Positions 1-39,837 of a stretch of DNA of 39,837 bases are shown here, in pieces; within the stretch, counting starts at the first letter, position 1; every line of letters starts with the position of its first letter. Below the pieces are notes generated by a model. It worked only from the letters and a program-made list of their open reading frames with translations, made no database searches and was not told the origin of the DNA. The stretch is taken from positions 1-39,837 of the IMG/VR virus record IMGVR_UViG_3300048838_000710. One strand, 5' to 3'. The stretch comes from a virus. Lineage: Duplodnaviria; Caudoviricetes. A program made the position numbers and the translations under genes.

Positions 1-28
1 TAGCGCCGCCGCATCCGGCCGATCGCGG

Positions 29-58
29 TTGCACCCGCCCCGCCGATTGTGATAAAAT
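29..58 (+). promoter_or_regulatory. Host sigma70-type promoter of the tRNA
   Basis: TTGCAC (29-34), 18-nt spacer, extended -10 TGA-TAAAAT (50-58), about 20 nt upstream of the tRNA. Confidence 0.6.
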
Positions 59-78
59 TCGCGACGCGTTCGGCACAA

Positions 79-150
79 GGCCCTGTAGCTCAACGGCAGA
101 GCAGTTGACTCTTAATCAATTGGTTGAACGTTCAAATCGTTCCAGGGTCA
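79..150 (+). tRNA. tRNA-Lys (anticodon CTT), reconstituted at attL; CCA not encoded
   Basis: Cloverleaf: acceptor GGCCCTG/CAGGGTC plus discriminator A, D arm GCTC/GAGC, anticodon arm TTGA-CTCTTAA-TCAA, T arm GAACG-TTCAAAT-CGTTC. Confidence 0.96.
109..150 (+). repeat. attL (18-bp identity core CTCTTAATCAATTGGTTG at 109-126, then tRNA 3' end)
   Basis: Repeated at 39712-39753 with 4 substitutions, all in the T stem. Confidence 0.93.
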
Positions 151-164
151 TAGCAGTAAATAGA

Positions 165-196
165 GGAAACCAGAGTGTAGAGGCTCTGGTTTTTCC
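165..196 (+). terminator. Intrinsic terminator after the tRNA
   Basis: AAACCAGAG ... CTCTGGTTT stem followed by a T run. Confidence 0.75.
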
Positions 197-234
197 GTTT
201 TAGAGTCATTCTGTCTTTTAAAAAATCATTGTTT

Positions 235-254
235 GTTTGCTTATCGTTTGCGTT
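235..254 (+). promoter_or_regulatory. Probable integrase arm-type binding sites (left pair)
   Basis: GTTTGCTTA (235-243) and GTTTGCGTT (246-254) with an 11-bp period; a matching pair lies at 39597-39616. Confidence 0.65.
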
Positions 255-269
255 TAAGGGTGGTCTTAA

Positions 270-698
270 ATGAAACAGTGCAACCACTGCAAAGAAATTA
301 AATCAGATGAGGAGTTTGCTTGGCGTTATAAACGACTAGGGATTCGCTCCCCCACTTGCCGATCTTGCAAGGCTGGATTCGACCAAAGGTACTATCAAGG
401 TCGGTCCGAGGAACATAGCAAAAAGGTCTGGGAACAAAAGAAATCAAGACGTGAAGTGGCAAGGGAATTTGTCTGGAGTTACCTAGCAAAACATCCTTGT
501 ATTGAATGTGGTGAAGCTGATCCGATTTTACTTGAGTTTGACCACATCAAAGGAAAGAAGAAATACAATGTCTCTCAAATGGTTGGGCAAGGGTTTTCGT
601 TGAAGGCGATACAAGCAGAGATTGATAAGTGTCAGGTTTTGTGTGTAGCTTGTCACAGGAGAAAGACCTATGAGGACAACAACTGGTTTAGGGGTTAG
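270..698 (+). CDS. HNH endonuclease with N-terminal zinc finger
   Basis: CxxC pairs; CIECGE...LEFDH...CQVLCVACHRRKT HNH signature. Confidence 0.85.
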   Translation: MKQCNHCKEIKSDEEFAWRYKRLGIRSPTCRSCKAGFDQRYYQGRSEEHSKKVWEQKKSRREVAREFVWSYLAKHPCIECGEADPILLEFDHIKGKKKYNVSQMVGQGFSLKAIQAEIDKCQVLCVACHRRKTYEDNNWFRG

Positions 699-978
699 AC
701 AGCTCCTTTACTGATTCTTCGTATTCGGATTTACCGATCATTTTTCTTACATTCCCCTCGATTCTAAAATACTCTCTGCGCTTAATCTTGATATGCGAAA
801 TGTGCGGGATAGAGATTGCGAAGTCGTCAAAGAAGACCAGTCCTCGATTACCTGCTGTGCTTGCTTCGCGAAGTATCGCTACCTGTTTAGGTGTAAGCGA
901 AAACTTCTCGTTTCCCACACTTACTTCCCATTCTTCATCTGACCCCACGCGCGTCGATTGCTCGTTTTGAGTTGGCAT
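688..978 (-). CDS. Hypothetical protein downstream of the replication initiator
   Basis: 96-aa ORF with AGGAGG SD; overlaps the end of the initiator gene. Confidence 0.65.
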   Translation of the reverse strand: MPTQNEQSTRVGSDEEWEVSVGNEKFSLTPKQVAILREASTAGNRGLVFFDDFAISIPHISHIKIKRREYFRIEGNVRKMIGKSEYEESVKELSNP

Positions 979-1636
979 ATGAACCCTCCTTTCTAAGCTT
1001 GATAGCGTCAGTCTTCACCCAGTTTCTAAGAGTCGCTAGCCAGTTAAGCTTTCGGTTGCGTTGGGGATTCTCCTCGTGCCAATTCACCATGTCATCATAC
1101 TTACTACGAACAAACGCCACTGGAACGTCGTAGTTGGTTGCTATGCGAGAGAAGTCTTTTTCGTCCAGACTTTTAATTGAAGCGTATCCCTTAGAGAGTG
1201 TATTAGTCTTCTTAAGTGTATTAGTCTTCTTAGTGTGCAGCTCCTGCACATGGATGGTGTCGTCATTTGCACATGGATAGTCACCATGTGCATCTCTTGC
1301 ACTTGGGTAATCTTTCCATACTGTTTTGTCCAATAAGGTATATATATTCCGCAACCATTCGCCTTTGGAATTTCGCTCTCTCTCGACCAGTATGATATTC
1401 CAGTCTTCGAGAACCTTGATCTTATCGATAACAGTTCTACGGCTCATTCCGGTTTCTTTGGCAATTAGGGTCTGGGCGGGGAACGCTGTTTGAGAGTTAT
1501 CAGCATGACGGCATAGTGAAAGATACACGGCAGTTGCGTGAACTCCGAGTTTTCTGGCATAACCGTTGAGGTAGATATTGTCTACTATGAAGTAGCCTTT
1601 ATTACGCTTGTCCCGCACTTTTGAGGGTCGTTGCAT
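935..1636 (-). CDS. Phage replication initiator (N-terminal winged HTH)
   Basis: AVYLSLCRHAD...AFPAQTLIAKETGMSRRTVIDKIKVLE HTH, low-complexity linker carrying DNA repeats, C-terminal NWLATLRNWV motif typical of phage replisome organisers. Confidence 0.8.
   Translation of the reverse strand: MQRPSKVRDKRNKGYFIVDNIYLNGYARKLGVHATAVYLSLCRHADNSQTAFPAQTLIAKETGMSRRTVIDKIKVLEDWNIILVERERNSKGEWLRNIYTLLDKTVWKDYPSARDAHGDYPCANDDTIHVQELHTKKTNTLKKTNTLSKGYASIKSLDEKDFSRIATNYDVPVAFVRSKYDDMVNWHEENPQRNRKLNWLATLRNWVKTDAIKLRKEGSYANSKRAIDARGVR
1197..1307. repeat. Iteron-like repeats inside the initiator gene (probable replication origin)
   Basis: AGTGTATTAGTCTTCTTA twice in tandem (1197-1232); TGCACATGGAT at 1245 and 1268, inverted copy at 1284-1292, variant at 1298. 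Confidence 0.65.
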
Positions 1637-1686
1637 ACTTCAAATTGACATATTAAATGCGGTTTGTCAACAACTAATTTAATCCC

Positions 1687-1911
1687 GCTTCGGAGGGGAC
1701 CACGGGCAGATGTGGCCTAGGGTCTGTTACACCTTATGGATTCGCAGACCACCCTTCCGAGCCGATATTAAAAACTCAAGTGGTGTGTACCACCCCGCCT
1801 GATGGGGTTTCCCTGTTCCAAGTCACCCGCCGATGAGACTCGTTGCAAAAGCCTTCAGGACTCTGTCGCTTGGACGACCATTAGGGGTTTTGTGCCATCT
1901 AGGTACACACC
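1687..1911 (-). ncRNA. Candidate structured RNA(s) upstream of the initiator gene (strand inferred from neighbours)
   Basis: Three-way-junction-like fold at 1687-1762 and a nested rod at 1782-1911 closed by a perfect 10-bp stem GGTGTGTACC/GGTACACACC. Confidence 0.45.
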
Positions 1912-2009
1912 CTTCAATTTTCAAACATTCTAAGCTCTTAATGTACTACCCTAGTACTCCCCATCATTCGGAGCGTTTTGATGCCCTTTTAGAGCACATA
2001 CCATACAAA

Positions 2010-2333
2010 TTACCCCATCAGGCTCACGAGCATACTCTTTCCGCCCCTCCATCTTTTAGGGTTGTAATCTTCAAAGTATCTGAAACATCTCTTAACTTCT
2101 GTCTCGGTGAAGTGTATCTTCTCGCTTTTGAAGAAGTCTACTACTTGGGAAAGAATCACATAATCACCCAGTGAGCCGAACGTGGGCATGACACGAACAT
2201 GCTTGTAAGCCCCATAGAGAGTTAGCTTATCGCCACGTCTCTTGTTGATCCCGTTTCGGCTGTGTAACGTTTTCTGAATCCAATCAGCATCAACGTAATC
2301 GAATTTGGGATCAGGTATTGATAGTTTCTTCAT
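2010..2333 (-). CDS. Hypothetical basic protein (probable start ATG 2333)
   Basis: ORF with its own promoter and leader hairpin; no motif recognised. Confidence 0.6.
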   Translation of the reverse strand: MKKLSIPDPKFDYVDADWIQKTLHSRNGINKRRGDKLTLYGAYKHVRVMPTFGSLGDYVILSQVVDFFKSEKIHFTETEVKRCFRYFEDYNPKRWRGGKSMLVSLMG

Positions 2334-2338
2334 GCCAT

Positions 2339-2412
2339 TAAAAAAGAGCAACCGCTGTCCAAACCAGTTGCTCTTTGTAATATTCTACCAGTAAGGACAG
2401 GCAATATGTCAA
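2339..2412 (-). promoter_or_regulatory. Promoter followed immediately by a terminator-like leader hairpin
   Basis: TTGACA (2412-2407), TGG-TAGAAT (2390-2382), then GAGCAAC...GTTGCTC stem with a T run ending just before the ATG. Confidence 0.6.
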
Positions 2413-2436
2413 GTTAGCATTTTCAAAATCACCCTG

Positions 2437-2802
2437 TCAAGTACCAATTATTGCTCGCTCCCAGACATCGGGATCGTACAGATTTCGCTCAACTAACTCG
2501 CCTTCCATTTCAACGTATGCGGGGGAGTCATAATAGTACTTCGGCGATATTCGCTCCTGTGCTCTCTCAACTAACTTTGTCAGATACACCCCTGCCATGA
2601 TCTGACGTTCCTTTGGCGAGCTATCAAATTGCCAACTCTCAATCGGAAACGGTGGCATTTCTTCAATGGTGATATCACGATCCAGCATGAAGAATCTGCC
2701 CTCTCTCTCCTCAGCACAAACATTAACACAAGCCCCTGTACCTGCGTTTATGCACATATCCCGACACCAAGTAGGTGGTTGATAGGTTTTTAGTGTTTCC
2801 AT
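2437..2802 (-). CDS. Hypothetical protein with N-terminal Cys cluster, last gene of the relaxase/ATPase operon
   Basis: CRDMC...CVNVC; starts 3 nt after the ATPase stop. Confidence 0.7.
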   Translation of the reverse strand: METLKTYQPPTWCRDMCINAGTGACVNVCAEEREGRFFMLDRDITIEEMPPFPIESWQFDSSPKERQIMAGVYLTKLVERAQERISPKYYYDSPAYVEMEGELVERNLYDPDVWERAIIGT

Positions 2803-2805
2803 AGG

Positions 2806-4320
2806 TTAGGGTTTCACTGTCCTTCGAGTTGGCGGGTTCTTTAAATCACGGGCATTAATGACCCTCAGTGCTTCCTTGACATGAACCGCACGACCATTCT
2901 TTAAAAGCTGTTCCTTTAGCTCGACCAACTGGAATACATCGAGATCAGCCCGATTCACAAACTGCGTTTCATCGACGTAGGCTATGAAGCCTTCCTTGTC
3001 CTGTTCGTTTAGGTAGCGTCTCATTAACATTCGTCGCTTACCTAAGTTCTGAATCCAGTTTGCACGCAAGAGCGACTGTCCTTGATCTGGTTCGGCCGTT
3101 GGATTAGCTCCCTCTCTTGGGGCATCAAACTTTACAGTTTGGTCGATGTACTTAAATAGTTGCCTTGCAAGCATCAGAGCATCGTCAAGGTTGTCCATTT
3201 GAAAGGTGACGAGATTCCCAAGATTCCAATACTGTTTGATTAGCGTGTCCTCCAGTTGCCAGAATGCCTGAATGATCACAACAGGCATCAATTTCCTTGA
3301 GCGGAAATAGGTTGACACTTGACCGAGGGCTTTCGCCATTCCCTTAATCTCAAAGAGTTTGTACACCTCATCGATGATAAGGAGCACTGGTTTGTCATTC
3401 GGATTGTGTGGGATTCTTTGATTGACCACTGCCCGAAGGGAAGCAAACTCATCCCAAAACACCCATGCCTGAGCCGTCTCTTGGTTGCCCAGCTTCTCCC
3501 CACTTACAAGGTAAATTAGTCCCTTGTCGATGATCTCGCGGTAGGTGATGCCAGGTCGAGCGTGACCGTATCTTGCCCTCAATGGTTCGGTTTCAATCAC
3601 CTGTAGTGCAGTTACTAATGACCCCATCCTTGCCTCTCGACTCGCTTGGTTATGAGGCCGTAGCACTTCAATCTCCAAATACCACTTGGCACTAGGGGCT
3701 TTCTCCCCAAACTTGTCTACGACTCGCTCTAGTAGTCCACCTTCCCCAACATCTACAAGTAGCCTCTTGGCTTCGGTTAGTTGCCATGTCTCGCCTACGT
3801 CATCGACTATCTCGCTTATGAGACGAAACAACTCTGGTGAAGTGGCTTTTATTGCAGTTGCCATTGTTGGGTTTCGTTCCATCTTGTCGGCGTTTAATTC
3901 TTCCAAGATCCCCTTAGCCTTCTGCACCAGCTCCTCTTTAGGCAGTCCGTAGTCAGCATGAAACAGGGGTTTTGGAACAACCCAATTTGGATGTCCCGGC
4001 ATGTCAAGAACTACCCTACGGCGTATCGCTTCCCGATCCTCTGGTGGCAGTCCTTCCATAATAAGTAGGAACTCGTTTGTAAGAGCACCTGAAGCGTCGT
4101 AGACAACTGCCGGCCGCAGTGGATACTCCCTAACATACTTCATGAGCATGTTGGCGGTTGTGATGGTTTTACCTGTACCAGGATTCCCTGAAATTCCTAA
4201 GCCCCGTGTCAAAGAGTCGTAGAACATATCCTCGCTAGAGGTTTCTTTGACATCGGGAAAATCGGGATGATTAGGACCTTTCCTGCCGAATAGAAACGTC
4301 AATGTTTTCCAGTCAAGCAT
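2806..4320 (-). CDS. VirD4/TraD-like type IV coupling-protein ATPase (FtsK-HerA superfamily)
   Basis: Walker A GNPGTGKT, VVYDASG, Walker B LLIIDEVY, RSRKL...IIQ arginine-finger/sensor region; probable start ATG 4320. Confidence 0.78.
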   Translation of the reverse strand: MLDWKTLTFLFGRKGPNHPDFPDVKETSSEDMFYDSLTRGLGISGNPGTGKTITTANMLMKYVREYPLRPAVVYDASGALTNEFLLIMEGLPPEDREAIRRRVVLDMPGHPNWVVPKPLFHADYGLPKEELVQKAKGILEELNADKMERNPTMATAIKATSPELFRLISEIVDDVGETWQLTEAKRLLVDVGEGGLLERVVDKFGEKAPSAKWYLEIEVLRPHNQASREARMGSLVTALQVIETEPLRARYGHARPGITYREIIDKGLIYLVSGEKLGNQETAQAWVFWDEFASLRAVVNQRIPHNPNDKPVLLIIDEVYKLFEIKGMAKALGQVSTYFRSRKLMPVVIIQAFWQLEDTLIKQYWNLGNLVTFQMDNLDDALMLARQLFKYIDQTVKFDAPREGANPTAEPDQGQSLLRANWIQNLGKRRMLMRRYLNEQDKEGFIAYVDETQFVNRADLDVFQLVELKEQLLKNGRAVHVKEALRVINARDLKNPPTRRTVKP

Positions 4321-4973
4321 ACTTTTTCTCCTCTCCATGTGTAAATGGCACTACTTAATTGCTCGCCCAACGGGACGCTATAGAAAAGCCTCTCGGTCGT
4401 GAAATAGAAGTTGTTTAGATCAAACCTGCTCGCCAGTCTATCCACTGCATCATCCGATCCATCGATCACTACAATCACATACGGCTCTGCCTTCCATTCC
4501 TTTCTAAACCGATCGAGGTTCTCCCTGTACATCTGAAGTTTTTTATCGATGAGCTTTGCGCGTCTGAAGTTGTCGGCCGTTGAATACTCAAACAGTAGAA
4601 TCACCCCATCACCGCCGTTGTAATGCACACCAAACTCTGGAACTGGCTTATACTTCGCTGCTCGGAAATACCGCTCGCTTACATATTCGCCGACTTTTGA
4701 TCTATGAAATCTTCCCAGTGCTTCACTGCATTTCAAGCCGTGTAGGATGGTGTGATCACTTATCCCTCTTGTACCTTTTAGTGAATATGCGAGTGCGTGT
4801 CCTACCTGCTGTGTCTTGAGCTTCCTATTTCGCACCAGATAGGGCAGATTACGCTCCATAGCTACCCACCTACCTTTAGCACTCATCACCCGCATAAAAT
4901 CCCTCGCGTAAGCCCAATGAAACAAATACGCCCAATTTAAAATCTGTTCCCTAACAACTGTATAGTTTTCCAT
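4299..4973 (-). CDS. Replication-relaxation / MOBC-like relaxase candidate (wHTH + PD-(D/E)xK-like fold)
   Basis: N-terminal wHTH-like region, LHGLKCSE, PEFGV...LLFEYST...IDKKLQMY resembling the PD...ExD...KL..Y pattern; overlaps the ATPase gene. Confidence 0.6.
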   Translation of the reverse strand: MENYTVVREQILNWAYLFHWAYARDFMRVMSAKGRWVAMERNLPYLVRNRKLKTQQVGHALAYSLKGTRGISDHTILHGLKCSEALGRFHRSKVGEYVSERYFRAAKYKPVPEFGVHYNGGDGVILLFEYSTADNFRRAKLIDKKLQMYRENLDRFRKEWKAEPYVIVVIDGSDDAVDRLASRFDLNNFYFTTERLFYSVPLGEQLSSAIYTWRGEKVCLTGKH

Positions 4974-5032
4974 TTAGAGTAAAGATAGGTGGAGAACCGA
5001 TTTCACCATCTTCGATTCTCCATCATAACATT

Positions 5033-5353
5033 TCAGATCAACAGGAAGTTGAGGAGCCAGCGCCACAGGAACACCGTCAGATGAGCTAGGATGATCCAGC
5101 CCATGAAGACCGAGAGCCATGCTAGGAATGCGTAGATTGAAAGTAGCTCTGGTTCGTAGGCTGACAGTCCATCCCGTTCGGTAATGGTTCGTTTGGTCCA
5201 CTCTAGTGCCATCTTCTCGCATTCCTCGTTGACCCCTTTAGTAAAGAATCTCAGACACATTCCGCTACTGACAAACATCGCCCAAATCATCATGGCGATA
5301 TATGGCGATGCCATCCGAAAGATTGTGATAAACCGACTAAGCCACGCTCTCAT
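5033..5353 (-). CDS. Small integral membrane protein (2 hydrophobic segments)
   Basis: Hydrophobic stretches at both ends; AGGAGG SD before ATG 5353. Confidence 0.75.
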   Translation of the reverse strand: MRAWLSRFITIFRMASPYIAMMIWAMFVSSGMCLRFFTKGVNEECEKMALEWTKRTITERDGLSAYEPELLSIYAFLAWLSVFMGWIILAHLTVFLWRWLLNFLLI

Positions 5354-5361
5354 ATTGCCTC

Positions 5362-5811
5362 CTATAGCCACTCACATATTGATACCCAACTGTCATCAGC
5401 GAGGATGACAATGAGCTTTGGATCTCCGCTCAAGACTGCCACTGTCAATGCCCCTGCCACGACTGCTAAGCCTTGCAGTACCCCGATAGTTGCTCTGCCA
5501 ACAACCTCTGCGACATGTCGCCAGTCGATCTCGTTACTCTTGATCTCCTCAGCGATCACTATCTGCTTTATTGCAAAGTGTGATCCGACCAGTGCTAGTC
5601 GCCTATGGGCTTCTTTGGGCATTTTGAACGTGTCGGGCATTTCACCCACATCCCGATAAACAAATGTCTCATCGGCAAATGCCTCTGTGACCACCCCCCG
5701 ATACATGGGGATTTTCTTGAAAGTACACCCCACCGATTCGCCAAACTCAATCAGCTCATCGTCATAGTGGCGTGCCGTTTCCATCAATACAACTTCTTCT
5801 AACCAGTTCAT
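5362..5811 (-). CDS. Hypothetical protein with C-terminal hydrophobic segment; first gene of the relaxase operon
   Basis: AAGGAG SD; IGVLQGLAVVAGALTVAVL segment followed by GDPKLIVIL. Confidence 0.75.
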   Translation of the reverse strand: MNWLEEVVLMETARHYDDELIEFGESVGCTFKKIPMYRGVVTEAFADETFVYRDVGEMPDTFKMPKEAHRRLALVGSHFAIKQIVIAEEIKSNEIDWRHVAEVVGRATIGVLQGLAVVAGALTVAVLSGDPKLIVILADDSWVSICEWL

Positions 5812-5840
5812 TTGCGTTCTCCTTGACTAAGTTTTAAAAT

Positions 5841-5871
5841 GTGCTACTTCCTACAGCCGGAACAGTAGCAC
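5841..5871. promoter_or_regulatory. Inverted repeat in divergent intergenic region (operator or oriT candidate)
   Basis: GTGCTACT (5841-5848) / AGTAGCAC (5864-5871), perfect 8-bp arms with inner TCC/GGA. Confidence 0.5.
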
Positions 5872-5886
5872 TGTAATCGGATTTAC

Positions 5887-7113
5887 GTGTTTACAGATCG
5901 TGTAAGGTTTTTCCTTCAGGAGGGTCTGTTGAGCGCCGAAGAAATTAAATCCCGCTTAAATTTCCTAACGCCCGATCAGTTAGAGGTACTTCGTGCGTGT
6001 TGCGAACACCCCAAACACTCAGACAAGGCACTGTCTAACGACACGAAAGGCGGTCTTGGATACCTTACGTGGAGTTCTGGACAGGTAAGGAACTTGAGGC
6101 GTGAGGGTTTATCGACCTTAATGCCATTTACTCTGTCTGATGTCTGTCCCTACATTCTCGGTACAGCCGTAGACGAACCACAACAAGAACCCGAACCACC
6201 ACCAGAGCGAATACAGCCGACACCAATAGTTATCGAGCGAGTTGATCCTGAGATTGAGATCGAACAACTGAAAGAGGATGAAAAACACATTACGCCCCCA
6301 CCCGACAGACCTAATCGGGTTCTGCCTGCGTTATTGGGCTTAGTGCTACTACTTGGATTTGTCGGCTGGGCAATAAACACTCTTGGGGATAGACCACCGA
6401 CCGAAATAGTTGAGGTAACTAGGATTTCCGAAGTAACGAGAGTAGTCGATAACGTTATCGTGCAAACGGTTGCTCCAGAAATTATCGAGCAAACAAGAAT
6501 AGTTGAAGTTGTTGAGGAAGTGCCGATTCTACAGACCGTCATTGCGGTTCAAACAGTCGTGCAAGAAGTACCTGTTACTGTTGAAGTAACACCTATTCCA
6601 ACTCCTGAACCCACTCCGATTGATCGCAGTGTCTATGAGGAGAATTTCGATGATGGTGAGATTGACGAGGCATTTGAGGTTTCGGGTAATCCGACTATCG
6701 TTGGTGGCGTACTAAACCCAACTAATAACGGTAGCATGACCTTGAATATTGGTGATGAAACTTGGCAAAACTACTCCATTGAATATGACTTTGGATCAAG
6801 GTGTGCTGGCAATCACCGAGATCAATTCTTGAAAGTGAGAGTGAAGGATAGCCAAAATTATCTCGTCTACATTTACACTTGTGCGGGTGGAGAATGGTAT
6901 GCGGTTGTAAATGGTCAAGAGTTCGAAATCCCGGACACAACTGTTAGGGCTGATGGTCATGCAACAGTTGAAGTGATCGGCAACCAAATCCGACAAACGG
7001 GAACGAACGGCGATGTAATTGAGTTTGTGAATACAACTTCCGATTTGGGACCAATATCGTTGTCAATAAGTAACGGCAATTTAGACAACCTCGTCATCAC
7101 TCGCCTTGACTAG
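5887..7113 (+). CDS. Membrane-anchored protein: HTH-like N terminus, Pro-rich linker, one TM helix, V/E/T-rich stalk, extracellular beta-sandwich domain
   Basis: LTPDQLEVL...SSGQVRNLRREGL resembles sigma-4/LuxR HTH; VLPALLGLVLLLGFVGWAI TM; VEVTR repeats; YEENFDDG...WQNYSIEYDF jelly-roll-like C terminus. Start uncertain. Confidence 0.7.
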   Translation: MFTDRVRFFLQEGLLSAEEIKSRLNFLTPDQLEVLRACCEHPKHSDKALSNDTKGGLGYLTWSSGQVRNLRREGLSTLMPFTLSDVCPYILGTAVDEPQQEPEPPPERIQPTPIVIERVDPEIEIEQLKEDEKHITPPPDRPNRVLPALLGLVLLLGFVGWAINTLGDRPPTEIVEVTRISEVTRVVDNVIVQTVAPEIIEQTRIVEVVEEVPILQTVIAVQTVVQEVPVTVEVTPIPTPEPTPIDRSVYEENFDDGEIDEAFEVSGNPTIVGGVLNPTNNGSMTLNIGDETWQNYSIEYDFGSRCAGNHRDQFLKVRVKDSQNYLVYIYTCAGGEWYAVVNGQEFEIPDTTVRADGHATVEVIGNQIRQTGTNGDVIEFVNTTSDLGPISLSISNGNLDNLVITRLD

Positions 7114-7473
7114 GATCAATATATTCCTCTCCCATTTATCACGCACCCTCTTGTAATCATCTAGTGTTACCTCCTTACCTTTGGCTTGGCGTTTAGCAAG
7201 GTAGAGCCTGTCGGGAGTTGAGCGATCTTTGAGCTGATGGCAGGGTTCGCTCAGAAGCATGATATTTTCACGTCTATCTCGTTGCCTCCGACTTAACCCC
7301 CACACTTTCCCTATCGACTGAGGCGTTACGTGGTCTCGTGTCAGTCTCACCTTACAACCATCGCAAGAGGGTCTTTGGCATGGCACACACGGACAATCCT
7401 CACTATGTATGATTGCCTCACACCCTCTCTCCTTCATCAAAGTAACTACTGAGGATGTCCCTTGCAACCTCAA
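7081..7473 (-). CDS. HNH endonuclease (true start probably at MKERGC)
   Basis: LTRDHVTPQS...ENIMLLSEPCHQLKD, Cys-rich N terminus. Confidence 0.72.
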   Translation of the reverse strand: MRLQGTSSVVTLMKERGCEAIIHSEDCPCVPCQRPSCDGCKVRLTRDHVTPQSIGKVWGLSRRQRDRRENIMLLSEPCHQLKDRSTPDRLYLAKRQAKGKEVTLDDYKRVRDKWERNILILVKASDDEVV

Positions 7474-8311
7474 TGCTTTTAAAGTGTTCCATCTTCCTCT
7501 CGTTGGGATAGAGCATTAGGGCGTGTCCAGGTCTACCTGAGCTTCCGCCAATTCCACGTTTCCTTGCCCAAGGATCTACCTCTTTGTACGTTCCCCCAAT
7601 CACTCCGATTCGGTCTTTACCGCCTTTTTCAAAGTGCAGTCCTTCACTGACATGGGTGTGTCCTAGAAATACAATATCTGCTTCTGGATACTCGAAGTCT
7701 AAAAACCGCTTACATGCATTGGTGGGATTGAGCTTTGAAGATCCCCAATACATATGCGTCATAGCAAGATCGTAAGTTACATCCATTTTGATATGTAGTA
7801 AGCCTCCAGTGGTAAAGATAGGAGCTCGCAGTTGACCCAAAAATGAGTCGTACCAGTCTTGACCGGCTCGTCCTCCAAAGTCGTTGTGATTACCAAATCC
7901 CATTGCACCGATCTTTCCTTTTTCATCGAGGGGCTTGACCTTTTCAAACCATGCCCTTGATACCTGCTGGGGTGGCACAGGATTTTCCATCATGGCAGAA
8001 GCCCATTTACCTGTGGCGTTGAAGTTGTCTGTGTCGTCGCCGTTTATCACCACGTAGGTATTGGGGGTGTTTGCCACAAGATCGAAGTGCTTATTTATCA
8101 TCTCGACATTTGAGAATATCGATCCGTAGTGGGGATCAGTCATCAGGAGTATGAGAATGGGCTTGTCTGGAAAGTCTAGCTGGGGGGTAAAGGTGGCTTC
8201 GGATTGCCCTATGTCGAAGTCTTTGAGGAAATCTTGTGTTGTGGTTAGTATCTCGTCTACTTGGCTATCTGACCAAGGTCTTAGTTTCTTGTCTGGGTAG
8301 ACATCAACCAT
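7418..8311 (-). CDS. Calcineurin-like metallophosphoesterase
   Basis: Motifs DPHYG, NGDDTDN, GNHN, THMY and GHTH in canonical order. Confidence 0.9.
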   Translation of the reverse strand: MVDVYPDKKLRPWSDSQVDEILTTTQDFLKDFDIGQSEATFTPQLDFPDKPILILLMTDPHYGSIFSNVEMINKHFDLVANTPNTYVVINGDDTDNFNATGKWASAMMENPVPPQQVSRAWFEKVKPLDEKGKIGAMGFGNHNDFGGRAGQDWYDSFLGQLRAPIFTTGGLLHIKMDVTYDLAMTHMYWGSSKLNPTNACKRFLDFEYPEADIVFLGHTHVSEGLHFEKGGKDRIGVIGGTYKEVDPWARKRGIGGSSGRPGHALMLYPNERKMEHFKSIEVARDILSSYFDEGERV

Positions 8312-8382
8312 CTAATTAAGTGTCGTTTTGTCCATGTATTTGACCAAAATGTTATAATTAACTTGCATGCAAAGGGGAGACT

Positions 8383-8895
8383 TTAGCTAGACCTATTGAT
8401 CTCCCCACTTTTTTTAGAACCTCGTTTCCAAGATTTGTTACCTAATTGAAATTGACCCCTGCCTCCATTGTCTTTTGCGTGTTTACTGCCATGACATATT
8501 AAACAAATAGTTTGTAGGTTTTCCATTGTGTTCTCTTCTCTATTACGATTCAAATGGTCGACATTTATGTCTGCACCCCATCTATCCAAGTGTTCCTTAC
8601 GAGTCATCCCGCATTGCCTGCATTTTTCACCATCTCGTTTGATTACCTTCTCTCTAAGTCCGTCATATTCTCGCCTGTCATAACTTTTCTTTAGATTTCG
8701 AATCAACTTAGTTCTGTGCCTGTGCCAATACTCTCGATGCAGTCTTTTCTTTTCTTCGGGATTATTTCTTTGCCACTTTCTTGCACGCTCTATATTACAT
8801 TTCTTGCATTCAGGAAATGCTCCATCTTTGGTTTTCTTGTGTCGATAGAATTGATCTAACGACTTCACTTTTCGACAATTCTTGCATCGTTTCAC
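8383..8895 (-). CDS. HNH endonuclease with N-terminal zinc finger
   Basis: KRCKNC...ECKKC; RDGEKCRQCG...VDHL...NLQTICLICHGSKH; own promoter TTGACT-N17-TAATAT. Confidence 0.88.
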   Translation of the reverse strand: MKRCKNCRKVKSLDQFYRHKKTKDGAFPECKKCNIERARKWQRNNPEEKKRLHREYWHRHRTKLIRNLKKSYDRREYDGLREKVIKRDGEKCRQCGMTRKEHLDRWGADINVDHLNRNREENTMENLQTICLICHGSKHAKDNGGRGQFQLGNKSWKRGSKKSGEINRSS

Positions 8896-8933
8896 AAGTC
8901 CATATTATGTCAAGCTTAGAACCTAGTCAACTA

Positions 8934-9170
8934 TTAAAATCGAACCAAACCCTTTACTAATTTCGATTCTTCTGTTTTTGTCGATTGTTCCATGCCAGTT
9001 TCGTGCAGGTATTTGTCTACAAATCTTAGTCCTGCGACTACTCCAACTACAGCTACAACTTTAAGATCTAGGGTATTAGTTTCAAGGCTAGTTATTAGAA
9101 TCGGAATGACCGCCAAAACGACCACTCTGAAAAATTCTTTAACTGCTTCAATAAGTGCTTTCTTATTCAT
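8934..9170 (-). CDS. Probable holin (2 TM, basic C terminus)
   Basis: Two hydrophobic segments, in the lysis cassette; GGGGGTGA SD before ATG 9170. Confidence 0.65.
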   Translation of the reverse strand: MNKKALIEAVKEFFRVVVLAVIPILITSLETNTLDLKVVAVVGVVAGLRFVDKYLHETGMEQSTKTEESKLVKGLVRF

Positions 9171-9378
9171 CCTGATCACCCCCGTCTCCTTTTTCACGAA
9201 TATCTTTTAGTGTCGGTTGATATCCCTCAAGGAGATTAGGGAAGTTGTTGCCATCTGGAACGACCCTCATTGATAGGGTGTCTAACACCTCTTTCGGATT
9301 AGCCTTACGTCTGCCGAATACGTCAGCCTTTTCCCTAGTAGGGTATGTCTTTAGAAGCCTTTTTTGTAGTTCATTCAT
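9163..9378 (-). CDS. Hypothetical protein in lysis cassette
   Basis: ATGA overlap with the endolysin stop. Confidence 0.6.
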   Translation of the reverse strand: MNELQKRLLKTYPTREKADVFGRRKANPKEVLDTLSMRVVPDGNNFPNLLEGYQPTLKDIREKGDGGDQDE

Positions 9379-10244
9379 TTCTCCATGATTACAGCGAGAT
9401 TTCCCAACTTAAATACTTTCTCGTAGTCTTTGCCGTCTAGCTTGTAGACCACCTTTGGCTCAACCGCTTTCTCAAGCTCTGTAACGCGTTCCTGAAGCCC
9501 CCTGACCTTTCCCATTACTTCTTCCGTGTCTGCGGAAACTGGAAGCCCTAGCGTGTTTTTAAGATCGTTGTAGTTTTCCTTATACTGATCAGCGATTACT
9601 TGCCAGTTGATATCGTCTGGTTTAACTCCCCATTCGTTCAACCAGTAACTGCGGGCGTTACTATCACCACCTAGTATCTCTCGAAGTATCTCAACTAGAT
9701 TTTTGTTTTGTTGCAGTCGGAAGTTTATCTCATCATCAGAGGGAGGATTGTCAGGACGTGTACCTAAGTAAGCGTCGATTATTTGTTGTTTTTTTTCCAT
9801 AGATTCATTATTTCCACCGTTTCCTGCTTCCACCTGATCAGTGAACTCAACAGGGAAGTTGACATTATCTTTGTTACGATATTCGCTGTGGCAGTGTGCG
9901 CCCGTGGAGTTTCCTGTGTTTCCGATTTGTGCGACAACCTGTCCTGCCTGAACTTTCGTTCCCACTGGAAGAACCGATCCCGCTTGGAAGTGTGCTCCGA
10001 GTTGGTAGACAGTAGCTCCGTCAACTTCTGCTTTAATCTTGATATAGTTCCCATAATCTGCTGTTGTTAGTGTTCCGTTATTGATCCAATTCTTTGTCTC
10101 GCTATTCTTGGCTTGGGTAACAACTCCAGCAAAACTACTGTAATAGTTAGGGTCTGGTTTCGCACTATTGTCGTAACCCTTGTGCTTCACCGAATACCCC
10201 TGCGTCAGTCTGTTATCCTTACCTGTCGGTCTCCTGACCTTCAT
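9375..10244 (-). CDS. M23-family peptidase endolysin
   Basis: HKGYD (HxxxD), YGNYI, GNTGNSTGAHCHSE (HxH). Confidence 0.9.
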   Translation of the reverse strand: MKVRRPTGKDNRLTQGYSVKHKGYDNSAKPDPNYYSSFAGVVTQAKNSETKNWINNGTLTTADYGNYIKIKAEVDGATVYQLGAHFQAGSVLPVGTKVQAGQVVAQIGNTGNSTGAHCHSEYRNKDNVNFPVEFTDQVEAGNGGNNESMEKKQQIIDAYLGTRPDNPPSDDEINFRLQQNKNLVEILREILGGDSNARSYWLNEWGVKPDDINWQVIADQYKENYNDLKNTLGLPVSADTEEVMGKVRGLQERVTELEKAVEPKVVYKLDGKDYEKVFKLGNLAVIMEK

Positions 10245-10287
10245 ATAATTACTAATGCTAGCACTCCCTCTGCCTTAGCTGTCAATA

Positions 10288-10560
10288 TCATCTTCCCTCC
10301 AATCCGATTAGTGCCAGTACTGCAAAAATCACTGCTCCTAAAATGATCCTAGTTACCCAGTCACGTAGGCTTGATAGATCGTTTACTTTTGATTCGAGGG
10401 CTTTTAATTCTTGTTTGGTTGAGTAGGTTTCATCAGCCTTCTTGATGAAGTCTTGAAGTGTAGTTTTGATTTCCTGCACATCTTGCTGTATGTAGTTGGT
10501 CTGCTGACTCATAAGACTAAGCTTGATTTCGTTCTTCTGTGATGTAGATTGTTTTGGCAT
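10288..10560 (-). CDS. Coiled-coil protein with C-terminal TM helix (holin/lysis accessory)
   Basis: Heptad-like N part, WVTRIILGAVIFAVLALIGL; directly upstream of the endolysin. Confidence 0.65.
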   Translation of the reverse strand: MPKQSTSQKNEIKLSLMSQQTNYIQQDVQEIKTTLQDFIKKADETYSTKQELKALESKVNDLSSLRDWVTRIILGAVIFAVLALIGLEGR

Positions 10561-10590
10561 GTCATTCGACTTTTTTCATAATAACATTTT

Positions 10591-13500
10591 TTAATTGCTA
10601 ATTTTAGTCTTGGAATTCCAAGAGCCGGAACCGTCAATTTTCGATCGGGGATTCCAACCATCTGCTTCTGTTTTTGATCGTTGACTCCAACCACCTGAGG
10701 CAATTTTCGCGTGAGGAGTCCAGTTATCAGAAGCAGTTTTCGGTCGGGGAGTCCAGTTGTCAGACTCGTCTATCTTTGGTTGATTAACCCAAGCAGCAGG
10801 TATCTCTACGGTAAGGTCGGGTTGTAATACACTCATCACCAAAGCATCAACCGTAGTTGAAACATTTCTGATCGCATCGACACTAGGGCTGGGCAGAGAG
10901 CTAGTCAGTACTTGTGCTGCTAGACTGATGATTACGCTTTCCTCTGCCGTGATCGTCGGTGTTGGTTGTACTGCGACAAGCGATTGGACGTCAGGGCTAA
11001 TGGTCACATTTTGTGCTGTTGAAATCGTCGGTGAAGGCAAACTTATCGACAATGACTGAACATCTGGATTAGCTAGGGTTATCCCTCCAACCACTGGTTC
11101 ACCCAACGACGCATTCATGGTTTGAACTGACGGACTTATCGAAATATTCTGCTCGGCTGTAATCGTGGGGCTCGGCTGAGTTGTGGTTAAAGCTTGAACA
11201 CTTGGCGATATCGTCGTGTTTCGGACGGTTGATATAGTTGGGCTAGGCTGACTGAATACGGCCGACTGAACTCCTGCATCGTATGTTAGGTCTACATCTC
11301 CTCCAAAGGGAACGTCAGTGGAGTAGGTAGGACTGCCTGATGAGAAAGTTAGGTCATTGTTGTTACCGGTTTCATCGAGAAGATCGCCATTGAATCTCCA
11401 ATGTCCTTGTAGGTTGTCGCCTGCTGGTGATTGAGTGTCGCTATTGTCAGAGATTTCAGTAGATGACCTGATGTCACTCCACACACGTAGCTCGTCGATC
11501 TTGCCGTCGAAATAGTCTATGCCGTCTCGTGCAGACCCCACTTCGAATCGAGCAGTACTGTTTTTGATATCCGATATGTTGGTGTTAACTATGACTGTTC
11601 CGTTCCCTTGACTTGCTTCATCAAGAAACAACTCAAACTCGGAAGCTGTTGCTTGGGATATATCGAATGTAACGGCGATGTGATACCAAACGCCCGTGGT
11701 CGGTGTCCAGGTCCATCGAACTACGTCCTGACTACCCGCACCATTGTAGACCTGAGCTTGCAGTTTTAAAGTCCCGGCGTCGTTATATAGACCTATTTGA
11801 TAGGAGCGGTTACTGCTCGAGTTGGCATATTTGGTAACTAATGCTGCCATGACGTTACTCGTTGGCGCACTCTCGAAGTTAACATTGAACTCAATTGTGA
11901 AATCTCCCGATAGATCAAGTCCTGTCTGATTTGCGTCTGTGATATAAGCATACTCGGAGTTACTTGCCTCTAGATCAAGGGAATAAGTGTTCGCACCACT
12001 AGCTGAAATGACTGGCGTTGGCTGGGATGCAGTGATCGCTTGCACACTCGGGGACACGGTTATGTTTTGGACCGCAGTCACAGTGGGCGCCGCTTGACTT
12101 ACTGTTAGGGCTTGGGCACTCGCAGTTTCAGAAACGTTTTGAGTAGTGCTTACGGTCAAAGATGGCTGGCTGAGGGTCAAGTCCTGCTCACTTGCGGAAA
12201 TTGAAACACCTACTCCCTCGACGACCGTGGGCGAGGCTTGCGAGATGGCAAGAGTTTGCGCAGATGGACTGACAGTCACATTTTGTATTGCAGACACGTT
12301 AGGATCGATTTGAGAAGCAGTTAGTGCCTGTACAGCAGGTTCTATTAGGACATTCTCGGTCGTAGTCACTGTCGCAGATGGTAGCGATGCGGTAAGGTCC
12401 TGTGCACTTGGATTTATACTATCCCCAAGACCTTCGGTAACTATTGGCGATGATATTGATGAAGTTAGTGATTGGACTCCAGCGCTTACCAAAACATTCT
12501 GAACAGCCAATATTGTTGGGGTCGGTTGTGATGCAACTAGAGACAGTGCTGATGGTGTGATTGTGGCGTTTCGAATTGCACTGACAGTTGCCGAAGGTTG
12601 CGAACTAGAGAGCGATAGAGCTGAGGGTTCGGCGGTTACGTTTGTACCTCCTGCTGGTACGTACTCAACCAGAACCCAAGCCGTTGATATTCTGATCAAT
12701 GTTGTTGCACTGCTGTTAGTCCTCACGCCAACCTGAAGTGAATCAAGGTCACTTGCGGTCAACGCTCCCGAATCTCCTGGATCAACATATGTTGTGTATT
12801 TATGAACTCTGGGCACAGGATCAGAATGTGTGCGCCAACCACTTATTGAGAAGTCAATAGAGCCAGACCAGTATTCGGTACCAGCATGCTTTATCCCTAC
12901 ATTCAGGTTTCTACCTCCCGACGAAGTGTTGTTATTACTTCCCGCATAAAGTCCCACAGCAACTACGTTTATAGTATCGCCTGATCCGATACCTCTAGCC
13001 GAGGAATCTTCAATGTTATAGAGATCTTTAGGTTGATTGGAGGTTGAATTATCCCGCACAAGACTTGTGGATGTGTCGGGGGATTGTTCATCCATTAAAG
13101 TGTAGTTGTTGGAGTCACCCGCCGATTGATCCACTTTATCCCAAGTGTTGCTATCACCCGCGCCATTCGTCAACAAGTGAACAACATGTCCTTCCCCTGG
13201 GTAGCTATTCTGGTATGAACCGCTGCCATTATTTACAGCGAGGTCATCAAAGTAAACCAAAGTGTCTCCGTCAGAAGAGCCTGTTGAGTTGTAACACCCC
13301 GTCGACTGAACCGTAACAGTCTTATTCGTAAACGTTAGCGAACTTGAAGCCGACTGCTCCACACCATCTAGCCTGACTTTAAATACTTCGCTTCCGTCGG
13401 CGGGGGATGTGTCGTACTCGACCTCGATGTAATGCCAAGCACCACTTGATAGTGTAAAAGTTGATAGTGCAGCACCAAAGTTGTTGTAGTATGGCGTAGC

Positions 13501-13815
13501 TGTAAGTGTCCCGCTTACGTTCTCAATTGATACTGAGATAACATTAGTCCCGCCGCTATACAAGTCCATGTAACAGGTCGTACCTGCTTTAAGTGTGTCG
13601 ATATAGACATACCATCGCGCAAATACCTTTGTTTCACCTGTAGAAAACTGATGATCAAAGCCCTCTGCTGTGGTGGGCGATAAGCTGATAACCTGCCATG
13701 CAAATGACCCTGAGTGTTTAACTCCCGATGTTACAGATGCACCGTAGACCGTATCAACCTCAATCAGGGATACTACACTGTTTAACTCTGCTCCTGTTGT
13801 CCATAGTCGTGCCAT
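10591..13815 (-). CDS. Large virion fibre/adhesin: N-terminal beta-sandwich domains, ~23-aa S/T/P/V repeats, internal LamG domain, C-terminal Trp repeats
   Basis: Repeats of type TISPSVQALTASQPSPTI; LamG motifs WYHIAVTFD and FDGKIDELRVWSDIRS; WTPRPK/WTPHAK/WSQRSK/WNPRSK/WNSKTK tail. Confidence 0.8.
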   Translation of the reverse strand: MARLWTTGAELNSVVSLIEVDTVYGASVTSGVKHSGSFAWQVISLSPTTAEGFDHQFSTGETKVFARWYVYIDTLKAGTTCYMDLYSGGTNVISVSIENVSGTLTATPYYNNFGAALSTFTLSSGAWHYIEVEYDTSPADGSEVFKVRLDGVEQSASSSLTFTNKTVTVQSTGCYNSTGSSDGDTLVYFDDLAVNNGSGSYQNSYPGEGHVVHLLTNGAGDSNTWDKVDQSAGDSNNYTLMDEQSPDTSTSLVRDNSTSNQPKDLYNIEDSSARGIGSGDTINVVAVGLYAGSNNNTSSGGRNLNVGIKHAGTEYWSGSIDFSISGWRTHSDPVPRVHKYTTYVDPGDSGALTASDLDSLQVGVRTNSSATTLIRISTAWVLVEYVPAGGTNVTAEPSALSLSSSQPSATVSAIRNATITPSALSLVASQPTPTILAVQNVLVSAGVQSLTSSISSPIVTEGLGDSINPSAQDLTASLPSATVTTTENVLIEPAVQALTASQIDPNVSAIQNVTVSPSAQTLAISQASPTVVEGVGVSISASEQDLTLSQPSLTVSTTQNVSETASAQALTVSQAAPTVTAVQNITVSPSVQAITASQPTPVISASGANTYSLDLEASNSEYAYITDANQTGLDLSGDFTIEFNVNFESAPTSNVMAALVTKYANSSSNRSYQIGLYNDAGTLKLQAQVYNGAGSQDVVRWTWTPTTGVWYHIAVTFDISQATASEFELFLDEASQGNGTVIVNTNISDIKNSTARFEVGSARDGIDYFDGKIDELRVWSDIRSSTEISDNSDTQSPAGDNLQGHWRFNGDLLDETGNNNDLTFSSGSPTYSTDVPFGGDVDLTYDAGVQSAVFSQPSPTISTVRNTTISPSVQALTTTQPSPTITAEQNISISPSVQTMNASLGEPVVGGITLANPDVQSLSISLPSPTISTAQNVTISPDVQSLVAVQPTPTITAEESVIISLAAQVLTSSLPSPSVDAIRNVSTTVDALVMSVLQPDLTVEIPAAWVNQPKIDESDNWTPRPKTASDNWTPHAKIASGGWSQRSKTEADGWNPRSKIDGSGSWNSKTKISN

Positions 13816-13835
13816 ATTCTAAATTTAACTAAAAC

Positions 13836-13885
13836 AAAAAAGGACTTCAGGGCGCGGATGAATTATCCACACACCCAAAGCCCTT
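13836..13885 (-). terminator. Long hairpin with T run between virion gene and fibre gene
   Basis: Minus strand AAGGGCTTTGGGTGTGTGGAT / ATCCGCGCCCTGAAGTCCTT followed by TTTT. Confidence 0.65.
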
Positions 13886-13906
13886 GAGACTTTATAGGAA
13901 CTACAG

Positions 13907-14329
13907 CTATCCCAAATTGAGAATACCTTCTGCGTTCCAAGAAATTGTAAAATCACCGCTTGAACTTACTTTGTCTTCTCCAAAATCGAAGTAACAGATC
14001 AACTTACTTGTTGATGGTGTTCCTGTGTTCTTGTAGATGACTGCCCCTCGTGCAGTTATTGTTGAGGATGACCAGGTTAAATCGTCTGCATCAAACACGC
14101 CTTCATCATCTGTATTGTCTACCGATACTGTTTCGGTCGTTAAATCAGCACCACCGGCTGTGTAGCCTGTGCCGGAAACTTCATTTGTAACGTCGTCAAA
14201 ATTGTCGTGGGAATCTACGTTTGGAGTATAGGATGATGTGACCAAAGCAACTTGGATATCATCTGTATCTAGGTCAATGGACCCATTCATGATGTCTCTT
14301 TTAAAACTGTTGTATATTGCGTTTGCTAT
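13907..14329 (-). CDS. Conserved-looking virion protein; probable non-canonical ATA start at 14329
   Basis: Strong SD (AAGGGGGGTGA) precedes ATA GCA AAC GCA ATA TAC..., 13 codons upstream of and in frame with ATG 14290. Confidence 0.75.
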   Translation of the reverse strand: MANAIYNSFKRDIMNGSIDLDTDDIQVALVTSSYTPNVDSHDNFDDVTNEVSGTGYTAGGADLTTETVSVDNTDDEGVFDADDLTWSSSTITARGAVIYKNTGTPSTSKLICYFDFGEDKVSSSGDFTISWNAEGILNLG

Positions 14330-14344
14330 GGTTTTTCACCCCCC

Positions 14345-14617
14345 TTAATTGGTTTGAGAATTTACTCTCAAAGTATCAACTTCTACTACTGTGTCTTTTG
14401 ATTGAGAGGTTTTCTGTGCTTCTAATTTAGCTGCTTCAAGTCGTGCCGCTTTTCTAGCTTCTCGAAGTGCTTCCTGCTCCTCACGTCGGGAGTCATTGAA
14501 ACACATCTTGTGAACGAGTTGTCCACCTTCAGTTTTTTCGTTGGCAATCCAGACATAAGTCCTGTCAGTGGTTTTACCCTTACATAGACTGCACACTGGT
14601 TGTTCGTTTAGTTTCAC
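14345..14617 (-). CDS. Hypothetical protein with CxxC...HxxC zinc motif and coiled coil
   Basis: GGAGGTGA SD before GTG. Confidence 0.7.
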   Translation of the reverse strand: MKLNEQPVCSLCKGKTTDRTYVWIANEKTEGGQLVHKMCFNDSRREEQEALREARKAARLEAAKLEAQKTSQSKDTVVEVDTLRVNSQTN

Positions 14618-14696
14618 AAAGCCTCACCTCCGTTCATATTTATAGTTCTTTGTATCAGACACTGTAAGCTTATGTCAATGACCAGAGTCATCTCGC

Positions 14697-15212
14697 TTAC
14701 ACTGCCGATACTACTTTACTTCCTTCTGTAATTGGTCTCCAAAGGCACACATAGTAAATGTTGCCGGCTGTTATATTAGTTGTCCCCACAGTCTCGATTA
14801 TGTCAGCACCATTTGTAATAAGTTTTGGTCCAGCCACATCAGCAAAGGCAGCAGCTCTAACATCGTCTACTGTTGAATCTACCCAGATATCACCTGCTGC
14901 GATGTCGGTAGCGTCTGCCACTTGGGCAAGTAATTCTGCTGTGTTGCCTAAAACTCCAACTTCGAGTGTTGCTGCTCCCACTAACGTAGTGGTACAGACA
15001 CCATATAGTCTTACCAGCACATCACCCGTAATATTGAATAGTGTAAAGGGATCACTTGTGCCTCCATCATCGCCTCGTGCGTTAGTTGTACCCCCTGCAA
15101 AAGCTGATGGTTCTGCTACTTCCACGAAAAAATCATCCAGCGAAGGTAGCGGAACACCGCCCCCATCTCGTGCTGGAGAATAAAATTTGTTTTGAAAATT
15201 ACTGTTACTCAT
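14697..15212 (-). CDS. Probable virion structural/decoration protein
   Basis: Acidic G/A/T/V-rich beta protein downstream of capsid; AAGGAGGTGA SD places the start at ATG 15212. Confidence 0.65.
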   Translation of the reverse strand: MSNSNFQNKFYSPARDGGGVPLPSLDDFFVEVAEPSAFAGGTTNARGDDGGTSDPFTLFNITGDVLVRLYGVCTTTLVGAATLEVGVLGNTAELLAQVADATDIAAGDIWVDSTVDDVRAAAFADVAGPKLITNGADIIETVGTTNITAGNIYYVCLWRPITEGSKVVSAV

Positions 15213-15230
15213 AAACGTCACCTCCTTAAC

Positions 15231-15271
15231 CGTTTATTCCTGCCCCGATCAGATCGGAGCAGAGTAAAGGG
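15231..15271. other. Intergenic hairpin (mRNA processing/stability or terminator)
   Basis: TTTATTCCTGCCCCGATC / GATCGGAGCAGAGTAAA imperfect long stem. Confidence 0.5.
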
Positions 15272-15278
15272 TCAATAG

Positions 15279-15896
15279 TTAGTTTGGCACAACTGCCGTA
15301 ACTACTGCTCCAATTGCTGTAAAGCCTTGTCCCATCCACCCGATTGTGTTGTCAATCTTAGTGAATCGATGGATTTCCCCACCTGCTGCGATCGCGTATT
15401 CCTTTGTTCCGTCGCTATTCTCAGAGTTGATCTCTTCATCGCTTGAGGCTGGAGTTCGCACTTCATGCCCTGCTGCATTTGAGACAACTGTGACAGTGAA
15501 GCCATTGGGAACACTCGCCAGTGAAGGTAGAGTGATCCAGTCATCAACTCCATTTACGTTAGCTCCAACACTTACCATAGAAACTCCAGCAGGGATCATG
15601 TTGACTCCTGCTCCGTCTGCATCGTCTGGTGTTAGAGACACCACTTCTCCGCTTGGTACTGCATTAAAGTTAGCAGATGTGGTGGATCCTTCGTTTACAT
15701 ATAGAAGGATGTTTGCACTAGCGTCTGTTTTGGTAAACAAACAACCTTTGGCATAACCTGCTCCTGTTGGAACAGTAGTTCCAGAGGCGCGGGAAACATT
15801 ACCATCAAGGTCATATTCCAACACTCTTACAGAGACTGCATCTATCGTCTTTACGTGTCCAGCCAGTTTGATTGGTCTGTTAAATACTTTTGTCAT
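15279..15896 (-). CDS. Probable capsid decoration protein
   Basis: Directly after the capsid gene, perfect SD, GYAKGCLF...LYVNEG N-terminal motif, G/A/T-rich. Confidence 0.6.
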   Translation of the reverse strand: MTKVFNRPIKLAGHVKTIDAVSVRVLEYDLDGNVSRASGTTVPTGAGYAKGCLFTKTDASANILLYVNEGSTTSANFNAVPSGEVVSLTPDDADGAGVNMIPAGVSMVSVGANVNGVDDWITLPSLASVPNGFTVTVVSNAAGHEVRTPASSDEEINSENSDGTKEYAIAAGGEIHRFTKIDNTIGWMGQGFTAIGAVVTAVVPN

Positions 15897-16010
15897 TCTT
15901 CTGTTTTCACCTCCTTCTTAAAATCTTAAATAATAGTTATTTGTTTTGTTTGGCGTCCGTTTTATTCGGAGGACTTCTTTCAGCCGTGAAATCTCTTACC
16001 ATCAAGCGAA

Positions 16011-17189
16011 TTAGAATCCGCTTACATCTTGGGTCATCTTGACCATCAAGACTGCACCGTCGTCAAAGGTCTTAGTTCCAACTCCGATTATTCCTTTAGG
16101 TAAATCAGCGAAACCTTTCTCTTTGTCGGCGACCTTCAAATCTACGAATTGAAGAACCATGTCAATGGATCCTCGGATCATAAATACTGAAGTTTGTCGT
16201 TGACTTGTCCAAGCATCGGTTGTATCAGTCAAACCGTCAGAGACGGCGATATCTCCATATCCTGCAAGGGTCATAACATCACCCGAATTGTCGTTCGTAG
16301 CGGTGATATTTCTTTTCCTTCGGATTATGAAGTTCTCTTTAGCACCCATCTGGACATAGTTTGTTCCAGCAGTACCAGAGTCATTGATACAAGCAACTAG
16401 ATTGGCTCTCGATGTGTCAACTGCGGAAGAGTGTCGAAGAACTCCGACATTTCCTGCTGTTACATCTGCAAGGTCATCTTGCCATTCGAAAGTAACACCG
16501 GCAATAGTTACCGTGTCACCATCAGATGGGTTAGTTGCAAGCCCAAGCGTTGCGCTCCAAGGTAGGTTGTTGTTTTGAACAACTGTCCAACCTTGCCAAG
16601 GTCCAACGACTCCATTCGAGAGAACTGAGTCCCCTAGTCGGGATTCTCGGTCAGATTTTGCTCTTCTGAGTTTAGCTACTGTGCGTGGTCCCATTACTGC
16701 GGCTCGCATAGCAGTCTCGTAAGGAGCATCAAATGCACCAAGTTTTCCTTCTGCCTCTTCGAGAATATCCAAAATGTTTGCGCTTGAAACGGCAACTGGC
16801 GAACCAGATATGCTGTGCTCAGCGTTTGCAATCTCGTCCAGGTACTTCTGTTCGACCCTGTTCATCAAACCTTTTCGGATTGATGTCAACGAGTGATTCA
16901 AAAGATCATAGGGAGTTTGGCTACTCTCAGTGATATCAATGTCTTCGGCTGCGTACTCGAAAGTATCAACTTCCAAAGTTTGCTTTGTCGCCGTTTTAGA
17001 CTCAAATGTGATATCAGAGCGTGGAGTATACGTACCCACTTGTGGGTGCGAGAGAATAGGCTTGTGAGCCTTTCTTCCATCGGATCTTATTAGGTCTTCT
17101 AGGGATTGATTAGCAAGATAAACCGCTGTGTTAGCCACATAAAGGTCAGCTTGCAGGTCTCCCCAAAATTCTTGTTTTACGTCTGTCAT
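16011..17189 (-). CDS. Major capsid protein (P22-coat-like) with inserted domain
   Basis: Follows scaffold; LSNGVVGPWQGWTVVQNNNLP matches the HK97-fold G..G...G..V..SNNLP region; strong SD. Confidence 0.82.
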   Translation of the reverse strand: MTDVKQEFWGDLQADLYVANTAVYLANQSLEDLIRSDGRKAHKPILSHPQVGTYTPRSDITFESKTATKQTLEVDTFEYAAEDIDITESSQTPYDLLNHSLTSIRKGLMNRVEQKYLDEIANAEHSISGSPVAVSSANILDILEEAEGKLGAFDAPYETAMRAAVMGPRTVAKLRRAKSDRESRLGDSVLSNGVVGPWQGWTVVQNNNLPWSATLGLATNPSDGDTVTIAGVTFEWQDDLADVTAGNVGVLRHSSAVDTSRANLVACINDSGTAGTNYVQMGAKENFIIRRKRNITATNDNSGDVMTLAGYGDIAVSDGLTDTTDAWTSQRQTSVFMIRGSIDMVLQFVDLKVADKEKGFADLPKGIIGVGTKTFDDGAVLMVKMTQDVSGF

Positions 17190-17273
17190 TTTTTCATATT
17201 CACCCCCTCACAATTAACCAAGGTCTTCTTGGTCTCAAAATTAAGTTTAAGGGAGTAGGTATCTCATGAAGTT

Positions 17274-17936
17274 TTACTTCTGTTGTGCGTTCCATTTTTC
17301 TCTCGCAGCTTTGGCTTCCTTCCAAGCCTTAACCCCTTCTTCAGAGTTAAAGTCAAAATCTTCCGGATTCAAAGGCTTCGAGGGATCATAGTCTGGCACA
17401 TGAGTTCCCTTCTTTGAGCGCTTCGGAGTCGCGTTTCTTATACGTTCTTCCTTTTCGGCCTCCTCTTTCCTTTGCAGGATATAAGGATGCTGCGCTGCCT
17501 CCCTAACAGAAATACCTTTTAGCTTGGCTAGATCTTTGACCTCATCTTTGAGTTCATCGGAGAGTTCAAGCGATTCTAGCTCTCTTGCCTCCCAACGTTC
17601 TGTCAGCTTCTGGTCAACTAACTTGTCAATATCAGGTACTTCCTGAGTTTTGGGGTTATCCCCTTCCTTCGGATTATCCTTTGGTTTTTCGGTAAGTCTT
17701 TCTTGGGCTTTGTCCCTCCAGCTTATCTTTTGCTTTATGGCTCCAGATAACCTTTCACGGTTGGCTTTTTCCCGTTCGACAATTTTGTCTAGAAGTTCAG
17801 ATTGCTCATCTGGGTCTATGCCCATCTTTTCTGCAAGGTCTTCTCTCAACTCGTTGTCGTCAACTTCCCTTGTCGCCTCCTCTTCTGCATTTTGCTCCTC
17901 GGGAGACATTTCGAGGTCTTTATTATCTTCGTCCAT
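17274..17936 (-). CDS. Capsid scaffolding protein
   Basis: Highly charged helical 220-aa protein immediately upstream of the capsid gene. Confidence 0.7.
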   Translation of the reverse strand: MDEDNKDLEMSPEEQNAEEEATREVDDNELREDLAEKMGIDPDEQSELLDKIVEREKANRERLSGAIKQKISWRDKAQERLTEKPKDNPKEGDNPKTQEVPDIDKLVDQKLTERWEARELESLELSDELKDEVKDLAKLKGISVREAAQHPYILQRKEEAEKEERIRNATPKRSKKGTHVPDYDPSKPLNPEDFDFNSEEGVKAWKEAKAAREKWNAQQK

Positions 17937-17975
17937 AGGACTATATTTTTTTGCCTCTTAACTGAGGCTGGTAAC

Positions 17976-18109
17976 AAAAAACCGCCGATCTGGCGGTCAA
18001 CTTAGAGGAAGAGAGAAAAGCGTTGTGATTAAACTCTATTCCTCTAAACAAACCGTCAGAGGTTTTCACTTCGCTTTTTAGATTTAGATGTCAATTAGCT
18101 AGTATAGCA
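17976..18109 (-). ncRNA. Promoter and structured leader (terminator/antiterminator) upstream of scaffold-capsid; possible ~120-nt sRNA
   Basis: TGC-TATACT (18109-18101); stems 18051-18060/17989-17998 and 18039-18047/18002-18010; terminator ACCGCC/GGCGGT plus T run at 17976-17997; loop carries TCACAACGCTT. Confidence 0.7.
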
Positions 18110-18117
18110 CACCCGTT

Positions 18118-18450
18118 CTATGGATGTCTAAACTTGTGTCCACAATTAGGACAAGCAACTCTAGATTTCACCTCGGCGAATTTTATCGTGTATCCTCCCC
18201 GATCTGGGTGAGAGATAAATTGTTCAGCCATCGCCACGTAGTCTTTTCCGTGTTGTTCAAGACTATACGTTCTGACTTCATGTTTACCGTCGAAGATCAC
18301 GGCATCTTTGGTTTCGGTTGCATTTTTCTTTGGGGATGTTTTTGGGGAGCCTTCTACTTCGGCAATTGCTTTCTCTAGATCTTCGGCTGACACGCCGACA
18401 TGTTTAATGCCTAGCTCTTTTGCTTTGGACTGTAAATCTTTGTAACTCAC
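18118..18450 (-). CDS. Hypothetical protein: Rho-N/HeH-like N terminus, C-terminal CPNCG zinc knuckle
   Basis: YKDLQSKAKELGI...EDLEKAI; probable leaderless GTG start at 18450. Confidence 0.65.
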   Translation of the reverse strand: MSYKDLQSKAKELGIKHVGVSAEDLEKAIAEVEGSPKTSPKKNATETKDAVIFDGKHEVRTYSLEQHGKDYVAMAEQFISHPDRGGYTIKFAEVKSRVACPNCGHKFRHP

Positions 18451-18488
18451 AGTGCATTTTGACACGTCGTAAATAGGAAAGTCAAGTA

Positions 18489-18647
18489 TCAGAATCCGTA
18501 AGATTTCTCAACGTGTTTGGCACGCATTTCTCGCTCTCTTTTCAGCTTCTCGCGAGGATCAGGACTTTGGGCTTTCTTTACCGATTCTTCGAGCCACTTC
18601 TTGATTTGGTTTTTGGTGGCCTCATTATTTGGTTTCGGTTGATTCAT
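18489..18647 (-). CDS. 52-aa hypothetical protein absent from the ORF track (MNQPKPNNE...KHVEKSYGF)
   Basis: ATGA overlap with the upstream stop; fills the gap exactly. Confidence 0.65.
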   Translation of the reverse strand: MNQPKPNNEATKNQIKKWLEESVKKAQSPDPREKLKREREMRAKHVEKSYGF

Positions 18648-18835
18648 AGAACTCGAAGATAAACAGCTTCAATATTCTTTCTGGTCAAGTCTCCTTCAAT
18701 CTCGTATTCCTTTTGTCCTTTAGTCGCATTCATCATTACTTCGTTACTCGGGGTTAGGATCAAAAAAGCACCCTCAACATCGCGTGCGGGTGCTTCTGAT
18801 AGTATTAGTTTGTTTCCTTTTAGTCTGACATTCAT
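18644..18835 (-). CDS. Hypothetical protein
   Basis: ATGA overlaps on both sides. Confidence 0.65.
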   Translation of the reverse strand: MNVRLKGNKLILSEAPARDVEGAFLILTPSNEVMMNATKGQKEYEIEGDLTRKNIEAVYLRVL

Positions 18836-19095
18836 AAGCCGAATTTTGCTTTTGCGAAGCCGATTTGCTCCTTGCTCGGTTGTTTCTTTTCTGCTGGCTC
18901 TACCAAAGGGGATAGTATCTCGTGGAGTTTGTTTCGGGCTTTGCTTCGAGCCCTCACTTCCTCTCCAGCCTGTTCATTGGTCATCTCATCAAGACCGGAA
19001 GCTGAGTCAAACTCTTCAATCTTTGCCACCATGTATTCGGTAAACTCGGCAAAAGCGGGGTACTCTTTTAGTTTTTTAATTAGCTCATCCGACAT
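18832..19095 (-). CDS. Small helical head-morphogenesis-region protein
   Basis: Perfect TGA-TATAAT 5 nt before the ATG; size and position resemble the small gene usually found between portal and scaffold. Confidence 0.7.
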   Translation of the reverse strand: MSDELIKKLKEYPAFAEFTEYMVAKIEEFDSASGLDEMTNEQAGEEVRARSKARNKLHEILSPLVEPAEKKQPSKEQIGFAKAKFGL

Positions 19096-19110
19096 ATTTC
19101 ATTATATCAC

Positions 19111-20550
19111 TTACAGTCCAAAGTTTCTTCGCATGTCCTTTCTTCGCTCCTCTCGTTGGTGTCTGGCTATTGCCTGTTGGTATTCATCTAAAGGCGACTC
19201 TGCAATCTCGTTTTGCATGGCAAGGGCGTCGGCTACGTCATCATGTGCTCCCTTCGGAAACACCCTCAGCTCATCCTCCAAATCCTTACATTCACCCTCA
19301 ATATGGTAGATAGATCCACTTGCATACCTAGGAATCAGTCCACGGATTCTTACTTCCTTCTGGGTTGATGGTTGCTTGATTGGAATGATGTTTGGGAACT
19401 TGTTTCGTTTTCTACATTCATCCTTGTAGAATGGTTCGACTGCCTTCAAATAGACTGTCTCCTCAATCCCTATCTTCTCAAACCCTTCTTCATGAAGCCT
19501 GAAGATGTACTCTAGTAGCTCTTTGGAATCGAAGTGAACCCCGATTGCTTTTAAATTCCAGTTGTTTTGTTTATCAACGTAGTTTCTAATGATTCCTGTG
19601 TTGTCGTTCTCTGGGTTTTTGCCGCCCGGATCAATTGTCGCAAACTTGCGGGTATCCAGTGCTTCTACTTCTGCCCATGATCTCGGCTTAATCCAGTTGT
19701 CCTTAAACTCCTGATTTTCTGAGGTTATTGGACTTCCTTGATAAAGAGCAGAAAACTCATATGGACCAAGAGCGTTTTCAGTCCTTCTCAACTTTGGCAC
19801 AGAGAATTTATCGGGCCAGAGTGCCTCTCCCTTTTTCCGATACTGCTCATCCTCGGTGGCAATTGCTGGGAAGTTAATTACAGTCCATTTGTCGTATTCT
19901 TCAACCCGATCTCTTTCGTCCGCTTCCTGTTTATCAAGCAACCTTCCAACCAAGTCATCTGTGTGCCATCGCGTGTTAATAACGATAATCGCAGTGTTAC
20001 TTTCCTGCCTAGTATAAAATGTAGATCTGTACCAATCCCATCGCGATTCTCGGATTGTCTCGGACTCAGCCTCTTCCCTGTTTTTAAAGATGTCATCGAC
20101 AATCCCGATCTTGAAACCTGTGCCAGTAAATGCGCCACCGGCTCCGGCCGCCATGTATCCACCATCTTCTTGTGTTTTCCAGTAGCCTTTAGCTTTCGTG
20201 TCCTTTCGAAGTCTTGTTTTAAATACCTTCTGATAGCTGTCTGACTGCATCACATCTCTAGTGTTCTGCCCGAACTTAGTTGCCAGATCACCGGAGTAAG
20301 AAGCAACTGCTATTGGCCAGTCAGGATGATGACCTAATGCCCAAGCTGAGAACAATTGTGTCGAGGTGTAGCTCTTGCCATGTCGAGGGGGACACTGGAT
20401 GATAATTCTTACATCTTTGCCTTCCTCTACTCTCTCAAGTGAGGTTTGCAATATCCCTGCCATGGTTTCATGAAACCATGTATCTTGATACTTCGGGTCA
20501 ATGGCGATACAAAAATCAATCAGATTCTTCTTTGCTTGATGCACCACCAT
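19111..20550 (-). CDS. terL: Terminase large subunit
   Basis: Walker A PPRHGKS, Walker B IGIVDD, TRWHTDDL motif, RNase H-like IDPG...HDDVADAL; probable start ATG 20550. Confidence 0.93.
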   Translation of the reverse strand: MVVHQAKKNLIDFCIAIDPKYQDTWFHETMAGILQTSLERVEEGKDVRIIIQCPPRHGKSYTSTQLFSAWALGHHPDWPIAVASYSGDLATKFGQNTRDVMQSDSYQKVFKTRLRKDTKAKGYWKTQEDGGYMAAGAGGAFTGTGFKIGIVDDIFKNREEAESETIRESRWDWYRSTFYTRQESNTAIIVINTRWHTDDLVGRLLDKQEADERDRVEEYDKWTVINFPAIATEDEQYRKKGEALWPDKFSVPKLRRTENALGPYEFSALYQGSPITSENQEFKDNWIKPRSWAEVEALDTRKFATIDPGGKNPENDNTGIIRNYVDKQNNWNLKAIGVHFDSKELLEYIFRLHEEGFEKIGIEETVYLKAVEPFYKDECRKRNKFPNIIPIKQPSTQKEVRIRGLIPRYASGSIYHIEGECKDLEDELRVFPKGAHDDVADALAMQNEIAESPLDEYQQAIARHQREERRKDMRRNFGL

Positions 20551-20956
20551 CGCCTCTTTTTCTTGCGGCGATGCGCTCGGCGATTTTGTCAATTTGAACA
20601 TCACTAAAGTGGTCAATGGGCTTATCGTCTGAAGTGTGGTCGCTTCTCTCTTTCATTCCGTGATTGTTCTGAAGGATCAGCTTGACGATGGTGGCATTAA
20701 TTTCTTTGCCGCCATAAATACCGTCGTCAATCAGTTGTTCCGCTTGGAGTGTGAGGATTGTGTCTAGGGCGTGAGCAAACTCTTTGTGTTTTTCTGCCCA
20801 GTTGTATAGGGTCTTTCTGGCTACTCCGAGGGATCGAGCGTAGCTTTCGATCTTAGGTAGGTGCATCTGTTCCCGCCCTGTGGTGGCGAGATATGCATCA
20901 AGGCACGTGGTGGCGTATTCTGGTTTGTAGTCTGTTGGTCGTCCGGCTTTTCCCAT
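20516..20956 (-). CDS. terS: Terminase small subunit
   Basis: GRPTDYKPEY, LGVARKTLYNW HTH, LQNNHGMKER; directly upstream of terL. Confidence 0.88.
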   Translation of the reverse strand: MGKAGRPTDYKPEYATTCLDAYLATTGREQMHLPKIESYARSLGVARKTLYNWAEKHKEFAHALDTILTLQAEQLIDDGIYGGKEINATIVKLILQNNHGMKERSDHTSDDKPIDHFSDVQIDKIAERIAARKRGDGGASSKEESD

Positions 20957-20985
20957 AAGCGATATGCTTGCCCAATCGGGCTTTC

Positions 20986-21010
20986 CACAACGCTTATGTC
21001 AAGTATAACA
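20986..21010 (-). promoter_or_regulatory. terS promoter with +1 motif AAGCGTTGTG
   Basis: TGT-TATACT, 6 nt, AAGCGTTGTG (20995-20986). Confidence 0.7.
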
Positions 21011-21026
21011 CATGGTATACTGTAAT

Positions 21027-21215
21027 ATGATAGCTACATTTGCAGGAATACTGATTCTTCTAGTCCCTGCTATTAGTGTGATTTGGCTACTTCGAAGATT
21101 TGATAGTTTTAAAAGACTCAGTGATGATCGTCCTTGGTATAAGGATATTTGGAAGCCAATTGCATTTCTCTCTTTCCTGTCCCTACTCAAGACAGTGCTA
21201 CATTACTGGCCGTAA
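21027..21215 (+). CDS. Small 2-TM membrane protein antisense to the late region (moron-like)
   Basis: TGG-TATACT 5 nt before ATG 21027; two hydrophobic segments. Confidence 0.6.
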   Translation: MIATFAGILILLVPAISVIWLLRRFDSFKRLSDDRPWYKDIWKPIAFLSFLSLLKTVLHYWP

Positions 21216-23371
21216 AGACCTACTCCAAGAAGTGATGGATCAACCCCATATTTCTGTGCCAACCCTTGATAATACGCATCAATAGGAGCCTGTCTTTGTT
21301 GATAGGTCTGAAAGACTCTCCCAGCTTCATTTTTGAAGGCAACTCTTTGCTTATCGCTTAGCCTATCCCCTTTCAGTGCTTTGTTGTATTGCTGAGTGAT
21401 TCGCTCTGGTATTCCTGATGTATTCTCGGCTGTAGCAAATTCACCTTCCCTTACAACGCTTCCCGGATCAAGCATCTTCATGAAAGCGAATATAAGTGAT
21501 ACATCTCCCGCTGCCGTGTCGGAGGTATTCACTACTTTATCGTATGAGTTCACTATATCTATCCAATTGTTCTCCTGAGTTCGTTTGAAGTACTCAGTTC
21601 GAAGAGAATCGGCAACTTGCATAGTCTCTGCACTTATGGTGTCAGTATCAGTTGCCAGCATGTCATAAACTGCTCCAACCTCCTCGAGATCTTTGCTTGA
21701 TGCACCCTCAGACAAAGCTAGAGCCAACACCTGACGTTTTGTTAGGCTGCCAAATGGATTAGTTGGTGAAGGTGTTGCTGTGTTCACACTAGGTTGAGTG
21801 TTGCCGCTTGGATTTGCCGGATTGGAGAGTGATGACGTTACCTGTGTAACTTGCTCGATCTCCTCATCTGTGAGACCTTGCTCCCTCAGTGCGGCCGGCG
21901 ACATAGCCGCAAGCCTTTGAAGGTTTGGATTCTGCAATATGTTGCTGGTTGGCAGATCGTCGGCTTTCATTCCTAGTTTTTTCAAAACCGTACTCGATAC
22001 ATCTCTTAGTTTTTGAGTCACTGCCGCAGGCACTGAAGTTCCCGCAATCCTTTGTACTGGTGGATTGGATCTTGCGCTGGAGAGTGGACTTGCCGCCTGA
22101 TAAAGATTGCTTTCATCTAGCAGTAGCTTCTTAACCTCTGGTGCAACGCCTTTGATTGCATCGTCAAGACTGTCCCATGCCGCCATGACTATCTTCTCTC
22201 TTGAATTTAGAGTCGTTCCGTTTTCAAGTTTCTTGAAGATACTGGCAGAGTCTTGGTTGAGAACTTTCTTCATTTCTCTAAGAGTTGCTAGTGGAATATC
22301 ATCAACTCCTGCTTTTAAAAGGTCTTGTCCTGTGTCGGCTCCCACTTCACCAGCAGCGACAAGTAGATCATTCAAGTAGCCGTTTATCTCATTGACGGCT
22401 TGTTTTTGAGTCAAATCTTTGGTGCGCAGGGAACTTTTGAGATTCTTCATAAAGGCTTCACGGATAGATTCCTTTGATACTGCGATATCTGGATTTTCTT
22501 TGATGAAGTTGCCTATCTTCCCCTCAATCTCGCTCATCACTGGCTCTAGTTTTTCATATTGGCTTTGAGCAGTACCTTCAAAACCATATTTATCAAGAGT
22601 CTTATTGATTGCCTTCTCCTTACCGGCTCCAAATATGGAAGGCTTAACCTTAATTTTTCTCGTACCTTCCTCGATTGCCTCGGCTTGCCTTACTAGATTT
22701 CCACCTTTTCCTCTTGCCCAAGAAATCATCCCACCGACACCCTCTAGTACACCTGCTGTGGCCGCGCCAGTTACACCCGCTGTGGCTACCGACTCGGCAG
22801 TTGCGTCTTCTCTCGAGAACTCAGATAAAACTCCTGCTGCTGCTCCGGGAAGAAACACTTTTGAAGTAAGGCTTACTCCTCTTCCAAATGGAATGGCATA
22901 AGACATGCCTCCAGCAGTCGCTTTCGCACCTGTCAGAGCAATCTCGCCTTTGTTTTCAAGCTTGTCCTCATCAACAAAGAAAGTGGATCGTTCTTGCGAG
23001 AGCTTCTTAACCTCTTCATCGGAAAGATTTTCCCCTAGTATCAGTTTCCTAAAGGTAGGATCAAACGCGAACCTGCCTGCCTGTGCTCCAGCCTCACCAA
23101 CAAATTTGACGTAATCGATTCCAGGCTGAACAATGCCCTTTATTAGAGACGATACAAAGCCACCACTCTCTGGCTCTTGTGAAGTTGAAAATGATTGGTT
23201 CGCTGTAGTTTTAGGTTGACCCCCTCCTGAATACGAGACATCTACTGCATTGGACGCTCCTCCAAACTCCCTTGCTTTCTTTTCAATCTCGGACGCGATT
23301 TGTTCGTCAGTTAGACCGGCTTGTTTTGCTCGTCTGGTAAACTCCTGTAGTTGATTTTGACTTAATGCCAT
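21203..23371 (-). CDS. Probable DNA ejection/internal virion protein
   Basis: 722-aa helical A/G-rich protein after the tail genes; C-terminal KMLDPGSVVREGEF motif seen in podovirus-type ejection proteins. Confidence 0.65.
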   Translation of the reverse strand: MALSQNQLQEFTRRAKQAGLTDEQIASEIEKKAREFGGASNAVDVSYSGGGQPKTTANQSFSTSQEPESGGFVSSLIKGIVQPGIDYVKFVGEAGAQAGRFAFDPTFRKLILGENLSDEEVKKLSQERSTFFVDEDKLENKGEIALTGAKATAGGMSYAIPFGRGVSLTSKVFLPGAAAGVLSEFSREDATAESVATAGVTGAATAGVLEGVGGMISWARGKGGNLVRQAEAIEEGTRKIKVKPSIFGAGKEKAINKTLDKYGFEGTAQSQYEKLEPVMSEIEGKIGNFIKENPDIAVSKESIREAFMKNLKSSLRTKDLTQKQAVNEINGYLNDLLVAAGEVGADTGQDLLKAGVDDIPLATLREMKKVLNQDSASIFKKLENGTTLNSREKIVMAAWDSLDDAIKGVAPEVKKLLLDESNLYQAASPLSSARSNPPVQRIAGTSVPAAVTQKLRDVSSTVLKKLGMKADDLPTSNILQNPNLQRLAAMSPAALREQGLTDEEIEQVTQVTSSLSNPANPSGNTQPSVNTATPSPTNPFGSLTKRQVLALALSEGASSKDLEEVGAVYDMLATDTDTISAETMQVADSLRTEYFKRTQENNWIDIVNSYDKVVNTSDTAAGDVSLIFAFMKMLDPGSVVREGEFATAENTSGIPERITQQYNKALKGDRLSDKQRVAFKNEAGRVFQTYQQRQAPIDAYYQGLAQKYGVDPSLLGVGLYGQ

Positions 23372-23389
23372 ATGTTCATATTACACTAT

Positions 23390-24631
23390 TTAGTTGGACA
23401 ACTTAATCCATCCATTTGCTGTGTATCTCCATTTAGTTCCTGTTCCATCGGTCCATATTGTTCCGATTCCTCCTGCGGGAGAGAAATTTGGTTTCCCTGC
23501 ATATGATCCAACAGATGAATTTAGAACTTCATTCCAAAGAAGATCCACATTCACTTGGCTTTGTGTACCACTTCCAAGTCCTTCTACATCATATCCATAG
23601 TCAGCGAGATTCGAGAGGAAGGAATTGGAATCAAATCCGCTTCCACTACCAGTGATTTGTTTTCGGTAATACTGCTTATTGCCTTGTGAGTCAGTGATAG
23701 TAATGAGTTGACTACTTGGGACGCTTTTTGGATCAGTTATAGTCACATATCCACTCGTCGCCATCTGATTCGATACTTCCATGACTTCGCGACGATATTG
23801 TGCCTGTTGCAGTTTGGAATTGATTTGGTCTATAGAATCGTTAAGTGATACGCCCGCTTCTCCCATAAGGTAAGCTGTTTCTGGGTTTATCATCAGCTCT
23901 TTGATGTAATCAACTGTAGCCTCAGCTCGACTAAGGTCATTCTTCAATAGACCAGTCTTTTCTTGGGCTATTCTCTTAGAATCTTCGTCGAGGGAAATGA
24001 TGTCGCGGTTGGCGAGGTTCAATACCGTTTCATAGTAGGAAAGCTGGTCCAGTCTGTCTTGGGTAATTGCATTTATGCTCCTATCAATCATGTTGTAGGC
24101 TTGTCCAATCTGACCGTTGCGTGCGTTGATCACTGCTTCAATAACTCCTGACCTTGCCGCTACGTCATTCATTGTTTGCTGTACGCGTGGATTTCGAACG
24201 GCCGCTAAGCCGGTGACTCCCTGCTGTTGGCGAATGAGATCGTTTCCTTCGGTCAATAACTGATCGAGTTCATCAACTAGCTTCTGATTTTCATCGAAGT
24301 TCTTGTTAATGTGCAGACGCTCTCTTTCTTGCGTCTCTAAATCTTCTCTAAATGGTTGTGTTAGGGGTTCAACCTTTTTGAGGGTGTCTTGCTCTAGCTT
24401 TCTAGCCTCAGTCATTTGTTGCTGGTTCTGCGACTGTTGTCGTGTCAGTTCAGAATCAAGAGCGCTTCTTGCTCTTTCCACCTCTGCATTGAGTGAGCCT
24501 GAGGAATAGGGGAGATTGACTGGAGCCTGTAAGTTCTTGGCACTAAAGTCCGCTTTGGCTTCGGTTTCACCCCATCCGGTATACGACACAGTGCCAAATT
24601 GTTGTAAAGCTTGTTGTTCTGTAAGACCCAT
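23390..24631 (-). CDS. Probable ejection/internal virion protein
   Basis: Q/N-rich coiled-coil protein between the tail gene and the large ejection protein. Confidence 0.55.
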   Translation of the reverse strand: MGLTEQQALQQFGTVSYTGWGETEAKADFSAKNLQAPVNLPYSSGSLNAEVERARSALDSELTRQQSQNQQQMTEARKLEQDTLKKVEPLTQPFREDLETQERERLHINKNFDENQKLVDELDQLLTEGNDLIRQQQGVTGLAAVRNPRVQQTMNDVAARSGVIEAVINARNGQIGQAYNMIDRSINAITQDRLDQLSYYETVLNLANRDIISLDEDSKRIAQEKTGLLKNDLSRAEATVDYIKELMINPETAYLMGEAGVSLNDSIDQINSKLQQAQYRREVMEVSNQMATSGYVTITDPKSVPSSQLITITDSQGNKQYYRKQITGSGSGFDSNSFLSNLADYGYDVEGLGSGTQSQVNVDLLWNEVLNSSVGSYAGKPNFSPAGGIGTIWTDGTGTKWRYTANGWIKLSN

Positions 24632-24650
24632 AAATGCGTTCTAAAACTGT

Positions 24651-24672
24651 CACAACACTTTACAAAATCATA
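24651..24672 (-). promoter_or_regulatory. Promoter with +1 motif variant AAGTGTTGTG
   Basis: TATGAT (24672-24667), 6 nt, AAGTGTTGTGAC. Confidence 0.65.
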
Positions 24673-24688
24673 ATACTACAATATCCGC

Positions 24689-24961
24689 CTAGATGATATT
24701 CAGATTTCCAGACAATATTGTGAGTGTCCCGTCCATACCTACCTTGAATGGAGCATCCTCAAAATCTGCCGCTCCCAACCAGATCCCATTGTCATCTGAA
24801 CCAAATACGTTATCTCCCTGACCCCTTTTGAATACTCGAGAGAATGCCTGCAAACCACCTATTGATTCCGCAAATGGCATTGCTCCTGCAACATAAGGTG
24901 TGACCAGCTCTTGCTCGGCTGCTAAGAGGTTTTTAAATTTAGGTGTTAAATCTTTTGCCAT
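24689..24961 (-). CDS. Small tail-associated protein
   Basis: TAATG overlap with the tail gene; NGIWLGAADFEDAPFKVGMDG beta motif. Confidence 0.6.
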   Translation of the reverse strand: MAKDLTPKFKNLLAAEQELVTPYVAGAMPFAESIGGLQAFSRVFKRGQGDNVFGSDDNGIWLGAADFEDAPFKVGMDGTLTILSGNLNII

Positions 24962-26916
24962 TATCGTTCTACAAAGTTTCCCAACAAGATAATCTTTCTT
25001 ATCGGACAGTTGTTGGTCGTGTCTCCGTTTGAATAATCAACCGATACCCTCACATCCTCCACTGGTACAAGGTCAATCGTTCTAAACACATGTCTTGTGC
25101 TGTTTTCCCCTGTTACTTCGACTGCCGTTGATGTCTCCGCTCCCTGATTCCCTTCAAGTGTTATATCGGCTTGGGCGTCAGATCCCAGAGCTTTTGTCGC
25201 GACGATAACTGTATGAACCTTTCCCAACATCCTTTCTTTCGTTAAATCTACAAACACGCTTTTCCAATTTGATGTAGTCGATAATCCGCTAAACTTAGCC
25301 AGGCGGTGGTTCGTGCCTCCATCAGTGCTTGCGATCATCGGAGTTCCAAACGGTGCAGCTATTGCGCCCAATGTGCTATGACCACCATCGGCGAGGGTAG
25401 AAACTTGTATCGGTAGTTGTTCTACAGAAGCCCCTACAGTCCAAGCATCGCCACTTGATGCGAAGAGTATTGTGTTCTTGTAGAGTGTCTTCTGTCTATG
25501 GTCCGGCAGCGTACCCGAGAAGTATCGAAGAGGTTTTATCTGTCTACCCGAAAGCCACCCGACTGTAAATGCTCCCGAGCTGTTATCTTGATAGGCTACG
25601 TAAACAATACCGTTAAGAACATACAGAAACCCTATCTTTTGGCTTCCCAAGCCCGCTTCGTCTGAGAGGATGTTTGATATAGCCGAACCATCATAGAGGT
25701 ATATTTGACCTCGCCTACCTTCTCCATAGTTAACAGCTATCCACCATAGATTAGAATGAAAGACAACATCAGCGATCTCAGCTCCTTCCCCAAAGTCAAG
25801 TTTCTGAACATCTAAGATAGATGATCCTTCAACATACACCCCCAAGTAACGGCCGTTACCAAAGACCATGATGTCTTCCTTTGTCGCTGATGGGTGCAGG
25901 GCATTCTCAAGTGCCTGATCGGCTGAAGAACCCCATGTTTCGATTAGCTCTCCATCGGTGCTGGCGTCCGTGTAATAGACAGTGATTCTCACATGATCTA
26001 TATTGGCAATTGGTCCGGTCTCGCTAACACTCACTGAGATTGCTACACCGAAATCGCTTGCGTTTATGTCAGTATATGCCCAAGTTGTGCCCCATAAATC
26101 TGTGCTGCTTCCATGAGTGACATACTGAGGAGATGTAGGCCAATTATCCGATTCCGCTCTATCTGTTACTCCGATAGTGCCTCCCTTAACTATTCGTACT
26201 CTTTCATCAGTGATATCTCCTCCTGCTCCAGGGTCATTGAACTTATTAATCTCAACTTTTATTCCCTGTATCGTTGCCGTCGATGGGATGTCAAATCCAA
26301 AGTTGGTGATCTTCAAGTATTGACTTGGATCTGTCGTAGATGGTTCGAATGCAGCTAGATCGCCATCACCTAGCTCCTCAACTCCTTCACTCAAAGTACC
26401 CGAAACACCTGCCCATGCTTCATTTCCATATGAATTGTCGTTGGCGGCTGTCTCAGGACTCCTGATCTTATAGAGCTCATCTAGTGGCATGGCGGCAATA
26501 TCACCATCGCTCGATCGGTTATAGAAAACATAAAGATGTTTCTTGAGTCGGATTGCGCTCTCTCCCGCAGTCATATTGGTAATCGTTTGAGGCCATGAAG
26601 GAGTTCCCCCACTTACAACTGTAGTAGGGGTGATTTTAAAGAACTTTGTTGTACCAACCCCAAAGGTAGTACTGGAATCAACTGGCTTATCTAGAATTGT
26701 ACGGATGAGCTGATCAACTACCCCTGCTTGCGATCCGTTGGTCAGATCAGAGAGTCCGGGGCTTTGCTGTAAGAATCCGGGGTTGGAAATGACATCAGCA
26801 CGCATGGTGCTAGCTTGTCCTTTGTTGCCCAAGAAAGTCTTGTCATCAATATGCGCTATGGGAGCGAGTCCTTCGTTGAAGTCGGAAAATTCAATTGAAA
26901 AATCGGTATCTGCCAT
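24961..26916 (-). CDS. Tail hub/nozzle protein (P22 gp10-like beta-propeller) with an inserted beta-sandwich domain
   Basis: Beta-rich 651 aa; position after adaptor/portal and before ejection genes. Confidence 0.6.
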   Translation of the reverse strand: MADTDFSIEFSDFNEGLAPIAHIDDKTFLGNKGQASTMRADVISNPGFLQQSPGLSDLTNGSQAGVVDQLIRTILDKPVDSSTTFGVGTTKFFKITPTTVVSGGTPSWPQTITNMTAGESAIRLKKHLYVFYNRSSDGDIAAMPLDELYKIRSPETAANDNSYGNEAWAGVSGTLSEGVEELGDGDLAAFEPSTTDPSQYLKITNFGFDIPSTATIQGIKVEINKFNDPGAGGDITDERVRIVKGGTIGVTDRAESDNWPTSPQYVTHGSSTDLWGTTWAYTDINASDFGVAISVSVSETGPIANIDHVRITVYYTDASTDGELIETWGSSADQALENALHPSATKEDIMVFGNGRYLGVYVEGSSILDVQKLDFGEGAEIADVVFHSNLWWIAVNYGEGRRGQIYLYDGSAISNILSDEAGLGSQKIGFLYVLNGIVYVAYQDNSSGAFTVGWLSGRQIKPLRYFSGTLPDHRQKTLYKNTILFASSGDAWTVGASVEQLPIQVSTLADGGHSTLGAIAAPFGTPMIASTDGGTNHRLAKFSGLSTTSNWKSVFVDLTKERMLGKVHTVIVATKALGSDAQADITLEGNQGAETSTAVEVTGENSTRHVFRTIDLVPVEDVRVSVDYSNGDTTNNCPIRKIILLGNFVER

Positions 26917-26917
26917 G

Positions 26918-28693
26918 TCACTGTGTTAGTTGCCCGTTCTGTTGTGCTTGTGCTTCTCCTTCACGTTGTGCGTTTTCAGGGTTTCTATTGGTGATCTGGG
27001 TCTCTGCCGGCGCTTCCTCACGTTTCGGAGGTACTGGTATGCCACGAATCTTATAGAGCGTGTCCAGTATCCATGCAATCCTGTCTGGATCTTGTTCGAT
27101 TTGGACTAAATTAATGAGGTCTTGCACGTTATCTGCAATGTCAGAGTTCTCACCTGTAATTGTGATATGAAGTCTTGAAAGAACCCCTTTCCATATCTCT
27201 TGAGCGTTCTCAATAACAGGGTCTACTCGTCTCAACTCATCAAGCTTCTCGGCCTTAATCGCTTCAGCCATATCTTTAGTATGTGGACCAATGGCGACTA
27301 GATTTTTGATGTACCAACTCTCAACTAGAACTTCGCGGAACTGGTCAAGAATTTCTATATCCCCAACTAACCTGAAGATGTCTTTGCCTTTCATGTCCAT
27401 GACAAGCTCGGGTAACACCCATTGTCGGAATACTCGTTTGTATGGCAGTGTTAGCTTTTGTCTGAGCATGATAAACATCTTGCCTGCGTTTTGATCAGTA
27501 AGGAGTCCTAGTCTAAATGGAGTACCTGAGGGTAAGGATTCGCCTCGCACGACTTCAAAGGAATTACTTAGTCTATCGGCGTCATCCATGAGCCGGTTCC
27601 AATCAGCAATTAACTGATCCAAGCCCCTCATCCTAACATCGACTTGCATCAGGTCTTCTGTGATGACCACATCGCCGTTATCGAGATCGGCTCTGATGTT
27701 TTGTAAAACTCTTGAGTCTTTGCTTCTAAATATCACCTTGGAAGCCCAATCAAGCCCTCGAGCAAGCTGGTTCCCTATTTCATTGGCCCTGATCTGGTGG
27801 TCAAAGAGAAGCTCGTACATTCCAACCCGCCAGAATCTCCCCTCATACCTACCTCTGTGGGCGTAGATATAGTGGTCGGACATCTTACCGTCCAGTTTCT
27901 CAGCAAACAGCGTGTATTTCTTACCCGTACCATTCTTCTTAAGCCCTGCAACTATCACCTTGGCTAAGAAATATTTACTGTCATCTCCCCCACTATCGCC
28001 GTTGGCTTCGTTAAATTCTTTCTCCGACACTTCGCCTGTAAACTCAAAGACCTCATATCTTTTGCCAGTTGATTCAATTGGAGTCGTCTGAGTTGTGGCA
28101 GTGAAGCTCTTGTTGCCCAACGATTTAATCACTTCGTCGATGTTATCCCACTCGCTCATTCCCCTTAACTGCGAAGCTGTCATTTCGTGACGCTCGATGA
28201 TGTCTGTGTCGTCGATAGATTCTGCTCTTGTATTGGTGATGTAGGTATTCAGATGATCGACCATCTCGTAACCACCAGTCACCTTTTTAAAACCGACATT
28301 TCCATTAGTGACAAATTCCTCCACCGCTGCCTTAAGCTTGTCGTCCTCTCCATTTTCTGCCATCCATTCTTTGAGTGAGGCATTGGCCAAGAAAACAGCG
28401 GCGAAGTCTTGTCTAGGGTTTATCGAAAATACGAGAATGTGTTTAGTATCAAATCGTAGATTCTTAACCTCGCTATCTACTCTGGGCGCGATAATGTCAT
28501 AGTAGTAGTTGTAGGAGAGATCGGAGTTAATTTTGTTTCCGGTCAAGTCTCGATTTCTGAATTTGTAGATTCGGTTTATTAGCTTGTACTGGCTGAAATT
28601 GACCTCAGAAGAAAGTTCAATGCTTGAAGTAAGATAAGCACCAATATCTGATTCCATTCGCTTAAATAGTGTTGATTGTGTTTCTTTTGCCAT
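26918..28693 (-). CDS. Portal protein (podovirus type)
   Basis: 591 aa; GRFWRVGMYELLFDHQIRANEIGNQ stem-helix motif, GESLPSGTPF, Q-rich C terminus. Confidence 0.78.
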   Translation of the reverse strand: MAKETQSTLFKRMESDIGAYLTSSIELSSEVNFSQYKLINRIYKFRNRDLTGNKINSDLSYNYYYDIIAPRVDSEVKNLRFDTKHILVFSINPRQDFAAVFLANASLKEWMAENGEDDKLKAAVEEFVTNGNVGFKKVTGGYEMVDHLNTYITNTRAESIDDTDIIERHEMTASQLRGMSEWDNIDEVIKSLGNKSFTATTQTTPIESTGKRYEVFEFTGEVSEKEFNEANGDSGGDDSKYFLAKVIVAGLKKNGTGKKYTLFAEKLDGKMSDHYIYAHRGRYEGRFWRVGMYELLFDHQIRANEIGNQLARGLDWASKVIFRSKDSRVLQNIRADLDNGDVVITEDLMQVDVRMRGLDQLIADWNRLMDDADRLSNSFEVVRGESLPSGTPFRLGLLTDQNAGKMFIMLRQKLTLPYKRVFRQWVLPELVMDMKGKDIFRLVGDIEILDQFREVLVESWYIKNLVAIGPHTKDMAEAIKAEKLDELRRVDPVIENAQEIWKGVLSRLHITITGENSDIADNVQDLINLVQIEQDPDRIAWILDTLYKIRGIPVPPKREEAPAETQITNRNPENAQREGEAQAQQNGQLTQ

Positions 28694-29409
28694 TAAAGTC
28701 CGTATGATTTGATATTCGCCTTAGCCAGTCTCAATCTGGTCCTGTCGTCTGGGCTTCGTCTTTCGTAGTGTTCTCGGATTGCTGCCCTGATTCTTTCTTT
28801 CTCGGCCGATAGCTGACTTAGCTTCTCCTTCATACCATTGGCTACTGCGTAGCGCATTGCCGCCCCAACTGATAGGAACTGATGAAACTGAGGATTGAAG
28901 CCTGGCGACTGAGTTGTATCCGTGCTCTCAAAGTGGTTGGCTCCCCTTTGAAACTCAAGCTCTACTCCCCCCGATGATCCATAATCAGGGACTGGGATAG
29001 GGAAGAAAGCATTATCGATTTTGTAGTAAGTGGAGGGTGTACCAGTAGCTCTCAAGTCGGTATCAGACAACTCTCGCCTAAGCTTGGGCGTTAGAGTGAC
29101 GAACTTACCATCTCGATTCTTTATACGTACACGGTGGACAACCAAAGATGCATCTGGAACTGTGTAGTGATCTTGATTTGCTTCTAGGTCAACCGTAGCA
29201 ATCGGGAAATCAGCATTTGTAAAGTCATCCCACATAAAGTTGGGATCAGCTTTAAAAAGCTCTGACACCACTTCGTCATAAGCGATGTTTATGTTTCTAG
29301 TTCTATCCTTGAGGGAATAAACGGAGTTGAAGGTGCTGCCGTCACCAAAGAGGAGAAAGTCGATATCTTGGATTAAGCCATTGTAATCTGTTGTGTCGCT
29401 AAACTGCAT
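28693..29409 (-). CDS. Head-tail adaptor protein
   Basis: INIAYDEV...NQDHYTVP...TGTPSTYY...PIPVPD...FHQFLSVGAA pattern of podovirus adaptor/tail tubular protein A; start ATG 29409. Confidence 0.7.
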   Translation of the reverse strand: MQFSDTTDYNGLIQDIDFLLFGDGSTFNSVYSLKDRTRNINIAYDEVVSELFKADPNFMWDDFTNADFPIATVDLEANQDHYTVPDASLVVHRVRIKNRDGKFVTLTPKLRRELSDTDLRATGTPSTYYKIDNAFFPIPVPDYGSSGGVELEFQRGANHFESTDTTQSPGFNPQFHQFLSVGAAMRYAVANGMKEKLSQLSAEKERIRAAIREHYERRSPDDRTRLRLAKANIKSYGL

Positions 29410-29416
29410 ATACAAG

Positions 29417-29442
29417 TCACAACGCTTGTATCCATCATAGCA
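29417..29442 (-). promoter_or_regulatory. Adaptor/portal operon promoter with +1 motif AAGCGTTGTGA
   Basis: TGC-TATGAT, 6 nt, AAGCGTTGTGAC (29427-29416). Confidence 0.7.
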
Positions 29443-29551
29443 TATTTATATTTCTTAAAGTGTGTAAAAATGTGCTGACTTTATGGACTTGCTCAGTCTA
29501 GCATTTATGACAGAGAGGTTTCAAGTTATACTTTGTGTCAGGAGGTGTAAT

Positions 29552-29932
29552 ATGTCGGGTCGATTTTCTGATTTAAAGCCAGGTAGTGATAGTCGAAAGG
29601 AATTTTGGAACGCAAACGAGTTTCTTATTAGGCTATTGCTTGAGGAAATTAACCGAGATGTATTTGACAGTAAGGGGGAGTTTCGTTTTGCTAGGCATGT
29701 TATACATAGCGCAAGAAATTCCGTGAACGAACCAAATCTCTATCTTGAGACCAATAGAGGTTCAATTACCGTATGTACGGCCAGCACAGAAACACTACGA
29801 GTGGTCGTTGAAAGATACACCTACTGTAACGGATACGACATTGGTATCAGCGCTACTGGTAGATGGTGGATTACGGAACCATATCAACTAGAAGAAATCC
29901 TAGTCCTTGGTATACAGTATATGCTCGGCTAG
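29552..29932 (+). CDS. Hypothetical accessory protein
   Basis: TATACT and AGGAGGTG SD place the start at ATG 29552. Confidence 0.65.
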   Translation: MSGRFSDLKPGSDSRKEFWNANEFLIRLLLEEINRDVFDSKGEFRFARHVIHSARNSVNEPNLYLETNRGSITVCTASTETLRVVVERYTYCNGYDIGISATGRWWITEPYQLEEILVLGIQYMLG

Positions 29933-30189
29933 TACTTAGGCTAATCTACGTCTCGGCATAGGTGGACATGTTAATTCTATTCTGTCCATTTTCGGAATCG
30001 TCACAAATCACTCCCCTACTCTCCCCTACCGTAGAAATAGGCATATTCTGAACCTGACAGGGATACACAGGTCCGATAGGGGATAGGTAAATACCGTGAT
30101 TGCGGAGATTGTGCGGTAATTCGGTATGTTTCAGAGAGAGGCGTACCTGACTTAAAACAGTCTAACACTTATGGTTGGGCTATTTCAAC

Positions 30190-30522
30190 TCATCTTCCGA
30201 ATTTTTTTCGGAGTCTTTCTTGCTCCTCTGCCCGTTTACGGTCCTTTTCCTCAACTGCTTCGTTGGCCGCAACATAAAGGCGATGCTGGTTTTCGATAAG
30301 GATATCTTCGATCAACATAATTTCCGCACTAGTGAGTCGTTCGTAGGGATTAGCCATCTGGAAGACGACAGGATCATTAGGAGGCACCCAAAACGACGCC
30401 CACGCCTCACCCGAATACGCAACCACTTTCGCAAATTTCCCTGGAACGGAACTATTCGGATCAATGTAAATCCCAAACGGCCCTCGACTGAAAATGTATA
30501 CAAGCCCTTCTGACACACTCAT
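30190..30522 (-). CDS. Hypothetical protein
   Basis: GGGAGGT SD; charged C-terminal helix. Confidence 0.65.
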   Translation of the reverse strand: MSVSEGLVYIFSRGPFGIYIDPNSSVPGKFAKVVAYSGEAWASFWVPPNDPVVFQMANPYERLTSAEIMLIEDILIENQHRLYVAANEAVEEKDRKRAEEQERLRKKFGR

Positions 30523-30534
30523 TTAGAACCTCCC

Positions 30535-30864
30535 TTATGCTCCCACAAACATTGGACACTCTTTGGCAACTCTCTCAACACTCGGCAAAGTCACAAACCA
30601 CTCCCCATCAATTATCGTCGCTACACCATACCATGCTTCCTCATCTTCAATTGCGGTAAAGCAAACTGATCCTTCAGCTCCTTGTGAATAAGTGATTGAT
30701 AAATCAGCGCTAACCCTGCCAGTGATCAGGTAGGCGATTCGACCATCAAGTTCTGTCGGAGCTTTACTCGGCGAGCAACTGGCTAACGCCAAACCAAATA
30801 ATAGCGTAACCCTCCATAACGCGATCATGGCTCCCTGTTTTAGCACAGATTCGCTCTTGATCAT
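30535..30864 (-). CDS. Putative lipoprotein
   Basis: Hydrophobic signal ending in lipobox-like LASC. Confidence 0.6.
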   Translation of the reverse strand: MIKSESVLKQGAMIALWRVTLLFGLALASCSPSKAPTELDGRIAYLITGRVSADLSITYSQGAEGSVCFTAIEDEEAWYGVATIIDGEWFVTLPSVERVAKECPMFVGA

Positions 30865-30902
30865 AAAATGGATTTTAATATCCAGTCGAATAGGAGAATC
30901 TT

Positions 30903-31064
30903 ATGAATATCTTGGAGAAGTGGGAAGTCTCCCCAGATGATCTCACTCTGCTACTTGACGAGAACCCGAGTTTGAGGGGTATGTTGTTAGGTTACGTAGC
31001 CGAAATGAAGCTGAAAGAGTCGATTTTGGCGTTTCTTGAAGTGTCTTACACATTGACCAAGTGA
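30903..31064 (+). pseudogene. 53-aa ORF resembling the N terminus of a type II restriction endonuclease (truncated remnant)
   Basis: GGAG SD; MNILEKWEVSPDDLTLLLDENPSLRGMLLGYVAEMKL; family resemblance recalled, not searched; directly upstream of the MTase. Confidence 0.5.
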
Positions 31065-31135
31065 TGTTAAAGTTATGCTTCATATGGATAAGTGGTAGAA
31101 TATATGTACTAAGATACCACAGAGGTTGATTCAAA

Positions 31136-32209
31136 TTGGACTGCCCCACGACACTTGATAGCTTAGTTGAAAGCATTGATCAAACACCCATATCAGTGAC
31201 ACCTAAAGGCATTTTATATAAGGGTGATTCGCTTGAGGTGCTTAAGAAGTTTCCTGATCACAGCGTTTCATTGATTATCACAGACCCCCCCTATCATACA
31301 ACCGGCAAGAAGAATATCTATGGCGATACTGCATTCAAAGAGGATGAGCATTATCTTGAATGGATGGCTCTATATTCGAAAGAATGGATCCGAGTTTTGA
31401 AACCAAACGGCTCATTGTTTTGTTTCTGTTCCCCAGCAATGGCTGGCAGGCTAGAGGGAATACTTTTCAATTACTTTAATGTTCTTTCTCATATTGTCTG
31501 GACCAAACCCAATGAACCAGGGTTCGACGGCTGGAAACAAAAGATGAGTAAGGGTGCACTTAGACAATGGTACGATCATTCAGAGAGAATCATCTTCGCT
31601 GAACCAGCTAAACCAGGAAACCTGTACCGATCATATTTCGGAAACCTAATAAAGGAATTTAGGCTAGAAGCTGGACTAACATGTAAGTCACTAACCGAAA
31701 TGATTGGAGCGTACGGCAAAGTTAATCATGGAGGAGCCGTCGCAAACTGGGAAGCGGGCAGAAATGTCCCTAGTGAAGAACAGTACGAAAAGTTAAGATG
31801 GGCAATCAAGCAAACCAGTGGTAAGGAGATGCCCGAATATCAAGAGGTGGTGCGCCCTTTCAATGTGGATAAGACCAAAGAGTTTATTGACGTCTGGACA
31901 TTTCCTAACATTCGACCATATAACGGAAAGCATCCCGCTGAGAAACCGATAGCCTTATTGGAACATGCAATTGCGGCCACAACTTATCCCGGCGATATTG
32001 TACTAGATTGTTTTGCAGGTTCAGGTTCAACTGCAGTCGCAGCGATGAAACTTGGGAGGAGATCGGTGTCCATAGAGATCGAGCAAAAGTGGTGCAATAA
32101 AATCGCGAAACTCTTGAAATTTCTAAGCGACAGAGATTACACCATCTTTCCCGACAACTACGATTCAACGTCTATGTCACTAGAACGTTTTCAGGGCAGA
32201 CTATTCTGA
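31136..32209 (+). CDS. Beta-class N4/N6 DNA methyltransferase with internal XRE-type HTH
   Basis: ITDPPY, HPAEKP, VLDCFAGSGST; insert IKEFRLEAGLTCKSL...VANWEAGRNVP. Confidence 0.92.
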   Translation: MDCPTTLDSLVESIDQTPISVTPKGILYKGDSLEVLKKFPDHSVSLIITDPPYHTTGKKNIYGDTAFKEDEHYLEWMALYSKEWIRVLKPNGSLFCFCSPAMAGRLEGILFNYFNVLSHIVWTKPNEPGFDGWKQKMSKGALRQWYDHSERIIFAEPAKPGNLYRSYFGNLIKEFRLEAGLTCKSLTEMIGAYGKVNHGGAVANWEAGRNVPSEEQYEKLRWAIKQTSGKEMPEYQEVVRPFNVDKTKEFIDVWTFPNIRPYNGKHPAEKPIALLEHAIAATTYPGDIVLDCFAGSGSTAVAAMKLGRRSVSIEIEQKWCNKIAKLLKFLSDRDYTIFPDNYDSTSMSLERFQGRLF

Positions 32210-33171
32210 CTCACAAATCCCGATTGGTGATTTCTCTCAAGCACTTGTTGCATCCAATTAAGTGTCTTTTCGACCCCATCGTCTTTCGTGACAACATTGC
32301 AATGGTGATGTCCCCAGCCTAAATTATACGGTCTGTGATTATAGCTCCCATACCTCAGCTCCTTTATGTGAAAGAGATTTATCTCAGTTACAGTCAGATC
32401 TGGGACATCTCGGCCCTCTGCTTGAATCAGCCTTCTTAAGAAACCGTTCCCTGACAACTCTTCCAAACATAAAGGACAAACCGTCCTATTTTGCTTGTTG
32501 ATGATCCTTGCTTGAATCAACTGGTCAAAATCAAGAAGTTTGAGCTGATGACAATTATTGAGAATAGTATCTTTTCGATATATTGCCCCTTCTTTGTTCA
32601 TCCCATTGTCGCTAACGGTCTCAACCGAATCAAGACATAGCCAATATATCGCCTCCAACTGCAAACGGCACTTGGCTAAATTTGTAGTGCTAGCATATTC
32701 ATAGAGTCTAATCCCTGCACCTTTATTTTTGGATGATGTAAACCCTCTTCTTATCTTCTCGCCACCTTCTGTTGCTGTAGTAGCGGGAACCCTCGCGACA
32801 TAGTGTCCGCCAAGGGGTGCTTTTCTACTTTGTGCTGGAGTCCAACCGAGTTTCTCTGGGTTATATCGCTCCCAGTCTGATCTAGTTTCATAGAAGACAA
32901 TACAATTGTGCCCCAATTCTAAGTCTAGCGCTTCCGGCAGAACATCACTTTCAAAATAGATCTGTGGGGTGATCAGGACAATATAACCATTGTCAAAACC
33001 ATCTTCAGGAAAGAGAGTTTGAGACCCCCAGAAGGGGTAAGGTATCAAGACGGTTGAGTTTCTACCTACTCGGTTCTGGTAGATAACATCATCATCGGCT
33101 CCTCGTGTCTGCCCCGTCTTATAAATCTTCCTGTCGAGCAATTGAGGTAACTTGGGCAATCTTGGCTTCAT
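32191..33171 (-). CDS. BstXI-family type II restriction endonuclease (HNH-type active site)
   Basis: N terminus LPQLLDRKIYKTGQTRGADDDVIYQNRV recognised as BstXI family; CPLC...LFHI...NLGWGHHHCN; convergent with the MTase. Confidence 0.82.
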   Translation of the reverse strand: MKPRLPKLPQLLDRKIYKTGQTRGADDDVIYQNRVGRNSTVLIPYPFWGSQTLFPEDGFDNGYIVLITPQIYFESDVLPEALDLELGHNCIVFYETRSDWERYNPEKLGWTPAQSRKAPLGGHYVARVPATTATEGGEKIRRGFTSSKNKGAGIRLYEYASTTNLAKCRLQLEAIYWLCLDSVETVSDNGMNKEGAIYRKDTILNNCHQLKLLDFDQLIQARIINKQNRTVCPLCLEELSGNGFLRRLIQAEGRDVPDLTVTEINLFHIKELRYGSYNHRPYNLGWGHHHCNVVTKDDGVEKTLNWMQQVLERNHQSGFVSQNSLP

Positions 33172-33313
33172 TGATTTCTTGAATGCTCAAGGAATTTTAA
33201 AATCTGCCCAAGATTCTAAGGCAATTTTCTACTCTGCGCTAATTGATAGAGTTAGTTTTGCCATCCCCATATATGCCCTAACTGGACAAACTGGGAGTAT
33301 GCTATCCTAATAC

Positions 33314-33568
33314 ATGCAAGAAAGTGGTCTTGAAAACAAACGTCAAGTCTATCGTGCCATTAGAAGCCTTATCCACAATAGACAACTGCAACCACTAGTT
33401 TCAGAGCGTATTGAGCGCGCTGAAGCAACCATCCGAAGTGGGCTTCTTGTAAACGATACAACTGAGCTACGTGTTGGCAACTTCGAGGTGATTCTTGATG
33501 AAAGTAACCGAATCAATCTGAATCGCCTGACTGTTGACGGTTGGCGACAGGTTCCTTTGGAGCTCTGA
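33314..33568 (+). CDS. Hypothetical protein
   Basis: TGC-TATCCT 5 nt before the ATG. Confidence 0.6.
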   Translation: MQESGLENKRQVYRAIRSLIHNRQLQPLVSERIERAEATIRSGLLVNDTTELRVGNFEVILDESNRINLNRLTVDGWRQVPLEL

Positions 33569-33722
33569 GATGGTTCTGAACAAAATCCTTAACTGCCCGA
33601 TCAAGTAAGACTGTCATAGCTAACCCTGTTTTCAGTTTTAGAAAATACAATTCCCTAACCCTATCCGAGTGTAGTTTGGGTTGATATCTATTCTGGTCGT
33701 GTTGTCGGGATATTCGTTCCAT
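33513..33722 (-). CDS. Small ribbon-helix-helix-like DNA-binding protein
   Basis: YQPKLHSDRVRELY...TGLAMTVLLDRAVKDF beta-alpha-alpha pattern. Confidence 0.55.
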   Translation of the reverse strand: MERISRQHDQNRYQPKLHSDRVRELYFLKLKTGLAMTVLLDRAVKDFVQNHLRAPKEPVANRQQSGDSD

Positions 33723-34084
33723 TAACCAGTGGTGGTAGATTGTTTTCTCGGCTTGTGCATTTCCTCCCAGTTGTCTATCACAACTTCCTTGCTTTTTCCC
33801 TTGAATGGTCGATAGAACACAAAGGGAGGTTTTTTTTCAACCAACACTTCACCTCTTTTAATTGCACTGTAGATCGCTCCAAGATCAACGGTTACGCTCT
33901 TTAGTTCCCCCGCCTCATACTTCCTGCAAAATGCGTCCAGCGTCTCCTGCGTTATAACGTCGCTCATTCTGCTCGGAAGTCGATCATTCGCCCTAAGGAA
34001 AATCTCAACTCTGGTCCAGCTATCGTTTGGAAATTTGGAGTCTGAGAATTGATGATTCATCTTCTTACTAATAATTCTCCACAC
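33722..34084 (-). CDS. Hypothetical protein (start uncertain)
   Basis: TAATG coupling to the next gene. Confidence 0.6.
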   Translation of the reverse strand: MWRIISKKMNHQFSDSKFPNDSWTRVEIFLRANDRLPSRMSDVITQETLDAFCRKYEAGELKSVTVDLGAIYSAIKRGEVLVEKKPPFVFYRPFKGKSKEVVIDNWEEMHKPRKQSTTTG

Positions 34085-34824
34085 GGTACGTGCATAAGCA
34101 TTGGTTCATCCTTTTTGCCATACCGCACTTTCAAGCCACACTCTGGGCACTCATACTTTATTAGCGTGCTTCGTCCTTTCTTCTCCTTACCCATCATGTC
34201 GGCAAAGAACTTGAACCAGTCGAACTCGTTGGGTTCACCTCTCGGCACATCGTCAGGCGGTTTTAGTCCCCATGAGGTCAGTAGGATTCCCACTGGAGAA
34301 TCGACACTGGCGACTGCGTAATGTGCTCCCTTACTGTCGCAATGCAAGCCAATATCCTCTAACTTGTCAGTAAATTCTTTGTTGTGGGTCACTTTAGACC
34401 TTTGGGTAAATGGATCTTTGCCCTTGAGCTGTTGCCAGTGGTGGGCCAGCTCATGAATTAAAGTCTCGCCCTTTGCCCATTCCCCATACCGCCATTCCTT
34501 GCCATTCTCTCCGTCGATGTAGTGCTTCTCGTTGAAGTCGATGCGAAAGGGTAAGCCCACGGCATCAGGAACTAATTTGTAGGCGGCGAGGGTGTGCTTG
34601 TTTCTTAGATCAGTTACACCAAACACCACATCAGGTAGCTTCTCAAAGCCTTGAATGTCCGAGTAGAATCTTGCATTTATTTCCTTTGAGCGTCTGTAGA
34701 ATTGGTCCACCTCGCGAGAATAGTCCCAAGTCTCATTTTCTGTCGCCACGCGATGCATTTCATCCGCCGGCGTGTATGCAGGCTTTAAAATTCCTTTGTC
34801 AGTAATCGTTACTCCCCGTTCCAT
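34057..34824 (-). CDS. SprT-like zinc metalloprotease
   Basis: TLIHELAHHWQ (HExxH), HNKEF, C-terminal YECPECG zinc ribbon. Confidence 0.85.
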   Translation of the reverse strand: MERGVTITDKGILKPAYTPADEMHRVATENETWDYSREVDQFYRRSKEINARFYSDIQGFEKLPDVVFGVTDLRNKHTLAAYKLVPDAVGLPFRIDFNEKHYIDGENGKEWRYGEWAKGETLIHELAHHWQQLKGKDPFTQRSKVTHNKEFTDKLEDIGLHCDSKGAHYAVASVDSPVGILLTSWGLKPPDDVPRGEPNEFDWFKFFADMMGKEKKGRSTLIKYECPECGLKVRYGKKDEPMLMHVPCGELLVRR

Positions 34825-35167
34825 AAAATGCGTCCATAAACCTCTCTCGATCTTCTTCGTCGTCTAGGCAAAGTCCATCTAACTCTGTTATCACCTCGGC
34901 GGTTCTTCTCACCATCAGCTTTGATACATCTGTCAAAGCCTTGTTGTAACCAAGTATCAACATCACCTGCTCTTGTCGGGCGTGGGGATCTGCGATCTGG
35001 TGCAGATTGCAGTAATCAACTCTGAGGTCGTCGATCTGGTCGAGTATGGGTTTTTCGGATTCTTCAGGAGGATTGCCGATGAGGATTCGGGCATTGAATG
35101 GACACCGCTCGCATAGCACGTTATTTTCTGGAGCAGGTGTTGGGTAATCTGATTCAATGTCGTGCAT
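34799..35167 (-). CDS. Hypothetical protein
   Basis: TGC-TAGACT 5 nt before the ATG; CERC motif. Confidence 0.65.
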   Translation of the reverse strand: MHDIESDYPTPAPENNVLCERCPFNARILIGNPPEESEKPILDQIDDLRVDYCNLHQIADPHARQEQVMLILGYNKALTDVSKLMVRRTAEVITELDGLCLDDEEDRERFMDAFYGTGSNDY

Positions 35168-35188
35168 AAATTAGTCTAGCATAGTAGG

Positions 35189-35323
35189 TCAATTCCTCGC
35201 TCCGCATTCTTTGCAAAGCACTTTTCTGTAATCCCAAGCTCTGAGCTTGCCATCACATTCACACTTGTCTACTCCGATCAACAAACACTTGATGAAGTAC
35301 CTAAGTAATCGTAGAAATTTCAT
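35189..35323 (-). CDS. 44-aa zinc-ribbon protein absent from the ORF track
   Basis: MKFLRLL...KCECDG...LCKECGARN; ATGA overlap with the rusA stop. Confidence 0.55.
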   Translation of the reverse strand: MKFLRLLRYFIKCLLIGVDKCECDGKLRAWDYRKVLCKECGARN

Positions 35324-35688
35324 ATCATCAAGTTAATCTCAGTTATATCTTCGGGCTGTTCCTTATACTTCCTCGCGGTCACTGTCACTATCTGGTCATC
35401 ATCTTTCAGGATTCTAGCCATCTGGAGTAGGTCGAATATTCCGGAGAGTTTGTTGTCGATGTCTGCCTTACGCTTGCCTCTTAAAAGGAATGTTATATCT
35501 ACTGCCAAATCTTTAGTGATAGTCGCCCTCTTGCCATGCCACTGTTTTTTGAGTTGATTGAGGGCATCATTTTCAAACGAATGCCAGGCATCGCTGGAAA
35601 CAACAAAAGGCTTGTTGGTTCTTCTATTACGCCAGATCTGCTTACTGTTTTTCTTCGACGGCACGTATCCTTTAATGGTTAGTAGCAT
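35320..35688 (-). CDS. rusA: RusA-family Holliday junction resolvase
   Basis: VPSKKNS, ADIDNKLSGIFDLL, ILKDDDQI catalytic Asp motifs. Confidence 0.88.
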   Translation of the reverse strand: MLLTIKGYVPSKKNSKQIWRNRRTNKPFVVSSDAWHSFENDALNQLKKQWHGKRATITKDLAVDITFLLRGKRKADIDNKLSGIFDLLQMARILKDDDQIVTVTARKYKEQPEDITEINLMI

Positions 35689-35815
35689 AGTTCATGATAA
35701 AGATCAGCATACCGATAATCAAGGCAGTTACAATCCAAACAAAAAGGGCATACTTCGTGCCCCCTTCAACCTGTTCGGCTTCCTGCTTCCAGTCATTGTA
35801 AAAGTCATCTGTCAT
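35672..35815 (-). CDS. 47-aa single-TM protein absent from the ORF track
   Basis: MTDDFYNDW...YALFVWIVTALIIGMLIFIM; ATGA overlap upstream. Confidence 0.55.
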   Translation of the reverse strand: MTDDFYNDWKQEAEQVEGGTKYALFVWIVTALIIGMLIFIMNYATNH

Positions 35816-36003
35816 TTTTTCTTGTAATATTCTTCCTCAACTGGTGCGTACCCTGGAACAATCAACTGATAGAGTATTTCTACCACCTGTTTTCTCTGCT
35901 TGGGTTCAAGCAGGTGCATGTTTGTGAGAAAAGCAACCACCATCTTATGGTGCTGAACGTCTGGTATCTCCTCGACTATCAATTTTGATTTTAGTTGTGT
36001 CAT
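35812..36003 (-). CDS. Hypothetical protein (start ATG 36003)
   Basis: ATGA overlaps on both sides. Confidence 0.55.
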   Translation of the reverse strand: MTQLKSKLIVEEIPDVQHHKMVVAFLTNMHLLEPKQRKQVVEILYQLIVPGYAPVEEEYYKKK

Positions 36004-36137
36004 TTTGGTTCTTCTACTGGCAAACATTGATCTTTGCAGGCAGGGCAGATTGAGTGATCTCTACTCATAGGTACTGAGCAACAATTTGAAATGTGCCCCC
36101 TGTCGATCTTCTTCTTTGCTTTGCTAGTTTGTTTCAT
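36000..36137 (-). CDS. 45-aa Cys-rich protein absent from the ORF track
   Basis: ISNCCSVPM...ICPACKDQC. Confidence 0.55.
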   Translation of the reverse strand: MKQTSKAKKKIDRGHISNCCSVPMSRDHSICPACKDQCLPVEEPK

Positions 36138-36168
36138 ATATGTCGGTTATTGGGCGTTCTGTGACTAT

Positions 36169-36636
36169 TCACAGTCCATGGCAATGTTTACTTGCTAACC
36201 AAGGTTGCCATCCTCTTCTCAGAAAAATCCTCTTTGCACAACTGATGTTGTCTTTTGCGTCTAGGACATCACCCGTACAACCGTTGCTCTCCCAAGTCCC
36301 ATCAATTATCTGGAACAGTCCTTTGGCACTGGAGTTAGGGTTTCGTGCTTCTTCGTTCCAACTACTCTCACACATTATGACTCTATTCGCATCATTTGCG
36401 TGCCTCCCAAACACTTCATCAACCCATTCTTCAGCTGTCGGAGTCGGTGTTGGTTCCATCATACCGAGCTCGTCCTCGACATGATCTTCTTTAGCCTCCG
36501 CGATAGCGACAATTGGATTAGGATTAGTTATCGTTACTGTTTCTGTTCGCGTCAGCACATAGTTCACATAGACTGGAATCTGGACCAGCATCATTATTGC
36601 TACTATTATTTTGGTTATGTCTTTACCTTGTTTCAT
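36169..36636 (-). CDS. Membrane-anchored lytic transglycosylase (SLT/lysozyme-like)
   Basis: N-terminal hydrophobic anchor; CESSWN...SSAKGLFQII...GWQPW. Confidence 0.85.
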   Translation of the reverse strand: MKQGKDITKIIVAIMMLVQIPVYVNYVLTRTETVTITNPNPIVAIAEAKEDHVEDELGMMEPTPTPTAEEWVDEVFGRHANDANRVIMCESSWNEEARNPNSSAKGLFQIIDGTWESNGCTGDVLDAKDNISCAKRIFLRRGWQPWLASKHCHGL

Positions 36637-37043
36637 TTCTCCTGATTTAATAATTCGGGATTTTCGTAAATGTTGCCGATAATCTCAAATCTACCACCTT
36701 CTATTATTATTTCTTGATATTCGTCATTCGTATAAAATCCATAGGCACTATATTCTTGATAATTTATATAACATTCTCCAAATTTAACTTCTCCTGATCG
36801 ATATGTCGATTTTAAAATATCCCCCTCATAAATCTCCTTGCCGTTCTTGTCGAGTAATCCAGTGAACTCTCCAACAGATTCTGGATCTACTGTATAGTTA
36901 AAAGATCTTATCTGTGTTTTTTCTTCAACTATTTCAACTGTTCCGTCGGTGTAGTGTAAAAGGTCGCCATATACCCATCTGCGACAATCTGCCCATGTTC
37001 CAAAACCTCTAAATTTTATTTCTCGTTGTTTATCTTTTGTCAT
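36633..37043 (-). CDS. YopX-family protein
   Basis: REIKFRG...WVYGDL...FTGLLDKNGKEIYEGDIL...EIIGNIYENPELL. Confidence 0.92.
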   Translation of the reverse strand: MTKDKQREIKFRGFGTWADCRRWVYGDLLHYTDGTVEIVEEKTQIRSFNYTVDPESVGEFTGLLDKNGKEIYEGDILKSTYRSGEVKFGECYINYQEYSAYGFYTNDEYQEIIIEGGRFEIIGNIYENPELLNQEK

Positions 37044-37104
37044 ATTGTTTTAAATTCTTTGGCTTCCCCCCAGCCCTCGCAAGCCTAGGGGGAGAACAAA
37101 AAAG

Positions 37105-37449
37105 TTAAACCCACTTCACCGGATGTTTTTCACCGCTTGTGCAAAAGAAGCCTTTCCATGTTTTGCCTGCTTTGCTAGTGCCAGTTTTATATTCCATTGG
37201 CTGACCACACACTTCACACTTAGGGTTTGCGTCTGGTGCGTTGGCTGTTCCTGAACCAACAAATTTATCTGTTGGGTCTGATACTTCGATTGGACCCTCC
37301 TCGACCTTTTCGGCGTACTCCATAGCTTTCTCTATGCCCTTTGTTATATGGGTCCACTTCTCGGCTCTAACTACAATCTGTTGATCTCTGTTAGCTCCCA
37401 CAAACTTAGACCATTGAAACTTGGGATAGCCTTTTGATTCATCTGTCAT
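37105..37449 (-). CDS. Hypothetical protein with C-terminal zinc ribbon
   Basis: CEVCGQPM...GKTWKGFFC; GGAGGTGA SD. Confidence 0.7.
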   Translation of the reverse strand: MTDESKGYPKFQWSKFVGANRDQQIVVRAEKWTHITKGIEKAMEYAEKVEEGPIEVSDPTDKFVGSGTANAPDANPKCEVCGQPMEYKTGTSKAGKTWKGFFCTSGEKHPVKWV

Positions 37450-37634
37450 TTGCTATCACCTCCCATCAATTCGTTATTCATTATTTTGATAGCTTCTTGC
37501 TCCTCGAATCCTGATAGTCCGAAAACTTCTGTAACCATTTTTCTTTGTAGCTTGTTGATTCTGTCTGTTTCAATATCCATTCTGATTTTGTCCTCAGTGG
37601 TCTCAAATCCTCTGTCGTTATTAAATCTTGTCAT
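37446..37634 (-). CDS. Hypothetical protein
   Basis: ATGA overlaps on both sides. Confidence 0.6.
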   Translation of the reverse strand: MTRFNNDRGFETTEDKIRMDIETDRINKLQRKMVTEVFGLSGFEEQEAIKIMNNELMGGDSK

Positions 37635-37864
37635 TGATTCCTTTCTAGTTGTTTTGTCATGTATTCAATCCACTCATCTCGTATTTCTTGCATGCCCTCG
37701 TATCGACCCATTTCGTAGGCGTGTTTTAGTATTCTCTCGACTATTTCTTTTAATTCTTCTCTATCTAGTACGACCATGTTTAAGATGTGGTCTGCATGGG
37801 GTTTAGGATCAAAAAAGCTCCCCTTTCGAGAAGCTGTTTGTGACTTGTCTTTTCCTTTGGTCAT
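37631..37864 (-). CDS. Hypothetical protein, first gene of an early operon
   Basis: TTGACA-N17-CAATAT promoter 5 nt before the ATG. Confidence 0.65.
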   Translation of the reverse strand: MTKGKDKSQTASRKGSFFDPKPHADHILNMVVLDREELKEIVERILKHAYEMGRYEGMQEIRDEWIEYMTKQLERNQ

Positions 37865-37917
37865 GATTTATATTGACATAACGTTGACCTATTGTCAACA
37901 GGCAATTTGAACCTAAC

Positions 37918-38106
37918 CTAGACCAATTTTTGAAGTTCCTCTGGATACTTTCTCTCGACCAGCTCCTTGATTTTGTAGGCGGCTGGATAAGATATCTCGT
38001 ACTCTACCAGTAGTTGATTTAGTGGCTCTCCGTCGATTTGCCACCTCTTATATAGCTCAAGGTTGCGGTCATACTTCTCGTTTAGCTGTCTTTTATTTGT
38101 TGCCAT
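37918..38106 (-). CDS. Small HTH-like (Mor/homeodomain-like) DNA-binding protein; start ATG 38106
   Basis: RNLELYKRW..GEPLNQLLVEYEISYPAAYKI. Confidence 0.6.
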   Translation of the reverse strand: MATNKRQLNEKYDRNLELYKRWQIDGEPLNQLLVEYEISYPAAYKIKELVERKYPEELQKLV

Positions 38107-38449
38107 TTTCAGATTTAAAACCTTTCCCCATGCACCAGTCGAAAGTTCCATCGGGCAACTTCTTTCCATGCGAGAAAAACTTAGCTCCTCCCTTATTAGT
38201 ACGTTCTTTCATAGGAGCATTATGCAATAAACACATATTCGAATCCGCTTCTTTCAACTCTTTCACTTCCGCTGATTGCCGTATAGTTGGAGGAGTGAAT
38301 CCGTGTTCGTCCATGAGGTCTATTAGTGTCTTAGCGTCTTTGAGCATGGCATAGACTATTTGCTGGTCTTCGAGTCCAGTCTGGATCACCTTAACAGGGT
38401 AATCCTTATAAGCTCCTACAACTTCCACGCTCGGTAGGTTTTCGGTCAT
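38093..38449 (-). CDS. Hypothetical protein divergent from the integrase, C-terminal C/H zinc motif
   Basis: TGA-TACCAT 5 nt before ATG 38449; CLLH...SH...WC. Confidence 0.65.
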   Translation of the reverse strand: MTENLPSVEVVGAYKDYPVKVIQTGLEDQQIVYAMLKDAKTLIDLMDEHGFTPPTIRQSAEVKELKEADSNMCLLHNAPMKERTNKGGAKFFSHGKKLPDGTFDWCMGKGFKSENGNK

Positions 38450-38499
38450 GGCGTATGGTATCATGGTGTCAAAGTAGGTTGTCAATAGGGGTTGTAACT

Positions 38500-39588
38500 G
38501 TGAAGCGTAGAGAGCAAGGCGAGGGAACTGTATATCCTCAGCGCGATAAATGGATCGCTCAACTCACCCTGCCGAATGGCAAACGCCGCTCAAAAAGTTG
38601 CGAGTCAAAAAAAGAAGCCCTCAACTGGTTGTCGGCGGAAAAAAGTAAAATCAATCAAGGACTTTTTGTAGCCGATAACCGTCTACGAATTGGCGACTTT
38701 TTGGCGAGCTACATGAGCGGCGTGGCGGAGCATACCCTGCGCCCAACTACACTCCAAGCCCACTACTCTTTAATCAATAATCACATAGTCCCCGAACTGG
38801 GCAATATTCGCTTGTCTGATCTGCAACCCAATCAGGTGCAAGCGTTTTATGCACAGAAACTTGATGAGGGATTATCTAAGCGTACGGTCCAGTATCTCCA
38901 TGCGATACTTCATAAAGCCCTTAATCAAGCCCTACGGTGGGGACTGGTGGTTAGAAATGTTACTGACCTAGTGGATGTTCCATCACCCGAAAGACGCTCT
39001 CCTCATGTGTGGACTGTCGCCGAAGTGCAAACATTTCTCTTAGCAGTCTCGGATCATCGTTGGTATCCAATCTATGTGATCGCGATTTACTGCGGACTAA
39101 GAAAGGGCGAAATATTGGGATTATCGAAAAGCGATATTGATCTGTCGCGAGGGGTGATTCGTGTAAGACACCAAGTAACACAAGTGCAGGGACTTGGGTC
39201 TGTTATCTCTGAGCCGAAGACTGAAAAAGCGAAACGTCAAGTAACCATCTCGGAGTTTCCGATCCAAGTGCTCCGCGATCATCTTAACTCACTCAAAGAT
39301 AATCAATCACTCTTATTTGCCACTGCTTCGGGTAAACCTCTAAGCTCTCGCAATGTGGTCCGGCACTTCAAAAGTGTTATTGAATCCACTGGATTACCCG
39401 ACATTCGATTCCATGATCTAAGACATACCCATGCGACATTACTATTGTCGGCTGGAACACATCCAAAAGTTGTGCAGGAAAGATTAGGTCATAGTCAGAT
39501 TAGTTTGACACTCTCGACCTACTCCCATGTGATGCCAGGAATCCAAGAAAAAGCTGCCGATGACTTCCAAAGAATCATGGACAATTAA
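38500..39588 (+). CDS. int: Tyrosine recombinase/integrase
   Basis: GEGTVY arm-binding N terminus; GLRKGE, PKT, HDLRHTHAT, LGHS and TYSH catalytic residues; probable GTG start at 38500. Confidence 0.97.
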   Translation: MKRREQGEGTVYPQRDKWIAQLTLPNGKRRSKSCESKKEALNWLSAEKSKINQGLFVADNRLRIGDFLASYMSGVAEHTLRPTTLQAHYSLINNHIVPELGNIRLSDLQPNQVQAFYAQKLDEGLSKRTVQYLHAILHKALNQALRWGLVVRNVTDLVDVPSPERRSPHVWTVAEVQTFLLAVSDHRWYPIYVIAIYCGLRKGEILGLSKSDIDLSRGVIRVRHQVTQVQGLGSVISEPKTEKAKRQVTISEFPIQVLRDHLNSLKDNQSLLFATASGKPLSSRNVVRHFKSVIESTGLPDIRFHDLRHTHATLLLSAGTHPKVVQERLGHSQISLTLSTYSHVMPGIQEKAADDFQRIMDN

Positions 39589-39596
39589 GCTGTTTT

Positions 39597-39616
39597 GTTT
39601 GCGTAGTGTTTGCTTA
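39597..39616 (+). promoter_or_regulatory. Probable integrase arm-type binding sites (right pair)
   Basis: GTTTGCGTA (39597-39605) and GTTTGCTTA (39608-39616), 11-bp period. Confidence 0.65.
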
Positions 39617-39711
39617 GTTCCCCAATTAAACACCCCGATCAACCCTCTGGTGGTGTCTTAAATCTCTTTAAATACACTTTAAACGGGATTAAATGGCATG
39701 ATGTCCATTTT

Positions 39712-39753
39712 CTCTTAATCAATTGGTTGTAGGTTCAAATCCTACCAGGGTCA
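39712..39753 (+). repeat. attR: displaced 3' half of the host tRNA-Lys
   Basis: CTCTTAATCAATTGGTTG-TAGGTTCAAATCCTA-CCAGGGTCA. Confidence 0.93.
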
Positions 39754-39837
39754 TGACAAACCAAGCGGCCGGATTGGTTGACTCACTTCTGTATTTGGTT
39801 TGTAAGATGCGTCGATTAGGTCGGGGTAGTTTCTTGC

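Follow-up and report, generated by a model that had tools for sequence, protein, structure and literature searches.

Comparative sequence analysis points to an RNA word and a capsid-leader loop that link the late operons of a prophage family

Comparative sequence analysis indicates that the late operons of a family of phages are linked by a real, covariation-supported, family-specific and previously undescribed RNA system, in which one word, located shortly downstream of several late promoters, matches one loop in the leader of the scaffold and capsid genes. Late genes of phages are normally switched on by proteins, such as Q, late sigma factors, activators or phage polymerases. If the late genes were indeed joined into a regulon by one RNA word and a loop in the capsid leader, phages would possess a new means of timing and coordinating virion genes, a natural counterpart of engineered toehold and STAR circuits, and it would be categorically new if the protein-free form of the model discussed below holds. 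If the acting factor is a protein, the finding would still comprise an undescribed covariation-supported RNA motif with its regulon, together with a defined bait for that protein. The natural word variants of the related loci L106, L089 and L097 provide ready-made specificity controls.

The window, i.e. the whole stretch of 39,837 nucleotides that was analysed, is a virus record that has the appearance of a complete prophage: it contains a tRNA-Lys(CTT) gene overlapped by a 43-nt direct repeat (109-151 and 39712-39754), and it encodes an integrase at 38455-39588. The minus strand carries the virion genes, namely those for the adaptor, portal-like, tail and ejection-type proteins, the small and large terminase subunits, four small ORFs, the scaffold and the major capsid protein. 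The predicted scaffolding protein (220 aa; 17274-17936, minus strand) was assigned by position and composition, without a family match, and the major capsid protein (392 aa; 16011-17189, minus strand) matches PHROG 267 (E 4e-17). No named phage exceeds 55% capsid identity to the window.

The leader of the scaffold gene contains all the sequence features that the initial annotation had described on the minus strand. It follows a predicted sigma70-type promoter (TAGACA, 18 nt, TG-TATACT; 18101-18130, minus strand as are all features below), recognised by consensus match only. Downstream come a cis copy "a" of the 10-base word AAGCGTTGTG, with two mismatches to it (AAAAGCGAAGTGA / AAGCGAAGTG; 18066-18078), and the 5' arm of the lower stem, TCTGACGGTT (18051-18060), which is the antiterminator strand and pairs with the 5' arm of the terminator, mostly with an A.C-type mismatch at the fifth pair. 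The upper stem is formed by TTAGAGGAA-T-AGAG (18034-18047, with TTAGAGGAA at 18047-18039) and CTCT-C-TTCCTCTAA (18002-18015, with TTCCTCTAA at 18010-18002), and it presents an 18-nt apical loop (18016-18033) containing a' = TCACAACGCTTTT (18028-18016), the exact complement of the word and the proposed key. An intrinsic-terminator-like hairpin with a U-run, ACCGCC-AGATC-GGCGGT-TTTTT (17976-17997), follows, and its 5' arm doubles as the 3' arm of the lower stem. The leader ends with a GCCTC/GAGGC hairpin, an A-run and GTCCT before the scaffold ATG (17937-17968), a segment present also in relatives without the switch.

Overlapping, mutually exclusive terminator and antiterminator helices are thus present in this leader, and the antiterminator stem covaries among relatives. 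The leader fold is more stable than that of shuffled sequences (z = -3.19; 1 of 200 shuffles equally stable), and the terminator pattern by itself is within chance (11 found in the region vs 14.5 expected). The terminator and antiterminator folds of the window leader differ by no more than 1 kcal/mol (-29.5 vs -28.5). The initial annotation had proposed that cis pairing of the word copy with the loop favours termination, and folding of successive prefixes indeed reveals a transient cis word:loop helix, with P = 0.99 when the 3' end lies at 18016-18008 and 0.02 by 18000, by which point the upper stem has displaced it; the antiterminator is reached at 17988 (P 1.0). The predicted consequence of this pairing did not hold at equilibrium in the window, where the terminator probability was 0.63 in the free leader, 0.64 with the word blocked and 0.63 with the loop blocked, so any switching of the window leader must be kinetic. 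The window loop is exposed in both end states. An H-type pseudoknot containing both helices at once was ruled out by inspection, the linker between the loop word and the 3' arm of the stem being 1-3 nt.

Several conserved features surround the element. A GCC-loop-GGC hairpin followed by an A-run and (G)TCCT-ATG precedes the scaffold start in most related scaffold leaders, with or without the switch, and a similar hairpin, GCCC-GATT-GGGC, occurs in the leader of the gene for the small terminase subunit (terS); the hairpin before the scaffold is possibly a site of translational control or of scaffold autoregulation, the latter being reportedly known from P22. Just upstream of the leader lie genes for a conserved 115-aa protein (18118-18465; a SAP-like lead at cosine 0.76 and a weak zinc-ribbon match) and a basic 52-aa protein (18489-18647), which occur in phages both with and without the element. 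The word begins 12-24 nt past the stop codon of the 115-aa gene in many relatives.

Capsid-based scans combined with a pattern scan identified 110 loci with a scaffold gene, comprising 66 distinct leaders; 13 further loci, without a callable scaffold, were kept outside the 110, and a second capsid profile scan added at least one locus. The layout word, arm, complement, arm is found in 36 of the 66 distinct related leaders. From these, 34 were analysed, leaving out one near-duplicate and one incomplete leader, and 31 were aligned, leaving out two further near-duplicates and one leader with an insertion. In the alignment, changes on both sides of the helix were observed at 6 of 10 word:loop pairs and 16 of 20 long-stem pairs, and 87.5% of the alignment cells pair, vs 32-46% in slid controls; the shuffle control for covariation ignores relatedness among the leaders. 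The two covarying helices cross, and both cannot form in full. At equilibrium the word:loop helix is dominant in 13 of the 34 leaders, minor in 18 and intermediate in 3, with the loop hidden in the equilibrium fold of 13; upon removal of the word, at least 7 of 10 loop positions are unpaired in 32 of the 34.

These data uphold the earlier notion of a two-state RNA, since both the word:loop helix and the long stem covary, and do not support termination as its conserved output: a hairpin with a U-run is present in only 17 of the 34 leaders, interrupted in three, and the cells of the terminator hairpin are 65% paired in the alignment. Among these 17 leaders, blocking the word lowered the terminator probability by at least 0.4 in six and blocking the loop in three; an effect of at least 0.4 from either block was seen in seven leaders overall, three of them near-identical and the window not among them. 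The mismatches of the cis copy in the window had been read as a built-in imperfect decoy. This copy pairs perfectly with the loop in 20 of the 34 relatives, so the imperfection is not a conserved design, and its appearance in the window is, on comparison of the leaders, best described as lineage-specific decay that was over-read.

On a capsid tree of 56 rows, which leaves out 10 partial proteins, the element marks 30 rows and needs 9 gains or losses, at least 5 of them forced. The sequence of the word is conserved across capsids that are 55-88% identical, and the distance between the -10 box and the word in scaffold leaders ranges from 4 to 29 nt. In locus L106, a second full copy of the element (14949-15042; 73 bits, model R1) precedes a gene for a 112-aa hydrophobic protein. 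The word, lock and ATG layout was sought outside this capsid family by two pattern scans, whose mostly unrelated matches were read by eye, and was found in none of the matches listed. Scaffold leaders without the word (L010, at 4150-4250, L164, L100-L104, L163 and L165) have other long near-perfect hairpins at the same position. The scaffold promoters of L005, L106, L110, L117, L138 and L143 have TTGAC(A) about 6-9 nt, not 17 nt, upstream of a TATAAT-like box, a short spacing that may represent a host-specific promoter layout.

The annotated leader is the hub of a larger RNA system. In the window, the word starts 6 nt past the -10 box before the terminase, ejection (with one mismatch) and adaptor/portal genes. 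The exact word occurs three times in the window, vs a mean of 0.04 in shuffled sequences (maximum 1 in 300), and the pattern of a -10 box, 5-8 nt and the word three times vs 0.03. The terS leader (20957-21007, minus strand) consists of TATACT, 6 nt, the word (20995-20986), an internal hairpin and the cis partner CGCTT directly before the ATG. In the leader of a 413-aa gene, ejection-type by position (24632-24672, minus strand), TATGAT and 6 nt are followed by AAGTGTTGTG (24660-24651) and the cis partner AACGCAT (24640-24634). The leader of the adaptor/portal operon (29410-29439, minus strand; SU10_adaptor) comprises TATGAT, 6 nt and the word (29427-29418), with the ATG 8 nt further on and without a cis lock beyond chance. 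Overall, terminase, ejection, adaptor/portal, tail and some other late genes are preceded by the word at about 4-11 nt past the -10 box, near +1 and in every case in the direction of transcription. With up to two mismatches, it precedes 28 of 40 terS, ejection and adaptor starts in hairpin-bearing phages vs 0 of 26 in hairpin-less ones, a count in which five starts fall outside the sequences covered and a few are probably mis-called. The proposed complementarity between the loop and the 5' ends of other late transcripts is borne out, and the loop and the promoter words change together in three lineages. Elsewhere the word is sparse: L089 and L108 have one other word each within 29-39 kb, and L001, L006, L172, L030, L090, L153 and L162 have none within the 3-15 kb examined per record. 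In phages without the word (L008, L011, L079, L087, L098, L100, L102 and others), the late genes mostly appear leaderless, with their own -10 box 6-8 nt before the ATG.

At most of these other promoters the word is predicted to be folded shut. A set of 38 distinct non-scaffold leaders was assembled from sequences that resemble the word, pass a -10 filter and have an ATG no more than 60 nt away; two matches were dropped by hand and matches without a near ATG were left out. The probability that the word is paired in cis exceeds 0.5 in 36 of the 38, the partner usually ending at the ATG, and this pairing beats that of the leaders' own shuffles at p <= 0.05 in 26. The three other leaders of the window are weak cases (p = 0.07, 0.08 and 0.80). 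The spacer between word and complement varies from a few nucleotides to about 35 and can contain inner hairpins, and 37 of the 299 pairs are G-U. With the word held single-stranded, the predicted openness of the start region across the 38 leaders rises from 0.39 to 0.69. In L107 (at -3055 and +8266 from the scaffold start) and L142 (+708), a U-run comes immediately after the hairpin made by the word and its complement, which gives the lock itself the look of a terminator. We infer from these folds that a cis-paired word would mean OFF and a captured word ON, a sign that is largely consistent among the leaders. The predicted duplex with the loop is stronger than the cis lock in all 38 leaders (median -15.3 vs -8.2 kcal/mol), a toehold of at least 2 nt is predicted in 28, and the net energy of capture, calculated without the costs of loop constraint and kissing geometry, is below zero in 29 and below -3 kcal/mol in 16.

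Tentatively, and with a confidence that stays somewhat short of even, we propose that the loop of the scaffold leader acts in trans as an RNA key that unlocks the other late mRNAs. The word is observed past the -10 boxes of late promoters; in most of these leaders, it is predicted to pair with a shorter, wobble-rich copy ending at the ATG or to form a hairpin and U-run terminator, either of which would keep the gene OFF. In the scaffold leader, where the helices covary, the leader's own word would pair with the emerging loop, thereby hiding the key (OFF) and, in half of the phages, also freeing the terminator; alternatively, the long stem would expose the loop and sequester the terminator arm (ON). 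An exposed loop would invade other leaders through unpaired toehold bases and displace the weaker lock, and it could likewise capture the word of nascent scaffold leaders; such positive feedback would tie the expression of all virion genes to that of the capsid operon. As a guess, the first trigger may be the increase in copy number that follows replication. The full version of this scheme, which appears possible though rather doubtful, is a protein-free, self-amplifying late switch with the capsid mRNA leader as master activator of the late programme: its loop would, by strand displacement, unlock start codons and terminators in the other mRNAs for virion proteins and in those of the lysis region, and flip new capsid leaders ON, forming a natural one-key-many-locks toehold network with lineage-specific variants of the word.

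Four observations argue for the loop as a capturer of words. It is displayed unpaired in nearly all leaders once the word is removed, and does not share bases with the stem as would be expected of a simple cis switch. It stays intact where the cis word has changed or been lost, in seven leaders vs one with the reverse, a weak asymmetry of about six events (sign test p ~0.06-0.07); in L138, for example, both the cis word and the U-run are lost, and a perfect loop and the locked leaders are kept. The loop and the words at other promoters change together in L106 (AAACG), L089 (AAGCA) and L097 (GAGCG). Finally, single target sites are often lost in hairpin-bearing phages (12 of 40, about 30%), yet hairpin-less records keep none of 26. 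Among 17 phages, the best of the other words fits the loop better than the leader's own cis word does in six and never less well, and the mean of the other words fits it less well than that cis word in about three. A separate key RNA was not found: the late strand of the window has no exact complement of the word other than the loop, and a pattern search of nine related records, L138 being outside these, returned, inside the phage region, the cis partners as complement sites, plus a few weaker matches. Several points count against this proposal. The co-variation and co-occurrence would also be expected if a third factor bound the word; no lock beyond chance is predicted in the adaptor leader, and in several hairpin-bearing phages the DNA examined has one other word or none; and in many leaders the duplex would end as close as 8-20 nt to the start codon, where it might hinder ribosomes rather than free them.

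The main rival is a phage or host RNA-binding protein that recognises the word on nascent late RNAs, blocks cis pairing, opens start codons and prevents termination, with the loop serving as a mere cis anti-word of the scaffold leader. We consider this explanation unlikely, while acknowledging that it accounts for the same sign at all sites, for the terminator-type locks of L107 and L142, which need fast co-transcriptional capture, for the conservation of the word across diverged capsids and for hairpins retained where few or no other words are seen; the small proteins encoded just upstream of the leader, the 52-aa one basic and the 115-aa one SAP-like with a zinc ribbon, offer leads only. Against it, no protein tracks the system: no non-virion family is common to more than 7 of the 17 hairpin-bearing records, most records being fragments, so that a diverged regulator could be missed, and the two small proteins occur also in 10 of 13 and 13 of 13 hairpin-less records. 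The loss of about 30% of the target sites, set beside the complete lack of words in hairpin-less records, and the perfect loop kept while the cis word decays fit a protein poorly as well. Two candidates were rejected. The 90-aa ORF at 24689-24961, with four unnamed homologues and the best co-occurrence (12 of 17 vs 0 of 13), represents an N-terminal module found in variable tail-type proteins and has weak homologues in three hairpin-less records, and the presence of the integrase does not follow the element.

The initial annotation had assumed the opposite direction, with free 5' ends of other late mRNAs displacing the imperfect cis copy from the loop, so that transcription reads through into the scaffold and capsid genes. 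The true direction is probably the reverse: with their words predicted to be locked in cis, the other transcripts would be poorly suited as triggers and are likely to be the targets. It would then probably be the cis partners in those leaders that are the imperfect decoys, with the scaffold loop as the strand that matches perfectly. The trans words of the window do pair better with the loop (-15.2 to -16.7 kcal/mol) than the cis copy does (-11.7), the cis helix does form first during synthesis of the window leader, and the better match to other promoters in 6 of 17 phages would fit too. As the regulated direction it nevertheless seems improbable, because the cis copy is so often perfect, half of the leaders lack a U-run, blocking the loop rarely lowers termination, and the locks at the other leaders are left unexplained. 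The duplex it invokes and the one in which the loop acts as key involve the same pair of molecules and differ in the regulated partner, and both partners could be regulated. A low probability is likewise assigned to the loop-bearing leader RNA being a repressor that, by binding the word near start codons, limits the synthesis of low-copy virion proteins or prevents it in the lysogen. Its anatomy recalls the loops of CI/seqA/seqC and C4, no more than 8 nt separate the word from the ATG in the adaptor leader, which has no lock, and the exposure of the window loop in both end states would suit such a role; however, word capture at the hairpin and U-run sites of L107 and L142 would stop termination and hence activate, most targets are already locked in cis, and the equilibrium fold hides the loop in 13 of the 34 leaders. 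The word could, very improbably, act as DNA, as an operator over +1 or as a sigma70-dependent pause site for a Q-like antiterminator, its complements being second half-sites. Its constant orientation near +1 agrees with this, as do its A at position 2 and T at position 6, which may resemble a -10-like pause element, but the variable spacer with inner hairpins, the G-U pairs, the covarying stem and the 4-29 nt range of distances in scaffold leaders do not, and no Q-family protein was found among the proteins scanned.

The proposal of a loop that unlocks late mRNAs has partial parallels among known systems. A search of Rfam 15, including riboswitches, T-box, C4 and c4-a1b1, at the gathering threshold returned only a tRNA for the whole window, and by E-value the best matches over the leader reached 12-23 bits vs thresholds of 37-100; a match to a known riboswitch, which the initial annotation had named as a possible refutation, was thus not obtained, nor was one to any other Rfam family over the leader. 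P4 CI with seqA/seqC (PMC4825925) and P1/P7 C4 (PMC5320573) are structured phage RNAs cut from a leader, which use short single-stranded loops to pair with complementary sites, one of these lying upstream in the same transcript, control termination or ribosome access and shift in specificity between related phages. Here too, the loop is complementary to sites upstream in its own transcript and elsewhere. CI and C4, however, are processed (C4 by RNase P) and repress lytic genes at one locus, whereas here several late operons across the genome are concerned, each pre-locked in cis, so that pairing is predicted to activate, unlike with CI and C4. The element has a single long stem with one loop instead of the three-stem fold with two pairing loops, has no Rfam C4 match and is not a member of C4/CI. 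In the sign of the predicted effect, activation by trans pairing upstream of the start, it resembles activating sRNAs that open an inhibitory 5' hairpin and thereby raise translation or prevent premature termination, namely lambda PreS/LPR1 on dnaN (10.1101/2024.10.31.621285) and the sRNAs on rpoS (PMC6582626). Those sRNAs are free-standing, Hfq-dependent and directed at host genes, with Rho-dependent termination in the case of rpoS; in contrast, the leader of the phage's own capsid mRNA is the proposed key, one word is common to many phage targets, and the terminator is intrinsic. Lambda pR'/Q late control and the terminated leader RNA StxS (PMC7171158 and PMC7547250) combine a late promoter with an early stop and a terminated leader that could act in trans; the present system differs in its several late promoters, mostly translational locks and covarying RNA helices. 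No Q-family match was found among 39 proteins searched with PHROGs and 30 with Pfam, and the word lies 6 nt past the -10 box at three window promoters and at varying distances in relatives; the element is not a member of the Q systems. The literature searched contained no description of the word or of the system, and supplements 3-6 of the viral structured-RNA catalogue (PMC10690425), the parts covered, had no match to the word, although the motif may be among its unnamed candidates.

The strand-displacement logic of the proposed key resembles that of engineered RNA. In synthetic toehold switches and STARs, a better-matched trans strand displaces a weaker cis lock and releases a start codon or a terminator. 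The system proposed here would differ in being natural, in using one key for many locks and only 10-13 bp, and in that the key itself would be locked in cis.

As to the host, a tRNA-based search gave no discrimination, with no control phylum in the comparison. Three genome matches were obtained: a Ca. Shapirobacteria MAG contributes one, a 39-kb contig, and the other two fall on long contigs titled Gammaproteobacteria. On one of the latter, a gene for a 469-aa IF-2 adjoins the prophage, a size that would fit Patescibacteria better. Scanned with model R1, 150 of the 151 genomes from the phylum to which G007 belongs gave no copy. The close capsid relatives L001, L003, L005, L006 and L007 have a terminase large subunit of a different family from that of the window, which suggests module exchange upstream of the conserved leader. 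Elsewhere on the minus strand of the window, with no word nearby, a long hairpin followed by a U-run (13830-13900) lies just before a 1074-aa tail-type gene. The region 2806-4973 encodes a TrwB/TraG-like ATPase (Pfam) and a neighbouring 224-aa protein, is common to 4-5 related phages and resembles conjugative-element-like phage cargo. At 31136-33171 there is a convergent pair of genes for proteins of 357 and 326 aa, the former of which looks, by eye, like a DNA methyltransferase (DPPY motif), and the latter may be its endonuclease partner.

Follow-up and report, generated by a model that had tools for sequence, protein, structure and literature searches.

A predicted hairpin RNA of a phage capsid leader, probably a trans-acting ON switch of virion-assembly genes

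Introduction

To our knowledge, the known switches of phage late genes are proteins, P2 Ogr and RinA being protein activators of this kind. As for RNAs, the C4 RNA of P1/P7 is an antisense element located within the leader of the operon under C4 control, and FasX of Streptococcus pyogenes pairs with the extreme 5' end of the ska mRNA.

The late-gene activator Q of lambda is also a protein, and the available portion of the phage sRNA review that describes it names no RNA activator of terminase or capsid operons (PMC12197685). IsrK, from the Salmonella prophage Gifsy-1, works in trans as a terminated short form that opens an inactive message, with translational coupling downstream; the CI RNA of P4 causes termination and immunity, is cut from a precursor and needs a downstream site, seqC (PMC4825925 for both). 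Among activating sRNAs, DsrA acts on rpoS as an anti-antisense RNA (PMC3675490), StxS is produced when transcription from a phage late promoter terminates early (PMC12197685; PMC7547250) and FasX is a positive-acting sRNA that stabilises its message (PMC4152353). Synthetic STARs act in trans on an intrinsic terminator, whose 5' stem they bind to allow read-through; according to a section of a 2015 preprint, no natural transcription-activating sRNA was known until then (10.1101/022772).

We analyzed here a window of 39,837 nucleotides, the whole of one viral record, from a phage family whose integrated members sit in Patescibacteria genomes. An earlier note on this DNA had proposed that three morphogenesis transcripts begin with a word complementary to the loop of a hairpin in the scaffold/capsid leader, and that word and loop pair as RNAs. 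Our sequence comparisons and folding models indicate that this predicted hairpin RNA is probably a trans-acting ON switch of the virion-assembly genes, which would open predicted cis hairpins in their leaders. A literature search found no description of such an element; the word is absent from six supplement files of a phage structured-RNA survey, although the element may be an unannotated candidate in files 1, 2 and 4 (PMC10690425). What would be new here is the sign of RNA control, which the models make likely to be ON.

Results

The pattern AAGYGTTGTGR has four copies in the window, just where the earlier note had placed them: three on the minus strand, from 29427, 24660 and 20995, and a fourth, the complement TCACAACGCTT, at 18028-18018. 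The mean was 0.12 copies in the shuffled window and none of 100 shuffles held four, in a test that is post hoc, as the pattern derives from the earlier observation. According to the ORF list, all four sites are intergenic, intergenic DNA making up 3,717 of the 39,837 bases. Confinement to such DNA does not extend to the 10-mer with one mismatch allowed, for which two further matches (16545 and 21461) are both coding. The three words each start exactly 6 nt past a TATGAT or TATACT hexamer, and their two deviations, C4T and A11G, both become G-U pairs with the loop; the earlier description was right on both counts.

Target 1 (29409-29442, minus strand, as are all features below) comprises a TG-extended TATGAT at 29439-29434, the word at 29427-29417 and an 18-nt leader ending at the adaptor AUG (29409); folding predicts that the word pairs with CACAAC at 29395-29390, enclosing this AUG. 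Target 2 (24631-24672) has TATGAT at 24672-24667, the word at 24660-24650 and a 29-nt leader before the AUG at 24631, with a weak predicted cis stem. In target 3 (20956-21010), a TG-extended TATACT at 21007-21002 and the word at 20995-20985 open a 39-nt leader, in which a predicted anti-word (20967-20957) adjoins the terS AUG at 20956 (fold z -5.1).

The first gene behind target 1 is that of an SU10-type adaptor (28693-29409, PF24175). Its stop is overlapped by the start of a probable portal gene (26918-28693), which has Atlas look-alikes with SU10/P22 portal families, a weak PHROG match and no sequence match in the PDB. Further down the adaptor operon, genes for 651 and 90 aa (24689-26916), without family match, are probably tail genes by their position. 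Target 2 precedes genes for 413 and 722 aa (21203-24631), called ejection genes by position alone, and target 3 precedes the genes of the small and large terminase subunits (19111-20956), identified by family matches. The hairpin RNA is followed (16011-17936) by a probable scaffold gene (17936-17274), so named from its position, and by the major capsid gene (17189-16011, phrog_267). The gene labels of the earlier note thus stand on family matches for terS, terL, the major head protein and the adaptor, on Atlas look-alikes only for the portal, and on position only for scaffold and ejection. No late-gene activator protein family (Q-like or other) was found among the window ORFs, many of which match no family at all.

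A promoter-like site for the RNA and the scaffold/capsid operon (18101-18130: TAGACA, 18 nt, TG-extended TATACT) is predicted by consensus match only. Together with an intrinsic-terminator-like hairpin and U tract at 17976-17998 (stem 17998-17980), it predicts a regulatory RNA of about 119 nt (17976-18094), in agreement with the terminated sRNA of about 120 nt proposed before; the element in general is about 110 nt long. A U-rich tract is present in 14 of 30 elements. The seed TCACAACGCTT (18018-18028) does lie in the loop of a long hairpin, as had been claimed: the loop has 18 nt (18033-18016), and the hairpin around it gives z values of -2.3 to -3.7. The 5' arm of the long stem (18034-18060) doubles as the inner hairpin of an alternative, closed fold, and the lower part of the 3' arm (17989-18015) is shared with the 5' arm of the terminator. 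The 5' part of the RNA also carries a degenerate self copy of the word, AAGCGAAGTGA (18066-18076), which is intact in most relatives. Neither this self word nor the cis hairpins of the target leaders had been noticed in the earlier note, and the same goes for the predicted two-state fold and for the fact that phages lacking the RNA mostly have the target genes without a leader. Our model R1 matches the window RNA at 17974-18078 with an E value of 7e-16, by construction. A cmscan of the whole window against Rfam, to E 1, returned a tRNA-Lys and one sub-threshold chance match elsewhere, and nothing on the element.

Relatives provide evidence for both the hairpin and its pairing. In 31 aligned elements, 15 of the 18 pairs of the long stem show two-sided changes and 88% of cells are paired, as against at most 50% in slid controls; between self word and loop, 95% are paired, with two-sided changes in 6 of 10 pairs. 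As the earlier note had suggested might be seen, changes in the loop are accompanied by changes in distant promoter words, and this holds for five lineages. The word GAGCGTTGTG is matched by the loop CACAGCGCTC at three sites in L103, AAACGTTGTG by CACAACGTTT at two sites in L126 and at G009:C3:99476, AAGCGTTGTA by TACAACGCTT in L127, and AAGCATTGTA by TACAATGCTT before the portal gene of L008. In L054, whose capsid has 33% identity, a wholly different word, GCTCTGCGGA, is matched by the loop TCCGCAGAGC. The natural seed variants are AAGCG, GAGCG, AAACG, AAGCA and GCTCTGCGGA. Over word positions 2-9 of 39 sites, we counted 304 Watson-Crick pairs, 7 G-U pairs and 1 mismatch, or about five independent wobbles against one; the overall pairing is partly by construction, targets having been accepted with at least 8 Watson-Crick pairs and at most one mismatch. 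Finally, the trans words are kept both in L092, which has lost its self word, and in the window, where the self word is degraded. Because of this conservation, the loop-target covariation, the co-loss and the wobble bias, pairing in trans between the leader loop and the 5' words of distant leaders is strongly supported at the level of sequence.

The word could instead be a double-stranded DNA site at +1 for a phage repressor or activator, its inverted copy being one more operator. Its near-invariant sequence and fixed place right behind -10 boxes would suit such a site; across the 39 sites, the distance from -10 box to word is 3-15 nt with a mode of 6 (13/39), and 3/39 have no -10 box. An operator is nonetheless very improbable, and the earlier preference for RNA pairing is supported. 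Each genome has a single inverted copy, and its place is invariably the loop of a covarying stem (exactly one in 6 of 7 virus records with at least three copies; G018 has one additional inverted match, without leader context). The deviations are biased to G-U, the word and its partners are separated by differing distances and pair with bulges, the whole-word change of L054 is answered in the loop, and we noticed no protein gene that co-varies with the word.

The word also follows the RNA in its distribution. It was found in 18 of 28 terS, 413-aa and adaptor leaders where the RNA is present and in 0 of 22 where it is absent (Fisher p 8e-7, kinship ignored); 15 of these 22 are leaderless, and in G005, a complete record, RNA and word are both missing. 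A quick tree of 45 capsids, which left out four clusters whose contig does not reach the leader (L019, L060, L094 and L095), has the RNA-presence label switching 4 to 9 times. Membership of the regulon is variable among RNA-bearing phages, since 6 of the 28 cases are leaderless, and G006 has an adaptor leader without the word. The switch model does not account for the timing of late genes in phages without the RNA.

One could also imagine that cis structures suffice, the leader being a self-contained attenuator and the promoter words copied 5' stabilising hairpins, with no pairing in trans. That 5' hairpins are able to stabilise messages is stated in part of the STAR preprint (10.1101/022772), and L011 and L016 show the RNA and its self word with no trans site in the sequence covered. 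We hold this reading to be the most improbable of all: the words match the loop over distances of 5-15 kb, also after changes, L092 retains loop and trans words without a self word, and word-leaders without the RNA number zero.

Searches further afield were mostly negative. In 151 host-class genomes, model R1 gave two matches, both at known prophage sites, and thus no host-encoded version in the genomes searched; it had no match on L132-L136, the only loci taken further from a terL-alignment scan of 80 loci with mostly distant terminases. Nine loci (L046, L047, L051, L052, L055, L056, L109, L111 and L112) have other long hairpins at the equivalent place, and their hand-picked loops gave no convincing targets. 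A pattern scan of viral contigs for self word plus loop returned 18 stretches; of 9 inspected, 3 belong to the phage family, and L211, L212, L219, L221, L222 and L223, all without a marker gene, appear to be inverted matches arising by chance, R1 having no match in the three it was run on. When all 10-mers were tried as guides, without bias, the loop was found in the window and in L002; elsewhere A/T-rich words dominate the matches listed, and the loop-directed search was used instead for target calls. A mimic of rRNA processing, considered for a chromosomal word behind the 16S gene of G012, was rejected: the word belongs to a separate promoter-like site preceding a small ORF, and its complement is not found in the vicinity.

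The sign of control was approached by folding the target leaders. In 30 of 35 leaders with a called ORF, inspected by eye, a cis stem is predicted to end at most 2 nt from the start codon or to cover it. In the model, the start region costs 8.0 kcal/mol to open, a figure that blocking of the word lowers to 3.3; leader shuffles give 5.4. The cost falls by at least 2 in 29/35 leaders on blocking, and 26/35 lie above their shuffle mean for closure, 9/35 being no more closed than their own shuffles. In four further leaders of the 35, from two phages (L128:6215, 12185 and 17536, and L090:9938, before the capsid gene), the word forms the 5' arm of a hairpin with a U tract, and this terminator-like hairpin disappears in the model when the word is blocked. 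A fifth such target is G011:C1:204251; none of the three window targets is of this type. For all three, the modelled loop-word duplex (about -14 to -16 kcal/mol) exceeds the opening cost of 6.5-8.4. Target 2 does not fit the unmasking model, its opening cost rising from 3.6 to 4.8 with the word blocked, and the portal target of L008 shows a weak hairpin only. Since these folds place the word either in a cis stem that closes off the AUG or in the 5' arm of a terminator, activation is favoured, and the sign is likely ON according to these models.

The earlier note had not committed itself on the sign and had cited as precedents P4 CI and P1 C4, both of them repressive. The antisense inside a leader with an upstream complementary site fits this comparison, and pairing in trans remains supported, but the folding models of the targets suggest opening rather than closing. 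With the same pairing, a terminated RNA made in the lysogen could silence the late messages, the cis hairpin then being the active state that protects the 5' end or presents the adjacent AUG to a host accustomed to leaderless messages. All covariation and co-loss evidence is compatible with either sign, and the self word upstream of the antisense resembles seqA of P4 as outlined in PMC4825925. However, for the hairpin-plus-U-tract targets, one of them before a capsid gene, opening is the only effect that the loop can have, and a competing cis stem that arose in many unrelated leaders would bring no benefit to a repressor. On the shortest leaders (18-19 nt), the duplex stops 7-8 nt before the AUG, and the bound RNA could itself hinder the ribosome; leaderless-type starts are moreover common in the hosts. 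Against this, the stems often take in the AUG or an SD-like word, as at L017:5326 and L015:5083, and a link to integrase is not clear among the 15 virus records searched, most of them incomplete (integrase in 4 with the RNA and 1 without). We thus regard repression as unlikely.

Another route would still give an ON sign: the loop-word duplex could guide a nuclease or other protein that trims the leader to the AUG and restores a leaderless message. The orthologous genes are indeed mostly leaderless without the RNA, and SD motifs are scarce in the hosts (2-5 of 30-52 operon-first ORFs). The cis stems also stop at the AUG with unusual precision, yet insertion of a cassette between +1 and AUG would yield the same abutment, and terminator-class targets require no nuclease. 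Nor was any gene seen to travel with the RNA. The conserved 115-aa gene immediately upstream (18118-18465), for whose product Atlas and NCBIfam gave no informative match, and the small genes before it occur in RNA-bearing and RNA-lacking phages alike, so that the 115-aa gene is, as far as seen, not part of the switch. A guide function appears quite improbable.

Discussion

We propose that direct unlocking by the RNA is the probable mode of action. Each target leader is predicted to begin with the 10-nt word, to which the loop would bind; this would open the predicted cis hairpin that hides the start codon or ends transcription. The late promoters would be plain host promoters, constantly firing, and their messages would remain shut until enough open RNA is present. 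Downstream genes could follow through translational coupling and relief of Rho polarity; Rho was above the cut-off in 3 of 4 host genomes.

The RNA might in addition control itself. A nascent molecule would first fold its own 5' word onto its own loop, which would hide the loop and leave the terminator free; an open molecule would capture the 5' word of a new copy, which would then also take the open fold, with transcription continuing into scaffold and capsid. The resulting concentration threshold could trip after phage DNA replication. Such a self-locking, self-amplifying two-state step is plausible from the models, if slightly on the doubtful side. With the self word blocked, modelled terminator formation falls below 0.5 in 7 of 15 elements, and in the window it is 0.65, against 0.96 in the closed fold. 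With its degenerate self word and an open fold that the model prefers by 9.5 kcal/mol, the window RNA may have only a weak self-lock. The complete scheme is put forward more tentatively: a protein-free, self-amplifying RNA master switch that opens both start-codon and terminator locks, with word-hairpin cassettes inserted between +1 and AUG of leaderless genes and a 10-nt address reprogrammable in evolution.

If this is true, the timing and coupling of virion assembly would run through one short RNA-RNA address, and the phages would offer a natural case of sRNA antitermination at intrinsic terminators, a route for adding a regulon to leaderless genes and a window on gene control in Patescibacteria, where little is tractable. 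One molecule would also unite natural equivalents of synthetic riboregulators and STARs, and the natural seed variants offer ready cross-tests of specificity and possible orthogonal parts.

A parallel may be drawn with IsrK in that short and read-through forms are proposed here too for a predicted leader RNA, whose end looks like a terminator in the window and is U-rich in 14/30 elements. Unlike IsrK, described in part of PMC4825925 as targeting its own long isoform by way of the antiterminator AntQ, one loop here addresses several unlinked operons of virion genes. The leaders it addresses are thus not its own isoform, and the window held no Q-like match. With P4 CI and P1 C4, the element shares an antisense inside the controlled leader and a complementary site upstream, the self word; no seqC-like downstream site was found between element and scaffold start in the loci compared. 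In L090, a complementary site lies between scaffold and capsid. P4 CI also differs in its targets, which here are distant promoters, and probably in the sign of control, predicted here to be ON.

As with DsrA and StxS, which free a start region by pairing with the 5' arm of its inhibitory hairpin, the predicted site of the RNA is such an arm, by folding and inspection by eye in 30/35 leaders; the published portions describe, for those RNAs, one or few host messages, imperfect pairing and Hfq, whereas we see a near-perfect 10-mer at the predicted +1 across a phage regulon. The geometry of STARs, as given in the preprint's account, is predicted at the L128 and L090 terminator-type targets and at G011:C1:204251, and, unlike the engineered versions, one natural loop appears to serve terminator and start-codon locks. 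Positive pairing at an mRNA 5' end is proposed as for FasX, which, in the portion of its description available, acts by stabilisation without cis lock or shared word; here there would be both a cis lock and a common word. Finally, like Q, Ogr and RinA, the switch would turn on the terminase, portal, capsid and tail operons jointly; unlike these proteins, which act on DNA or RNA polymerase, the proposed agent is an RNA.

Phage, gene order and hosts

The whole 39,837-base record carries both an integrase gene (38455-39588) and a tRNA-Lys (79-150), and the window is therefore a temperate phage. A partial repeat of this tRNA-Lys, which lies at the left end, is found near the right end (about 39640-39690), and the two are probably the attachment sites. 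The minus strand holds a first virion operon (adaptor, probable portal, 651-aa and 90-aa genes), a second one (413-aa and 722-aa genes), a terminase group (terS, terL and small genes) and a head group (probable scaffold and capsid). Convergent genes for an N6/N4 methylase and a BstXI-type restriction endonuclease are present at 31136-33171, and a gene for a TrwB-like ATPase recurs, along with two genes beside it (2437-4973), in the related loci L030, L039 and L042 and records G001 and G006.

Relatives identified by capsid protein occur inside genomes titled Ca. Shapirobacteria (locus L127) and Patescibacteria UBA924 (L129). The genome of locus L128 is titled Gammaproteobacteria; its 16S is 71% like that of E. 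coli, a 71-nt 3' stretch is identical to the UBA924 16S, and it is drawn in the class of UBA924. The records of G009 and G011 bear this Gammaproteobacteria title; for G011, the 16S and the class in which it was drawn indicate Patescibacteria, and no 16S match was obtained in G009 (1.2 Mb). We infer the window's own host from the hosts of these relatives.

A conserved, predicted hairpin RNA precedes the scaffold gene

The earlier note had described three copies of a word behind -10 boxes of late transcripts and its complement in the loop of the capsid leader, and this proved correct in every detail. The leader is a predicted RNA of ~119 nt (17976..18094, minus strand). From protein searches we obtained 95 loci whose capsid matches at 50% identity or better across more than 300 residues; they form 49 clusters at 97%. 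Upstream of the scaffold gene, the hairpin was assigned by eye as present in 25 and absent in 20 of the 45 clusters with a covered leader; on a quick tree, between 4 and 9 switches of this label are needed. In the hairpin-less loci searched with R1, a model built from the RNA element, no match was found.

In an alignment of 31 elements (L103, which carries an insertion, was excluded), 15 of the 18 pairs of the long stem show changes in both partners, and paired cells make up 88%, shuffled and slid controls being far lower; RNAalifold, unaided, recovered the same stem. Within the RNA, conservation is highest in the loop seed. In most relatives the RNA itself starts with the word, and this self word can fold back onto the loop of the RNA (95% paired, with double changes in 6/10 pairs). 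By these sequence comparisons, the hairpin RNA is real and conserved.

The L126 prophage holds a second copy of the RNA before a 112-aa gene; this copy has a terminator and shares the variant loop of the first (L126:14950-15043; G009:C3, about 120412-120505). Other long hairpins occupy the same pre-scaffold place at approximately L051:9160-9260, L052:4750-4830, L111:9220-9290, L112:9220-9290 and L046:9215-9300. In L051, a 5' word matches the hairpin's loop as its complement, and a target was sought and none found; the late genes of L111 and L112 are leaderless. Directly 5' of the scaffold AUG, the window (17937-17965) and its relatives have a small hairpin, which is conserved, together with an A run and GTCCT, whether or not the RNA is there.

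Distant words follow the loop

A search with the loop as query turned up complementary intergenic words behind -10 hexamers, and we tabulated 39 sites across 16 phages. Covariation between loop and +1 word had been suggested as a check, and the distant words do follow loop changes: at position 1 in L103 (matched at 3 sites), at position 3 in L126 (2 sites and one more), at position 10 in L127, and at positions 5 and 10 in L008, in the word before the portal gene. L054 (33% capsid identity) has a wholly different word, its loop TCCGCAGAGC facing the target GCTCTGCGGA, behind TATAAT and before a portal-like gene. The site filter accepted one mismatch as readily as one wobble and makes overall pairing partly circular; of the deviations at positions 2-9, 7/8 are G-U (about 5 independent events vs 1). 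Exactly one inverted copy is found in 6/7 whole virus records with at least 3 copies, and 10/11 exact words of the 1.8-Mb G011 fall inside 183.9-210.2 kb of one contig, around prophage genes. Taken together, these sequence patterns speak against the word being a DNA operator. We hold pairing in trans between loop and word to be highly probable.

The regulon appears expanded in L128 and G011:C1:183895-210172, where no fewer than 9 sense words occur; several belong to the terminator type, and some stand at intra-operon sites without a -10 box. At G002:C1:22655 (L261), a word-hairpin leader precedes a non-marker gene whose start presumably resembles HNH-type proteins, which suggests that the regulon can take in inserted genes. 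A chromosomal promoter-like site at G012:C7:38763-38772 (L245), behind a 16S gene, is followed by AAGCGTTGTGACGC (a small hairpin) and a short ORF; it could be due to chance, or the RNA of a related phage could target it in the host.

The word lies at the start position of leaderless relatives

We compared, per cluster, the leaders of terS, the 413-aa gene and adaptor in RNA-bearing and RNA-less phages. Among 28 leaders of RNA-bearing clusters, the word is present in 18; of the others, 6 are leaderless and 4 unclassified. None of 22 RNA-less leaders has the word: in 15 the AUG follows the -10 box by 5-8 nt, the other 7 being unclassified. Three further leaderless-type adaptor starts fall outside this RNA-less count. 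Because of this spacing, the word occupies the position that the AUG has in relatives with leaderless genes, and no stronger support is available for placing it at +1. As a cassette of 18-60 nt, the word-hairpin separates +1 from the AUG.

In host DNA, crude ORF calls gave leaderless-type starts for 7/31, 5/47, 14/52 and 13/30 operon-first ORFs, with 5, 4, 3 and 2 SD words in the four sets. Leaderless-type starts thus outnumber SD-led ones in L225-L244 (host DNA of G009-G012), the 16S anti-SD tail being kept. No paper on a leaderless preponderance in Patescibacteria was found in the literature searched.

Target hairpins and the sign of control

We folded 38 target leaders, with an ORF callable in 35. 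Judged by eye, the word belongs to a cis stem with its 3' arm at most 2 nt from the start codon or over it in 30/35, forms the 5' arm of a hairpin that has a U tract behind it in 4/35, and is unclear in one. The modelled mean cost of opening the start region is 8.0 kcal/mol, against 3.3 with the word blocked and 5.4 for leader shuffles; blocking lowers the cost by at least 2 kcal/mol in 29/35 leaders, and the cost exceeds the leader's own shuffle mean in 26/35. The leaders are unrelated beyond word and anti-word, and the lock has therefore been rebuilt many times. For all three window targets, the modelled duplex gain exceeds the opening cost by 7-8 kcal/mol.

We propose that the late promoters are transcribed by the host RNA polymerase and that the messages would be locked from birth. 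The loop of the open RNA would pair with the first 10 nt of a message and thereby free the AUG or prevent termination, an effect that could be passed down each operon by translational coupling, for which overlapping stop/start pairs at 28693 and 24961 are the basis, and by Rho polarity (Rho is found in 3/4 hosts).

On these models, activation by unmasking is the probable outcome. At terminator-type sites, including L128:6215 (before terS) and L090:9938 (before the capsid gene), the modelled hairpin is lost when the word is blocked, and only activation would make sense. Several observations speak against activation: blocking brings no modelled gain at window target 2 (the 413-aa gene), the L008 portal target folds weakly, the G006 adaptor leader lacks the word, and leaders of 18-19 nt leave just 7-8 nt between duplex and AUG. 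We regard repression by the same pairing as unlikely, and activation through guided processing as more improbable still. Overall, the data describe a conserved, very likely RNA-RNA circuit of likely activating sign.

Possible self-control of the RNA

We folded 30 elements, and in every one the nascent prefix up to the loop is predicted to pair its 5' part with the loop and to form an inner hairpin (71% paired across the alignment); the pairing differs in L092, which has no self word. With the RNA in this closed fold, its seed is masked and the terminator stays available (modelled at 0.92-0.98 in 15/15), and in the modelled open fold the seed is exposed and the lower stem claims the 5' arm of the terminator. 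The two lie within 5 kcal/mol in 19/30 elements. With the self word blocked, modelled terminator formation falls below 0.5 in 7/15 only, the window staying at 0.65, and a U-rich tract is present in only 14/30; self-amplification through capture of the self word in trans would thus be a plausible but weaker step.

The window listing has no terminator-like site on the minus strand from terS to the RNA, so read-through of the terminase operon could also supply it. In L001, L042, L106 and L127 no clear -10 box serves the RNA itself, which may derive from read-through. Just upstream of its 5' word, these four loci have a CTTTAA-containing stretch, which we take to resemble a boxA antitermination signal.

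Comparison with known systems

This architecture was not found described in the literature searched, including PMC12197685, PMC4152353 and part of the PMC10690425 supplements, the remainder of which may bear on novelty. In its proposed mode of action, the RNA resembles the DsrA-type activators and IsrK (PMC4825925); at some sites only, it recalls the synthetic STARs (10.1101/022772). With P4 CI it has the leader layout in common. On the membership tests made, we would not place it in any of these four, and we propose that the RNA is a new variant of base-pairing activator RNAs.
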